From the IMG/VR virus record IMGVR_UViG_3300028410_000015: DNA of 53,646 nucleotides; one strand, given 5' to 3'. This DNA comes from a virus. The position numbers and the translations under genes are program-made. Shown one piece after another: positions 1 to 53,646 of the stretch (within the stretch, counting starts at the first letter, position 1; each line of letters opens with the position of its first letter). Under the pieces are notes generated by a model that made no database searches, was not told the DNA's origin, and worked only from the letters and a program-made list of their open reading frames with translations.

Positions 1-552
1 GCCCAGTCCTCTTGGCAGCGGCTTTTCTCCGTAGGCGCCTAATCATTGTTTCTTTTTTGTCAAGCCTTGGGCGAATGCCTTGATTTCTATAACCCTTTCT
101 CTTTGGCTTTTCATCAACAATGTTGCGAAACCTTTTCTTATCAAGCTCAGGAAGCTTTAGGTCGTCAAAAAGGTATTCGGCCAATTCTTTAAGCGTAATC
201 TCTACCTCGTAGATCTCTTCGCCTTCTTTGTCGCCTGCCTTATCACCTTTTGCCTTTTGCTTTTTCTTACCTTTTCCGATTGTCTGCCCACGAGATTTAT
301 CGGTACCAGGTGAAGAACCTACTCTTTTGTTTTGGTTATTGTCTCCGTAGATAAACCTGTATTCTTTGATTCCCTTGACAGGGATCTTAACTTTTGTTTT
401 ACCTTGCTTACCAATAATCGATTCATCGGCAATGATATCGTGAATACCTTCTCTGATTGCCTTGTCAATCTTTTCTCTGTGACGAGTTCTATCTTGAGCG
501 GATCTATCAGCGGATGTTTTGTGCTTTCTAAAAATCGACATATATTTCTTCT
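1..552 (-). CDS. YeaH/YhbH (DUF444)-like protein, N-terminal part (C-terminus lies beyond window start)
   Basis: Minus-strand ORF starting at ATG (cat 550-552) with a purine-rich SD. Translation begins MSIFRKHKTSADRSAQDRTRHREKIDKAIREGIHDIIADESIIGKQGK...KIPVKGIKEYRFIYG, which resembles DUF444 N-termini from memory. No stop before coordinate 1. Absent from the ORF track because it is partial. Confidence 0.5.
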
Positions 553-609
553 TCTTATGGTGTTTATGCAAGAAGCATGTTTAATAATACCATCTGAAGA
601 AGAATTGTT

Positions 610-1107
610 TTATACTCTGTATTTACTTTTCATCCATGAGAACGGCGTTCTAGTTGACAGGTACTTATCTGTCCTGCCATGACTATATGCTTCTTGCTCA
701 AAGGGGATTTGGAAGTATGCAAACTCGCCAAGGGTCTTTGCCTTAAATCGCGTAAAATCTTGAGGCGTTTCTTCCCATCTACCCCTATACTTCATATAGC
801 CCCAGATATAGAAAAACGCGTAAAAAACAACAAAAAGTGGACTTGAGAGCCATAAAAATGGTAGCAATAGTGCGAACTTAAAGTTAAAGAACATAAAGGG
901 TAGAAGAATCAAAGAAGATACTATGCTGCATTCAATCTGTTGCAAAATGTGAATTGCTTCATGTTGCTCTGTTGCATTGCTCATTTTCCGCTTTGAAATG
1001 ATAAACGGAAACAAAGTAATATTACTAATTCCTGTCTTAGACAAAGGAGAGAATCTCTCTAGAAAACTGTTAAATCTTGGTGACGTAATTTTAATGTAAG
1101 GTTTCAT
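610..1107 (-). CDS. small polytopic membrane protein with HExxH (HEAIH) motif, a putative membrane metallopeptidase
   Basis: ORF track 165 aa. ATG at 1105-1107 is preceded by GAGAGG, and the start overlaps the NUDIX stop by 4 nt (ATGA). Several hydrophobic helices plus TEQHEAIHILQQ. Confidence 0.45.
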   Translation of the reverse strand: MKPYIKITSPRFNSFLERFSPLSKTGISNITLFPFIISKRKMSNATEQHEAIHILQQIECSIVSSLILLPFMFFNFKFALLLPFLWLSSPLFVVFYAFFYIWGYMKYRGRWEETPQDFTRFKAKTLGEFAYFQIPFEQEAYSHGRTDKYLSTRTPFSWMKSKYRV

Positions 1108-1658
1108 TGTCTTAGCCTCTCGATATTTTGCGATGTGTATTTGTACTTAACATTGCCTGTCTTTTCAAACATTTTTCCTTTTGCCCATACAATGCTAGGT
1201 ACAAGAAAGTCAATAACACTCTCAAGAGCATCGTCAAATTTCATCCAGACAATTTCTTCATGTTCTAAGATGCCTGTTGATGGGTTCTCTTCGATCTGGC
1301 CATCTTGCGTTGTAATACCGATAAACATAGCAAGACGATCGTTAATAGTAATTGCCTGTCGTCCAAAAGGAAAGGTCATTTTTCGAATGCCAGCCTCTTC
1401 AGCTGTTTCTCTAAGTGCAGCAGCAAAAACAGTTTCACCGAGGTCCATCTTACCCTTAGGCAGATCATACTTCCCGTCAGATGTTTTTAAGCATAGAACT
1501 CTATACTCTTTGTCTTTAAACTTTTTGAGCACGACAATGCCGGCGCCTGTGTGTTTAGTTCTAACACTACTGTTCTTCGTGTCAATATCATATTCTTCGT
1601 GTATCATGAAACGAAGAACTTTTCGTAAAGATTTAATTGACACAGTAGACCTCGCCAA
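1104..1658 (-). CDS. NUDIX hydrolase
   Basis: Nudix box GKMDLGETVFAAALRETAEEAGI (Gx5Ex7REUxEExGU). The start may be TTG at 1658 or ATG at 1607. Confidence 0.75.
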   Translation of the reverse strand: MARSTVSIKSLRKVLRFMIHEEYDIDTKNSSVRTKHTGAGIVVLKKFKDKEYRVLCLKTSDGKYDLPKGKMDLGETVFAAALRETAEEAGIRKMTFPFGRQAITINDRLAMFIGITTQDGQIEENPSTGILEHEEIVWMKFDDALESVIDFLVPSIVWAKGKMFEKTGNVKYKYTSQNIERLRQ

Positions 1659-1670
1659 TACTATCTATGT

Positions 1671-2555
1671 TTATTTTCGACCAAAGTCATCAGAAAGTCG
1701 AACAACATCGTCAAGTTCTGGTGTGCTTACTTCAAAAAGTTTTACGGTGCCATGCCAGGCACAAAATCTATGAACTGTACCTGACGGGATTCTTTTGCTT
1801 TCGCCGGGCTGAAGGAATACAAAGTCGGTCGACTCTTCAGTTCCTATTTCAAGCTTTAAAGTTCCGCTTAATACATAGATTGTCTCATCTTTGACTTTGT
1901 GATACTGCTTAGACAATCTTAAGTGAGGAAGTATCGTGAGAATCTTTGCAGCATACTTGTCAGTCTTTACCAAGAGTTCTTCGCTGCCCCATGGTTTTTC
2001 TGTCATTCTATCTGCGATGTTTTTGTCAATCTGAACGTCGGAGCGATGTGTTAAATGGAAGTCGTCGGGATCGTTAACTCCCGCGATTAAGTCGCTGCTT
2101 GATTGAATTTTATCATTGCCACCAATGCCAAATCTAATGTCACAACCAATCTTTTTACACAGCGCAAACTCAGGAACTTTGTCGGGCTCACTTCTATCTC
2201 CGCCCTTGGTGAAAATTGCAGGCTTTAGTATTTTAAGACAACCAGTAACTGTTTGAGATCCATCATCCCACCCAACAACGTAATCGACTCCCTCGAGCCC
2301 TGCAATAATCTCCATGCGTTCTTGGTGAAACATGAACGGCTTTCCTTTCTTTCGCTCTAGAAAACCATCGCCGTTTACTATAATAACAACACAAGAGTCT
2401 TCAACTTCTTTGGCAATCTGCACTGTCTCTTTAATGCATCGAAGGTGACCTATGTGAAGCGGATCAAATCCTCCTGAAGTGGTAACAATTCGCTTATTAT
2501 TTTTCTCTGTGATCTTGACTAGATCTTCTGCGCTGTCAAATATTTTAGAACTCAT
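1671..2555 (-). CDS. HxGH-motif nucleotidyltransferase (NMNAT/cytidylyltransferase superfamily) fused to a C-terminal cupin domain
   Basis: N-terminus TTSGGFDPLHIGHLRCIKE, a (H/T)xGH nucleotidyltransferase signature close to NadD FDPIHYGHL. The C-terminal roughly 110 aa look cupin-like (PWGSEELLV...KQYHKVKDETIYVLSGT). ATG at 2553-2555. Confidence 0.65.
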   Translation of the reverse strand: MSSKIFDSAEDLVKITEKNNKRIVTTSGGFDPLHIGHLRCIKETVQIAKEVEDSCVVIIVNGDGFLERKKGKPFMFHQERMEIIAGLEGVDYVVGWDDGSQTVTGCLKILKPAIFTKGGDRSEPDKVPEFALCKKIGCDIRFGIGGNDKIQSSSDLIAGVNDPDDFHLTHRSDVQIDKNIADRMTEKPWGSEELLVKTDKYAAKILTILPHLRLSKQYHKVKDETIYVLSGTLKLEIGTEESTDFVFLQPGESKRIPSGTVHRFCAWHGTVKLFEVSTPELDDVVRLSDDFGRK

Positions 2556-2556
2556 A

Positions 2557-3921
2557 TTAACCCCATAGTTCGAATTTTTCCCTGTATCGAACTAGATGTG
2601 AATCAATCATGTTTCTTTTTAGCTTTTTATACTTTTCGCTATTCTCTTGAATTCCATTTCTTGTAAGATAGCTGTGAATGTGACAAATAAGTTCAGCCTT
2701 AAAATCGTCAACGGTATTTGTGGAGAGTTCGTTCAGTGACGCAGCTAGTATCTCTTCCACACGTGCGTCGACCTCATCAGGATCTTTTGCATGACGATCG
2801 ATATTTTCTTTTGACATGACATCTATGCTTTTTCCATAGATGGCTTTTTGAATGACATGCTGAAGTTCGTGTGCAAACACGCCTCGCGTTTTTCTCATAA
2901 GTTCTGGAAGTTCATTAATAGTTTGTGCCGTATCTTGTGTAAGTTCAAGAGTAAGTTCAATTCCACCAAGATCAACTTCATCAACGTCATCACCATCGAG
3001 ATCACCATAAGGGTCTTCGTCCCAGACATAGTCCGCATCAACGTTGTTAGTCTCTCCAAGTCTAACTGTAGCATCAATATCGTATCGTCCAATTGAATCA
3101 AGTCTTGAAAAGACATTTCCTGTTAATTCTTCATCGAGGGAACCGTGACTCTTTCCATTCTTCCATTCTATCTGAATACTGCTGCCTTCACTCTGGAGGC
3201 AAATCTCGAAATTACTGTGCAACTTATTGTCTTCTTTCTCAATTGCTTCTAGAATGAATCTGGTAAGCGGTTCTGTTAATGTTTGTGCTGCACTTCTAAG
3301 ATCAAACCTCTCATCCGCCTCTGGTAACATTTTAGCCTCGATAAAAAGACGAACATATTGTCTTAGTAATATAGATTCATTGTTTTCTCTTAGATCTGAA
3401 AATACAGATTCTGGGGACGTCCCAATTTGTCTTAGCAGAATTTCCCAATGATCTTGGTGGATAACGTCTGGTTTTCCACCATGTGTTAATGCAAGGGCTT
3501 CGATTGCTTTTTTGTATTTTTCTTTTTGTGATTGACGTGGATTATCAAGCAGATTGTGGAGCATATCGCAGAGTTTTACCTGGAGTGATGTGTCATTGAG
3601 CGATGTTACATAACTTGTGTAATCAGTCCCTTTTACGTGTGACAAAGAGGTCACATATTCCAGAGCTTTTGGTAACCTTCGTTGTATTTGATTTGCTACA
3701 AAAGCCTTGTCTTTAGCGTCTTCAATTGCATCATGTAAGACGGCGACTACTTGAGCAAGCCTAGAATACTTAAATCTCTTTGTAATTGAGTAAACTCTAA
3801 CAGGATGAGTAATGTAAGGACTATTGTCAGATCTTCTCTTCTGGCCTAAGTGAGCTTGCTGAGCAATGTCCAGCGCAATCTCAACCCATCCTTCATTTAG
3901 CTTATGTGTCATGCTTTTCAA
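2557..3921 (-). CDS. RelA/SpoT-type HD-domain phosphohydrolase (putative alarmone or nucleotide hydrolase) with a long C-terminal extension
   Basis: N-terminal YITHPVRV...AVLHDAIEDA matches the RSH hydrolase HD motif. The start is TTG at 3921 or ATG at 3912. Confidence 0.6.
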   Translation of the reverse strand: MKSMTHKLNEGWVEIALDIAQQAHLGQKRRSDNSPYITHPVRVYSITKRFKYSRLAQVVAVLHDAIEDAKDKAFVANQIQRRLPKALEYVTSLSHVKGTDYTSYVTSLNDTSLQVKLCDMLHNLLDNPRQSQKEKYKKAIEALALTHGGKPDVIHQDHWEILLRQIGTSPESVFSDLRENNESILLRQYVRLFIEAKMLPEADERFDLRSAAQTLTEPLTRFILEAIEKEDNKLHSNFEICLQSEGSSIQIEWKNGKSHGSLDEELTGNVFSRLDSIGRYDIDATVRLGETNNVDADYVWDEDPYGDLDGDDVDEVDLGGIELTLELTQDTAQTINELPELMRKTRGVFAHELQHVIQKAIYGKSIDVMSKENIDRHAKDPDEVDARVEEILAASLNELSTNTVDDFKAELICHIHSYLTRNGIQENSEKYKKLKRNMIDSHLVRYREKFELWG

Positions 3922-3944
3922 CTTTGTATAATGAATAATTATCG

Positions 3945-4451
3945 CTAAGCATCTTTAACAGGCACAAAATTCTTGTTTTTTGAAATCATCCAGTCTTTAT
4001 CATAGTTTGCATTTTTGGGATGCTTAGTTACAACGGCATAATCTGATACGTCACTCCACGACAGCTTAGAGACAAAATCATTTCTGATGTCGTTGTCCTC
4101 CATAAACTTAGAGAAGGCATCAATGTAAACTTCGACTTCTTCTTCGGGTCTATATTTTTTCATACCTGCAATTCTTCGTCCATAAATATCTGCAAACACT
4201 TCGCTTGCAATTGACCACTCTGATCCGTCACTCATTTTAATCTCCAATTCTTCAACTACCATGTCAGCGTCATTAAGGTCAGACAAGCTAACATTGATGA
4301 AATCTTTCTTTTGATTTGCACCAAAGGAAAGCATGTTGTTTTCTTCTACTTCTGATGGCGTCAAAACTGGCTTGTCTGTTTCTTTTGCTTTCTTGCCGTG
4401 ATTCCTTTCTTTCCTTTCATCTCTTCCCGGAAACCTGATGATATTACCCAT
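3945..4451 (-). CDS. hypothetical protein (the track ORF is extended in-frame; the likely start is MGNIIRF at 4451)
   Basis: ATG at 4449-4451 lies just downstream of the preceding gene's stop. The upstream part of track ORF 3945..4592 overlaps the 4444..4902 gene. Confidence 0.4.
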   Translation of the reverse strand: MGNIIRFPGRDERKERNHGKKAKETDKPVLTPSEVEENNMLSFGANQKKDFINVSLSDLNDADMVVEELEIKMSDGSEWSIASEVFADIYGRRIAGMKKYRPEEEVEVYIDAFSKFMEDNDIRNDFVSKLSWSDVSDYAVVTKHPKNANYDKDWMISKNKNFVPVKDA

Positions 4452-4902
4452 TTTCAATGCCTCGCTTTTTGTTTTCTGCAGCCCAAACTCTTTCTCTAAT
4501 CGAAGAGGATGAATATTTGTGGTTTCGTGAATTAAAAAATGTTCTGATGTTGAGAGATTTGCCGGTAAAGTTTTTGTTGTGCCAATCAGCACCTAGTATT
4601 CGAATCACGTCGTTGTCATTATGGTCGGCTTCTTTCTTAATGTCAACTAAAACGTTGATAAGATCAGCTTCTGTATTATAGAAAACTACTTGATCAACGT
4701 ATGAGATCGCATTTAGCATTATTGCTCTCTCTTCAACAGTCTGAACAGGCTTGTTTTTACTGATCCTGTCAACAGAAGGATCAGATTGGAGACCAACGAT
4801 CAAGAAGTCACAAACAGATTTGCACTCTTCAAGCATTAAAGCATGTCCCGCATGCAGCAGATCGAAAGATCCGCATGTAAATCCGATGATCTTCTTTCTC
4901 AT
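4444..4902 (-). CDS. nucleotidyltransferase of the HldE C-terminal/TagD-like family (sugar-phosphate or glycerol-phosphate adenylyl/cytidylyltransferase)
   Basis: GFTCGSFDLLHAGHALMLEE...LIVGLQSD matches the CFDxLHxGH motif of ADP-heptose synthase domain II and of cytidylyltransferases. ATG at 4900-4902. Confidence 0.7.
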   Translation of the reverse strand: MRKKIIGFTCGSFDLLHAGHALMLEECKSVCDFLIVGLQSDPSVDRISKNKPVQTVEERAIMLNAISYVDQVVFYNTEADLINVLVDIKKEADHNDNDVIRILGADWHNKNFTGKSLNIRTFFNSRNHKYSSSSIRERVWAAENKKRGIENG

Positions 4903-5007
4903 GTCTCAATCCTCTGTTTTGCTATAAATACTGCGTGGAGGTATTCTTGTTTTGGATGAGCCAAAACTGGAACATTTCCTACTTACAATTGTATCACAAA
5001 ACAGGCA

Positions 5008-5355
5008 ATTTTACATATTTTTTAGTGCTAAAGGGAAACAACTGCAAACTCTCCTAGATTCATTACTAGGTTCAAGTGCAACACACGTAATCATGTTATC
5101 AAAGTCAGGCTCTCTAAAGATTGCGATTTTGATATTACGTGATTTAGCTTTCTCAATTAGCTCAATTATTTTTTGTTCATTCTTGCAGTTAAGTACTGCA
5201 ATGTAGTTTGAGTTTTCAAACCACTCTTTATCAATGTCTGGGAAGTCATTTGAAAATTGCCTAAGTCCGTGACAAGCTTGAGCAATTTGGCTACCAGGTG
5301 ATAGGTCACTTCTGACAACTACATAAAGTTTGTCGCCTTCGTGTATCTAAGACAT
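5008..5355 (-). CDS. PTH2-family peptidyl-tRNA hydrolase-like protein with an in-frame TAG at codon 3
   Basis: SD AAGGAA lies 6 nt upstream of ATG (cat 5353-5355). The reading is ATG TCT TAG, then a 113-codon open frame: IHEGDKLYVVVRSDLSPGSQIAQACHG...IAVLNCKNEQKIIELIEKAKSRNIKIAIFREPDFDNMITCVALEP, ending at TAA about 5008. That frame resembles Pth2 motifs (VVRxDL..G..AAQCxHA; AG.TQ..GS.TVLAIGP). No other canonical start codon lies between the TAG and the conserved core. It is absent from the ORF track because of the TAG. Confidence 0.45.
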
Positions 5356-5375
5356 TTTAGATTCCTTGTAAAAAT

Positions 5376-5456
5376 GGTGCGGAGTAGCAGGATTTGAACC
5401 AACGCGCTGCGGGGTTAGAAGCCGCTGCTCTGCCAGACTGAGCTAAGGGTACAAAA
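5376..5456 (-). tRNA. tRNA-like gene with anticodon loop UUCUAAC (anticodon CUA, amber-reading) but a non-pairing acceptor stem; a possible pseudogene or an unusually processed tRNA
   Basis: Reverse complement gives a canonical D-arm (TAGCTCAGTCTGGCAGAGC), an anticodon stem GCGG/CCGC with loop TTCTAAC, a T-arm GTTGG-TTCAAAT-CCTGC and 3' ACTCCGC-A-CCA. The 5' strand (GTACCCT) cannot pair with the 3' strand. Confidence 0.35.
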
Positions 5457-5653
5457 ATGGTACCGCGAGGTGTGCTTTCACCACCATCTTCATGATCAAA
5501 AATCATGTGCTCTAATATTTGAGCTATCGCGATATAAATGTTGAGAGTTTTAAATGCGGTCTTCCAGAAGCTTTCGTTGCTTGCAAGAAGAATTTGTCTC
5601 TAAAGTTGGTAACGCATCTAATTTAACCTCTATGAGAGTTTACTGTGCTTCAT

Positions 5654-6490
5654 TTAGTTGTTTATCAAAAAAGGCATTATTTTTCTGTATACGATTGAAA
5701 CTGTTTCTTCTGGGCCAGAGGTTTCAAATGCACGACCGAATTCTACAAATCTATCGTAAATTGCTTTGTCGTTGCCGTTTTCTTGGCACTTGTCACCAAT
5801 GAACCAGACTTTATCATCTTTGAATCTATCAAGTGGGAACGTTTTGTCCCATCCATCTGGATAAATGTCCAGTGATGTTTCGCCGCCAAGTGCAACGGTA
5901 ATTCCCGAGGCCAAACCACCAAAATCAGGTAGCAGTTCGTGCTGTGTTTTGAGTGAGTCTTCAATCATTCTTTTAGCTGCGCTTCTAACACCTTTTTCTT
6001 TGTCGTATTTGACAAATTTTCGTCGAAGATCAGACGGGGCATCCCTTCCAACAGGCGACCAGTTGATTGTACTACCTCTATTTGAAACAAAATGGCCTGA
6101 CACGGGAAGATCAGGAAAAGCTGTCGTCAAAGAATGCTGAAGATAGACGAGCTGTTTGATTAAAAGTTCAAATGCCTTATCACCGAGTTTAGCACGCATA
6201 GAAACACTAGAACTAATACCAAAGTGCCCTTCTTCAAAGAACTCATAGCTCTGTGTTCCATTGCATGGTAGTAAAATAAACTTTTCTGGGTCCAAATCGC
6301 TAATTAAGAGATCTAGGAACTTCTCCATTTGATCCTCGATGTAGTTGTAACCAGAACCTGTTATGATACCTACTTTTCTAATATTCTTATTATGGTTAAG
6401 CAAATACAGCATATAAATTACTTTATCATCGACCTTCTTTCTTGAAGGTGTTAGTGTTCCGTCCATGTCAAACAAGATCACATTGCTCAT
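5654..6490 (-). CDS. phosphomannomutase, eukaryote-type HAD-superfamily PMM
   Basis: True start MSNVILFDMDGTLTPSRKKVD (DxDGT HAD motif I, very like eukaryotic PMM LFDVDGTLTPAR); ATG at 6488-6490. The track ORF is extended upstream over the neighbouring gene. Confidence 0.65.
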   Translation of the reverse strand: MSNVILFDMDGTLTPSRKKVDDKVIYMLYLLNHNKNIRKVGIITGSGYNYIEDQMEKFLDLLISDLDPEKFILLPCNGTQSYEFFEEGHFGISSSVSMRAKLGDKAFELLIKQLVYLQHSLTTAFPDLPVSGHFVSNRGSTINWSPVGRDAPSDLRRKFVKYDKEKGVRSAAKRMIEDSLKTQHELLPDFGGLASGITVALGGETSLDIYPDGWDKTFPLDRFKDDKVWFIGDKCQENGNDKAIYDRFVEFGRAFETSGPEETVSIVYRKIMPFLINN

Positions 6491-6503
6491 CTTTGTCTCC
6501 AGA

Positions 6504-7025
6504 TTACTTTTTTGTAGGAAGTATGCCACGAAGATACTTCTTGAGTGGCATTGAACGTCCCGAATTGTGACATTTAACTGTACCGTCTTGACATCTAATT
6601 GTACGGACTTTGTCAGCACGCATGCCAGTTCCTACTTGTTCGCGGCGCTTTGAATTACGCTGAAAGTGTATCTTATCACTCCTTTGATCATTTAGACGTC
6701 TCTCAAGTTCAGCAAATGCGTCTTTTTTATTCTGCGCTTGAGATTTGCTGTCACATCTAACTGTTGTTCGTGTAGGAACATGGGTCAACACGACACATGT
6801 GTCTGTCTTATTCTTATGTTGACCACCGGGACCTGAGCCTCGTGTCATCTTCCATACAAGCTCATCGTCGTGTATTTCAATTTTCGTGTGTACTTTTTCA
6901 CGTAGTACAGCAACAGTGATTGTTGACGTATGAACTCGCCCCTTCTTATCATTTGGAGGAATCCTTTGCCACCGATGGCCCCCAGATTCGTTCTGGAAGG
7001 TATCTAGAACGTTTTTACCAGTCAT
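6504..7025 (-). CDS. class-I release-factor GGQ-domain protein (ArfB/PrfH-like peptidyl-tRNA hydrolase)
   Basis: RGSGPGGQHKNKTDTCVVLTHVPT matches the GGQ catalytic motif of RF/ArfB/PrfH. ATG at 7023-7025. Confidence 0.75.
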   Translation of the reverse strand: MTGKNVLDTFQNESGGHRWQRIPPNDKKGRVHTSTITVAVLREKVHTKIEIHDDELVWKMTRGSGPGGQHKNKTDTCVVLTHVPTRTTVRCDSKSQAQNKKDAFAELERRLNDQRSDKIHFQRNSKRREQVGTGMRADKVRTIRCQDGTVKCHNSGRSMPLKKYLRGILPTKK

Positions 7026-7169
7026 TTTGAGGGATAGGTAACCAGAACCGTTAGAAACTATCTGGCAGCTAAAATGACCTCCGAAGTGCTACCTTCTTGT
7101 ATATTTCAAACTGCTTGTTCACTAGATCTTTGGCGTCATCGCCGCCTTCGCCTGCTCTTATCTCTATTA

Positions 7170-7421
7170 TTACTGTTGACATTGTTTTCTACCAGGTGCA
7201 GTACAACCTACACTTTTTACACCTGCATACGAGACCCAAAGCTGATGTTCTGTGGGGCCTCTTTTGCGCTCTGACTCGGAAAATGCATCAAATGCACAAG
7301 TATCGTCAGACTCTTCTATGGGCATCTTTAAAAGTTTATACAACTTCATAGAAGTTGGCAGAGGATCAGGTGACAAAACTCCGCCGAGCACTGTTTTAGT
7401 AAGTTCATTTACCTTACTCAT
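7170..7421 (-). CDS. hypothetical protein
   Basis: ORF track 83 aa with ATG at 7419-7421. It lies between a terminator hairpin and the GGQ gene. The SD is weak. Confidence 0.3.
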   Translation of the reverse strand: MSKVNELTKTVLGGVLSPDPLPTSMKLYKLLKMPIEESDDTCAFDAFSESERKRGPTEHQLWVSYAGVKSVGCTAPGRKQCQQ

Positions 7422-7534
7422 GTTTTTGCTCGGTTGCTAAAGCTTTTCATTTTGAAAACCTGACATTTTTGCCTCACAGAATTAACATACACAAAAATCT
7501 AAATTTGTATAAGCAGTAGTAATTATGCAACAAA

Positions 7535-7590
7535 AGGGGTTGCGATGGGAATATGTGTAAAAACTCACACTTCATCATCGCAACCCCTAC
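7535..7590 (-). terminator. rho-independent terminator (12-bp perfect stem GGGGTTGCGATG/CATCGCAACCCC followed by TTTTGTT on the minus strand)
   Basis: Seen in sequence at 7535-7590, downstream of the PP2C gene stop (7760). Confidence 0.6.
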
Positions 7591-7759
7591 AAATCTGTAA
7601 CATAGACGACTTTAGTTACTAGAACATCCTTAATTTCAAATCTCTAAAGAGAGAACGAATCGAACTTTCACTTTACAAAGAGAGGTCAAAACCCACTCAA
7701 TCTGTCGCTTTATACTATGTCACAAAAATGGAATCTTCTTTAGAAAAATTACAGAAACG

Positions 7760-8395
7760 TCACCTCGAAAGGTCGACAACGATAGCAGTACAGTTGTCAC
7801 TCGAGCCGTTTCGAAGCGCTTTGTCGCAAAGTGCTTTTGCAGGATCTTCACCACATTCAATTGCGTTAGTAATCTCTGTGTCCATCTCTTTAAGATTCAT
7901 AAAGTCGTGGACACCGTCAGATGAGATGACAAAGCACCCTGGATATATAGGAAGCTCAAAGTTGTCCACCACGGATAGAAATCCAACAGCATTTTTTAGC
8001 ATGCTTCCTATGCCATGATCTACTGTCAAGAAACCAGCAGAACCCTGAGGATCTGACGGGAAATGGCTTATCCTTGTATCACCTGCGTGTGCAACTGAGA
8101 TTGTGTTTTTGTCAGTGTCGAATAGACAAACTGTTGCAGTTGCTCCTCTATGATCTTTTTCTGCTAGGCATTCTATATTAGCTGCCCATAAAGCACCAAC
8201 AATTTCGTCAAGGTTTTTTGCAGCTAATCCAACGTGAAAAACTACTTTCTCGGCAGCTTTATCACCATTTGGGTGACCGCCCATTCCATCAGAGACTGCA
8301 CAAATTGTTCTAGTTTTTTCTTCCAACGGTTTGACGAGAAATCGATCTTCTTGATATCCTCTCTTGCCTTGCTGGGAATTTGTATAGACCTTCAT
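7760..8395 (-). CDS. PP2C-family Ser/Thr protein phosphatase
   Basis: CAVSDGMGGHPNGDKAAE and downstream acidic motifs are typical of PPM/PP2C. ATG at 8393-8395. Confidence 0.75.
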   Translation of the reverse strand: MKVYTNSQQGKRGYQEDRFLVKPLEEKTRTICAVSDGMGGHPNGDKAAEKVVFHVGLAAKNLDEIVGALWAANIECLAEKDHRGATATVCLFDTDKNTISVAHAGDTRISHFPSDPQGSAGFLTVDHGIGSMLKNAVGFLSVVDNFELPIYPGCFVISSDGVHDFMNLKEMDTEITNAIECGEDPAKALCDKALRNGSSDNCTAIVVDLSR

Positions 8396-8448
8396 AGTTT
8401 TGTCCGTGTTACACTTTAAAATACCCTGCAGGTATCTTTGTGTTTAAA

Positions 8449-8524
8449 TGGAAGACCCCTAGGGATTCGAACCCTAACCTACCTGATTCAAAGTCAAGTG
8501 CTCTGCCGATTAAGCTAGAGGTCC
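8449..8524 (-). tRNA. tRNA-Gln (anticodon TTG)
   Basis: Plus strand starts with TGG (encoded CCA), and the T-loop reverse complement is GGATTCGAACCC. The acceptor pairs with wobbles. Anticodon loop CTTTGAA. Confidence 0.65.
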
Positions 8525-8529
8525 ATTTG

Positions 8530-16407: not shown

Positions 16408-16535
16408 ATGTATCCTCTCTATTGACAGAAGAATTTTCCTTTCCAATTATTGGAAAGGTTTTACCTCTTGAAGGTAGTAATACTTTACTGCTTGATATTA
16501 AACTTTACAAATTTTGTTTACATCTAAAAGCAGTA

Positions 16536-17450
16536 CTAATTTCTGGATCCTATCAATGCTTTTGCCACAGAAAAATAACTTTCTCTGTTCCAGGAAACAC
16601 GAACGTAGGCATCAATCATGCTATCCATAGTATCAACGACAGGAAACTTTATATTGAGTTGCTGAATCATATCTGAAGCTGCTGATTTTTGCCTCTCAGA
16701 GGCTGCGTAAAGCAATTTCATAGGATCGATGCCTAATATATGAAGAGAAGAACGCAAATCCCTCAGTCCGTCGATTTCATACTTTACCATCTTACATTGC
16801 CAAGCAATTAGTCTTCCGACTTGGAATCTGTTCATGCCGTTGATTAAGAACGGAAGAAACCTCACACCTAGTGTAATGTGTCGTGCTTCATCAGCAATGT
16901 AGTAACTCAGAAGGTCAGTTAAGATCGGCTCAATATTAAGCTCGATTAGCTTCTGAAAGATTGTTATTGCGACGGGTTCGACCATCAATTGCATTCCCAA
17001 TAGTTTTCTTGCAGTTGTCTTTGCATTGATTACTTCGTTTAAGCCTCTTTCTGCGCTGTTAGACAACAAAAGGCCTGCTGGTGGTTCATGTTCAAGGACG
17101 AGCTTTAAATAGTCTAACATGACATAGAAGTGGCGTGCCTCGTCGTGGGCCTGTGATGTTGCTGCGAGTTTAGCACCGAGGTCTTCTAACTCTTCTGCGA
17201 GTGCCGCAGATGTCTTCCATGCTGCAAGCTCACCCCAAAGAATCAAAGACAACACTCGAATAAGTGCTGCCTTCTTTATTGGATCAATTGTAGGGATGCC
17301 GTGCTTTTTGATTAGATCATCGAGAACTTCTTTGCCGTTCCATATTTTCGCTTGCCCACGATGGTAAACATTATGAAGAGCTTTCTCGGCGTGCTCTGCA
17401 CCCTTTCCTTCTAAATCAAAGTGTACAATTTCAAATTCAAGGCCTTTCAT
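16536..17450 (-). CDS. ferritin-like diiron-carboxylate protein (two ExxH motifs; AurF, MiaE or R2-like superfamily)
   Basis: HDEARHFYVMLDYL and ADEARHITLG. True start MKGLEFEIV at ATG 17448-17450 with SD AAGGGG. The track extension runs into a tRNA. Confidence 0.55.
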   Translation of the reverse strand: MKGLEFEIVHFDLEGKGAEHAEKALHNVYHRGQAKIWNGKEVLDDLIKKHGIPTIDPIKKAALIRVLSLILWGELAAWKTSAALAEELEDLGAKLAATSQAHDEARHFYVMLDYLKLVLEHEPPAGLLLSNSAERGLNEVINAKTTARKLLGMQLMVEPVAITIFQKLIELNIEPILTDLLSYYIADEARHITLGVRFLPFLINGMNRFQVGRLIAWQCKMVKYEIDGLRDLRSSLHILGIDPMKLLYAASERQKSAASDMIQQLNIKFPVVDTMDSMIDAYVRVSWNRESYFSVAKALIGSRN

Positions 17451-17492
17451 AGTTATCCCCTTTGCAAGTATAACTATCTCGCTAGTAATGTA

Positions 17493-17570
17493 TGGTAGCC
17501 GATGTGAGAATTGAACTCGACCGCAGCTTCTGTGTAAAAGAAGTATCACCACCAGGTGAACTATCGGCTA
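17493..17570 (-). tRNA. tRNA-Val (TAC)
   Basis: Acceptor AGCCGAT/ATCGGCT, anticodon stem CTTCT/AGAAG with loop TTTACAC. Confidence 0.5.
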
Positions 17571-17575
17571 AAAAA

Positions 17576-17650
17576 TGGTAGGCAGAACAGGATTCGAACC
17601 TGCAACCGTCTGGGTGTAAACCAGAAGCTCTCCCATTGAGCTATCCGCCT
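17576..17650 (-). tRNA. tRNA-Val (TAC), second copy
   Basis: Acceptor AGGCGGA/TCTGCCT, D-arm GCTCAATGGGAGAGC, anticodon stem TCTGG/CCAGA with loop TTTACAC, T-arm GCAGG-TTCGAAT-CCTGT. Confidence 0.6.
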
Positions 17651-17689
17651 ATAATGTGTAACGCTATTTATGAATTCTCATAAGTTAAA

Positions 17690-17762
17690 TGGAGGTGCCA
17701 GAGAGATTCGAACTCTCACAAAGGGTTTTGCAGGCCCGATTCCACAGCCCGTGACTAGCACC
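17690..17762 (-). tRNA. tRNA-Cys? (GCA)
   Basis: Acceptor GGTGCTA/TGGCACC, 3-bp D-stem, anticodon loop CTGCAAA on a weak stem, T-arm GAGAG-TTCGAAT-CTCTC. Confidence 0.45.
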
Positions 17763-17767
17763 AAATA

Positions 17768-18124
17768 TTACTGAATTGTGATGTCCGTTTCGAAGCTCCA
17801 TTCACCAGCTTCAAAAGTACCATGGACAGTAACCCATTCCCACTCATTGAAAGTTTGATCTGCAAACACTTCGGGATCTTTCTGTGTAAGTTCTCTAGTT
17901 AGTCGAGCAGCGTCTTGTGCTGGGATCTGCATGGCATTTAAGACTTCGTCAAAGCTTACGTTACTAGTAGTTCCCGACTCGCTCGTAAGTGTTCCAGTCA
18001 TGCTATCAAAAGATTGTGTCGGGTCTCCGCCGCCTTCCCAGCGAAAACTTTTCGTAGAGAGTGCTGATGTGAGCTCTTCTTTGATGATCTGCTTAATTCG
18101 AGCTTTTGTAAGTGATACTTTCAT
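17768..18124 (-). CDS. hypothetical protein carrying the IIKEEL leader (MKVSLTKARIKQIIKEELTSALS)
   Basis: ORF track 118 aa, ATG at 18122-18124. Confidence 0.55.
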   Translation of the reverse strand: MKVSLTKARIKQIIKEELTSALSTKSFRWEGGGDPTQSFDSMTGTLTSESGTTSNVSFDEVLNAMQIPAQDAARLTRELTQKDPEVFADQTFNEWEWVTVHGTFEAGEWSFETDITIQ

Positions 18125-18339
18125 GGTAATCTATCCAATTTCTGTCTATATCTATCTTCGATGTAAGATAATGTTCTGACTTTAAGAGGATTCACAAAGA
18201 AACCGTAATTGTCCGTTCACTTTCAGGCCTCTTTAAAAAAGCCTGTACTGTGGGGATCTTATTGAACAGCTATTACGCGCCGAACTTCAGGCCTGTTACA
18301 CAGCTCTTTTTGTTACTTGATCTTGCTTCTTTGTGAAAA

Positions 18340-18416
18340 TGGTACCCAGCCAGAGATTCGAACTCTGATCCATGTTCTTTTGAAAAACACCGCTCTGCCA
18401 ATTGGCGCAGCTGGGC
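18340..18416 (-). tRNA. tRNA with anticodon CAA (Leu-reading) but a short variable arm
   Basis: Acceptor GCCCAGC/GCTGGGT, anticodon stem TGTTT/GAACA with loop TTCAAAA, T-arm CAGAG-TTCGAAT-CTCTG. Confidence 0.45.
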
Positions 18417-18426
18417 ATGTATTAAA

Positions 18427-18510
18427 TGGTGCCTCGAGAGAGATTCGAACTCTCACACCTTTCGGCACTGGTTCCTAAGACCAGCGTGTCTACCATTCCA
18501 CCATCGAGGC
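18427..18510 (-). tRNA. tRNA-Leu (TAG), type II
   Basis: Acceptor GCCTCGA/TCGAGGC, anticodon stem CTGGT/ACCAG with loop CTTAGGA, long variable arm, T-arm GAGAG-TTCGAAT-CTCTC. Confidence 0.65.
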
Positions 18511-18513
18511 ATA

Positions 18514-19068
18514 TTAGTTTTTGTACACTTTGATTTTATCGATTTTGACTTCATCAAAAACAAAGACTTCTTTTTCATCTTTGATTGATGACTCAAGCGT
18601 TTCTTTCCATCTTTCAACATAGTGAGATGTTATCTCTTCAATGTCAAGTAATTTTGACCAATCTATGATTGCATTATCAGGGTCGTAGATTCCCACTACG
18701 ACGACACCAAATCGGTCTTCAATCAAGTCAGGGTCTGCGCCCCAACCTTGTTTTGTCGCAAAACGCTTTGCAACTTCTTCGCTTGTAGACCAAGACTTAT
18801 CAACAGTTTTATCTGTTGTCTCTTGAGTCTGTAGCTTTACGACGTCTGACTTTGTAAGGTTTCTTATTCCCCTAAAGATCTTTTTTCCTTTGGGTGGTTT
18901 TACAAAGTCGTAAACGTCTTCACTTTTTTTGAGATTCTTCATTTGAGGAATGCTCATTTTTTTAATGTCTGAGAGATGATCAGTGATTTGCTTATAGATA
19001 CGTGTTATCTCTTTATCACCAGATGATTCTAAAACGTATCTTACGTATTCTATTAAGATTCTTTTCAT
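18514..19068 (-). CDS. hypothetical protein
   Basis: ORF track 184 aa, ATG at 19066-19068. Confidence 0.5.
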   Translation of the reverse strand: MKRILIEYVRYVLESSGDKEITRIYKQITDHLSDIKKMSIPQMKNLKKSEDVYDFVKPPKGKKIFRGIRNLTKSDVVKLQTQETTDKTVDKSWSTSEEVAKRFATKQGWGADPDLIEDRFGVVVVGIYDPDNAIIDWSKLLDIEEITSHYVERWKETLESSIKDEKEVFVFDEVKIDKIKVYKN

Positions 19069-19111
19069 TTACTTCGTAGCCCTTTTCTATATAGGACTCT
19101 GTAATCTTAAA

Positions 19112-19198
19112 TGGAGGAAGATGCGAGAATCGAACTCGCGCACGTTTACCGTGACCATTCCTTAGCAGGGAAGTACATTACCGCTCTGTCAATCTTCC
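19112..19198 (-). tRNA. tRNA-Ser (GCT), type II
   Basis: Acceptor GGAAGAT/ATCTTCC, D-arm ACAGAGCGGTAATGT, anticodon stem CTTCC/GGAAT with loop CTGCTAA, long variable arm. Confidence 0.65.
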
Positions 19199-19206
19199 TT
19201 TTAAAG

Positions 19207-19282
19207 TGGTGTCCCAGGACAGACTCGAACTGCCATCGCGAGGATCTTCAATCCTCCGTTCTACCGTTGGAACTACTGGGAC
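19207..19282 (-). tRNA. tRNA-Phe (GAA)
   Basis: Acceptor GTCCCAG/CTGGGAC, anticodon stem GAGGA/TCCTC with loop TTGAAGA, T-arm GGCAG-TTCGAGT-CTGTC. Confidence 0.65.
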
Positions 19283-19299
19283 GTAGTATTGTTGTTAAG

Positions 19300-19378
19300 T
19301 GGTGGAGAGTATGGGTATCGAACCCACCTCACGAAGATTGCAAATCTTCATCGCCTTGCCTTGGTACATGACTCCCCA
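19300..19378 (-). tRNA. tRNA-Ala (TGC) with a G3:U70 identity pair
   Basis: Acceptor GGGGAGT/ACTCTCC (G3-U70), anticodon stem GAAGA/TCTTC with loop TTTGCAA, T-arm GTGGG-TTCGATA-CCCAT. Confidence 0.65.
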
Positions 19379-19431
19379 ATGATTTAAAGAATTTTACTGT
19401 TATTCCTTTATTTGTTCAAACTTTGTTAAAA

Positions 19432-19519
19432 TGGTGCCGAGAGCGGGACTTGAACCCGCACGCCCTTCACGGAGCACAGCGGTCTAAGCGCTGCATGTCT
19501 ACATTCCATCATCCCGGCA
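19432..19519 (-). tRNA. tRNA-Leu (TAG), type II, second copy
   Basis: Acceptor GCCGGGA/TCTCGGC, anticodon stem CAGCG/CGCTG with loop CTTAGAC, long variable arm, T-arm GCGGG-TTCAAGT-CCCGC. Confidence 0.6.
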
Positions 19520-19522
19520 AAA

Positions 19523-19598
19523 TGGTGGTTACTATCGGAATTGAACCGATCCCTCTAGTTTTTCAGACTAGCGCTCTGCACCTTGCGAGCTCAGTAAC
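19523..19598 (-). tRNA. tRNA-Phe (GAA), second copy
   Basis: Acceptor GGTTACT/AGTAACC, anticodon stem CTAGT/ACTAG with loop CTGAAAA, T-arm ATCGG-TTCAATT-CCGAT. Confidence 0.55.
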
Positions 19599-19603
19599 CA
19601 AAA

Positions 19604-19690
19604 TGGCGGAAGCGGAGAGATTCGAACTCTCAAAGGTTTGACCCTCTACTTGTTTTCAAGACAAGCTCCTCAAGCCGGTCGGATCGCTTC
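19604..19690 (-). tRNA. tRNA-Ser (TGA), type II
   Basis: Acceptor GGAAGCG/CGCTTCC, anticodon stem CTTGT/ACAAG with loop CTTGAAA, long variable arm. Confidence 0.65.
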
Positions 19691-19696
19691 CAAAAA

Positions 19697-19783
19697 TGGT
19701 GGGTCGTCTAAGAATTGAACTTAGTCGGCACTGCAGGCTGGGGTTTTACAGACCCCCTCGGGAACCATCCCTCCGTACGACCC
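19697..19783 (-). tRNA. tRNA-Tyr (GTA), type II
   Basis: Acceptor GGGTCGT/ACGACCC, anticodon stem GGGGT/ACCCC with loop CTGTAAA, long variable arm, T-arm CTAAG-TTCAATT-CTTAG. Confidence 0.65.
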
Positions 19784-19796
19784 AAACTATATAAAA

Positions 19797-19882
19797 TGGT
19801 GCCCATGACAGGACTTGAACCTGTACTCCTTTGCAAGAACTGTGCACTCAACGCAGCGTGTCTACATTCCACCACACGGGCA
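19797..19882 (-). tRNA. tRNA-Leu? (GAG), type II
   Basis: Acceptor GCCCGTG/CATGGGC, anticodon loop TTGAGTG on a stem with one mismatch, long variable arm. Confidence 0.45.
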
Positions 19883-19887
19883 TAAAA

Positions 19888-19975
19888 TGGAGGAAGGTGC
19901 GAGAATCGAACTCGCGCTGGTATCAACCAGGCTCCGACTTTCCAAGCCGGCACATTACCACTCTGTCAACCTTCC
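19888..19975 (-). tRNA. tRNA-Ser (GGA), type II
   Basis: Acceptor GGAAGGT/ACCTTCC, anticodon stem CCGGC/GTCGG with loop TTGGAAA, long variable arm. Confidence 0.65.
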
Positions 19976-20622
19976 AAATAGTCTTGTTAGCTTTCACTTA
20001 ACGTATAACTTTTTTAACTTTTTTAATAAAATTGTGCTTTAACGTACTTATGCCTCGCAATTTAGTTACGAAGTGTACGTGCCCTTTTGTTACCTAGCGA
20101 ATATGATTTAATTTTCTAAGCAGCAAACACAGGACAATTTAGTTATACGTCGACGAGAGTTACTAATCCAACAAGACTGAACAGTTTTCACATTTGTACT
20201 GTCCACAAGCCACGATTGTTGCAAATCAATGCAACTCAACTGCTTGCTTCTATGCGGAAACCTATTGGCTTCGCACAGCAAACTTATGATTCATTCATAT
20301 AGAGATGTCAAAGATTTTGCACTTTATAAGTACATAGACATTTCACTTATTTTGTGAAATCTTGCGAGCTAACTTATCTTACTTGCCAGTCTTAGCTTTA
20401 GTTGCTAAATCGATACGAGCAAGGATAAGTAGCGTAGCACAACGAAACCGCAGCGCTACTGGAAGTAAGTCGTAACGAGTACGCATCCAGGAAGCTTAGT
20501 ATCTCTGACTTGATACTGCGAATGTTGTGTAGCATGATTTTCTCTTGTTTAGAGGTGATTGATTTCCCCTCTTGATACTAATACTATATCCCGTATTTTT
20601 TTGATTTTACACAATTATTTTT

Positions 20623-21474
20623 TTATTTTTCTCTTAGGTTCTTGATTTGCTCTAACAATTTAGCTTCTTCGACAGCAGTTTCTTGATTTGTGTCAACGCT
20701 GTTGTCAATTTTTACTTGAACGATGTGATTTCCAATCCTTCCGTCTGGGTGCTTTACGCCCATAGACTTTACAATCATATTTGTTGATTTAGAAAGATTT
20801 TTGGGAATCTTCATACTAATTGGGCCTTGAATTGTTTCGATTCTTTCTTTTGTGCCGAGAGCAGCGTCAAAGTATCTGATTGTTAGGTTGCTATAAATGT
20901 CTAGGTCGTCTCTCGTAAACTCTGGATGGGAGGTTGCTCTAACTGTGATAAAGAGACGACCTCGACTTCCATCTCTACCAGGGCCGCCCTTGTTATCCAT
21001 GTAGTAGAGTTTTTTGTCTTTCGTGGCAGGTGGCACTTTGATTTCAAGGTGTTCTTTCTCTTTGCTCATGCCGAAGCCCGAACATTTAGCGCAAACTTCT
21101 ACAGTATGACCGAGGCCTTTACAATTTTCACATTGTTTCCAGACAGGATACTCGACACTTTTTTTAACGCCTTGAATAGCCTCCATGAACGAAACAATAA
21201 GAGTAACATTTACGTCAAATCCTCTTGAGGGTGCAAAAGGTGAATGCGTAGTCACATTTGCTGATTGATAGAGTTTAAAATCGTACGCTTTTCGCTTATC
21301 TTTGTTGTTTAAGGTTTCATATGCCACTTGAATCTTAACAAAGGTAGATTGTGCCTCTTCTGAGTTGTTGTGATCTGGATGGAACTTTTTTGCTAATCTT
21401 CTGTAAGCTTTTTTAATGTCGCCTTGACTACAATCTTTTGATAGATTTAGTGTGTCGTAATGTGTCGATGTCAT
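20623..21474 (-). CDS. DnaJ-like co-chaperone (J domain plus CxxCxG zinc finger)
   Basis: N-terminal YDTLNLSKDCSQGDIKKAYRRLAKKFHPDHN with HPD, plus CENCKGLG...CAKCSGFG repeats. Confidence 0.8.
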   Translation of the reverse strand: MTSTHYDTLNLSKDCSQGDIKKAYRRLAKKFHPDHNNSEEAQSTFVKIQVAYETLNNKDKRKAYDFKLYQSANVTTHSPFAPSRGFDVNVTLIVSFMEAIQGVKKSVEYPVWKQCENCKGLGHTVEVCAKCSGFGMSKEKEHLEIKVPPATKDKKLYYMDNKGGPGRDGSRGRLFITVRATSHPEFTRDDLDIYSNLTIRYFDAALGTKERIETIQGPISMKIPKNLSKSTNMIVKSMGVKHPDGRIGNHIVQVKIDNSVDTNQETAVEEAKLLEQIKNLREK

Positions 21475-21476
21475 GT

Positions 21477-21797
21477 TTACTTCTTAGCGATCGTTGAAGA
21501 TGACATTTTCATTAAATAATGCTTGACGGCGCGCTTCCTCCGGAGAAAAATGCTCTCTGACTTGGGTTTTTCTCCGGGTTTGTGAAGCAAACTGCTTGTA
21601 TTCTTAAAGGGGCTTTCCTTCCATTTTTTTCGCCAGATCTTTCTAAACTTGCGTCTAGCTTTTGTTCTTTCCGTTTTAGATAGAGAAGACATTGCGTTTT
21701 TAAAATCTTGACTATTATCAAAAAATGGAACTATGCCTTCTTCTAGCGCAGCCATCATTAATTGAATCTGCTTTTTTGAAATACCATCGCCCGACAT
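21477..21797 (-). CDS. hypothetical basic protein
   Basis: ORF track 106 aa, adjacent to dnaJ. Confidence 0.4.
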   Translation of the reverse strand: MSGDGISKKQIQLMMAALEEGIVPFFDNSQDFKNAMSSLSKTERTKARRKFRKIWRKKWKESPFKNTSSLLHKPGEKPKSESIFLRRKRAVKHYLMKMSSSTIAKK

Positions 21798-21837
21798 AAT
21801 TCCTCCTCTTTTAGACTATAACACGACTTAGCAGAAA

Positions 21838-22134
21838 TTACATCAGTTCAATGATAATTCTCCAAATATAGTCTGGGTCCACATCTTTCTTGTCGAGTTT
21901 AAGTGCTAGAGTACATTGCTCATTGACATCACTAGAATTAAATGTGCTCCAGTCGTATTGACTAGCTCCGTCGGGTAAACTCTTTCGAGTTCTAGCATTT
22001 CTAAGTGCATCGTCAAATTTTTCAAACGAACTTGAAGAAAGATTGCTTTTTTCACCGCTTGTACGAGACTCTTGCCAACTACTAACCTTATAGTTAAATT
22101 CAGTTTTCATTCTCATTTTTTCACCCCTTGACAC
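21838..22134 (-). CDS. hypothetical protein
   Basis: ORF track 98 aa. Its start overlaps the rtcB stop region. Confidence 0.4.
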   Translation of the reverse strand: MSRGEKMRMKTEFNYKVSSWQESRTSGEKSNLSSSSFEKFDDALRNARTRKSLPDGASQYDWSTFNSSDVNEQCTLALKLDKKDVDPDYIWRIIIELM

Positions 22135-23362
22135 AAAGGACTTGCTTTAAAGTATGAACGATCTCTACGAGATCTTTTTGTGCTGCCATTACATCATCAA
22201 TCTCTTTGTATGCTGCAGGTGTCTCGTCGATAACACTCTTATCCTTCTTGCATTCAACACCCTCAGTTGCATCACGGTGCATCTTTAGTGTGAAGGTCTT
22301 GCGTGCTTCACCTCTAGACATTTTTCTTCCTGCTCCGTGGCTACAAGAATCGAAAGATTCCTTGTTACCCAATCCACGAACGACGTAAGACTTATCTCCC
22401 ATCGAGCCAGGAATGATACCGAGCTTACCCTTTGCAGCACACACAGCACCCTTTCTTGTCAAGATCACATTCTTTCCGAAGTGCTTTTCACGGGAGATGT
22501 AGTTGTGGTGGCAGTTAACTGCAGTCAAGGATGCATTGAACTTACGCTTAAGTACCTTCTTCATTGCCGCTATGACCTGATCCATCATCAGTTCACGGTT
22601 GACTCTAGCATAGTTCTGTGCCCATTCAACAGCCTCAACGTAATCGTTGAAGTGTGCAGTACCTTCAGGCAAATATGCAAGATTCTCGTCCTTCAAGTTG
22701 ATGAAGTGACGTCTCATATCTTCCTTGGCAAGTCGGATAAAGTAGCTACCAATTTTGTTTCCAATACCACGTGAGCCTGAGTGGAGCATGACCCAGACTC
22801 TGTTACTCTCGTCGAGGCAAACTTCGATGAAGTGATTCCCAGTTCCCAACGTTCCTAGGTGACGGAATGTATTACCGCCTGCAACTTTAGGATGCTTAGC
22901 AACGATGCTATTAAACGTTACTTCAAGTTCAGACCACGCATTCGCCTGTGCTACTGGGATCTTGTTCTCATCCCAACCGCCCTTATCATACTTTCCTCCA
23001 TTGTTTGTCCTGCCGTGTGGAACAGCAGCTTCAATAGCAGTACGCATTGCTTTCAAACTAGAAGGCAGATCCTCAGCAGTTAGATCAGTCATTGCTGCAC
23101 ACATGCCGCATCCGATGTCAACTCCAACTGCGGCAGGAATTACTGCTCCGACAGTCGGAATGACGCTACCAACAGTAGCTCCCATACCCCAGTGAACGTC
23201 AGGCATAGCTGCAATCCACTTGTGAATGAAAGGCATTTCTGCAGCATTAATTAGCTGTTGCTTTGCAGCATCTTCAACAGGGACACCTTTTGTCCACATC
23301 TTGATTAGACCCTTCTCAGTCTTTAAAATTTCATAGTTTGATTTGTTCTTGCTGTTTGACAT
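22121..23362 (-). CDS. rtcB: RtcB-family RNA 3'-phosphate/5'-OH ligase
   Basis: IHKWIAAMPDVHWGMGATVGSVIPT (the PDVHxGxG metal-binding motif), plus histidine motifs that I take to be typical of RtcB ligases. Confidence 0.85.
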   Translation of the reverse strand: MSNSKNKSNYEILKTEKGLIKMWTKGVPVEDAAKQQLINAAEMPFIHKWIAAMPDVHWGMGATVGSVIPTVGAVIPAAVGVDIGCGMCAAMTDLTAEDLPSSLKAMRTAIEAAVPHGRTNNGGKYDKGGWDENKIPVAQANAWSELEVTFNSIVAKHPKVAGGNTFRHLGTLGTGNHFIEVCLDESNRVWVMLHSGSRGIGNKIGSYFIRLAKEDMRRHFINLKDENLAYLPEGTAHFNDYVEAVEWAQNYARVNRELMMDQVIAAMKKVLKRKFNASLTAVNCHHNYISREKHFGKNVILTRKGAVCAAKGKLGIIPGSMGDKSYVVRGLGNKESFDSCSHGAGRKMSRGEARKTFTLKMHRDATEGVECKKDKSVIDETPAAYKEIDDVMAAQKDLVEIVHTLKQVLCVKG

Positions 23363-23461
23363 AATTTACCTCGCGATTGATCTTTCCTTAGATCAGTCAC
23401 GTTAATTTGTTCAAGCATGTTTTGCCTGACTCTATTCTATCTCATCTGCAATCAATTTGCA

Positions 23462-23701
23462 CTACATTTTTGAATGAAGTTTTGTTATTTCTTCATTGAG
23501 TGAAATCAAGTCCTCTTCAAGGTCTGAGATCCTCTCATTTAGTGATTGATTTTCTTGTTCGAGCTCTGAAAAGGATAGGATCTTGTCGAGCTTGTTTTCA
23601 TCAATAGATAGTAGTTTAAATAGAATCTTAGTTGCTTTTTCTACTTTTGATAGTCGACTCATAAAGTCTACGTCTTGTCCAGGATACCACATAAATGCCA
23701 T
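23462..23701 (-). CDS. hypothetical coiled-coil protein
   Basis: ORF track 79 aa with Leu/Glu heptads. Confidence 0.35.
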   Translation of the reverse strand: MAFMWYPGQDVDFMSRLSKVEKATKILFKLLSIDENKLDKILSFSELEQENQSLNERISDLEEDLISLNEEITKLHSKM

Positions 23702-23740
23702 GGCTGGGCTCCAAATTATGATTTGGTTTGAGTGATCTGC

Positions 23741-24010
23741 TCAAGAGAAGTTGTCTCTTTGTATTTTGTCGCTGATTGTTCGTGCCCAGTGTTTAGCTTC
23801 TTCTTCACTTGGCAACCCTTTAGTCTCAGTCTCGCCAGTAGAAAGATTTTCTACAGTCGTCAAATACTGATCATTCTGAATGTCGAAAATGATTGTAATT
23901 CGAGATTCTTCTGATATCCATGGGTAGTGATCAACGCGTTCACCGCGCCTGAGGTTTCTGGCAATTTCTTCTCTTAGAAACGTTCTAAGGAGCTTTATGG
24001 AGTGTGACAT
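23741..24010 (-). CDS. hypothetical protein
   Basis: ORF track 89 aa. Confidence 0.35.
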   Translation of the reverse strand: MSHSIKLLRTFLREEIARNLRRGERVDHYPWISEESRITIIFDIQNDQYLTTVENLSTGETETKGLPSEEEAKHWARTISDKIQRDNFS

Positions 24011-24072
24011 TGTCTATAAATAGGTAAGTCTAGACATTGTATATTTTCTTCACAAAGTTATTCGTGTCTACC

Positions 24073-24645
24073 TTAGAGGTTCTCAATCTCATTTAAGATC
24101 TTGTCAGTTTTTAAGTGATCTTGAAAGTCAATCTTTTTGAGATTTTCTTTTAAGTCGATGAATGACTGTGCTGTATCCTTTATGACACATTCTGTGCTAC
24201 CAAAGACAGTCATTAAATCAGCAGACATTTTTGAAATCTGTCGACATAATGCTGCAAATCTTTCGTCCATGTTTGGCGTACCTTCACCCATATCAATCAG
24301 TTTGATATCTGTGTCTAATGCAATATATACGGTTCCAGATTTGTGATGCAGCATTTTGCATATAGAACCTCTAGATGATTTCAATATCTTTTTTGAAATC
24401 TTGTCAACAGTCAGCTTCTTAAATGGATGTGTTTCTAAAACAGTAGAAGGACCTTCATACGACAGTGATTTTATCCAGGGTGTACTTTCTTTACTAAGAT
24501 ATTCAAGTGTACCTTTGTCAAAGAAAGTAAGATCGATTTTGTCGTTCTTCAATATTTCTCTAAAGTCTTTGCTTTTAGGTACTGTAAAATCACTGGCGAC
24601 GACAAGGTCACCCTTGTAAAAAAGTGACCTTGTCGATTCTGACAT
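24073..24645 (-). CDS. hypothetical protein
   Basis: ORF track 190 aa. The stop overlaps the next start at 24645. Confidence 0.45.
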   Translation of the reverse strand: MSESTRSLFYKGDLVVASDFTVPKSKDFREILKNDKIDLTFFDKGTLEYLSKESTPWIKSLSYEGPSTVLETHPFKKLTVDKISKKILKSSRGSICKMLHHKSGTVYIALDTDIKLIDMGEGTPNMDERFAALCRQISKMSADLMTVFGSTECVIKDTAQSFIDLKENLKKIDFQDHLKTDKILNEIENL

Positions 24646-24863
24646 TACACTGCCTCATCCAAAGCATTGATTACTGCATCAACAAGATCCTCATCCATTT
24701 TTGCTCTAATCTTAAGAATTCTAATGGCCGCTTTTACTGCCTTAATGTCGATCTGCTCTTTGTAATCGGCATCAATCTCCTTTCTATCGTCCCTGAGAAG
24801 GGCCATTTCATTTTCATTTTCTTTTACCTTGCTAACATACTCTCTAATGAGTTTATTTTGCAT
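24645..24863 (-). CDS. hypothetical protein
   Basis: ORF track 72 aa. Overlap is consistent with coupling. Confidence 0.4.
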   Translation of the reverse strand: MQNKLIREYVSKVKENENEMALLRDDRKEIDADYKEQIDIKAVKAAIRILKIRAKMDEDLVDAVINALDEAV

Positions 24864-25146
24864 TTGGGATCTCCTTTTTGTTGGTCCACTTCTTATATTC
24901 TACAATCCTTCTCGGTTTTTCATCTTTTTCTGTCGGGCGATACCATGTTTTTGCACACTTTTTAGTACAGAATGTATCAAAGTGATGTGGTGGTAGCCAT
25001 CCAGTTTCATTTATGACGACGAAAACCTTGAGAGAACTATTTGAATGACAACAGGCACATGAAGCCTCCAGGATCGGAGGCTCTTCAGGTAAACCTGGCT
25101 TTTCTGTCGAGAATTTAATCTCAATGTTTTTCTTTCTTCTTCCCAT
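24853..25146 (-). CDS. hypothetical Cys-rich protein (possible zinc binder)
   Basis: ORF track 97 aa with CACCH...C..C. Confidence 0.4.
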   Translation of the reverse strand: MGRRKKNIEIKFSTEKPGLPEEPPILEASCACCHSNSSLKVFVVINETGWLPPHHFDTFCTKKCAKTWYRPTEKDEKPRRIVEYKKWTNKKEIPNAK

Positions 25147-25409
25147 AAATCATAATATCCCATTCAGATCTGATTTACAATAAAATTATTTTTTAAACAA
25201 TACACGTACTATGTGAATAATTGTTTGTATGAAGAAATAAAAAAATACGCGCGCCTTGCGCAAGTAAGATCTAAATATATTAACATAGAAGATTATTACG
25301 CTAATAATCTGTATAGTGTATTTCATACCGAAAATTCCTATGTGATCTGTTATAAATATTGATCAGTGCACTATATAGTTACAAATAGCTTATCTTCAAG
25401 GAGAAGAAC
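25147..25409. promoter_or_regulatory. AT-rich divergent regulatory region containing a perfect GC-rich 10-bp palindrome CTTGCGCAAG (about 25255-25264)
   Basis: The only strand switch in the left 37 kb, sitting between a minus gene (24853..25146) and a plus gene (25410..25697). AAGGAGAAGAAC ATG SD for the plus gene. Confidence 0.4.
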
Positions 25410-25697
25410 ATGGACGTGTATACGCTAGGACAGGATATCAGAGTTAAGGCATCGGGCGGAGACGCAATGATCGTAAACCCCTCTAACATGGAGGTTCTAT
25501 CTAACGACTATGCGACAGATAGCTGGCTAAGACTTCAGGCTGGACAACAGCTAATGTTATCAGGAATGTACAACAATGATGTATTCCTAGTAGTAGTTGA
25601 GTCATCAGAAGACTTTGCTAATACAGAAGGGACTTTCGGAATCGTTCTACGAAAGGCGTCTTGGAACAAAGTACTAGAGGCCTCAGTAGTCGGGTAA
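25410..25697 (+). CDS. hypothetical protein (the only clear plus-strand gene in the window)
   Basis: ORF track 95 aa with SD AAGGAGAAGAAC. Confidence 0.5.
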   Translation: MDVYTLGQDIRVKASGGDAMIVNPSNMEVLSNDYATDSWLRLQAGQQLMLSGMYNNDVFLVVVESSEDFANTEGTFGIVLRKASWNKVLEASVVG

Positions 25698-25699
25698 TC

Positions 25700-26002
25700 T
25701 TAAGCACATAGTTTAGAAGACATTTTAGACATGACAAGGTTAATAGCTTTGTCATGTTTTTTAGCGTAAGCAGAAAGTTCACTCACACTCAATCCTATGA
25801 ATTTCTGAAAGCCGTCAGTTATTTCGACAATCTTATCAGAGACTACTAATGCACCTGACGGCACACCAAACTCTGCAGGCGTGATTGAATAGAGTTCCAT
25901 ACTGCTTTCGCATAATTGACACGGAAGAGACTTCGGTGGCTTTTTAAAGTCACCACTTGCTTCAAAAGTTGAATTACAGTATGGACATGACACATTATGC
26001 AT
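25700..26002 (-). CDS. hypothetical zinc-ribbon protein (CPYC...CQLC)
   Basis: ORF track 100 aa. Confidence 0.4.
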   Translation of the reverse strand: MHNVSCPYCNSTFEASGDFKKPPKSLPCQLCESSMELYSITPAEFGVPSGALVVSDKIVEITDGFQKFIGLSVSELSAYAKKHDKAINLVMSKMSSKLCA

Positions 26003-26119
26003 TAAAGTAGCTCCTAATCTTCATTCTGACGTATCTAGAATGTCTGTGAAATGCTTTTGGTGCTTGTAGCAATAAAACATGTGGCAACGAATTTAAAAAC
26101 TTCTAAGATACCACACAAT

Positions 26120-26443
26120 CTAATTAATATCGTTATCAACTGGAACATTGTACGTAAGAAGTCCGGCATTGTGACACCTTAAAACTTCATCCGACACGAC
26201 ATTCCTTGGGTACAAAAACTCTACATGATTAAGACCTTCACAATAGAAGACCCATCGTTGCTCTTTGATCATTGGCACATTGTTTCTAAATGGAACTGCA
26301 GCATACCTGTAAATGACAAGGGTTTTACCCTCTACTTCTTTGCACTTAATTGCGACGGCATTTCCGTGTCTTGTTTTAATCCAGCATCCCGGTTCAATCT
26401 TGGACATGTTATCAATCCTCTTCTGAGTTTGTGAATGATGCAA
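26120..26443 (-). CDS. hypothetical protein
   Basis: ORF track 107 aa. Confidence 0.35.
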   Translation of the reverse strand: MHHSQTQKRIDNMSKIEPGCWIKTRHGNAVAIKCKEVEGKTLVIYRYAAVPFRNNVPMIKEQRWVFYCEGLNHVEFLYPRNVVSDEVLRCHNAGLLTYNVPVDNDIN

Positions 26444-26786
26444 TTTTTATTATACAGACCATGATGGTGGGTATGATCATTAATGTGTATTGACCAGAGA
26501 AAAAATGGGTCCCGAATGCTACAAGCATCAAGATGGCCAAAACAACGCTAGACATTTTGCGTGTACTGACTGGAAGCATACCAAAAGCACATACAATTTC
26601 AATGATACCCACAATCTGCATAACAGGGTCGAAATAGCCCCATTGTGCAAATTGAACTGCAAGACTCGGAAATGAGTTAAACTTGAGTGCACCCATAATT
26701 GCAAATGTAATAGAAGCGAAAAACATGCAGAACATTGCTAGTCTTTCTTTTTCCACTACATCTCCAACGATTAATTGTAACAACAT
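26412..26786 (-). CDS. small 4-TM membrane protein, DoxX-like?
   Basis: ORF track 124 aa; hydrophobic; FAQWGYFDPVMQIVGIIEIVCAFGMLP. Confidence 0.4.
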   Translation of the reverse strand: MLLQLIVGDVVEKERLAMFCMFFASITFAIMGALKFNSFPSLAVQFAQWGYFDPVMQIVGIIEIVCAFGMLPVSTRKMSSVVLAILMLVAFGTHFFSGQYTLMIIPTIMVCIIKIASFTNSEED

Positions 26787-26810
26787 GATGAAGGATTTAC
26801 AATAAACTTT

Positions 26811-28622
26811 TCACTTTCTTGACGAAATCATCTGTTTTAAGACATTCCGCAAGAAAGCTTCAGACATGTTGTCTGTTGTGTTTAAGTAAGCTTCTACTTC
26901 TGCTTTGTCAAGTGCCTTTCCAAGCTCGCCACCCTTGATGCCTTGTGCCATAAGATCTTTTGCACTTGACGCAGGCGGGCTTTCTGCAAAACTAACAAAC
27001 TTACGGGCATCAGACGGGCTGAGAGAAGAAGATGGCGAATTGTTTGAAAAATCGATCACGTCCTGGCTCGAAAGCTTGTACTTCTTTCCAAACTTGATGT
27101 ATTCTTTCTTTAAGTTCACAACATTATTGATGTCAATTGAGCTTAATCGGATCAAGAAAGAAACGATGTCACCAACTGAATTCTTAAATCGCATTCTCTT
27201 CAACGTCTTCAGGGTGGCTGACGGATCATTAGCTGACAACATTGTAGCAATTTGAACCTCAATACTTCCACCTAGAGAAATTCCACTCTCAGGACCCAGA
27301 ACCCTCAGCCCAGGAAATATTTGGTCAGTTACAGAAAGTTCAACTGCCCAATCAATGTACTCTAGCGGATCTACTGCGGTGAGAATGCCCTTTACAAACT
27401 CATCTTGAATTCGGTCAGGAGACACACCCTTTAGGCCGCTCTTTGCTACCTGAGTAACAGCGTCTTCGGTCTCTTGATCAAGTCTTGATCCCATTCTCGC
27501 AGCAAATCTTATCGCTCGTAGCACACGAAGTGGATCTTCATTAAATCTTTCAATGGGATTGCCTACTGCACGAATCACTCTGTTTTTGATGTCTTCAATG
27601 CCACCTACGAGGTCAACAATTTCTTTCTCATCAATATCGTAAAAAAGTGCGTTAACTGTGAGATCTCTTCTTTTAACATCGTCTTCGATAGAGGCCCACC
27701 TAACTTCGTCAGGACGCCTACCAGATCCAATATCTTCACGGAATGTAGCGATCTCGTACTCGTTACCTTCGTCAGTCCAAACACGAACAACACCAAAGTC
27801 CTTGCCTGTTAGATCGATCTTAAAGTTGAGATTTGACAGCACTTCAATTACACGGTCGGGTGTAAGATCAGTTGCAAGGTCATAGTCCTTTGGCGTTTTG
27901 TTCAGAAGTGTATCCCTAACAGCGCCACCAACTACAAAGAGGTCGCCGTATCTTTTAATTACATTGTGGATCGCAATGAGATCTTCTGGTAGATCCATTG
28001 ACATGGGCCTTCGAATCTCTTCACTCTCTTTGATCATAGAACTCATTTTTGACTCTTTAAGATCGAGGATGTCTTGATAGTTACAATTTGCAATCTTTTG
28101 AAACCTTTCCACTGGGTGCCCAACGCCTTCGACTCCATAAAAATCAGCAGCATTTTCAAATGAACTTAAGTGATGATGCCTATCATCCCAAAAGTGAGCT
28201 TCTGATATCACTGGATGTTGTGCAAGGATCTTTTTAATCTGTGACACCTTAAAGGATTCTGTGTCATTGGTCGTTTTCAAGTATACAGCGTCAAAATTAA
28301 GACCAGCTTGATGCAAAAGTTCAGCAACTCTGTATCTAATTGCGGCATTTGAGTTCGGCCTCCCAGTCATTAACACACAGAGAATGTTAGGATCAGCAAT
28401 TGATTGCTTAGCCAAAGCAACAATCTCAGTATTCCACCAATCCTTACTCGGAACTTCAGGAACACAAGGCTCAGATAAAGAAGCTGGGTAAGTCCACCAG
28501 CGACCAGGACCTTTATGTGCAGGCCAATCTGTTGGGTAAGTTGGACTTCCGAAAAGTGTTCCATCGAAGTCAAAAACATGAAGTATTAGTGTCATCTTGG
28601 TATCTCTGTAATTGATCCGCAA
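26811..28622 (-). CDS. fusion of an N-terminal HAD-like phosphatase (DxDGT) to a class-II CCA-adding tRNA nucleotidyltransferase
   Basis: N-terminus LHVFDFDGTLFGSPT (HAD motif I). The middle region GDLFVVGGAVRDTLLNKTPKDYDLATD...TFREDIGSGRRPD...DLTVNALFYD is the polymerase-beta head domain of CCA-adding enzymes and poly(A) polymerases. Confidence 0.75.
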   Translation of the reverse strand: MRINYRDTKMTLILHVFDFDGTLFGSPTYPTDWPAHKGPGRWWTYPASLSEPCVPEVPSKDWWNTEIVALAKQSIADPNILCVLMTGRPNSNAAIRYRVAELLHQAGLNFDAVYLKTTNDTESFKVSQIKKILAQHPVISEAHFWDDRHHHLSSFENAADFYGVEGVGHPVERFQKIANCNYQDILDLKESKMSSMIKESEEIRRPMSMDLPEDLIAIHNVIKRYGDLFVVGGAVRDTLLNKTPKDYDLATDLTPDRVIEVLSNLNFKIDLTGKDFGVVRVWTDEGNEYEIATFREDIGSGRRPDEVRWASIEDDVKRRDLTVNALFYDIDEKEIVDLVGGIEDIKNRVIRAVGNPIERFNEDPLRVLRAIRFAARMGSRLDQETEDAVTQVAKSGLKGVSPDRIQDEFVKGILTAVDPLEYIDWAVELSVTDQIFPGLRVLGPESGISLGGSIEVQIATMLSANDPSATLKTLKRMRFKNSVGDIVSFLIRLSSIDINNVVNLKKEYIKFGKKYKLSSQDVIDFSNNSPSSSLSPSDARKFVSFAESPPASSAKDLMAQGIKGGELGKALDKAEVEAYLNTTDNMSEAFLRNVLKQMISSRK

Positions 28623-29068
28623 ATATCAACAGGATCGATTGTCTCAAAGTCGCTTAATAGAAAATCATTTGAGTCTCTAGGTTTCGCGTCTAATTCTGGG
28701 TTGATTGCAATTGTAACGTGAGGAAAGTTAGGTCCCTTCATCGGGACTGGAAAGTTTGACGTATCAACAAAAGCCGTGATTATTTTATCATTTCGAGCGA
28801 TCTTAGTTACTTTCAAACACTCATCGGCGCCGAGCCACCTAGGAGGAGTTCTAAAACTCTTTCCCTGCTCAACGGGAGAAATGATGGTCATATGATGGCT
28901 ATTAACTTTCCATCCTTGCGGCGCGAGAGACGCTAATTTGCTTTGAGAATCTTCGTCTAGAACAAATGCTGTATAGTAGATCGACTTATCAGGGTTTAAG
29001 GTCATTTCCCTCAATAGTGCTCTTACTACTTCTCTAACTAAACTAGACATTAATCTAACCCTAGGCAA
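28592..29068 (-). CDS. 2H-phosphoesterase-like protein (two HxTx motifs: HHMTI, HVTIA); candidate 2',3'-cyclic phosphodiesterase
   Basis: ORF track 158 aa. The two H-x-T-x tetrapeptides are about 60 residues apart. Confidence 0.5.
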   Translation of the reverse strand: MPRVRLMSSLVREVVRALLREMTLNPDKSIYYTAFVLDEDSQSKLASLAPQGWKVNSHHMTIISPVEQGKSFRTPPRWLGADECLKVTKIARNDKIITAFVDTSNFPVPMKGPNFPHVTIAINPELDAKPRDSNDFLLSDFETIDPVDICGSITEIPR

Positions 29069-29679
29069 AAATGAACTCTTTCTCTAGCCCGATCTATTGC
29101 AGCTGATTTGCACGAAGAGCCTAAGTCATAAACAGCTATGTGATCTTCGATGCCTATAATGTGACCATACTCATGGCACAAAATACCAAAAGCGTCAGGT
29201 TGTACCGCGGCGATCATTAGATTTGCTTCTTCACAGTATGTATTTTCTTCTGTGACTTCTCTATTAAATTTTTCATAATTCTCTGTAATGAAAATCCAAA
29301 ACTCAGTTGAAGAGTAAATTCTGATCGTACCTCTCCAAGGTTGTGCGTCAGCGATTCGTGTCCACTTTTCGCCAGAGCCTGAATGGCCAGTTATTACTTG
29401 ATTGTCAACAGCTCGAACTTCTACACGTCCAAACCCATCTCTGATATGGTTTAGATGACTGCGGTCTAAACCGTTGGGAAGATAAAACTCAATGTCTGAC
29501 ATACTCACTGAGAACCAGTCTTCAAAATCAGAAACAATGGAGACTTCTACGACATTGAGTGCTCTTGTTCCGGGTTGTTGAAGCGAGAAGATATACATGC
29601 ACATCACAATAGCGACACAGATTGTTGTAGCCTTGAGGACCCTAGTAGAATGTGCATTTTTTCTACGTATCTTTGTCAT
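29050..29679 (-). CDS. secreted or membrane-anchored metzincin-like zinc metallopeptidase (HEYGHIIGIEDH = HExxHxxGxxH)
   Basis: ORF track 209 aa with an N-terminal hydrophobic segment. Confidence 0.6.
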   Translation of the reverse strand: MTKIRRKNAHSTRVLKATTICVAIVMCMYIFSLQQPGTRALNVVEVSIVSDFEDWFSVSMSDIEFYLPNGLDRSHLNHIRDGFGRVEVRAVDNQVITGHSGSGEKWTRIADAQPWRGTIRIYSSTEFWIFITENYEKFNREVTEENTYCEEANLMIAAVQPDAFGILCHEYGHIIGIEDHIAVYDLGSSCKSAAIDRARERVHFCLGLD

Positions 29680-29691
29680 TGCACAATCTTC

Positions 29692-29934
29692 CTAGAAATC
29701 AAAAAGTTCTTTTATGCTTCCCGGGCACACGAGATCATCTTCTTCTTCTAATTCATCATCATCATCGACGTCCTGAAATGGTGCTTTGCCTAAGAGTCCA
29801 TGTTGTGGACCGCCACTTTGATTGATTGTCTTACTCATTCCTCGGCCAAAAACACCATGCTCATAAAACTGCTTTGAGTAAATTCGTTTTGTATGCTCTC
29901 TTAGCAGTCTTTTGTCCATTCTATATCTTGCCAT
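29692..29934 (-). CDS. hypothetical acidic protein
   Basis: ORF track 80 aa; DDDDELEEEDD. Confidence 0.35.
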   Translation of the reverse strand: MARYRMDKRLLREHTKRIYSKQFYEHGVFGRGMSKTINQSGGPQHGLLGKAPFQDVDDDDELEEEDDLVCPGSIKELFDF

Positions 29935-30084
29935 ATGATTCTCTCTATAGAATACATATCAAAGGACCGGAGATTTAGTCGCTTTCAAATTTTATCACAC
30001 AGGCAAATTTTTTGCACAGCATATTGCGTTCACAAGCTGACGTTGCAGATGGAACATCTGCACCGCAGATGTTTCCTCTCAACG

Positions 30085-30447
30085 CTATTTCTTCCATTTT
30101 GTGTTTCCATTGACATCAAGCACAATAGTCACATGTGACCAGAGTGATTTTTCGATCTTAAAGCGGTAGTCGGGAACTTCAATGACACTACAAGATATGC
30201 TCGACAGTAAGTGAACTAGGCATAATGCTCGAGCAGTCGGTCCAAACGGCGATCCTTTAACATTAGTCTCAGTAATTTTACTGACCATAAATGAGGAAAC
30301 AATTTGCAGTTTTTCACCATTCCAGTCTGTAACCTCCGAGACAATTAGTGCATCTCCTCTGCAAATAGGGATATTGTCAAAAGTGCCTAATCGTATCGAA
30401 TCCACTTTGTGCTCCCATTTTTGTCGACAACACACATGACTTTGCAT
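30085..30447 (-). CDS. small paralogous protein (GDALIV...NGNTKWKK)
   Basis: ORF track 120 aa. Homologous to 30387..30785 (GDLIIVNG...NGSTKW). Confidence 0.4.
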   Translation of the reverse strand: MQSHVCCRQKWEHKVDSIRLGTFDNIPICRGDALIVSEVTDWNGEKLQIVSSFMVSKITETNVKGSPFGPTARALCLVHLLSSISCSVIEVPDYRFKIEKSLWSHVTIVLDVNGNTKWKK

Positions 30448-30785
30448 CCAAAATTATAACCCCTTGCCAAAACATAATCATACACTTCAATACAGCGTTT
30501 TGCGTGAGAGTCTATAAGCGATATTATAGCAAAATTGTCTTTGTCATGGCTCATGCCTATAAACTTCGTAATTTTTGTAACAATGTAAGCATTTGTACAC
30601 CGAAAGTCTTTTTCTTGTTTGCTTTTTTTGCCATTAACAATGATAAGATCGCCTAAGACTAATTTGACTCTGTTGCTGACAGCTTTAGGAGGCTTAGTCT
30701 TAGGCGTACATCGCAAAAATTCAACAGGCAGGACTCTTAATTGTACTTGATTGAAAGACTCAAAGTACATATCATTACTTCCCAT
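30387..30785 (-). CDS. small paralogous protein
   Basis: ORF track 132 aa; a tandem paralogue of 30085..30447. Confidence 0.4.
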   Translation of the reverse strand: MGSNDMYFESFNQVQLRVLPVEFLRCTPKTKPPKAVSNRVKLVLGDLIIVNGKKSKQEKDFRCTNAYIVTKITKFIGMSHDKDNFAIISLIDSHAKRCIEVYDYVLARGYNFGCKVMCVVDKNGSTKWIRYD

Positions 30786-30904
30786 TTGATCTATTCCACT
30801 TCAATTTCCCACTGCATCTTGCGATTGACTGCAGTCATAAGTTTTGTTGTTTGACTGTAAAGAATGTCTAGTGAATGAACAATGATTTTTGAACTCACTA
30901 TTCT

Positions 30905-31453
30905 CTACTTGGAGTTGATAAAAAACAGAATGTTCGTAGGTAGGCAGTATCGCTTACCATCTGCACACAGCACCCAAGTGTGTTCAAATGGTGGAAATGA
31001 ACCTGGGGCTTCGCGATGCTTAAGAGTGATTCCAAAAGTTTTGTGTAGAAACGAAAGTGTACTCGGAATTGAAATATGTACACCGTATCTCGGCCCACAC
31101 TCTTTGGTTCCAAATTTATTTTCACTTTCTTCTTGGTGAAATCGCTTTTTTGACTTTTTGTCGTCAAAAAGATTTTTTAGGCCCACACCGTTGATGTAAA
31201 CTATTAGTCCTTCACCAAGCGCGTGACTTGGAAGGTCGTAAAAATCACTTCCAAGCAATTCGAGGTCAGCTAAAGTTAAAGTTGACACAGGAGTTGCATC
31301 ACAATTACTCATATTGTCAATTCCAGGAAGGACAGAAAAACCATAAATATTCATGGTCTTATCTTTTAGCTCCGCTAGAAAAGACTCGCTATACATTTCA
31401 TCGTCAGTGTAAGCAACCAGTCTTTTCTCTTCTTCTGACAACAGATGTGACAT
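30905..31453 (-). CDS. hypothetical protein
   Basis: ORF track 182 aa. Confidence 0.45.
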   Translation of the reverse strand: MSHLLSEEEKRLVAYTDDEMYSESFLAELKDKTMNIYGFSVLPGIDNMSNCDATPVSTLTLADLELLGSDFYDLPSHALGEGLIVYINGVGLKNLFDDKKSKKRFHQEESENKFGTKECGPRYGVHISIPSTLSFLHKTFGITLKHREAPGSFPPFEHTWVLCADGKRYCLPTNILFFINSK

Positions 31454-31603
31454 GAAAAATCCTATACTTACAACATTACTGCATGAAGTATAAAATTACA
31501 AAAATACTATACAAAAAACAGAATTGATGAATACAGGACAATAATGATCACAAGCAACACCATACACATCGTAAAGAATAGTTGTTGCTCGTAAGTCATT
31601 TGA

Positions 31604-31969
31604 TCACAAAATCATGCGATAAGAAACGTAACCTTCTGTAGTATCTTCGTCGAGGGCAGCATCTTTAACTAGTTGTGCTAAAGCAGTGTAAATAGCACTT
31701 TCTGGATGCTGATCCGACATTGAGCCGGCCTCTGCCCAGTCATATGCAAACTCAACGATCTCATCACGGGAGACTACTTGATCGGCTTTTTCAATGTACC
31801 CTTCCGCAGGGTCAAAAATCGATAAAATAACTTTCTTTAGATTGTCGATCATGTCAAGATATGTGCTACGATAGGAGTCAAAGTCCACGACTTCACCCTC
31901 ATTCATAACTCTAGCAAGCTCTTCCTTGATAATCTTTCTAATTGTGGATTTCTTAACTTGTGTTTTCAT
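31604..31969 (-). CDS. hypothetical protein with IIKEEL leader (MKTQVKKSTIRKIIKEELARVMNE)
   Basis: ORF track 121 aa. Confidence 0.5.
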   Translation of the reverse strand: MKTQVKKSTIRKIIKEELARVMNEGEVVDFDSYRSTYLDMIDNLKKVILSIFDPAEGYIEKADQVVSRDEIVEFAYDWAEAGSMSDQHPESAIYTALAQLVKDAALDEDTTEGYVSYRMIL

Positions 31970-31984
31970 GACTGGGTATCCTCT

Positions 31985-32350
31985 TTAGCGTCGTTTTGCT
32001 AGGTGTTGTTTAATAACTCTCATCGCTTCGTCTTGCCTATTGATTGATACATGAGCAAATGCCTTTCGTGCCACATTCTCTGGTATTGAGCGATCCTCAT
32101 ACATTCTTAAAATACGAACGCAAAGTAGCTTGTCATTCTCCATTGCACTTAAGAAGTTGGCTTCACCCAAAGAGTGAACCAAGATGTGTGTTCGCTTCTT
32201 GTCTTCGAATTGTTTTAAGATTGGAAAATCATCGTAAAGTGTCCGCATTAACGAAACAGGCTTATCCTCTCCAGATAGCCAATCCAGAATGCCTTCTCTT
32301 TGAAGTTCCTCTCGGATGATTTTAACGAGCTTGGCTTTTTTGATTTTCAT
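31985..32350 (-). CDS. hypothetical protein with IIREEL leader (MKIKKAKLVKIIREELQREG)
   Basis: ORF track 121 aa. Confidence 0.5.
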   Translation of the reverse strand: MKIKKAKLVKIIREELQREGILDWLSGEDKPVSLMRTLYDDFPILKQFEDKKRTHILVHSLGEANFLSAMENDKLLCVRILRMYEDRSIPENVARKAFAHVSINRQDEAMRVIKQHLAKRR

Positions 32351-32682
32351 TTTGAGCTACTTCCGCGATTTAGCATTACAGTTCTATATATGCACAATCT
32401 ATGTCAAGTAAACAGTAAAGGCGTCCAAAGGTCAAGCCATCTCGCCCATCATTTGGTAGCTTCTCATGAATCTGGTATGTATCTAGATGGTTTTTTGTTC
32501 TAAAAACCAGTGGATACCAATCAAAAAAAAGAAAAGCCCAGGAGGGGCTTTTGGAGCACATATGTGCAGAAGGTTCTTGTGCTTAGAAAGGTTTAGAGTT
32601 CGTCGTTTTTGACTCTCTCCAGTCATCAAACCTCTGATGAAATCAGCTGTAATATCTCTCGGACTTCATATTTCAATTCTCC

Positions 32683-33021
32683 TTACTTGCTTTTTTGTAT
32701 CTGCAAATGAAGTATAAGACTGCCTTTGCCTTTGATCACTCTATGCCACATTGCAGGTTCTATGTAAATAACGTCACCTCGTGATAAGTCAATAGGTAAT
32801 TCATTGTCACTTTGAAACTGCCATCCATCGGATTGAATAACAGTCAAAATTCTGCACTCACGATCTCGATGCCAAATCAAGTCGTCCTTGTCAGTTGTCT
32901 CAGAGAACTCTCTAATAACTTGACGTTCGCTTAGTGACTCACAGAACACTGTCTCTTCAAATGGTATATCATCTATTACGCTTGTAGACACGTCAGTAAC
33001 AGAAAATGTATTTGCTAACAT
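32683..33021 (-). CDS. hypothetical protein, possibly cupin-like
   Basis: ORF track 112 aa; GDVIYIEPAMWHRV. Confidence 0.35.
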   Translation of the reverse strand: MLANTFSVTDVSTSVIDDIPFEETVFCESLSERQVIREFSETTDKDDLIWHRDRECRILTVIQSDGWQFQSDNELPIDLSRGDVIYIEPAMWHRVIKGKGSLILHLQIQKSK

Positions 33022-33657
33022 TTACCACCATCCCGGAACGTTTCTACCAAAGAACTTTGTGGCTCTGCACGACCAGTATCCAGCCTTCGTTCTGTCCTTC
33101 TTGTCCGCGCAGTTGTGTCTCGCTCCGTAGCTCTTGCGTCGCTTCTTGTGCTCCTCGCTGTCGCCCATCGCATCCGACATTTCAGAGCCAAATTTTACCT
33201 TGATGACATTACCTTTGTCATTTTTAACATAGACGTAGGCTTTTCCAGAACCACCGCCTCTTTTTGGCTTGCCAAGCTCAACCTTTTTGCCTTTGTACTC
33301 TGCTTCGTTTAATTCGCTGTTTCGTTCAGAGTTTTGATTTTCAAGCAGCGGCCAATCCAGAGGTACACGCTGTCCTCTATACATGCCCCAGTTTCCCAAA
33401 TCTGTCTCGAGGAGTTCGACCTCATTGGGATTTGCTTGGTACTCGTTATTTTCCCATAGATTTCTAACTTCTCTAAACAGTGCAAAAAACTTTCCCGAAC
33501 CGGGCCGGTAAATATTGTTATCAACAGAAAGCTCATTGATTAAATGATAGCGTAAGCCTTCTGACAAGTTTTTTGGGTTTTGATCGTTGAGTATCTTGTG
33601 TTCTGTCTCAATTTCTTCTCTAATAATTGCCAAGAGCTTTCTAGCTGCTATCTGCAT
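33022..33657 (-). CDS. hypothetical protein with IIREEI leader (MQIAARKLLAIIREEIETE)
   Basis: ORF track 211 aa with a basic C-terminus. Confidence 0.5.
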   Translation of the reverse strand: MQIAARKLLAIIREEIETEHKILNDQNPKNLSEGLRYHLINELSVDNNIYRPGSGKFFALFREVRNLWENNEYQANPNEVELLETDLGNWGMYRGQRVPLDWPLLENQNSERNSELNEAEYKGKKVELGKPKRGGGSGKAYVYVKNDKGNVIKVKFGSEMSDAMGDSEEHKKRRKSYGARHNCADKKDRTKAGYWSCRATKFFGRNVPGWW

Positions 33658-34306
33658 TATTTACCATCCTTGTCTACAATTCATAAATATGCATCAAGAT
33701 TGATAACCAACAAGTATTATAGCGACAGCGCTGTCGTAGTAATATCGTCTAGTGACAAATCATCAATCACATTCTTTCATTACTTGAGATCATTGGTCAT
33801 ACTCCAGGAAGAATCTTTTCTAGTGTCAGGTTCAAAAAGTCAAAGTTCCGAAAACGGCCTGGCAGATCTTCTGTATCTCTAACGTCTTGCGGTGTGTTAA
33901 ACGCAACAGTGTTCTCTAGGTTATTTTTAAGACCAGGCATGACAAATATTTCTTCATTCCAAGCGGCGAGAAAAGTTCCGTAGAACGACAAAGTGATCGC
34001 AACGTTATTGTATGAAAACACTCGCTTAAATATGGAGGTCAAGATCATAGACACTAGATGTGTGTCCTCATCGTTGTGCTTAAAGATCAATGTGTCGCCC
34101 ACAGATATTCTCTGGAGAATATGCTTATTACAGCTGTATTTTTTTCGCTCACGCCAGAAGCAGAAAAGAAGACCTCAATAGCGCCTAAGCTATTGGATCT
34201 TCTACTTCTTGAGTGTGTTGACAAAAATGTATTTTTGATCTTATAAGACATGCCCAAATTTTACAGCAATGGCACGAATTGTATCAACCAACGTCTAGAT
34301 CAAAGA

Positions 34307-34633
34307 TTAGAGCGCAGGAACGTGGAAATTGACACGCTCATAGCCCATTTCTTCGACAGATGCAAGCGCCTGCTTAAACGTAAGAGTTCTTGCAGCTTGA
34401 CGATCGTGACCAGAAAGCCAAACAGCAGGTATTCCATCCTGGGGTATAATCACAATTGTGCCATTGTTGACAGCGTAAGTACCCGGAGTTTCGTCCTTAA
34501 GCATCGCAATAGACTCGTCTTGGTCCGGAAAACGATCTAGACGAGTAAATCCCGTAGGCACAGAAACCTCAGACAATACACGCTGGAGTTCTTCTCTAAT
34601 AATCTGCTGAATTCTGGTCTTCTTGAGCTGCAT
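34307..34633 (-). CDS. hypothetical protein with IIREEL leader (MQLKKTRIQQIIREELQRVLSEV)
   Basis: ORF track 108 aa. Confidence 0.5.
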   Translation of the reverse strand: MQLKKTRIQQIIREELQRVLSEVSVPTGFTRLDRFPDQDESIAMLKDETPGTYAVNNGTIVIIPQDGIPAVWLSGHDRQAARTLTFKQALASVEEMGYERVNFHVPAL

Positions 34634-34687
34634 TTGTATTTCCTCACGATGTTAGTACTATATATGTTACAACATAAGCTAGTTAAG

Positions 34688-35020
34688 CTATGAAGCTATT
34701 TGTGTGATAACACTTGACATCAATAAATAAGACAAGATAAAAGCATCAACATTCTCTCCTGTTGTAACAATCAAAAACACGTCTTTCGACATCAGGTCGT
34801 ACGTAAGCGGAAAACTCGGATACATTCGACAACCAGTCCTCAACCCAATTTTCAGAACAATGCCCCATTGTTTTGATTTATCAGCTGGTCTCATTAGGTT
34901 TCTAACCTGTATTAAATCTCCGGCTCTTATAGACCCACTATTGTTATGCACAACGTCCAGCTGTCGATATTGAGTATGTAACCAATCAAACCACTCACCA
35001 TTGTGTTCGATTTTCGTCAT
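34688..35020 (-). CDS. GDxI...WGIV paralogue family member
   Basis: GDLIQVRNLMRPADKSKQWGIVLKIGLRTGCRMYPSFPLTYDLMSKDVFLIVT aligns with 35523..35825. Confidence 0.45.
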   Translation of the reverse strand: MTKIEHNGEWFDWLHTQYRQLDVVHNNSGSIRAGDLIQVRNLMRPADKSKQWGIVLKIGLRTGCRMYPSFPLTYDLMSKDVFLIVTTGENVDAFILSYLLMSSVITQIAS

Positions 35021-35526
35021 TGTGCACCGATGTGCCCTTTAAAACCGACGTGATAGGGCACATTTATTTCGACACAATTCGTAGGGAACGAAACTTTCCC
35101 GGCCAGCGTAAAAAATATGATCTGGCTCGTGCGTACACTCAAAGCACGAAAAGAAATCAATGAGATTGGTTCTAGTGTACTGAGGCTCTCATCTGATGTA
35201 GCATCCGCTAAAACATCCGTTCTTCTCATCTCAAGCACCATAAGCCAGTTTGGTTCATAGCCAAACATCGACAGAAAGTCGAAATTCCAGGAGGTAATAG
35301 TATTTGTTGTAAAGAGGTTTTTTGCATCATATTTTACTGGCCACTCGGAAATTCTAAACATCGCATCGAAAACGAGCGGAAAAACTATTTGAAGCAAATC
35401 ACCCTTATTGACCTGAACTAAACGTCGATCTCTGGGCGCAATATTGTACATTGTGTTGCCTTTTTCGACGCTCTTAGGCTCTTGAATCAGGATCGAGTCA
35501 AGCGAGTTTGTGACAAGGTCAATCAT
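35017..35526 (-). CDS. paralogue family member (KGDLLQIV)
   Basis: ORF track 169 aa with ATGA overlaps on both sides. Confidence 0.4.
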   Translation of the reverse strand: MIDLVTNSLDSILIQEPKSVEKGNTMYNIAPRDRRLVQVNKGDLLQIVFPLVFDAMFRISEWPVKYDAKNLFTTNTITSWNFDFLSMFGYEPNWLMVLEMRRTDVLADATSDESLSTLEPISLISFRALSVRTSQIIFFTLAGKVSFPTNCVEINVPYHVGFKGHIGAQ

Positions 35527-35825
35527 TTCGACACCACTTCGAGATCAACCAGTTCGACGACAAAAAACATGTCCCGCTTTCCAAATTGACTGACAAAAGT
35601 GACAAACAGGTTTCGATTCATCTCGTCTAGTGTGAGAGGTGGGTCGGGATAGCGACAATGGGTCTTCACTCCGATCTCACACACAATACCAAGCCCAGCA
35701 GGCTTGAGAAGGTTCCAGTTGTACACAAAACGTATGAGGTCTCCGGGTTTAACCTCTTCACCGAACAAATATGCTGACTCGACATGGAGACAGTCATCAG
35801 TCAGCATGAACAACATCCAGGACAC
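35523..35825 (-). CDS. GDxI...GIV paralogue family member
   Basis: PGDLIRFVYNWNLLKPAGLGIVCEIGVKTHCRYPDPPLTLDEMNRNLFVTFV. Confidence 0.45.
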   Translation of the reverse strand: MSWMLFMLTDDCLHVESAYLFGEEVKPGDLIRFVYNWNLLKPAGLGIVCEIGVKTHCRYPDPPLTLDEMNRNLFVTFVSQFGKRDMFFVVELVDLEVVSK

Positions 35826-36240
35826 GCAAGTGATGCGTAAACAATTTGACGCGCGTATCTGCTTCCGGGAGATGCCCCGCAGTCAATATCTGGATAAGCT
35901 CAACGTTGAACACCGATCGACCATTACTGGCCATGCCGTTGAAGTAACTCAATCCAAACGAGTCAGCGTCAATCCCGGTGCAATGCTTTTGACAACCGAG
36001 CATGATACCCGAGATTTGGCGTCGCTCCTCGAGGACTTCCGGGAGACGCTGCTGATCAGACATGCTAGCCGGATAAAATTTCTGCTTGACGATCTCAAAC
36101 CTGACAAAATCTCCGACACTGATTTTTTCAAACTCAGCCTGGTGCCGACCCAACGCATCAGATGGCCACTCAGAATCAACATGACGTGTGGCCGCGCTGG
36201 AGCGAACAATCAAGCAGAATTGATCTGAACGTTGTCTCAT
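35797..36240 (-). CDS. paralogue family member (VGDFVRFEIV...GIMLGCQKHC)
   Basis: ORF track 147 aa. Confidence 0.4.
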   Translation of the reverse strand: MRQRSDQFCLIVRSSAATRHVDSEWPSDALGRHQAEFEKISVGDFVRFEIVKQKFYPASMSDQQRLPEVLEERRQISGIMLGCQKHCTGIDADSFGLSYFNGMASNGRSVFNVELIQILTAGHLPEADTRVKLFTHHLRVLDVVHAD

Positions 36241-36713
36241 TTTTGACCTCCATTTTCCGAAGACTTGATGACATGGGCTACTCGAAGATATGCATTGTTC
36301 CAGGTCACCCGATGTTTGCTGCCAAGAAGGAGTCTAAGATTGTATTCGCCATTTTCGGATTTGGCAATCTTGGGATTGAGATTGAGATCGGGATTGTCAT
36401 ATTCAAATGAAAGAAAAATGCTGTGCACAATTCCCCATTGAAAATTCAGCAGTCTTAGGCCTGCTGAATCTATCTGTCCTTTCTTAGCATTTCTAACAGC
36501 ATTGTCCCACAGAGGGTCGTAGTACACGAAGTAGATCACATCACCTTTCTCGACAACTGCCAGCTCATCAAGGTACGCATTTTTTGCACCCACAGTCTTT
36601 GTTAGACTTTCATCAACCAGCCTGAACTGAACTGCGGCTTTGGGCGAAGTTTGTGTCATGTCAAGTCTGTTCCATGAAAGAATAGAACTTCGTCCTCTCT
36701 GTAACCATCGCAC
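36237..36713 (-). CDS. paralogue family member (GDVIYFVYYD...WGIVHSIF)
   Basis: ORF track 158 aa. Confidence 0.45.
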   Translation of the reverse strand: MRWLQRGRSSILSWNRLDMTQTSPKAAVQFRLVDESLTKTVGAKNAYLDELAVVEKGDVIYFVYYDPLWDNAVRNAKKGQIDSAGLRLLNFQWGIVHSIFLSFEYDNPDLNLNPKIAKSENGEYNLRLLLGSKHRVTWNNAYLRVAHVIKSSENGGQK

Positions 36714-36863
36714 TTCACCATGTCTCCTTGCCGGAGAGAGAGGATGGGGTTGAACGTAAAGTCCCGCTACATGTCAGAAAAGAATACACTGGTGGGTGTG
36801 GGTGAGATAAGTCGAATTTCGATACTATTCTGCTACTATTACTAATAACTTTAACTCTCTGCA

Positions 36864-37316
36864 TCACTCAACCCCAGACGTTGTGATTACTTTTGCAATG
36901 ACAATATTTCTCAGGTATTTTCCGTCTATAATACCTGAGTTAGCGCTGACAAGTCGAGCAAAAGAGTAGGTAGCGACGATTGGATTTGAAATTAATGTGC
37001 TAGGCACCGCTGGGGGCATCCGTGGCCCCCGGTTCCACCACGGCAAAAATACTGCTGTTAAGATACCCCAACTAAACGCAGCTGACTTGTTGATGTCGAC
37101 AATATAATCCGATCTCGATTTGTTACGCTCTTTTATAGTGTAATAACTTGCTGTGTTTGCATAGTAAATTAAGTCTCCGACGAAAATACCAATTGCATTC
37201 GAGTGCTCTGGATCTTGATTAGTCTTCACATCACTCCATGTTTGAATGTCGTCGTCTGGAAATATAACTCTGCGCTTAAAACCGATAAATTCGACGTTTG
37301 CAGTCTTTGAACTCAT
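36864..37316 (-). CDS. paralogue family member (VGDLIYYAN...WGILTAVF)
   Basis: ORF track 150 aa. Confidence 0.45.
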   Translation of the reverse strand: MSSKTANVEFIGFKRRVIFPDDDIQTWSDVKTNQDPEHSNAIGIFVGDLIYYANTASYYTIKERNKSRSDYIVDINKSAAFSWGILTAVFLPWWNRGPRMPPAVPSTLISNPIVATYSFARLVSANSGIIDGKYLRNIVIAKVITTSGVE

Positions 37317-37768
37317 GATCTACTCTGCGGTACATGTGTCTTGATCAGCATATTGCCAAGCCTTTTAATGCTTTTTTTGCCGGTGACACTGTTGACAAAG
37401 ATAATATGTTTGTGCTGTTTGTCCTGCGTGATCAGGTCAGTGAGCCTGCTGTTCCGAACAATTACACTGTGGACAATTCCCCAAGTTAGGACGGCTGAAT
37501 CTAGACCATGGTAGATGAAGTCACGAAACCCGATGAACTCGATCATGTCTCCCACAAAAATCCGAGGGAAATTATCATCACCAGGACATGACCCACCGCG
37601 TATTAAGTCGTCGAACTGTTTTTCGCTGCGAGTAAGCACAGTAAACTGATCCTTTTTCCAAAGTTCTGGCGCAATCACATGTGCAACGAAAGAGTCAGTC
37701 AGCATTCCGTATCCTGTCCTAAAGCTTGAGAAGGTGTAAAGTGTACTCCTACAATCATTATATTGCAA
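37313..37768 (-). CDS. paralogue family member (VGDMIEFIGF...WGIVHSVI)
   Basis: ORF track 151 aa with a 4-nt overlap onto the next gene. Confidence 0.45.
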   Translation of the reverse strand: MQYNDCRSTLYTFSSFRTGYGMLTDSFVAHVIAPELWKKDQFTVLTRSEKQFDDLIRGGSCPGDDNFPRIFVGDMIEFIGFRDFIYHGLDSAVLTWGIVHSVIVRNSRLTDLITQDKQHKHIIFVNSVTGKKSIKRLGNMLIKTHVPQSRS

Positions 37769-37889
37769 AAGTAAAAAGTGTTCAAATTTTTCTCGAAGAA
37801 ATTTTTTGAGTTAAGCTCTAATGGAAAGTCGACTTGCGCAGAAAAAAGCCAAAGCCAAAGTGATTCAAAAAATTCTGTGCTGTGTGAGG

Positions 37890-38075
37890 GGGTCAGGGTC
37901 CCCACCACGCGCCCAGCAGCCCCCAGTGAGGTGGTATAGGCCCTGGAGCGCCCCTACCCTTTCGCAGGGCGCCCTTAAGCATATAGATGGCCCCGCCCCC
38001 CAGGGCCCTATTGTACTGCGCAGAGGGGGCGGGGCCCAGGGCCCTTGCAGAGGGCCCTAGCGCCCTAGCCTAGCG
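37890..38075. repeat. GC-rich (about 70%) palindromic island with perfect 12-bp inverted repeats GGCCCCGCCCCC/GGGGGCGGGGCC and repeated AGGGCCC/CCCTAGC motifs
   Basis: Seen directly in sequence, at the boundary between the paralogue operon and the cassette array. The surrounding DNA is under 40% GC. Confidence 0.6.
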
Positions 38076-38282
38076 ATGCCAATCTGTTGCTGCTGCGTGC
38101 GCATCTAGAAATTCTGTTTCTACCCAGGTCGCGCCGCCATCTACAGACATAACGAACGCGCCGTCTGATGCGCCTGCAACAAGTTCGCCTGCTTCTGTCT
38201 GCATCGTGTACAGGACATCGCCCGTAGATACCATCTTAAGCTGCACGCCGTTCATAAGACCATCGAGTTCTGTTGGTTTCAT
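38070..38282 (-). CDS. hypothetical small protein (first gene of the cassette array)
   Basis: ORF track 70 aa. The conserved promoter module lies upstream at about 38330-38395, with a 5'UTR hairpin GCAAGAGGC/GCCTCTTG. Confidence 0.45.
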   Translation of the reverse strand: MKPTELDGLMNGVQLKMVSTGDVLYTMQTEAGELVAGASDGAFVMSVDGGATWVETEFLDAHAAATDWHR

Positions 38283-38470
38283 GGGCAGAACCGTTCCATA
38301 TTGCTGTTACCCTTCTTTTGTGCAAGAGGCGACTTGCCTCTTGTAAGTATATTATACCACTTGCTGCAGCTTTTTGCACTACACTGGCAAAAGAATGCCA
38401 GTTGCTTTTTGCAGTTGCCAGTGCTTCATGCTTCATTGGCAGCTCGTATTCGCAGACATCGCCATCAAGG

Positions 38471-38863
38471 TCAGTGCCCTACAAGTGCGTCAATCTCCTT
38501 CCACTTTGGCATGCCAGTGATGTCCTGGTTGTGTCTACTGGTTTCGCCGATCGGCTGGACCAGACCCTTGCAGCCTTCCTCAGTCAGTCGAATCCCGTGG
38601 ACCCAAAGGTATGCACCGGCCCAACGCCATCCGTCTTCGTACCTCTTTTCAGCAGAGCATCGCTCATTAGGTCCGTCCCACATGAAGTTGTCATTCCAAG
38701 CCGTCGCCAATTCCCAGATTCGCTTGTGGTTGGGACTGATGCCTGATTGTGCGTACAAGGCAGCTCGGCTCTCACGCCCTCGACGAGTCACCTCACTACT
38801 GTCTGACATACATGATGTCCAGTCGTGTCTGCGGACGGCTTTCGCGTATGCTTGAATATCCAT
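38471..38863 (-). CDS. hypothetical protein
   Basis: ORF track 130 aa. Conserved promoter module at 38870-38930. Confidence 0.45.
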   Translation of the reverse strand: MDIQAYAKAVRRHDWTSCMSDSSEVTRRGRESRAALYAQSGISPNHKRIWELATAWNDNFMWDGPNERCSAEKRYEDGWRWAGAYLWVHGIRLTEEGCKGLVQPIGETSRHNQDITGMPKWKEIDALVGH

Positions 38864-38932
38864 GATGTTCCTTCCTTGGTTCTTGCCTCTTGTAAGTACA
38901 TTATACCACTTGCAGTGGCTTTTTGCACACGA

Positions 38933-39961
38933 TCACAGACCGAATGTCAGATCATCCAGGTAGTTGAAGAACCACTTTCGTGCTGCACCCTGGACGGTCG
39001 CCGTCACTTCACCCTTTTCAAGCTCGCTACACTCGATCGTGTCAGTCTCTTCCTTCAACACGTCCTTGACAACCCATCCTAGGAACTTACCAGTAGACTT
39101 GCGATCGAGTGGTGCCTTCATCATCTGTAGTGCTTCGATGCCTTGGTTGAGACGCGCTTCAGTCACAACTGCTGCAGTGAAGTCCTCAATCGCAGCCAAA
39201 CGTTCAGGTGCGACAGGAATCTTCTCACGTGTCTTGGACACCTTATGCTTCTCACCCTTGGTCTTGAACCAGACGTCTGACAACTCCCAACCTGGTGTGA
39301 CGCATGTCCAGACAACTCCTTCACCTACACCCTTGTGTCCTAGTGCTGCAGCGATTGGGCATTCACGCTCAACACTGTCAGTCACGTGTGAGAGTTCGTC
39401 CACAGACAACTTAGGATCGTTGAAGTTGATGGAGGTCGTGAATGTCTCGAAGTGATTGACGTTCAGGAATCGTGGGTCTTCACTTGTGACATCACTCATG
39501 TCCTCAGCACTCATCCAAGTGCAAGTCTCTTCTTCACCTGGGTTTACGCAGTCGAGAACAGCGAATAGTACGAACACCTTCTCATGTTGATTGATTGCAA
39601 CACCCTTCTGAATGCCCTTTCCACACCATTCTCCGAAGTAGGTTCGCACTACATCTGGGTCATCATGAGGTACAGCCCAATCCAGATTGGATTGTGACAT
39701 AAGACCTGCAAACTGACAATTGTCGTTCCCTACTGTCAGTTCGCGAGTACGACTCTGAAACTTGATGGGCTGGCCTCGCTGTACTACAACACCTACGTTT
39801 GTCCCATGCAGCTTTACAGTGCCACGGAACTTGAGTGTTGGAATCGGCTTTGTGTCGTCATACAGCGGTACGTCTTGTTCGTCACAACCTGTGTATGTTG
39901 CCCGAAGACGGACTGTGTTGACAGCATTTCGAAACTGATTGATGGATGGAAACTTGTTCAT
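38933..39961 (-). CDS. Rnl2-like ATP-dependent RNA ligase (nucleotidyltransferase motif I KLHGTN)
   Basis: FRGTVKLHGTNVGVV resembles T4 Rnl2 motif I (KIHGTN). Downstream there are EGVVW-type motif IV and WFKTKGEKHK motif V candidates. ATG at 39959-39961. Confidence 0.6.
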   Translation of the reverse strand: MNKFPSINQFRNAVNTVRLRATYTGCDEQDVPLYDDTKPIPTLKFRGTVKLHGTNVGVVVQRGQPIKFQSRTRELTVGNDNCQFAGLMSQSNLDWAVPHDDPDVVRTYFGEWCGKGIQKGVAINQHEKVFVLFAVLDCVNPGEEETCTWMSAEDMSDVTSEDPRFLNVNHFETFTTSINFNDPKLSVDELSHVTDSVERECPIAAALGHKGVGEGVVWTCVTPGWELSDVWFKTKGEKHKVSKTREKIPVAPERLAAIEDFTAAVVTEARLNQGIEALQMMKAPLDRKSTGKFLGWVVKDVLKEETDTIECSELEKGEVTATVQGAARKWFFNYLDDLTFGL

Positions 39962-39971
39962 CTGTTGTATC

Positions 39972-40172
39972 TCACTTTCTGACGTTACATGATGCCTGAT
40001 GAAAGGAACATAACATGGTCGAGATCACGTGAGCTCTTGTAAAAACTTGGTTCACCACCGTACTGTGGAATTGAGTACACTTCGTAGTCACCAGTGGATA
40101 GGTTTTGGTAGATTTCCAGGCCGGCTCGCCGATGACGTCTTCGGGTACAATGAATTGGTACTTGTTCATGTC
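39972..40172 (-). CDS. hypothetical small protein (MDMNKYQFIVPEDVIGEPAW...)
   Basis: True start is the MDM ATG behind SD AAGGAAGGAACAAC. Paralogue of an untracked 43-aa ORF at about 40636-40766 (MSSVPNRRTHQFITTEECIGEPVFY...). Confidence 0.45.
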   Translation of the reverse strand, partial: DMNKYQFIVPEDVIGEPAWKSTKTYPLVTTKCTQFHSTVVNQVFTRAHVISTMLCSFHQASCNVRK

Positions 40173-40821
40173 CATGTTGTTCCTTCCTTGTTTATGTGCA
40201 ACCTTGTTTATGTGCAACCTTGTTTATGTGTAAGAGTTCTTGCCTCTTGTAAGTACATTATACCACTTGCAGCGGCTTTTTGCACTCGACATGAATGTTA
40301 TTGCAGGTACAACAACAAAAGCATCCAGAGAGTTCTTCTGATACACACTACATGGTTGCTGAATGTCAGGTCAGGACTTGTTCTTTCGTTTCTCTTCTCG
40401 TGCCTCTTGAATCGCAGTTGTTAGTTCATCGAGAAGCTCCTCTGCCAGCTCGAGAGACAACACCCAATCGAGCACCTCAATCACACCCACTTCAGAATCA
40501 TAAGTCACTCCTGGCACCATGTCGCCACTCCTCATTCGTGTGTCTTGTTATACGATGCCAGGGCACCAACTACCGTTTTACTGCTAGACGCACGACGCAC
40601 GAAGTCGAGGTTGCAGGTTGTATCTCACTTTCTGACGTTACATGATGTCTGACGCTAGGAACTCTGCATATTCCAGTTCACGTGCACTCTTGTAAAAAAC
40701 CGGCTCACCAATGCACTCTTCTGTTGTGATGAACTGGTGTGTTCGCCTGTTTGGTACTGATGACATGATGATTCCTTCCTTGGTTCTTGTCTATTATATC
40801 ATCTGCTGCTGGTTTTTGCAC

Positions 40822-41151
40822 TTACTTCTTACGAGTTCGCTCACAAAGCGCCAACACGCAGGCTCGCTGCCTCTCACAAATCTCAGTCAACGTCTCGTCA
40901 CTCTGCCAATGCGGTGTGTTGAGCTTCAGTCGCTTCAAGTTGACGAGCCTGCTGACCTCAGGAATAAGCTTGTTACCAAAAGTGTAGACTTCTTCATGCG
41001 TCATCTCTTTGTTCGGGTCGAAGTGGTCGCGTGCCTCTTTTGCAAGCACATCAATTTGTGCCTGGACATCGTCTAAGTTGATGCTGTCCCGTTCACGATC
41101 AAGGTCGTCCTGCGAGAGATTGAGGTCAAAGGGGTTTCGGTAGTAGCTCAT
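40822..41151 (-). CDS. hypothetical protein
   Basis: ORF track 109 aa. Promoter module at 41160-41210. Confidence 0.45.
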   Translation of the reverse strand: MSYYRNPFDLNLSQDDLDRERDSINLDDVQAQIDVLAKEARDHFDPNKEMTHEEVYTFGNKLIPEVSRLVNLKRLKLNTPHWQSDETLTEICERQRACVLALCERTRKK

Positions 41152-41298
41152 GTCTTCCTCCTTTCTAGTATATTATACCACAGGTGTCTGGTTTTTGCAC
41201 CTTCCTGCTAGATCCTCCTCAGCTTCTACCATCCTCTCCCAGCCATCTGAGGTGACATCACCGATATCACGACGAGTGCGACGACTCATGCCACCTCC

Positions 41299-41784
41299 TC
41301 ACTTCTTCCGATTGTCAACGTGGAGCTCAGTCTCGATGAAGCTGGACTTCAACTTGTTACAATCAATCACGAGGACCGCGACAGTGTTGCTCGACTCGTA
41401 ATCCCACAGCAAGGTCTCAAAGTACATGCTGACCAAACAGTCCTCACCGAGGCGCTTCACGATCTTGTCAATCATGTGCATCGAGATTCCCTTGCCGTCC
41501 TCCATCACCTTCACGACACAGCGGAAGCCATCTCCGTCTTTGAGGTCCAGCTCGAGGCTCTTGTCAATGCCGGTCCGACCACTGTGATGCTTGGGCAACT
41601 TATTGATGTACTTGTTAGGGGCATCACATACTGTCTCGGTGTCTCGGATGACGTAGCCGTCCTTGAACCGGAGCTTGTTGATTGCCTCGACCACCTTGCC
41701 AGCCTTGACGTACTTTGAACCGAAGGTCTCGAGGGTGCCGTCTGCGTCGAGGGTCTCGAAGGAGGTGTGAATCAAATCGGTCAT
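41299..41784 (-). CDS. hypothetical protein (start MTDLIHTSF; the track extension is a GTG reading through the promoter/UTR)
   Basis: ATG at 41782-41784. The 5'UTR carries the hairpin GCAAGAGGC-TT-GCCTCTTC. Confidence 0.45.
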   Translation of the reverse strand: MTDLIHTSFETLDADGTLETFGSKYVKAGKVVEAINKLRFKDGYVIRDTETVCDAPNKYINKLPKHHSGRTGIDKSLELDLKDGDGFRCVVKVMEDGKGISMHMIDKIVKRLGEDCLVSMYFETLLWDYESSNTVAVLVIDCNKLKSSFIETELHVDNRKK

Positions 41785-42103
41785 GTTATTGCCTATGATG
41801 TGTAAGGCTGGTTGATTCCCTCCTTGATGCAAGAGGCTTGCCTCTTCCACTTTGTTATTATACCCTATTCAGTCGACTTTTGCACTAGCTGTCGAACATT
41901 TTCTGTGCTGGACAACGGTCTGCGCTGCCTTAACTTCTGAGACAGTTTCTGAACTGTTGATGGGTTTCCTATCAGGTCGAGCATCAAAAGCTGCTCTAAG
42001 CTACTTCTGGGTACTTTTTGGCAGCCACAGTAATGAGCTGCTCACCACCTTGGAGTAGGCAAATGAGTAGCTTGAACTGTACAGGTTTTGGCCTGTCGTT
42101 AAT

Positions 42104-42394
42104 TCACTTGAAAGTGATAATCGAGCAAGGCTTGCCGTCGTCGCGATGCTCATCGTCAATGCACACGGTGAAGCGACGAGTGTAGGACATGGACTCAAGA
42201 GCCTCATGAATTTCAGAGATTGACTCCAGGTCATCTCCCGAAATGCCGTCCACAACAATGGAATCAACCACACCGATACGCAGACGAACAAAGACATCCG
42301 TTGCGCCGTGCTTCCGTGCTGCGTTTCCAATTGCAGCCAGCGCACCGTCTTCAGCGTGAGAGATGGCGAAGCGGTATGACTTAAAGTCGTTCAT
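42104..42394 (-). CDS. hypothetical protein (start MNDFKSYRF)
   Basis: ATG at 42392-42394 behind SD AAGGAAGGAAATAC. The track extension translates the conserved promoter (QKASASGIMILQGRK). Confidence 0.45.
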   Translation of the reverse strand: MNDFKSYRFAISHAEDGALAAIGNAARKHGATDVFVRLRIGVVDSIVVDGISGDDLESISEIHEALESMSYTRRFTVCIDDEHRDDGKPCSIITFK

Positions 42395-42494
42395 GTATTT
42401 CCTTCCTTGTAATATCATTATACCACTTGCAGACGCTTTTTGCACTTAACATGAATGTTATTGCAGGTGCACCTTCAAAAGCCCACAGTCATGG

Positions 42495-42716
42495 CTACAG
42501 AACAATCTTCAGTGCACCCTGTAGGATGTCGTCAGCCTCTGTAGAGTCGTCAGACCTGATGGCCCGAAGTACTGCAACAGACATATCATCTAGCCTCATG
42601 CGCAGTCGTACAGAACACTCATCTGTCCTGATGAAGTGTCCGGAGTCGTGCATCACACACCAGCAGTACACACACTGTCCCTCTTCCCACTTGTGTTCGA
42701 ATCGTGTGTCAGCCAT
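42495..42716 (-). CDS. hypothetical Cys/His-rich small protein (MADTRFEHKWEEGQCVYCWCVMHDSGHF)
   Basis: ATG at 42714-42716 with SD AAGGAGGG. TGATG overlap with the upstream gene. Confidence 0.45.
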   Translation of the reverse strand: MADTRFEHKWEEGQCVYCWCVMHDSGHFIRTDECSVRLRMRLDDMSVAVLRAIRSDDSTEADDILQGALKIVL

Positions 42717-42937
42717 CACCGCCCTCCTTGCGCGAACTCTGCAGCTGCCTTTGCACGCCTGACACACTCTTCAACAGCATCTTCAAGGCACCAGACACTG
42801 AATGTCAGGGTGATTCCCATTACTGTGAAGGGCTTTGCTGCAGCATATGCCTCTGCTTCGTCTGTATACACCTCATCAAACGAGTAGATGCTTGGGTCGT
42901 TTGTGAGAACAACGAAAACTTCATATGAACGTAGCAT
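42716..42937 (-). CDS. hypothetical small protein (MLRSYEVFVV...)
   Basis: ATG at 42935-42937 with SD AAGGAAGGAGCTAC. Promoter module at 42950-42990. Confidence 0.45.
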   Translation of the reverse strand: MLRSYEVFVVLTNDPSIYSFDEVYTDEAEAYAAAKPFTVMGITLTFSVWCLEDAVEECVRRAKAAAEFAQGGR

Positions 42938-43070
42938 GTAGCTCCTTCCTTGTAAGTCTATTATACCATAACAGACAGGAAATTGCACATCATGTAAGTC
43001 GCAACCACAATTGCTGCCAAAGACATAAATGATACGATGTTGACTATTTTCCTGAGCATTGCGACCTCAC

Positions 43071-43253
43071 TCACAGGCTCAACGTGCTTGCCTTCACACG
43101 CTTGTAACGCTCAGCGCGGAGGTGAGACAGATTGGCTTGAGCGACTCGCATCTTGCGACAGTCAAGGCTCCCACCTGCAGTCAAGACCTTGACGGTTGCC
43201 TCATATCTTGCAATGATGGTCTCGAGCTCTTCGTTGGTCTTGTTTTCGAACAT
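43071..43253 (-). CDS. hypothetical small protein
   Basis: ORF track 60 aa. Promoter module at 43300-43345. Confidence 0.35.
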   Translation of the reverse strand: MFENKTNEELETIIARYEATVKVLTAGGSLDCRKMRVAQANLSHLRAERYKRVKASTLSL

Positions 43254-43351
43254 GCGGGATGCCTCTGAATGAGTGATGCTTTGAAGCGGTAACCGTTACC
43301 TCTTCTCTACTTATGTATTATACCCTACCCGCACACTTTTTGCACTTACTT

Positions 43352-43549
43352 TTACTGCAAATCTCTCAATAGCTCTGCGAGTTGTTGTTGACTACCACCC
43401 AACTTGCCGAACGCATTATGTGCACTATAGATGATGAACGCAATGTCTTCTAGGAGATTGTCGTGTGTGAGCTCGCCCACTGTCATCCCAATTAGCGAGA
43501 GCTCTCGCAACGCAGGTTTGACATCAATCTTCTCTTGTTTGTCTTTCAC
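43352..43549 (-). CDS. hypothetical small protein
   Basis: ORF track 65 aa. Third gene of the three-gene cassette. Confidence 0.35.
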   Translation of the reverse strand: MKDKQEKIDVKPALRELSLIGMTVGELTHDNLLEDIAFIIYSAHNAFGKLGGSQQQLAELLRDLQ

Positions 43550-43603
43550 ATTGTCTCCAGTGTTTCATGTGAGCACATCCACGCCCAGCACTCTGTAAGT
43601 AGC

Positions 43604-43936
43604 TTACTGATCGACATGTTTCATGTGCTTCTGCTTGGCAAACCACACCTGCCCTTCTGAGTCGATTACTTCCATACACATGCCAACCTCTCTATGTCCC
43701 TTTGTCGCTCTAACTCGAGCTCGCTTCACAATGAACAGCTCGCCGAGTGCTACTGGCTTGTACTTTGTCTCTGGAGGGAGTATCGTCTCACCTGCAGATG
43801 TCATACCTTTTGATGCATCTGATTTGAACCAGGAGTCAATCTCACTACTTGTCAAAGGACGCCAGATGGGTATCAGACGAGCATTCACAAGCATTTCCTC
43901 GTTTACAACGACGATGTCACCCTTCTTGAACGACAT
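43604..43936 (-). CDS. hypothetical protein
   Basis: ORF track 110 aa. TGATG overlap with 43936..44184. Confidence 0.45.
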   Translation of the reverse strand: MSFKKGDIVVVNEEMLVNARLIPIWRPLTSSEIDSWFKSDASKGMTSAGETILPPETKYKPVALGELFIVKRARVRATKGHREVGMCMEVIDSEGQVWFAKQKHMKHVDQ

Positions 43937-44184
43937 CAGACTACACCGTCGTTGTACTCAGGAGACTCAGGAGTGATGACTTTCTCGACTCGCTTCACCT
44001 TGAACTTGGCTCCGATTGTGGGACCACCCGCTGTGTTATACACCCAAGGTCGATTGTAGTGATCAGCATCCTGAACCTTCCAGCAGTCGAACTGTGAGCT
44101 GTACGAACCCAGCATGACGACCGGTCCGTCGGGGCCGAGGCAGTGAAGCCAGTAGAGTCCTGCAGTAAGTCTGTTCGTATCCAT
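43936..44184 (-). CDS. hypothetical protein
   Basis: ORF track 82 aa. ATG at 44182-44184, SD TTCCTTCC at 44190-44197, promoter module at 44204-44236. Confidence 0.45.
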   Translation of the reverse strand: MDTNRLTAGLYWLHCLGPDGPVVMLGSYSSQFDCWKVQDADHYNRPWVYNTAGGPTIGAKFKVKRVEKVITPESPEYNDGVV

Positions 44185-44236
44185 GTTGTTTCCTTCCTTG
44201 TAAGTCTATTATACCACTTGCAGCACGTTTTTGCAC
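44185..44236 (-). promoter_or_regulatory. representative copy of the conserved cassette promoter/5'UTR module (minus-strand reading GTGCAAAAACG..TGGTATAATAGAC..AAGGAAGGAAACAAC ATG)
   Basis: Extended -10 TGGTATAAT, upstream conserved GTGCAAAAA, SD AAGGAAGG. About 30 near-identical copies between 38.3 and 53.0 kb. Confidence 0.6.
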
Positions 44237-44460
44237 CTGCTGCTGCACAACCAAGGCAAACAATTGCTCAGCACGCTGCCCTGGATTCTGGAGCTGTTAC
44301 GAATCTTCGGATGGGTTTCCTATCATCTAGCAGTACGAAATGTATCAGAAGTTGCTTCTGGGCTGCTTTTTGTCGCCAGGGTGGTGAGCAGATCCCCATT
44401 CTGATGTGTTACTTTTGCCCAAAATGAGCCTGCCTGATTGTTGCTGGTTTTGCCAACAAA

Positions 44461-44490
44461 AATGGGAGGCCGAAGCCTCCCCAAAGTCCT
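44461..44490 (-). terminator. rho-independent terminator (GGGAGGC-TTCG-GCCTCCC, then ATTTTTGTTGG on the minus strand)
   Basis: Directly downstream of the 44502..44855 stop. Confidence 0.55.
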
Positions 44491-44501
44491 ATCTAACCGG
44501 C

Positions 44502-44855
44502 TTACTCGCCGCGCTCTGCAACCACCTCTGCCTCGATGAGCGAGGCATCAGCCGCCTGGAGCTTGGCCCAGGTCTTGGCACGGAACACCATGCCGTAAGT
44601 GATGGCAGGAACGCGGTCGCCAACGTCCTCATCTGTGTGAGCGGGGAAGGTCACCGCGCACATGTAGGTGTCAGTCTTCTCGTACACGGCGCAGAGGCGG
44701 ATGGACGAACCCTCGGGGATGTGAACCCACTTTCCAGCAAACTCCTCGTGAGCGTTCAGTGCGGTCTCAGTGCCAGGAATGAAGAAGAGGGCGTTGCCCT
44801 CGGAGGTGCGGGCACGAGTAGAAGCGGCGAGAGTGAAGGTGTTAACGTTGGTCAT
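44502..44855 (-). CDS. hypothetical protein, duplicated cassette gene (paralogue of 47784..48092, about 75% identical)
   Basis: MTNVNTFTLAASTRARTSEGNALFFIPGTETALNAHEEF... against MTNVNTLALTATTRVRTSEGNAFFFIPGTETALTAHEDY.... Confidence 0.5.
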   Translation of the reverse strand: MTNVNTFTLAASTRARTSEGNALFFIPGTETALNAHEEFAGKWVHIPEGSSIRLCAVYEKTDTYMCAVTFPAHTDEDVGDRVPAITYGMVFRAKTWAKLQAADASLIEAEVVAERGE

Positions 44856-45273
44856 GATTGGTACCTCTTTCTTGATTGGTCGTAAGGGTGAGGGTGATTC
44901 CTTCCTTACTTTGTTATTATACTCTATTCTGAAACTTTTTGCACTAGCATCTGAAATTAATTCAGGCTGTACCTACCATGAACATCCAGTATCCAAGGGT
45001 CAAAGTACTAGCAGCCACTGCACGCAAAATACCATGATTTTTAAGAGCAACGTCGACGGTACTCAGTGTCCATGCCGACTTCTTATGTGCTGCGTGCCTG
45101 GTGATGAGATTGACGAGCCACGCGCCGGTGAGCATGTACATGATGATCCAAAAGCCGATGTAGTGTATGATGATTCCTTACTTGTAGTAGTATTAAATGA
45201 TTGGGTTATTCCTAACCATCCGATTATACCATAGGTGGGGGTGATTTACACCACCCCCGCACGATTCTTTCAA

Positions 45274-45519
45274 TCAATTCCAACAACCATCAATTTTTTC
45301 CCAACGACGTTCGGCGAAGTGTGTCTCGTCGAGAGTCGTAGTATCAATGGCATAGTGAAGGAATCGAAGGTCATTTCCGGACCACATATCTTGTCCGTTC
45401 TCATCGTCTGTCATCTCTTCCCACTTTTTGGTGGACTCTTCCTTCGTGTGGAAAAGGTACTTCTCGTAGACTTCACCGTAGTTGATATCAATGACCAGTA
45501 CAATGTAAATCACGTTCAC
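45274..45519 (-). CDS. hypothetical small protein (GTG start)
   Basis: ORF track 81 aa with SD AAGAAAGAGGT. A variant promoter module lies upstream. Confidence 0.4.
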   Translation of the reverse strand: MNVIYIVLVIDINYGEVYEKYLFHTKEESTKKWEEMTDDENGQDMWSGNDLRFLHYAIDTTTLDETHFAERRWEKIDGCWN

Positions 45520-45615
45520 CTCTTTCTTGAGTGGTTGTAGAGGTTAGGTTGATTCCCTCTCTACTTATGTATTATGCTACATGTGGAGGTAATTTACACT
45601 GGACGGCAGAACGGC

Positions 45616-45903
45616 CTACAGCCACTCGTAAAGCGTCTCAGGCGGGAACTCCTCAACGCGCGACGATGTGCCCGAGACGGGATCCATAAAGATTCGCTCC
45701 GTCTGAGTTACTTCACCGCTGTGGAGCTTGACGAACTCTTCAAAGTTGTCGTAGAAGACGCCCGCGCACAGCCATCGACCGCCATGCTTTTCAAACTTGT
45801 CAATGCGTGGAGGCATGTGGTGAGGAGACTTAACAAAAACCCTGAGCCAGCGACGCTCGCCATCACGATCAGTAGCAAGAATGATAGGGTTGAGAATAGC
45901 CAT
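45616..45903 (-). CDS. hypothetical protein
   Basis: ORF track 95 aa with SD AAAGAGGTGATTAC and a promoter module at 45930-45985. Confidence 0.45.
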   Translation of the reverse strand: MAILNPIILATDRDGERRWLRVFVKSPHHMPPRIDKFEKHGGRWLCAGVFYDNFEEFVKLHSGEVTQTERIFMDPVSGTSSRVEEFPPETLYEWL

Positions 45904-45987
45904 GTAATCACCTCTTTGTGAGAGGAAGTTGATTCCTTCCTCTCTCTGTTATTATATCATTCACAGCAGCTTTTTGCACTTGCTGTT

Positions 45988-46239
45988 TTACTTAGGAGGC
46001 GTGCATACCCAACCGGCCTGCTCCAAGATGAAGGCGAGAACGCGATGAGGCACAGTGTGATATAGGCTGCTCTTCTGTCCCGTGTGTCCCCATGTGTACT
46101 CACACTCGACCTCAACCTCACCGGCGCGACTCTTTTCACACGAGATCTTCAAGTTCCGCTCGCTGGTAGAAGTGATGAATCGACTAAATTCGTGCTCGGT
46201 GGTGAGGGTCCAGCTTTCGGGTAGCTCTTGAGTGGTCAT
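45988..46239 (-). CDS. hypothetical protein
   Basis: ORF track 83 aa with SD AAGGAAGGAGGAAACAT and a promoter module at 46250-46295. Confidence 0.45.
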   Translation of the reverse strand: MTTQELPESWTLTTEHEFSRFITSTSERNLKISCEKSRAGEVEVECEYTWGHTGQKSSLYHTVPHRVLAFILEQAGWVCTPPK

Positions 46240-46357
46240 ATGTTTCCTCCTTCCTTGTAAGTCTATTATACTCTACCCACACGCTTTTTGCACCTGTCAA
46301 ACAAAAAACCCCACCACAGCATTGCTGAGTCAGGGCTGAAGTGGGTTGTACCAGTGC

Positions 46358-46639
46358 TTACTTGTAGTTACTGTCGAGTTCGATGTCTCCTGCGAGGATA
46401 AGCACAAGGCGTTCAACGTCTAGACCAGCCTCTTCCATTGCGAGTGCCCACGACATACCTTCGCCGCCTGGGCCGAATGCCTTGCCAGCTAGTGCCTGAC
46501 GAATGACGCCCTTGATTCGCGCTCGCTTCTTGTCTGCAAATGACGACGCTGTGTCGTCTGTTGAATTCCAACCTGCTTCTGACATATTTTCTAACTCTTC
46601 CCTGATGATTCTTTGTAGATGAGCTTGCCTGATCTTCAT
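46358..46639 (-). CDS. hypothetical protein with IIREEL leader (MKIRQAHLQRIIREELENMSE)
   Basis: True start ATG at 46637-46639 with SD CAGGAGACAC. The track ORF extends upstream through the UTR. Confidence 0.5.
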   Translation of the reverse strand: MKIRQAHLQRIIREELENMSEAGWNSTDDTASSFADKKRARIKGVIRQALAGKAFGPGGEGMSWALAMEEAGLDVERLVLILAGDIELDSNYK

Positions 46640-46757
46640 GATGTGTCTCCTGTGTTGCAACACGAGTCTACATATGTTCCACACAGACACTTTGTATCTC
46701 TTTGTACTACTTGCAGACGTTTTTTGCACTTGACATGAATGGAAACTCACGTCACTG

Positions 46758-47081
46758 TCAAGAATCCTCCTTGAGCTTCTTGAGCCACTTCTTGGACTTG
46801 TAGAAGACCAGGTCACCTAGTTGTGCTTCGGTGCCGCCATGACGGAAGAAGAGGTCGAGTGCGACGAGCATGACATCGACTGCTTCCTCTCGAACATCGT
46901 GATCCAGATTTGCCTGACTCTTGGTAGCGTCGCCTGAGGCTGATTTGTTGATTGCACTGGATGCGAGGAGGACTGCCTGTGCGACTTCGCCTGTCTCTTC
47001 TGTGAGTTTGGCGAGGATTTCGAGGGTTGAAGACTTACCTCTGAAACGATGGCTGATTACGTTGATGCCTGTAACTTCCAT
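46758..47081 (-). CDS. MazG-like all-alpha NTP pyrophosphohydrolase
   Basis: EETGEVAQAV...DVREEAVDVMLVAL matches the EExxE/ExxD metal-binding helices of MazG/HisE-type enzymes. Preceded by an untracked 32-aa TM micropeptide ORF at about 47087-47185. Confidence 0.45.
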   Translation of the reverse strand: MEVTGINVISHRFRGKSSTLEILAKLTEETGEVAQAVLLASSAINKSASGDATKSQANLDHDVREEAVDVMLVALDLFFRHGGTEAQLGDLVFYKSKKWLKKLKEDS

Positions 47082-47727
47082 GATGACTCCTTACGAGACT
47101 GTGACGAGGATGAAGACAGTGACCATCGTGAGCAGGCTCATGGTGACCAGGGTGAGCCGGTTGCTTTTACGAAGTTGAAAGTCGCTCATGTGTTACCTCT
47201 TGTTGGTTCCTGTCTATTGTATCACTTGCAGCACGTTTTTGCACATGCCAACCGCCTCAGCCACAAATAGCCGCAAGGGGTTCAAAGTACATGTCACCCT
47301 CGACGTAGGACTTGCCTACAGCGTACTCACCAGAACCTTGCCCGTATTCTCTTCTCGTTTCGAGATATAGTGATTCGAGAAATTCGGCGCGCGTGGGCTT
47401 CCGTGCTTTCTTGAGTAGCTTCGCGCGAGCGTCTTAAGTCGTTTCGTTGCTCATGTTTCCTTCCTTGTAATAGTATTATACTCTACCCACGTGTTTTTTG
47501 CACTTAACACTGGCAATAATAGTGATGCCTTTCGAAGCACGCTGCCCTGGATTCTGGAGCTGTTACGAGCCTTCGGATGAGTTTCCTATCATCTAACCTT
47601 CTGAAATGAATCAGGAGAGGCTTCTGCAGCAAAATTGCTTGCCACAATGGGGAGCAGATCCTATCTTCTGCAGCCAAAAATAGGTTGATCTCGACCTGCT
47701 GGTTTCAAGATGGATTGCCGGCTGCTG

Positions 47728-47760
47728 GTTCGACAAAAAAAGGGCGGCTTGCGCCGCCCT
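47728..47760 (-). terminator. rho-independent terminator (GGGCGGC-GCAA-GCCGCCC followed by TTTTTTT on the minus strand)
   Basis: Downstream of the 47784..48092 stop. Confidence 0.55.
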
Positions 47761-47783
47761 CGAGCACCGAGTGCTCATGCCAC

Positions 47784-48092
47784 TCAGGCAGCGTTGAGCT
47801 TGTCCCAGGTCTTCTGACGGAAGACCATGCCAACGGTCATCGAGGGGATACGATCTCCAACCTCGTCGTCGACATGAGCCGGGAATGTTACGGCGCACAT
47901 GTAGGTATCAGTCTTCTCGTAGACAGCACACAGCTTGATCTCCGTGCCTTCCGGAAGATGAAGCCACTTGCCCGAGTAGTCCTCGTGAGCAGTCAAGGCC
48001 GTCTCGGTTCCAGGAATGAAGAAGAACGCGTTGCCCTCAGAGGTTCGGACGCGGGTGGTAGCAGTGAGAGCGAGAGTGTTGACGTTGGTCAT
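47784..48092 (-). CDS. hypothetical protein, duplicated cassette gene (paralogue of 44502..44855)
   Basis: See 44502..44855. The flanking promoter and the downstream about 70-bp element are duplicated too. Confidence 0.5.
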   Translation of the reverse strand: MTNVNTLALTATTRVRTSEGNAFFFIPGTETALTAHEDYSGKWLHLPEGTEIKLCAVYEKTDTYMCAVTFPAHVDDEVGDRIPSMTVGMVFRQKTWDKLNAA

Positions 48093-48236
48093 ATGAGGTA
48101 CCTCTTTCTGGTTGGGATGTAAGGTTGGTTGATTCCTTCCTTACTTTGTTATTATACTCTATTCTGACGCTTTTTGCACATGCCTCTGAATTTTATTTCG
48201 TGTCCTTGAAGTCGTTTTCGTACACGTACTCATGGT

Positions 48237-48419
48237 CTACATGAACCACAGCAGCAACCATGAAGCGACAGCGATGTCAGAGACGGACCAAACTACGACT
48301 GCTGGGTACTCCTCGGGCTTGTACATGTCCATTTCGGCTGTCCGTCTGTCGGTTGCTGGCAATGACAACAGCCACTTGCTGTAGTCGTCGTCGTCGTCTT
48401 TGAGGAGTAACTTGTACAT
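48237..48419 (-). CDS. hypothetical small protein (acidic N-terminus, hydrophobic C-terminus)
   Basis: ORF track 60 aa, adjacent to 48420..48725. Confidence 0.35.
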   Translation of the reverse strand: MYKLLLKDDDDDYSKWLLSLPATDRRTAEMDMYKPEEYPAVVVWSVSDIAVASWLLLWFM

Positions 48420-48725
48420 TCAGAACCTGTTTCTAGAGGGTGTTGCATGGAGATCATCGTTCGTCGAGTTCATGGCGTTCTCCTTAGCTTCCTCAGCGCG
48501 AGCCTCGGATGCAGCAATCAAAAGGAGCCTGCTAATAGCTTCTGCAGCGAATGCGTCCATCGTGATCGTCTTCGACACCACGTTGTTCAAGCTTAAAGTC
48601 TCCACGTATTCGAGTTCAATCCTATTGTCTTCATTGTTGCTGACGACGTAGCGACCCCCGAAGTGGTCGCCGAAGAACTCGCTGGCGATCTGGCGAGAAG
48701 TTTTAACCCACATAGGTACTGACAT
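48420..48725 (-). CDS. hypothetical protein
   Basis: ORF track 101 aa with SD AAGGAAGGAATCATT and a promoter module at 48745-48790. Confidence 0.45.
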   Translation of the reverse strand: MSVPMWVKTSRQIASEFFGDHFGGRYVVSNNEDNRIELEYVETLSLNNVVSKTITMDAFAAEAISRLLLIAASEARAEEAKENAMNSTNDDLHATPSRNRF

Positions 48726-48781
48726 AATGATTCCTTCCTTGGTTCTAATAGTATTTTATCATGTGCAGAAGATTTTTGCAC

Positions 48782-49105
48782 TTACCTGCGCTTGTCGCGA
48801 TCAGTGACCTCAGTGACATCACCTTGGTTTTCACTATATGCCACGTAGAACTCGCCACCCGAGCCTTCGGTCTTGTACTCGCCGTTGGTGTCTGAGGTGT
48901 ACAACTCGATCTCAATGTGCCACCAATCTTCGTTGCAGTCGTCGTCTACCTTTGCGTCGTCGATCGTTTTGCGGAAGTCTGCAAAACACTGGCGCGCAGC
49001 GAACTCTTTCATGAACATGCGCTCTTCGCGTCCTGCAGTATCTTCATCATTGTATTCGTTGCCACACGTAAAGTTGACGCGGTAGAGGTCGAAGCTGATT
49101 GCCAT
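48782..49105 (-). CDS. hypothetical acidic protein
   Basis: ORF track 107 aa. ATG at 49103-49105, SD at 49112-49121, -10 at 49131-49137, conserved TTTGCAC at 49153-49160. Confidence 0.45.
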   Translation of the reverse strand: MAISFDLYRVNFTCGNEYNDEDTAGREERMFMKEFAARQCFADFRKTIDDAKVDDDCNEDWWHIEIELYTSDTNGEYKTEGSGGEFYVAYSENQGDVTEVTDRDKRR

Positions 49106-49167
49106 GATGTTTCCTTCCTTGGTTCTTGTCTATTATATCATCTGCTGCAGCAATTTGCACCAGACGA

Positions 49168-49452
49168 TCACCAGATCTGAAGGTGACACCCTCGCCACGA
49201 CTCACAGCACGCCTGGCCTTCGACCTGCTTCTCAAACACTGAGACTGCTGTGAATCCGAATGCATTCACGGTATCATAAGGGCACCACATGCCCCAGTTG
49301 GCCTCCAGGTTAATATCCGTGTAACCTTGGCTCTCGAGCTGTGAAACGGTCTCATCTCGGTGACCATTACGCTGGGAAACTGAGCATGAGAAGGTCACTG
49401 CTGTAATGATGATGATGCCTGTAATGATGCTAGCAAACTTCAGAATGTCCAT
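49168..49452 (-). CDS. small secreted protein or lipoprotein candidate (N-terminal signal MDILKFASIITGIIIITAVTFSC)
   Basis: ORF track 94 aa with the promoter module upstream. Confidence 0.45.
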   Translation of the reverse strand: MDILKFASIITGIIIITAVTFSCSVSQRNGHRDETVSQLESQGYTDINLEANWGMWCPYDTVNAFGFTAVSVFEKQVEGQACCESWRGCHLQIW

Positions 49453-49611
49453 GTTGTTTCCTTCCTTGGTTCTAATAGTATTTTATCATGTGCTGCACAA
49501 ATTTGCACTGCATTTAGCTGATCAACACAATCACACACCAGGTCAGGCCAATCGACAGCACCCATACTACTGCCACGATGAGTGACGACATCAAGACTTC
49601 TCTCCACTCTA

Positions 49612-49929
49612 TCACAGTACACTCTCAAGTTTTTCCCAACTCATGAAGCGGTGAGGAATGAGAGTGTAATCCCCCTTCAGCACAACACTCACAAAGTCCT
49701 CGTCAGTCGTCGATGGTGTGCACTCGAAATCAAAGATGAAACTCAGTCCTCCTAGATCCACGATCTTGTCGAAGTCGGATTTCGTAAAAGTCTTCACGTC
49801 GATTTTGACGTAGATTATTTGACCATTCTGATCCGAATCGTAGCAGATGGTAGCATTACGATGACGCTGCCAATCCAGGCACACAGCAAGCGTTGTTAGA
49901 ATCTCTGGCTCATTCATCTTGAGTCGCAT
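49612..49929 (-). CDS. hypothetical protein
   Basis: ORF track 105 aa with SD GGAGATAAC. A 12-bp perfect hairpin (GTGGCGGTATGC-AAT-GCATACCGCCAC) lies upstream at about 49963-49990. Confidence 0.45.
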   Translation of the reverse strand: MRLKMNEPEILTTLAVCLDWQRHRNATICYDSDQNGQIIYVKIDVKTFTKSDFDKIVDLGGLSFIFDFECTPSTTDEDFVSVVLKGDYTLIPHRFMSWEKLESVL

Positions 49930-50023
49930 GTTATCTCCGCACTTCTAAAGCTATTCTCTGTCCAAAGACAAGTGCGTGGCGGTATGCAATGCATACCGCC
50001 ACGTTCTCTAACCAATCTGAGAA

Positions 50024-50638
50024 TTACGCTGCGACTGCGTCACTCTCATCAATGTTCGAGGCATCATTCAGTTCGTCGAGCTCATTGAGCAGAGCTGCAA
50101 CCTCAGCCTGATGCGCCTCGTCGCCTGCATCGTCCTCAGCCTCAGTCACGACGTCAGCAGTTGCAGAAGCGCGCGATGCGGCCTTTGCGTCCTTGGCTGC
50201 ATTTGCAGCAGCCTCCTTCTCTGCGACCTTTGCAGCCTTGGCAGTCGCCTTGGCCTCATTCTCAGCCGCATCGATCACGGCCTTCTCTGCAGCGGACTGG
50301 ACCTTCTCAGCGTCCTGGTCAGCCATGAGCTTCTCGAAGCTGTTCTTGCGGAGGAAGACACGGAGCGTGTTGCCAGTCGCGTTCTCGTGGCCCTCGAGGT
50401 TGAAGAGGACAACGTAGATATCAGGCCGGTCGAACTCAGCGATGACCTCGAACCGAGTTCCGGCGGGGACTTCCACCTTGGTGTTCTTGACGTAGTCGTT
50501 GCCGACGAGAACCTTCTCAAGGCTGCCGTCCTCAGTCTCTACGACAGAGCGCACGTTGCCCTGGCATGCAGAGGCCGTGACCTTGACGTCGTTGGTGGTG
50601 GTGAAGGAGAAGAAGGTGAGTGCGACGATGACGTTCAT
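50024..50638 (-). CDS. putative lipoprotein with an Ala/Lys/Glu-rich alpha-helical C-terminal tail
   Basis: True start MNVIVALTFFSFTTTNDVKVTASAC (lipobox-like TASA-C). C-terminal AEKAVIDAAENEAKATAKAAKVAEKEAAANAAKDAKAA low-complexity helix. ATG at 50636-50638. Confidence 0.5.
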   Translation of the reverse strand: MNVIVALTFFSFTTTNDVKVTASACQGNVRSVVETEDGSLEKVLVGNDYVKNTKVEVPAGTRFEVIAEFDRPDIYVVLFNLEGHENATGNTLRVFLRKNSFEKLMADQDAEKVQSAAEKAVIDAAENEAKATAKAAKVAEKEAAANAAKDAKAASRASATADVVTEAEDDAGDEAHQAEVAALLNELDELNDASNIDESDAVAA

Positions 50639-50743
50639 AATGAGTACCTCATTTGTTTTGACTGGTTGGAGGTAGGCTAATTCCTTCCTCCTTCCTAATG
50701 TTATTTTACCACGGCTGCAAGTTTTTTGCACTTGCCTATGAAA

Positions 50744-51022
50744 TTACTTCTGAAGGATGCTTGCAAAAGGGTTGTAAGTTAGCGGAGTGGCTTCAAGTGC
50801 TGCTTTCTCACGCGCTGCGATTGCAGCCTTCTGGCGCTCCTTTGCAAGCTGACGCTCTGCCTTAGCATTGTGCAGGCTGTCCGTCTCAGCGTAGATATCC
50901 TCCAGCGTCATGTTGTCGAGATCGTACATGCCGCGAGGCCGCCAACCATTGATCTCCTTGAAGGTGTCCGAGAGGACTGAGATTGCAATGTCGCGGTCAG
51001 TGGCGGGAGCGAGAAGAGTCAT
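50744..51022 (-). CDS. hypothetical protein
   Basis: ORF track 92 aa. The 5'UTR holds a 12-bp perfect hairpin GGAGGAGGTAGG-TTGATT-CCTACCTCCTCC. Confidence 0.45.
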   Translation of the reverse strand: MTLLAPATDRDIAISVLSDTFKEINGWRPRGMYDLDNMTLEDIYAETDSLHNAKAERQLAKERQKAAIAAREKAALEATPLTYNPFASILQK

Positions 51023-51113
51023 GCTTGTGTGCCTCCAGTGGAGGAGGTAGGTTGATTCCTACCTCCTCCCTAATGTTATTATATCACTTAGGACTAACTT
51101 TTACACCAGTTGC

Positions 51114-51512
51114 TTACTTTTGGATCCCGCGGTTGAGGAGGTCCTGAAAGGTGAGTCCCGCTGCCTTCAACTTCTTGTTGGCTTGCTTTGCCAGCAGGAG
51201 TCCATGAGGCGTGATGACGAAGGAGTGTGCTCCGGTGCGGGCCTTGCGGTTGGACTTCCAGTAATACCCAGCGTACTTGACTCGTGCTCTAAAGCCGTCG
51301 GTGTCTCTCTTGTACCACGCGGATACGAACCGAAAGTAAACCACATACCATCCACGATGCTTGTAACTATCGTAGTCGACTCCGAGGCTCCGCAAAACCC
51401 GCTCGCGGTGATATGCACCTGATTGGAGTGGCTTGTCGATGATGGACAACGCGAAGAACTCGACGTTGTTGATGACACCGTGGTTGCTGGGTCTGTTTTG
51501 CATGTTTTGCAT
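51114..51512 (-). CDS. hypothetical basic protein
   Basis: ORF track 132 aa, Trp/Tyr/Arg-rich. Confidence 0.45.
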   Translation of the reverse strand: MQNMQNRPSNHGVINNVEFFALSIIDKPLQSGAYHRERVLRSLGVDYDSYKHRGWYVVYFRFVSAWYKRDTDGFRARVKYAGYYWKSNRKARTGAHSFVITPHGLLLAKQANKKLKAAGLTFQDLLNRGIQK

Positions 51513-51601
51513 GTTTGATGATGTCCTGTGTGGTGAGAGTAGGTTGATTCCTTCTCTACTTAAGTATTATATCATCCGTAGCTCAAATTTGCACTTGCCC
51601 G

Positions 51602-51895
51602 TTATTTCCGGTTCAACTTAGCCTGGACCCGACGACGGAGCTCTCCGGGCTTGAGCGGGACGAACTCTTTCTTCCGTGTGAACTTTGCATCGAATGCAGA
51701 CTGCGGGATCCAGTCGTCGCCATCCCATGTCCACTGGCAACGGCCCGACTTGGCCATCACCTTCATCATGAACTTCTCGTGCTCTCCGGTCTCCTCGTTG
51801 AACTTATCGATGAGCACCTTCTGTCCCGTTGCAACCTTGGCCTCGGTATAGGTTGACTGACCGAAAAAACGACCACGATAATCAGGCTTATTCAT
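51602..51895 (-). CDS. hypothetical protein
   Basis: ORF track 97 aa with SD GCAGGAGCTCAA. Confidence 0.45.
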   Translation of the reverse strand: MNKPDYRGRFFGQSTYTEAKVATGQKVLIDKFNEETGEHEKFMMKVMAKSGRCQWTWDGDDWIPQSAFDAKFTRKKEFVPLKPGELRRRVQAKLNRK

Positions 51896-51966
51896 TTGAG
51901 CTCCTGCATGTTTGAATCAGTATTTCCTAACATGATCATTATATCATCTGCAGCTCAAATTTGCAT

Positions 51967-52353
51967 TTAGCTAACCTTGAATTCTGCCTCGCTAACCCAG
52001 AAAGCGATTCGCGACGGTCCCGCATCTGATTTGCATTCTGTGAAAACTGTGATCTTCACAGAATTGTCTGGGATAGCCTTGAACTCTTCGTCGACTTGAT
52101 CAGTGATTGTTTGATCAACGATGTTAGTCGGAACATTCCAGATGTTCCCAGTCCACTTATCTGGCTCTGCATTGAACACTCTTTGACGAACTCTTTGACG
52201 AACTTCGTGGGTGTCCTTGAGTTCAGCTACGCGATCCCTATAGTAGACTGACTTCGGAATTGCAACCCATGGCTGGCCCCGTGACCAATGCCATACTTTA
52301 CCTTCGACGTCGATGACCGAGTAGAAGTCATCAGTGAGATCTTTGAGGTTCAT
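51967..52353 (-). CDS. hypothetical protein
   Basis: ORF track 128 aa. ATGA overlap with the upstream gene. Confidence 0.45.
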   Translation of the reverse strand: MNLKDLTDDFYSVIDVEGKVWHWSRGQPWVAIPKSVYYRDRVAELKDTHEVRQRVRQRVFNAEPDKWTGNIWNVPTNIVDQTITDQVDEEFKAIPDNSVKITVFTECKSDAGPSRIAFWVSEAEFKVS

Positions 52354-52541
52354 TTTGCCTCCTTGTCTGCCTTGACGAAATTAAGTGGAAGGTACCTGTT
52401 TTTCTCTTCGTTCACATCATCTTCGACGACCAGAGCGTCGAGATAGTTCCAGCCTCGCGATACGAAAGTCTTTGTTCCGTATTTGACGCGAGCTCCCTTG
52501 GGGAAGTCCTTGTTCTCATGTTCATGTCGCTTGTAGCTCAT
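52350..52541 (-). CDS. hypothetical small protein
   Basis: ORF track 63 aa with SD AAGGAAGGAAATACAA. Promoter module at 52549-52594. Confidence 0.45.
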   Translation of the reverse strand: MSYKRHEHENKDFPKGARVKYGTKTFVSRGWNYLDALVVEDDVNEEKNRYLPLNFVKADKEAK

Positions 52542-52626
52542 TTGTATTTCCTTCCTTGTAATACCATTTTATCATCTGCAGCAGAAATTTGCACTACTTG
52601 TCAGATGTGGCTTTACTGAGGCCATC

Positions 52627-52920
52627 TCAGAGGCAGATCGTGAAGGTTACCTTCATCATGTCGATACCTTGTTCACGCAGAGGGATAACTTCGAACGTGA
52701 TGGCATCGAGGTCATCAACGCTTAGAATTTCGGACAGGATGTAGCAACACTGTGTAAAGACATGACTGTTAAAGGATGTCACGTTCACCGTGAATTCGGA
52801 AGCACCTTGTCTCTTGATAATGCTTCCGAACTCGCAGACTGCGTCAATCGTAGCAAAGTACGTCTCCATCTTGTCGAAGGCCGCGTCGAAGTCGTGATTG
52901 GTTGCCTGTAGGTTACGCAT
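52627..52920 (-). CDS. hypothetical protein
   Basis: ORF track 97 aa with the promoter module upstream. Confidence 0.4.
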   Translation of the reverse strand: MRNLQATNHDFDAAFDKMETYFATIDAVCEFGSIIKRQGASEFTVNVTSFNSHVFTQCCYILSEILSVDDLDAITFEVIPLREQGIDMMKVTFTICL

Positions 52921-52975
52921 TGGTATCTTCTTGGTTCTTATGTATTATACCACTTGCTGCACAAGTTTGCACTAC

Positions 52976-53344
52976 TCACTCGAATGGATACTCTTCAAGA
53001 ACCTCAACTCGCATCGGAATCATCTTGCCACGGTTGTTCTCCTCTGACGCCTTGTATCCGTATGGAAAGCACATGTCAAAGAGTTGAAGAGAATTGTGCG
53101 TCATCCCCCATCGTACGACACCATCAGAATTCTTTGTCTCCCATGAGAATGCGTCAGCCTCTTCGACCGTGGACACCGGAACTAGCCGAACTCGCTGAAT
53201 GGGTGTGGTTTTCTGGTTGACCCAGATTGACATCACGTGCTTGAAGTACCCGAACATGTGGTCAGGTCGACCATCCTTGCCAGGTCGCACACCGACGTAG
53301 AATTCGTCCATCTCAGTGAGTAGCGGGTAGTCTACTTCTTGCAT
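52976..53344 (-). CDS. hypothetical protein
   Basis: ORF track 122 aa. A further minus-strand ORF appears to enter from beyond the window end (53351..53646). Confidence 0.4.
   Translation of the reverse strand: MQEVDYPLLTEMDEFYVGVRPGKDGRPDHMFGYFKHVMSIWVNQKTTPIQRVRLVPVSTVEEADAFSWETKNSDGVVRWGMTHNSLQLFDMCFPYGYKASEENNRGKMIPMRVEVLEEYPFE

Positions 53345-53646: not shown

What the first reader, a model, noticed from the sequence alone, without database searches (positions are those of the whole stretch)
5008..5456. PTH2-like peptidyl-tRNA hydrolase gene with an in-frame UAG at codon 3, immediately beside a tRNA-like gene whose anticodon loop reads CUA
The only ATG with a well-placed SD (AAGGAA plus 6 nt) is followed by TCT and then TAG. 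The next 113 codons in the same frame encode a convincing Pth2-like protein (VVVRSDL..G..IAQACHG ... ITCVALEP). No canonical start codon lies between the TAG and the conserved core. About 20 nt upstream lies a tRNA-like gene with a canonical D-arm, a T-arm and a 7-nt anticodon loop UUCUAAC (U33, CUA, A37). That would read UAG. However, its 5' acceptor strand (GTACCCT) cannot pair with its 3' strand (ACTCCGC), so as encoded it should not fold into a mature tRNA. Possible explanations are: (i) an amber-suppressor tRNA that needs unusual processing, for example RtcB- or Rnl2-mediated ligation (both ligases are encoded here); (ii) a decaying suppressor/target pair; (iii) regulated read-through or non-AUG initiation of a translation-rescue factor.
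Basis: partly seen in the sequence, partly recalled or inferred. Interest (0 to 1): 0.7.

Follow-up and report, generated by a model that had tools for sequence, protein, structure and literature searches.

The report
Stop-codon-gated phage PTH2 with broken suppressor tRNA
A phage gene for a peptidyl-tRNA-hydrolase-like protein can only be translated by reading through a stop codon at codon 3, using a suppressor tRNA encoded next to it. This pairing recurs in about 80% of more than 100 related phage genes and I found no description of it, but in this strain an 84-base deletion has destroyed the tRNA.

Summary
On the minus strand the gene reads SD (5367-5362), ATG (5355-5353), TCT, TAG (5349-5347), then 111 sense codons with a confident Pth2 fold. 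No ATG, GTG or TTG lies between the TAG and the first beta-strand.

The "unfoldable" tRNA(CUA) 19 nt upstream is a deletion chimera. A 99.5%-identical IMG/VR contig has two complete tRNA genes there, tRNA(CUA) followed by a second tRNA whose 5' strand is GCGGAGT. The window lacks the 84 nt between their shared 11-nt T-loop repeat.

The in-frame stop is a conserved design, not decay:
- Of 111 distinct homologues, 87 begin ATG, 0-8 sense codons, then a stop. None has a stop inside the aligned domain.
- In all 63 gated loci where any suppressor tRNA was found, its anticodon matches the gate: TAG/CUA 59, TGA/UCA 3, TAA/UUA 1.
- 62 of those 63 tRNAs are on the same strand, at a median distance of 441 nt.
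- Neighbouring genes use the standard code.
- An HD-like partner gene, sometimes fused to PTH2, carries the same kind of gate.
- The cultured Stenotrophomonas phage RAS14 has one tRNA-Sup(CUA) and one convincing gated gene.

Most likely PTH2 synthesis is licensed by suppressor-tRNA read-through. In this strain the key is broken. I found no published description.

The parts
5362..5367 (-). Shine-Dalgarno-like AAGGAA, 6 nt upstream of the ATG of the gated PTH2 gene
   Evidence: Read directly from the sequence. Homologues carry GGAG, GAGG or AGGA at the same spacing before the leader ATG, not before the codon after the stop.
5350..5355 (-). Leader: ATG (5355-5353) plus one sense codon, TCT (5352-5350)
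   Evidence: Across the 87 gated homologues there are 0-8 sense codons between the ATG and the stop, most often one (47 of 87).
5347..5349 (-). In-frame TAG 'gate' at codon 3, followed by a purine (ATA)
   Evidence: The gate is conserved in 87 of 111 distinct homologues. The stop type matches the suppressor anticodon in the same locus in 63 of 63 cases. The base after the stop is A or G in 85 of 87.
5011..5346 (-). PTH2-fold coding body (111 codons) plus the TAA stop at 5013-5011
   Evidence: Pfam PF01981, E = 2.3e-12. PDB profile hit to M. jannaschii Pth2 2zv3, E = 1.2e-10. Model pLDDT 96.8; Foldseek top 14 hits are all Pth2 or Bit1 family structures, with TM 0.61-0.79. There are 0 nucleotide differences from the sister strain L001.
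5375..5452 (-). Chimeric, non-functional tRNA remnant. The 5' part (5452 to about 5401) is positions 1 to about 52 of tRNA(CUA), with the anticodon at 5418-5416. The 3' part (about 5389-5375) is the T-stem 3' strand, acceptor 3' strand and CCA of the next tRNA. The junction lies within the 11-nt repeat GGTTCAAATCC at 5400-5390.
   Evidence: Rfam gives only a partial match, model positions 8-63, 29.4 bits. ARAGORN makes no call. There is no cloverleaf in the MFE fold. Alignment to L001 shows an 84-nt gap bounded by the repeat. In L001 the two genes score 56.7 and 38.7 bits over the full model.
5458..5533 (-). Upstream full-length but atypical tRNA: anticodon UUU, T-loop UGAAAGC, encoded CCA at 5460-5458. 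It is the first gene of the three-tRNA cluster that precedes PTH2 in the sister strain.
   Evidence: Rfam tRNA 44.8 bits over positions 1-71. ARAGORN calls it only in its metazoan-mitochondrial mode. L001 has CAA in place of CCA.

Best explanation
The locus is a phage 'suppressor-gated PTH2' cassette caught in a damaged state.

Design of the family (comparative evidence):
- A small Pth2-fold gene is preceded by a Shine-Dalgarno site, an ATG and 0-8 sense codons, then a stop codon in frame with the enzyme.
- No usable start codon follows the stop.
- A suppressor tRNA gene whose anticodon reads exactly that stop lies on the same strand, usually within a few hundred nucleotides.
- Ribosomes starting at the ATG therefore release a one- to nine-residue peptide (or lose it as peptidyl-tRNA), unless the charged phage suppressor tRNA wins the A site and reads through.
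- PTH2 output is thus licensed by, and roughly proportional to, stop-codon suppression in the infected cell.

State in this window (shown):
- An 84-nt deletion between the 11-nt GGTTCAAATCC T-loop repeats of two adjacent tRNA genes fused the 5' three-quarters of tRNA(CUA) to the 3' end of the next tRNA.
- This destroyed the acceptor and T stems.
- The gate and the enzyme gene are intact, but the key is broken.

Inferred for this strain: PTH2 is probably not made beyond background read-through, unless a suppressor is supplied from the unseen part of the genome or from the host.

Purpose (inference only): PTH2, and where present its HD-like partner, is dosed to match the load of dropped-off or stalled peptidyl-tRNA that suppression itself creates. 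Alternatively it is simply held back until the phage tRNA set is working.
For: Deletion chimera:
- L001 (IMGVR_UViG_3300035698_022074) is 99.4-99.6% identical to the window. At this site it carries a complete tRNA(CUA) (ARAGORN call; Rfam 56.7 bits) followed by a second tRNA beginning GCGGAGT (38.7 bits).
- The window lacks exactly one repeat copy plus the 73 nt between the repeats.
- The chimera does not fold as a cloverleaf, whereas the L001 gene does.
- The two genes share only 11-nt repeats, so collapse in a k=141 assembly is unlikely. That step is inference.

Gate:
- In-frame TAG with no downstream canonical start. The domain starts 6 residues after the TAG.
- Homologues of 54-58% identity carry ATG GCG TAG ATT, ATG TCG TAG ATT, ATG ACG TAG ATG, ATG GAA AAG ACA TAG GGA and ATG TGT CAG TAG AAC.
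- Survey of 141 loci with 111 distinct proteins: 87 clean gates (80 TAG, 4 TGA, 3 TAA), 50 distinct leader strings, and 0 stops inside the roughly 105-codon aligned body.
- 88 of the 254 tRNAs in these loci are suppressors. In 63 of 63 gated loci with any suppressor it is the cognate one: TAG/CUA 59, TGA/UCA 3, TAA/UUA 1. 62 of 63 are on the same strand, at a median distance of 441 nt.
- The base after the stop is a purine in 85 of 87. From my own knowledge of classical E. coli amber-suppression studies, that is the context that favours suppression.

Not genome-wide recoding:
- Treating TAG as sense raises local coding density by a median of 0.05. That is about the size of the PTH2 gene itself, and no more than for TAA (0.07) or TGA (0.04).
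- The window uses TAG as an ordinary terminator.
- In the complete 319.6-kb genome of cultured phage RAS14 there is one tRNA-Sup(CUA). Only one of four TAG hits in the census is a real gene, the HD-like-PTH2 fusion. ORFs split by TAG are not in excess, and structural genes are intact.

Second client:
- 32 of 40 HD-like partner genes carry the same ATG-leader-TAG gate.
- Some partner genes are fused to PTH2 behind a single gate.
Against: - No expression data exist. Read-through, charging of the suppressor and the identity of the inserted amino acid are all inferred.
- In 55 of 87 gates the codon after the stop is ATT, ATA or ATC, and in one further locus (L005, counted as gate-plus-start) it is ATG. 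Re-initiation at a near-cognate start therefore cannot be excluded for those genes.
- In cluster C mycobacteriophages (Catera, Myrna) the motif is ATG or GTG, then TAG, then GTG. The SD there is spaced for the GTG after the stop, so those genes probably initiate independently.
- 28 gated loci showed no suppressor within the 1-6 kb available, and in RAS14 the suppressor lies about 100 kb from the gene.
- The phage family lacks the GKGK lysine motif of archaeal Pth2 and scores below the NCBIfam equivalog cut-off. Peptidyl-tRNA hydrolase activity is therefore not assured.
- Only 53.6 kb of a roughly 110-kb genome is visible, so a second suppressor or recoded late genes elsewhere cannot be excluded.
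- I could not check the deletion against raw reads.
Confidence: 0.78

Rival explanations
1. The ATG-NNN-TAG is a separate two-codon leader mini-ORF. PTH2 is made by termination and re-initiation, or by direct initiation, at the AUA/AUU/AUG immediately after the stop. The suppressor tRNA is irrelevant.
For: - The codon after the stop is ATT in 50, ATA in 3 and ATC in 2 of 87 gates, and ATG in L005.
- Cluster C mycobacteriophages have GTG after the TAG, with the SD spaced for that GTG.
- From my own knowledge: two-codon minigenes with a strong SD are classic triggers of peptidyl-tRNA drop-off (the lambda bar and pth system). A mini-ORF in front of a Pth gene is therefore conceptually attractive.
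Against: - About 30 gates are followed by GTT, GTA, GTC, AAC, AAT, AAA, GGA, GGC, GAA, TAC or AGT, which are not start codons.
- The SD is spaced for the leader ATG in the window and its close relatives.
- The stop type switches to TGA or TAA exactly where the neighbouring suppressor is UCA or UUA. Re-initiation does not predict that.
- An Ile at this position is also found in P0005, where it lies downstream of an in-frame ATG. It may therefore be a conserved residue rather than a start.
Confidence: 0.1
2. The phage uses a reassigned code genome-wide (TAG as sense, as in Lak or crAss-like phages). The PTH2 TAG is just one of many recoded codons and has no special role.
For: - Suppressor tRNAs in phages are best known from TAG- or TGA-recoded lineages.
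- Many homologous loci come from 300-700 kb phages.
- One homologue (LR756501, L148) has a second, internal TAG aligned with Glu or Asp in its relatives.
- Late genes of this window's phage are not in view.
Against: - The gate is always in the first 1-9 codons and never in the roughly 105-codon aligned body of 111 homologues.
- Treating TAG as sense gives no extra coding density compared with the TAA or TGA controls.
- The window terminates 11 of 74 long ORFs at TAG and uses UAG as the stop in a frameshift site.
- The complete genome of RAS14 is standard-code, with its structural genes intact.
Confidence: 0.07
3. The locus is simply decaying or mis-sequenced. The TAG would be a nonsense mutation or a sequencing error, and the odd tRNA an assembly artefact.
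For: - The tRNA gene in the window really is non-functional as written.
- I could not inspect raw reads.
- Metagenome assemblies do contain errors.
Against: - The TAG is identical in two independent assemblies, an ENA MEGAHIT contig and a JGI IMG/VR contig.
- An equivalent stop occurs in 87 divergent homologues.
- The ORF has no other defect.
- The deletion is bounded by an 11-nt direct repeat, too short to collapse a k=141 de Bruijn graph. That looks like replication slippage. This last point is inference.
Confidence: 0.05
4. One reading: the tRNA(CUA) is encoded in pieces and is completed by RNA ligation (RtcB or Rnl2), or by other unusual processing.
For: RtcB (22121-23362), an RNA ligase (38933-39961) and a CCA-adding enzyme with an RNA-repair HAD domain (26811-28622) are encoded in the window.
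Against: - The one-piece gene exists in a 99.5%-identical genome, and the difference is a clean 84-nt deletion between direct repeats.
- Neither the missing 3' end of tRNA(CUA) nor the missing 5' half GCGGAGT... occurs anywhere else in the window, even allowing 2-3 mismatches.
Confidence: 0.02

Closest known systems
Suppressor-tRNA 'code-change' systems of stop-codon-recoded phages (Borges et al., bioRxiv 10.1101/2021.08.26.457843; Lak and crAss-like phages)
   Same: A phage-encoded suppressor tRNA allows translation of phage genes that contain in-frame stops. Those authors propose that this makes expression of such genes conditional on the tRNA.
   Different: - There, dozens to hundreds of stops are scattered through late, structural and lysis genes, and the genome has effectively changed code.
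- Here the surrounding genes use the standard code.
- There is a single stop, placed in the first 1-9 codons of one or two specific genes (PTH2 and the HD-like partner).
- The tRNA is usually adjacent to its client.
- That paper contains no occurrence of the words 'hydrolase' or 'peptidyl'.
prfB (RF2) autoregulation by an early in-frame UGA
   Same: An early in-frame stop codon acts as a sensor of how that stop is being decoded and so sets the output of a translation factor.
   Different: - In prfB the escape route is a +1 frameshift and the sensed quantity is RF2.
- Here the escape route is in-frame read-through by a dedicated tRNA.
- The Atkins et al. 2016 review (PMC5009743) says that read-through versions of this idea, and UAG/RF1 counterparts, were unknown in bacteria.
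Phage lambda bar minigenes and host pth (rap). This comparison rests on my own knowledge and was not tested here.
   Same: A strong SD followed by AUG, one sense codon and a stop is the classic architecture that provokes peptidyl-tRNA drop-off, and its effect depends on peptidyl-tRNA hydrolase.
   Different: - The bar minigenes are free-standing and harm Pth-deficient hosts.
- Here the same architecture is fused in frame to a hydrolase gene, and its stop covaries with a suppressor tRNA.
Archaeal/eukaryotic Pth2 (PF01981; PDB 2zv3, 3erj, 1xty, human Bit1 1q7s) and the PTH2 genes of jumbo phages noted by Iyer et al. 2021 (PMC7824862)
   Same: Same fold and sequence family. [quoted passage not shown]
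   Different: - The phage clade lacks the GKGK lysine motif, has REPD where archaeal enzymes have RDAG, and falls below the NCBIfam equivalog cut-offs.
- The gate, the linkage to suppressor tRNAs and the HD-like partner are not mentioned there.
Engineered amber-codon gene switches (an orthogonal tRNA/synthetase pair with an early TAG in the target gene). This comparison rests on my own knowledge.
   Same: An N-terminal amber codon makes protein output depend on the presence of a cognate suppressor tRNA.
   Different: This would be a natural, evolutionarily conserved version that uses a phage tRNA presumably charged by a host synthetase.

Membership tests
Pth2 peptidyl-tRNA hydrolase (Pfam PF01981) | Sequence match above the curated Pfam threshold | tested here: met
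   47.6 bits against a cut-off of 23, E = 2.3e-12, covering profile positions 2-103 of 115. A profile of the family hits M. jannaschii Pth2 2zv3 at E = 1.2e-10.
Pth2 peptidyl-tRNA hydrolase (Pfam PF01981) | Pth2 alpha/beta fold | tested here: met
   AlphaFold2 model with pLDDT 96.8 and pTM 0.89. The Foldseek top 14 hits are all Pth2 or Bit1 family structures, with TM 0.61-0.79.
Pth2 peptidyl-tRNA hydrolase (Pfam PF01981) | Equivalog-level similarity to archaeal Pth2 (NCBIfam TIGR00283 / NF003314) | tested here: not met
   30.9 bits against a cut-off of 82, and 30.2 against 126. This is a divergent phage clade (phrog_1866).
Pth2 peptidyl-tRNA hydrolase (Pfam PF01981) | Conservation of active-site residues and hydrolase activity on peptidyl-tRNA | tested here: inconclusive
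   The alignment to 2zv3 shows the GKGK loop replaced by P-G-S/A/Y-Q, with a two-residue deletion, and RDAG replaced by REPD. R12, D14, Q20, Q23, H26, E79, P80 and T87 are invariant within the phage clade. Which residues are catalytic I know only from memory. Activity cannot be tested here.
Functional amber-suppressor tRNA | Complete cloverleaf with a paired 7-bp acceptor stem and T stem | tested here: not met
   Window copy: Rfam gives a local match to positions 8-63 only, ARAGORN is negative, and the MFE fold is not a cloverleaf. The sister-strain gene (L001 5811-5887) does meet this feature, at 56.7 bits over positions 1-71.
Functional amber-suppressor tRNA | Anticodon CUA in a 7-nt loop with U33 and a purine at position 37 | tested here: met
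   The loop is UUCUAAC, with the anticodon at 5418-5416. Positions 31 and 39 are C and C, a mismatch also seen in other suppressors of these loci.
Genome-wide stop-codon-recoded phage (TAG as sense, 'code 15') | Many genes interrupted by in-frame TAG, and a marked gain in coding density when TAG is read as sense | tested here: not met
   In the window the gain for TAG is no larger than for TAA or TGA. No conserved internal TAG was found. TAG is used as a terminator. In 65 related stretches of 5.5 kb or more (64 loci plus the window) the median gain for TAG is 0.05, about the size of PTH2 itself. RAS14 is standard-code. The late genes of this particular phage were not visible.
Suppressor-gated PTH2 cassette (the grouping proposed here) | SD, ATG, 0-8 sense codons and an in-frame stop, with no canonical start before the conserved DKLYVV core | tested here: met
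   Window. The same holds in 87 of 111 distinct homologues.
Suppressor-gated PTH2 cassette (the grouping proposed here) | A cognate suppressor tRNA gene close by on the same strand | tested here: inconclusive
   In the window only a deletion remnant of the cognate tRNA(CUA) is present, 19 nt upstream. The intact gene is present in the 99.5%-identical L001. Across the family the match is 63 of 63 and the strand agrees in 62 of 63.

The most novel reading that the evidence does not exclude
Many large phages that otherwise use the standard code carry a self-contained translational switch. It is a suppressor tRNA whose main, and in at least one complete genome apparently only, client is a tRNA-3'-end-cleaning module (PTH2, with or without an HD-like partner) that is gated by the cognate stop codon in its first few codons.

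The leader is built like a drop-off-prone minigene, so the switch would measure the balance between release factor and suppressor at that stop and dose the hydrolase to match.

In this phage lineage it sits beside an RF1-like gene that uses a prfB-style +1 frameshift at UAG instead of UGA. Together the two would form a homeostatic circuit for UAG decoding.

Such a dedicated tRNA-client pair would explain why standard-code phages keep suppressor tRNAs. It could also be the seed from which full stop-codon reassignment evolves.
Probability: 0.45. Interest if true: 0.9.

Novelty: new variant of a known kind. Interest (0 to 1): 0.8.

Why it matters
- **A concrete client for phage suppressor tRNAs.** Their role is understood in recoded phages but not in standard-code ones. 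Here a specific, conserved client gene is identified.
- **A natural amber switch.** The design resembles the amber-codon switches built in synthetic biology. It links stop-codon suppression directly to peptidyl-tRNA recycling.
- **A correction to annotation.** Gene callers either miss these genes altogether (the window and L065) or truncate them. Examples are P0007, P0008 and RAS14 WAX21615.1, and probably dozens of IMG/VR entries.
- **Tractable test systems.** Stenotrophomonas phage RAS14 has one tRNA-Sup(CUA) and one gated HD-like-PTH2 fusion gene. Cluster C mycobacteriophages also pair PTH2 with tRNA(CUA).
- **A natural control.** The deletion variant in this window is a knockout of the tRNA with the gate left intact, next to a 99.5%-identical strain with the tRNA intact.
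- **A related lead.** The neighbouring RF1-like gene with a UAG-dependent +1 frameshift site would be the RF1 mirror image of prfB autoregulation. I found no description of that either.

Tried and rejected
- **Relaxed tRNA detection.** ARAGORN relaxed, intron and low-threshold modes on 5201-5700 gave only a forced, mis-paired "tRNA-Pyl" at 60% threshold. This was no help.
- **Nucleotide search of cultured and deposited phages.** Megablast and blastn found no match, so the lineage is not in INPHARED.
- **Recoding test by ORF statistics.** Removing any one stop inflates ORFs equally, so there is no TAG signal.
- **All-against-all BLAST of TAG-bridged ORFs between loci.** On the first four loci it showed no conserved internal TAG. 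On all loci it was swamped by off-frame and antisense alignments. I used it only for the HD-like family and for the single internal TAG in L148.
- **Amino-acid identity of the suppressor.** The best similarity to the phage's own tRNAs is 71%, to tRNA-Thr(UGU), which is uninformative. The inserted amino acid remains unknown.
- **Back-up stops after TAG-terminated genes in the window.** No pattern.
- **Other suppressors in the window.** A whole-window Rfam scan added only a GUG-anticodon tRNA at 10165-10237.
- **Missing tRNA halves elsewhere in the window.** None found.
- **Function of the HD-like partner.** No Pfam or NCBIfam family and no significant PDB sequence hit. Only phrog_14850, of unknown function, matched.
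- **Literature.** Seven full-text searches and six papers queried by term search found no description of a PTH2-suppressor pairing or of an N-terminal stop gate. The library excludes most subscription journals.
- **Considered and dropped.** Translational bypassing in the style of T4 gene 60. There are no matched take-off and landing codons, and the leaders vary freely.
Full report
**1. What is in the window**

All genes here are on the minus strand. Read 5' to 3', the region holds the following:
- a tRNA at 5533-5458;
- a tRNA-like element at 5452-5375;
- AAGGAA at 5367-5362;
- ATG 5355-5353, TCT, TAG 5349-5347, ATA;
- 110 further sense codons, ending at TAA 5013-5011.

Translation gives MS*IHEGDKLYVVVRSDLSPGSQIAQACHG...ITCVALEP...LKNM*.

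The evidence that this is a Pth2-fold gene with no downstream start:
- The mechanical ORF list has no ORF of 30 aa or more in this frame, because the first in-frame ATG/GTG/TTG after the TAG is 84 codons downstream.
- Pfam PTH2 matches at E = 2.3e-12, and profile position 2 falls on residue 6 after the TAG.
- A family profile hits archaeal Pth2 structures (2zv3, E = 1.2e-10).
- An AlphaFold2 model (pLDDT 96.8) has its first beta-strand at residues 6-12. Its Foldseek top 14 hits are all Pth2 or Bit1 family structures, with TM 0.61-0.79.

There is no room for a canonical start downstream of the TAG.

**2. The tRNA-like element is a deletion chimera**

ARAGORN finds 36 tRNAs at 8449-19975 but nothing here, in any mode. 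Rfam finds two hits:
- a full tRNA at 5461-5533 (44.8 bits, anticodon UUU, odd T-loop);
- a partial tRNA at 5387-5445 (29.4 bits, model positions 8-63 only, loop UUCUAAC).

The PTH2 protein located a 110-kb IMG/VR contig (L001, IMGVR_UViG_3300035698_022074). It is 99.4-99.6% identical to the window over 11 kb. In L001, ARAGORN calls a complete tRNA(CUA) at 5811-5887. Aligning the two sequences shows that the window lacks 84 nt.

L001 reads, in order:
- tRNA(CUA): GTACCCT...GTTGG TTCAAAT CCAAC AGGGTAT A CCA;
- a 4-nt spacer, TCTT;
- a second tRNA: GCGGAGT TA GCTC...AGAGG TTCAAAT CCTgCT ACTCCGC A CCA.

Rfam scores these two genes at 56.7 and 38.7 bits over the full model.

The window has lost one copy of the shared 11-mer GGTTCAAATCC plus the 73 nt between the two copies. 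That joins the 5' three-quarters of tRNA(CUA) to the 3' end of its neighbour. This explains why GTACCCT faces ACTCCGC.

Further points on the chimera:
- It does not fold into a cloverleaf, whereas the L001 gene does.
- The window is 100% identical to an independent record, ENA ERZ27315555 contig k141_234856.
- The two tRNA genes share only 11-nt repeats, so I judge a real slippage deletion more likely than an assembly collapse. I could not check reads.
- Neither missing half occurs elsewhere in the window, and no other suppressor tRNA is detectable in it.

**3. The in-frame stop is conserved**

The first relatives examined, at 47-58% protein identity, carry these leaders:

| Locus | Leader and following codon |
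|---|---|
| L002 | ATG GCG TAG ATT |
| L003 | ATG TCG TAG ATT |
| L005 | ATG ACG TAG ATG |
| L006 | ATG GAA AAG ACA TAG GGA |
| L007 | ATG TGT CAG TAG AAC |

Each locus long enough to show it also carries a well-formed tRNA(CUA).

I then collected 55 IMG/VR loci and 80 metagenome loci using a family alignment, and ran one pipeline over all of them: tblastn, an in-frame walk upstream, and ARAGORN. The results for 111 distinct proteins:
- 87 have a clean gate: ATG, 0-8 sense codons, a stop, and no ATG/GTG/TTG before the conserved core. Of these, 80 are TAG, 4 TGA and 3 TAA.
- 4 more have a gate together with a nearby start codon.
- The remaining 20 appear to have ordinary starts. At least two of these (L052 and L059, plus L063) actually have the gate further upstream.
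- There are 50 different leader strings, and not one stop inside the roughly 105-codon aligned body.
- The base after the stop is A in 62, G in 23, T in 1 and C in 1. From my own knowledge of classical E. coli suppression studies, a purine there favours suppression.

**4. The gate covaries with a linked suppressor tRNA**

- Of 254 tRNAs that ARAGORN finds in these 111 loci, 88 are suppressors. In 37 loci the suppressors are the only tRNAs present.
- In every one of the 63 gated loci that contain any suppressor, the cognate one is present: 59 TAG with CUA, 3 TGA with UCA (L028, L109, L142) and 1 TAA with UUA (L085 = L016).
- 62 of the 63 are on the same strand as PTH2. 47 lie downstream and 16 upstream. 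The median distance is 441 nt, and 19 are within 150 nt.

This covariation is the main argument that the stop is decoded by the tRNA rather than bypassed by re-initiation.

**5. This is not genome-wide recoding**

- In the window, treating TAG as sense gains no more ORF coverage than treating TAA or TGA as sense.
- TAG terminates 11 of 74 long ORFs in the window.
- PTH2 is the only convincing N-terminal gate in the 53.6 kb.
- Across 65 related stretches of 5.5 kb or more (64 loci plus the window), the median gain in coding density is 0.05 for TAG. That is the size of the PTH2 gene itself. The gains are 0.07 for TAA and 0.04 for TGA.

The cultured Stenotrophomonas phage RAS14 (OP752703.1, 319,635 bp) gave a whole-genome test:
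- It has one annotated tRNA-Sup-CTA, which ARAGORN confirms.
- Its structural genes, up to 3,138 aa, are intact in the standard code.
- ORF pairs split by a single TAG are not in excess: 14, against 40 for TAA and 23 for TGA.
- A census for SD, ATG, up to 8 codons, a stop and a long ORF returns four TAG hits. Only one of them is a real gene.
- That gene is an HD-like-PTH2 fusion preceded by AAAGGA-N7-ATG AAG TAG ACC. Its GenBank CDS (WAX21615.1) starts at a GTG 22 codons downstream and so cuts off the conserved QTILQHGLSVW motif.

Published huge-phage genomes also carry the gate: LR756501 (735 kb), LR756500 and LR745206. The first two have tRNA(CUA) nearby.

**6. A second gated client**

In one subclade the gene immediately upstream of PTH2 carries the same kind of gate. 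It contains an HD-like motif (HDxGKP...HFPxH), has no Pfam family, and belongs to phrog_14850.
- 32 of 40 loci have an ATG leader followed by TAG. Examples are M-S-Y-L-TAG-NRLISDM and M-S-TAG-LNDLIRDM.
- In L059, L063 and RAS14 it is fused upstream of PTH2 behind a single TAG.
- In L027, L028 and L142 it is fused downstream of PTH2 behind a single TGA.

The window has no homologue of this partner.

**7. Mechanism**

Shown:
- the architecture of the gate;
- its conservation;
- the matching and linked tRNA;
- the standard-code context;
- the broken tRNA in this strain.

Inferred:
- Ribosomes initiating at the leader ATG make full-length PTH2 only when the charged suppressor out-competes release factor at the gate.
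- Otherwise a one- to nine-residue product is released, or dropped as peptidyl-tRNA.
- Output would then track suppression efficiency.

Purpose (speculative). Suppression of natural stops should create read-through, stalled ribosomes and peptidyl-tRNA, so gating would dose the hydrolase to that load. Alternatively the gate simply delays expression until the phage tRNA set is functional. Iyer et al. proposed a ribosome-rescue role for jumbo-phage PTH2.

Caveats:
- The phage clade lacks the GKGK loop of archaeal Pth2 and falls below the NCBIfam equivalog cut-offs, so its substrate is unproven.
- In this window's strain the cassette is probably silent. The PTH2 ORF is still nucleotide-identical to that of the intact strain, so the deletion is recent or tolerated.

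**8. Rivals**

- **Re-initiation at AUU, AUA or AUG after a two-codon mini-ORF.** This remains possible for individual genes, since ATT follows the stop in 50 of 87. It is likely in cluster C mycobacteriophages, where the motif is ATG or GTG, then TAG, then GTG, with the SD spaced for the GTG. It explains neither the roughly 30 gates followed by non-start codons nor the covariation between stop and anticodon.
- **Genome-wide recoding, sequencing error or decay, and ligation of a split tRNA.** These are each contradicted by the evidence in sections 2, 3 and 5.

**9. What is known**

- PTH2 in jumbo phages is known (PMC7824862).
- Suppressor tRNAs and release factors in recoded phages are known (10.1101/2021.08.26.457843; PMC13037316).
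- I found no paper that links PTH2 to suppressor tRNAs, or that describes an N-terminal cognate-stop gate.
- The Atkins et al. review says that early in-frame read-through designs for release factors, and their UAG/RF1 counterparts, were unknown.
- The paper library is limited to open-access papers and preprints, so absence there is not proof of novelty.

**10. Verdict**

- The finding is a new variant of suppressor-dependent gene expression in phages.
- It is widespread, it corrects existing annotation, and it can be tested in cultured phages.

Noticed in passing
window 6504-7182 (-), site at 7082-7068; also L152 and L153, about 330-200 nt before position 2501: The release-factor gene is split between two frames at GGAGG-UCA-UUU-UAG-C. 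This is a prfB-style +1 frameshift site (an SD-like element, a 3-nt spacer, a slippery codon, a stop, then C), but with UAG in place of UGA. Homologues of 43-44% identity carry AAGGAG-CAU-CUU-UAG-C. The frameshift-fused product gives one continuous PCRF plus RF-1 match and scores as RF1 rather than RF2 (185 against 121 bits). The tripeptide is PPT in the relatives and PPN here, and domain 1 is missing. The 2016 recoding review lists no RF1 or UAG counterpart.
   Followed up: partly
L002 3162-3773; L014 2391-3002; L005 2598; about 40 loci in all; RAS14 record 88311-89170 (-): An HD-like protein family (phrog_14850, no Pfam family) sits next to PTH2. It carries its own N-terminal TAG gate in 32 of 40 loci and is fused to PTH2 in several phages. 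Its function is unknown.
   Followed up: partly
L001 5892-5973 (the gene partly deleted in the window; its 3' end is at window 5389-5375): The second tRNA of the pair has a 10-nt anticodon loop (GUAUUUAUAU) and a bulged G in the T stem, yet a perfect acceptor stem. ARAGORN does not call it; Rfam gives 38.7 bits. Its decoding role, if it has one, is unclear.
   Followed up: no
window 5458-5533 (-): A third tRNA with anticodon UUU has a non-canonical T-loop (UGAAAGC) and is missed by ARAGORN's default mode. The window encodes CCA at its end where the sister strain has CAA. This may be a variant Lys-type tRNA in a genome rich in RNA-repair genes.
   Followed up: no
window 10165-10237 (-): Rfam finds another tRNA (43.4 bits, loop UUGUGUC, anticodon GUG) that ARAGORN does not list. 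With the UUU tRNA at 5458-5533 this gives at least 38 intact tRNA genes in the window, not counting the chimeric remnant.
   Followed up: partly
L001 5811-5887; L002 4509-4582 and 5245-5318; Catera L147 3105-3178; Myrna L146 2966-3037: The suppressor tRNAs of these loci repeatedly have a mismatch at positions 31 and 39 (C with C, or C with A). This gives an effective 4-bp anticodon stem. A 2026 NAR paper in the search results discusses 4-bp anticodon stems and stop-codon reading.
   Followed up: no
L146 (Mycobacterium phage Myrna, NC_011273) 2470-3040; L147 (Catera, NC_008207) 2470-3180: Cluster C mycobacteriophages (more than 200 cultured genomes) have ATG or GTG, then TAG, then GTG immediately before PTH2. 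ARAGORN reads a tRNA 130-250 nt downstream as anticodon CUA, but GenBank annotates it as tRNA-Ser or tRNA-Arg. This may be a vestigial gate.
   Followed up: partly
L148 (LR756501.1, 735-kb phage) within 2965-3366: This PTH2 has, besides the N-terminal gate, a second internal TAG that aligns with Glu or Asp in 45 of 49 relatives. That phage may therefore use TAG as a sense codon more widely.
   Followed up: no
L004 2196-2270; L042; L099; L108: PTH2 genes with ordinary starts often sit next to an ochre-type tRNA(UUA). The PTH2-suppressor linkage therefore persists even where there is no gate.
   Followed up: no
window 13768-16446 (-): An 892-aa ORF matches the Major Vault Protein shoulder and repeat domains (E = 1.4e-26), which is unusual for a phage.
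   Followed up: no
window 22121-23362, 26811-28622, 38933-39961 (-): An RNA-repair island: RtcB, a CCA-adding/poly(A)-polymerase-family enzyme fused to a 'Swiss Army Knife' HAD domain, and an RNA ligase. DnaJ (20623-21474), a PP2C phosphatase (7760-8395) and a eukaryotic-type phosphomannomutase (5654-6619) lie nearby.
   Followed up: no
window 7170-7421 (-): An 83-aa ORF with no Pfam match ends in three consecutive stops that overlap the start of the RF1-like gene. It occupies the place where RF domain 1 would be encoded.
   Followed up: no
RAS14 whole genome (L157, L156, L158-L162): TAG terminates only 9 of 217 ORFs of 150 codons or more (TAA 155, TGA 53). This may reflect avoidance of the stop read by the phage's own suppressor, or merely base composition.
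   Followed up: no

Follow-up and report, generated by a model that had tools for sequence, protein, structure and literature searches.

Phage early transcription units end in intrinsic (Rho-independent) terminators or in 3' stabilising stem-loops, of which TE of phage T7 is one example, and replication origins of the lambda ori type are built from iterons together with an AT-rich segment. In T4-type phages, short repeated composites of a promoter and a terminator, called PeSLs, bound hyperplastic regions whose cassettes are shuffled by recombination (PMC2839356, PMC4122927). The injection-stop region of phage T5, a non-coding segment of about 1.6 kb bordering the pre-early region, carries repeats, inverted repeats, palindromes and paired DnaA boxes, and T5-like phages have conserved it (bioRxiv 10.1101/866236). 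We have compared with these systems a GC-rich intergenic block that is real and non-random, and that we place, as an orphan, among the hairpin-rich boundary elements of intergenic DNA, a broad class. The block most likely marks the end of a transcription module, which is the function that we infer for it.

The DNA that we analysed, a stretch of 53,646 nucleotides referred to here as the window, derives from a 77.5-kb metagenome contig (k141_234856 of ENA ERZ27315555). Logan assemblies of SRR6185438 contain the same sequence, and JGI sample 3300039191 contains part of it. Judged by its genes, the source genome looks like that of a large lytic, tRNA-rich phage. All called genes in 63 kb of this genome lie on the minus strand, as do all the tRNAs (36 found by ARAGORN and three further Rfam tRNA matches). 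Genes for RNA repair encode RtcB, an RNA ligase of the Rnl2 type and a CCA-adding enzyme fused to a HAD/kinase domain, and they are accompanied by genes for a major-vault-protein-like protein, DnaJ, NUDIX, PP2C and phosphomannomutase proteins, as well as by a release-factor-like gene. TAG serves as an ordinary stop codon and terminates 11 of 79 genes. A blastn search against 50,697 phage records returned no match, the nearest homolog of the RNA ligase among 5.8 billion proteins is only 46% identical, and the 130-aa gene immediately downstream of the block matched only itself in the same protein collection and gave no tblastn match in phages or IMG/VR. These comparisons link the phage neither to T4-type phages nor to any other known phage, and by this measure of sequence it is a singleton, representing an isolated lineage.

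The block occupies positions 37884 to 38075 (A30 C70 G65 T27) and has a GC content of 70.3%, compared with a mean of 44.1% for the window. An initial sequence-only reading had described an island of about 70% GC, which agrees with this value, but had placed it in a background of under 40% GC, which is too low: the module to the left has 40.6% GC and the module to the right 49.5%, and the step between them coincides with the block. Among all 100-bp intervals of the window, the highest GC peak (0.71) falls in the block, and the tRNA cluster reaches 0.64. Besides that cluster, the block is the only extreme non-coding GC peak among those examined, and its standing as the sole such peak suggests selection for structure.

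Several sequence features of the block exceed what its composition would readily produce. A perfect 12-bp inverted repeat, GGCCCCGCCCCC / GGGGGCGGGGCC (37989-38000 / 38025-38036), is separated by a spacer of 24 nt, as the sequence-only reading had proposed, and a perfect inverted repeat of such length arose in just 4 of 1000 dinucleotide-preserving shuffles of the block. The repeated units that it had pointed out were likewise recovered. The palindrome AGGGCCCT occurs three times, at 38002, 38038 and 38051, a number matched by 2 of 1000 shuffles, although the distances between the copies, 36 and 13 bp, are irregular. The window has four GGGCCC sites, every one of them inside the block; with none observed in the rest of the genome and 2.3 expected under a Markov model, avoidance of this site there does not reach significance. 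The three copies of AGGGCCCT, as well as AGGGCGCCCT and CTGCGCAG, are palindromes without a spacer, and for zero-spacer 8-mer palindromes overall the enrichment is modest (reached by 53 of 2000 shuffles). Tandem Repeats Finder reported only AAAGCC (2.7 copies) and two tandem copies of GCCCTAGC, and the 36-nt spacing concerns merely an 11-nt motif. Candidate identities as a CRISPR mini-array or as the repeats of a type III antitoxin RNA (ToxI-type) were rejected because regular tandem repeats of at least 23 nt are lacking. G-quadruplex motifs can be drawn in the block solely with loops of up to 12 nt, and runs of C compete with them.

On its right side the block borders an array of small ORFan genes that spans 38.3 to at least 52.6 kb and extends beyond the window; each gene is preceded by the same minus-strand promoter, GTGCAAAAA-N13-TGGTATAAT, and then by a strong AAGGAAGGA ribosome-binding site. 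Between 38351 and 52566 this promoter is present at least 23 times, and it is absent from 37884-38075. The last copy (38351..38379, minus strand) drives a 70-aa ORF (38070..38282, minus strand) that carries an Asp-box-like SVDGGATW sequence and is the gene of the final cassette. Its stop codon (38072-38070) is the first of three TAG stops that occupy all three minus-strand frames and are contained in three CTAG sequences within 16 nt (38057..38073, minus strand), the densest CTAG cluster in the window. The block begins 0-10 nt past this stop codon.

To its left, the block gives way to an A/T-rich spacer (37706..37883, minus strand; 34.8% GC) with T6 runs at 37871-37866 and 37846-37841 and a 10-bp A/T inverted repeat (37800-37809 / 37865-37874). 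GC content is 32.2% in the adjoining segment 37760-37880, which includes the next promoter, a sigma-70-like TTGAAC-17-TATAAT (37757..37785, minus strand; 10 of 12 matches) that serves the left operon. The first gene of this operon is the 130-aa ORFan mentioned above (37313..37705, minus strand, with its start at 37705). In the left region, the array promoter pattern has at most two looser matches, at 29989 and 35297. The block is thus correctly described as intergenic, and the different promoters and GC contents on its two sides bear out the earlier suggestion that it sits at a junction of two modules. The accompanying description of a coupled paralogue operon to the left can be kept in part: an operon with its own promoter is present, but the paralogy among its first genes is weak.

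As minus-strand RNA, the block folds into four hairpins, H1 to H4. H1 (38037..38059) begins 10 nt past the stop codon and is built from two of the three AGGGCCCT copies, which form the 9-bp stem of UAGGGCCCU-CUGCA-AGGGCCCUG with a 5-nt loop (-15.8 kcal/mol). In H2 (37989..38036), the 12-bp inverted repeat and one additional G-U pair make a 13-bp stem that closes a 22-nt loop (-36.5 kcal/mol). The third AGGGCCCT palindrome (38002..38009) is located in this loop, from which it can pair with either the 38038-38045 or the 38051-38058 copy. H3 (37945..37976, -19.2 kcal/mol) contains the 10-nt palindrome AGGGCGCCCT (37966-37975), and H4 (37884..37910, -10.3 kcal/mol) is the last G/C-rich stem before the A/T-rich spacer. 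Compared with shuffled sequences, the minus-strand fold is no better than expected (z = -0.84), whereas the plus-strand fold, which includes an 11-bp helix requiring three G-U pairs, reaches z = -2.19.

The block shares several features with intrinsic terminators. A stop codon immediately precedes it where a promoter-dense region of early type ends, and a spacer and a new promoter come next, as they do after terminators at the ends of early units. Its G/C-rich hairpins, at -10.3 to -36.5 kcal/mol, match or exceed in stability the canonical terminators of the phage itself (-15.8 to -24.2 kcal/mol). Two clear canonical terminators within the array (44481-44464 and 47761-47740) begin 4-6 nt past a stop codon and open gaps of 317 and 702 nt, each of which runs up to the next promoter, and the block opens a gap of 364 nt that again runs up to the next promoter. 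It also differs from them. The block spans 190 nt and forms four hairpins rather than one, and although the 5-nt loop of H1 is within the range of intrinsic terminators (3-8 nt), the 24-nt loop of the 12-bp repeat, its main stem, is not. No U run abuts any of the hairpins, and a terminator scan called no minus-strand site at the block because the T6 runs are situated 13 and 38 nt past the last stem.

We believe that these features are best accommodated by a boundary element that acts at the level of RNA, as a barrier or as a processing or stabilising structure at the 3' end of the array, although we hold this view with distinctly less than even confidence. The position, strand, composition and hairpin potential of the block, and the promoters on both sides, can be read directly from the DNA. 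Given that every called gene is on the minus strand and that the block follows on a stop codon, transcription from the promoter at 38351-38379 must run into it, so that it forms the 3' untranslated tail of the final array cassette. Its terminator-like position, together with hairpins at least as stable as terminators, leads us to regard it as such a boundary element. The three-frame TAG cluster at its 5' edge would keep ribosomes off the structure, and the four stable G/C hairpins might fold once ribosomes halt there. Jointly, these hairpins could serve as a barrier and end-structure that slows or stops RNA polymerases arriving from the upstream array, and they might protect or define the 3' ends of array transcripts. 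Isolated in this way from the array, the downstream operon would rely on its own promoter for expression. That transcription actually ends or pauses, or that transcripts are processed, at the block is what we infer. This reading is supported by the coincidence of the block with both the end of an array of at least 23 promoters and the step from 49.5% to 40.6% GC, and by the absence of any coding signal in the block. It is weakened by the missing U run and the large loop, by the better fold of the plus strand, and by the ordinary short terminators that the phage possesses, which leave 190 nt unexplained. In addition, there are no relatives and hence no support from covariation or conservation, and palindromes without a spacer would fit recognition of double-stranded DNA equally well.

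Such recognition is the basis of an alternative in which the block is a cis-acting site in DNA, with its palindromes binding a dimeric protein beside an easily melted A/T-rich stretch. Candidate functions for such a site are an origin of replication, a signal for packaging or a terminus, a cluster of operators, and an injection-stop where the early region ends. We consider a DNA-level site unlikely overall, despite the zero-spacer palindromes, the 32% GC segment directly beside the block and the placement of the block at the edge of an apparent early-gene array. As in origins of the lambda ori type, short palindromes are repeated beside an AT-rich segment, but the block offers only three exact copies of its motif at irregular intervals, no initiator gene was identified around it, and cumulative GC skew, which falls monotonically through the block, shows no inflection there that might indicate an origin or terminus. 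The T5 injection-stop region is likewise dense in repeats and palindromes (bioRxiv 10.1101/866236), and the block resembles it in being non-coding, in bordering a putative first-expressed region and in belonging to a tRNA-rich, apparently lytic phage. In contrast to the 1.6-kb T5 region with its paired DnaA boxes, however, the block is 190 bp long, GC-rich and without relatives. It has no cluster of DnaA boxes (a single DnaA-like box within 2 kb is at 38921), and its palindrome enrichment is modest overall. A search for replication, terminase, integrase and nuclease domains, which covered most window ORFs of 120 aa or longer, found none, and the ends of both contigs that cross the block are elsewhere (near window position 1 in both, and at 38908 in the Logan contig). 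The roles that the sequence-only reading had put forward, namely an origin, a pac/cos signal, a recombination hotspot or a nuclease target, found no positive support. Recombination would also be the context for a functionless block, that is, foreign high-GC DNA gained recently, or what remains of a small mobile element, at a recombination junction where two modules of different origin meet. The contrast of 70% with 44% GC, the confinement of all GGGCCC sites and the densest CTAG cluster to the block, and the GC step located precisely at it are in keeping with such an origin, as is the array itself, which resembles the PeSL-bounded hyperplastic regions (PMC2839356, PMC4122927) in its architecture of small ORFan genes, every one under a conserved promoter of early type. 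The block stands at the edge of this array. It is not itself a PeSL, an identity that we rejected because it contains no promoter consensus and occurs only once. Imperfect 12-bp direct repeats flank it (AATTCTGTGCTG at 37871..37882 and AATCTGTTGCTG at 38081-38092, plus strand, 210 bp apart), and its termini show a weak inverted similarity (16 of 25 positions). With only 8 of 12 ungapped matches, however, the direct repeat may well be due to chance, and its right copy is set away from the block. These values, and the presence of a single copy, led us to discard a MITE or small insertion element as an explanation. No donor or second copy emerged from 63 kb of the genome, where complementarity between the block and the rest of the window is limited to chance matches of 10-12 nt, and blastn of the block and its 3-kb surroundings against phages, plasmids and E. 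coli gave one 34-nt chance match only. In IMG/VR, an exact 20-mer from the block was found in five contigs, all representing one coding sequence of 67% GC with dissimilar flanks, an 18-mer was found in two contigs by chance, and two other exact patterns had zero matches. The inverted-repeat pattern had 53 matches in GTDB genomes, mostly single long G/C hairpins of actinomycetes and none similar beyond the stems. JGI metagenomes yielded nothing for a strict block pattern and 97 unrelated tandem repeats or minisatellites for a looser direct-repeat pattern. Moreover, a significant inverted repeat and a triple palindrome favour a maintained structure over a random fragment, and we regard a foreign remnant as an improbable account of the block.

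An independent small non-coding RNA of an undescribed family, acting in trans as, for example, a protein sponge or a regulator, strikes us as rather improbable. It might be released from the minus-strand 3' UTR, or might be made as a plus-strand antisense RNA from a promoter-like site at 37726-37755 (TTGAGA-18-TACAAT) that is directed into the block. GC peaks in phage DNA of moderate GC content tend to be structured RNAs, and the only other sharp non-coding GC peak of the window is indeed the tRNA cluster. The plus-strand z-score and its 11-bp helix also speak for an RNA, as does the neighbourhood, with the RNA ligase gene 860 nt upstream and the RtcB and CCA-adding/kinase fusion genes nearby. 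Nevertheless, both z-scores are weak, there are no relatives from which covariation could be drawn, and neither end of the block has a terminator. Because all genes in 63 kb are on the minus strand, a plus-strand RNA gene would be exceptional. When the whole window was searched with the 4227 Rfam models, no family reached its gathering score at the block, and at E <= 10 the best match in 37650-38350 was sX13, whose 20.9 bits (E = 0.12) fall short of the gathering score of 50. No tRNA or tmRNA was detected in the block by ARAGORN or by the Rfam tRNA model, relaxed thresholds included; at a threshold of 70%, ARAGORN produced just meaningless calls with 'introns' of 176-202 nt. GC-rich islands beside RNA ligase genes were absent from 13 IMG/VR loci, in which the sole peak (in L012) is coding. 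It is very improbable that the locus is an assembly chimera, with a spurious GC-rich sequence joining two unrelated genomes. In favour of a chimera are the GC step, which coincides exactly with the block, and the end of the JGI contig inside it, at 37911. However, contigs from two assemblers (ENA MEGAHIT and Logan) cross the block with identical sequence and the same junction, and the JGI contig, which comes from another sample, joins 160 bp of the block to the right module with one SNP (37927). The left module also contains a looser match to the array promoter (29989), and RNA-repair genes are found both left and right of the block. The block is not an assembly artefact. Finally, that the block encodes protein is scarcely credible, although frames are open on both strands. 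The plus-strand ORF noticed by the sequence-only reading (37821..38060, 79 aa) does exist, and the 70-aa ORF, if read past its TAG, would continue through 59 open codons to a TGA at 37895-37893. Also encoded by the phage are a release-factor-like protein and a tRNA-like sequence whose anticodon loop carries CUA. Open frames are, however, expected at 70% GC, the translations of the block in six frames are rich in Pro, Gly, Arg and Ala and of low complexity, and the CUA tRNA-like sequence has no acceptor stem. Among 1.84 billion representative proteins, the 79-aa ORF has just two matches, both of low complexity; this lack of a real homolog supports the earlier verdict that the ORF is spurious. 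We rejected read-through or recoding at the TAG of the 70-aa ORF on the grounds that 11 of 79 genes end in TAG. With TAG as a normal stop, the 59-codon open frame is not a read-through product.

If the RNA-level boundary element that we prefer is considered alongside these alternatives, there remains some prospect, though not a strong one, that the block exemplifies an undescribed cis-acting stop signal or structured RNA positioned at the end of the early array in a deep-branching phage lineage. In one version, a multi-hairpin barrier might halt the host RNA polymerase, or transcription-coupled entry of the genome, until a phage factor brings about release. In another version, an RNA derived from the 3' UTR might act in trans. 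Should the block prove to be a barrier to transcription or entry, it would reveal the means by which a phage carrying dozens of identical early promoters keeps that module insulated from the following one, and it would constitute a compact and portable insulator element. At present, its value is chiefly that of a landmark for a module boundary in an uncharacterised phage lineage.

A separate observation from this genome concerns the release-factor gene, which is located at 7182-6504 on the minus strand and is split into ORFs of 37 and 173 aa. The two are connected by GGAGG-TCA-TTT-TAG-C, and a +1 shift at UUU UAG C fuses them without intervening stops. The joined protein of 225 aa aligns continuously to domains 2-4 of RF1 (E = 1e-35, versus 1e-21 for RF2) and obtains its top score on NCBIfam RF1 models. 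It is without domain 1, retains GGQ and has PPN at the PxT position of RF1. Short RF1-like homologs of 160-235 aa number at least 1,747, several of them on phage-like contigs of 100-485 kb, and members of this family have PP(N/S/T) at the RF1 PxT position. Three distinct homologs, representing five loci, were inspected, and all are equally split at an RF2-type site, which reads GGAGG-N3-CUU-UGA in two of the three and CUU-UGA without a clear GGAGG in the other. The phage described here has UAG in place of UGA. From these sequences, there appears to be a family of short RF1-like release factors controlled by a +1 frameshift site in the style of RF2. We judge this family to be of more interest than the GC-rich block, and it merits a study of its own. 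The release-factor gene adjoins a phosphomannomutase gene in this phage and also in loci L178 and L179.

Our study of the GC-rich block also yielded, as a by-product, a gene for a short RF1-like class-I release factor on the minus strand (window 6504-7182), whose product contains the GGQ motif, lacks domain 1 and reads PPN at the PxT position. The gene is divided into two ORFs encoding 37 and 173 amino acids, which are fused by a +1 shift at GGAGG-TCA-UUU-UAG-C, and the alignment of the fused product to domains 2-4 of RF1 is continuous. There are at least 1,747 homologs of 160-235 amino acids, several of them from contigs of 100-485 kb. Three distinct homologs (five loci, L177-L181) are split in the same way and have an RF2-type CUU-UGA site, which is preceded by GGAGG in two of the three. 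The stop codon at the shift site is UGA in these homologs, whereas this phage uses UAG.

The release-factor gene adjoins a phosphomannomutase gene (together, window 5654-7182), and this adjacency is found in this phage and in two other contigs of 63.7 and 129.9 kb (L178 and L179, positions 1-2142 in each). The release factor of these two contigs is 55% identical to that of this phage, and they may represent its nearest recognisable relatives.

Nearby on the minus strand, a tRNA-like sequence (window 5387-5445) matches the Rfam tRNA model at positions 8-63 with a score of 29.4 bits. An anticodon loop of UUCUAAC gives this sequence the anticodon CUA, that of an amber suppressor. It forms no acceptor stem and was not called by ARAGORN; TAG nonetheless serves as a normal stop codon in this region.

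At the GC-rich block itself, the 70-aa ORF directly upstream (window 38070-38282, minus strand) contains an Asp-box-like motif, SVDGGATW, and is found only in this phage, on four contigs. An independent assembly (L024; JGI 3300039191 contig Ga0399990_035696) ends inside the block at window 37911 and differs from the window there by one SNP at window 37927 (plus strand, T to G); neither predicted fold of the block pairs this base.

The neighbouring array of small gene cassettes occupies window 38351-52594 on the minus strand, continues past the window in locus L020 and holds at least 23 copies of a single promoter, GTGCAAAAA-N13-TGGTATAAT, which is followed by the RBS AAGGAAGGA. Each copy drives a single small ORFan gene and canonical terminators are few (50003, 47761 and 44481), a layout resembling that of the PeSL (promoter-early stem-loop) cassettes of T4-type phages. 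A hairpin, CAAGAGGC-N4-GCCTCTTG, at window 38321-38345 recurs near 38870-38894 and 40227-40250. It is conserved in three neighbouring cassettes, downstream of the -10 box and ahead of the start codon, where it could constitute a common 5'-UTR element. Two segments of the array are present twice, one of 300 nt (window 44551-44850 and 47788-48087; 74% identity) and one of 91 nt (44270-44360 and 47536-47626; 87% identity), with the members of each pair spaced ~3.2 kb apart. These repeated segments indicate that cassettes have been duplicated inside the array. Further long gaps between called array genes lie at 47066-47767 (702 nt) and 39962-40354 (393 nt).

The phage also carries an extensive RNA-repair and translation tool-kit (window 20623-29679 and 38933-39961), accompanied by 36-39 tRNA genes. 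Its members, all on the minus strand, include RtcB (2.4e-129), a fusion of a CCA-adding enzyme with a HAD 'Swiss Army Knife' domain that gives a polynucleotide-kinase-like match, a 158-aa protein with weak CPD-like similarity, an Rnl2-type RNA ligase and DnaJ. Another minus-strand gene (window 13768-16446) encodes an 892-aa protein with a Major Vault Protein shoulder (1.4e-26), Vault_3 repeat domains and a weak SPFH/Band 7 match; this gene sits within the tRNA region of the phage.
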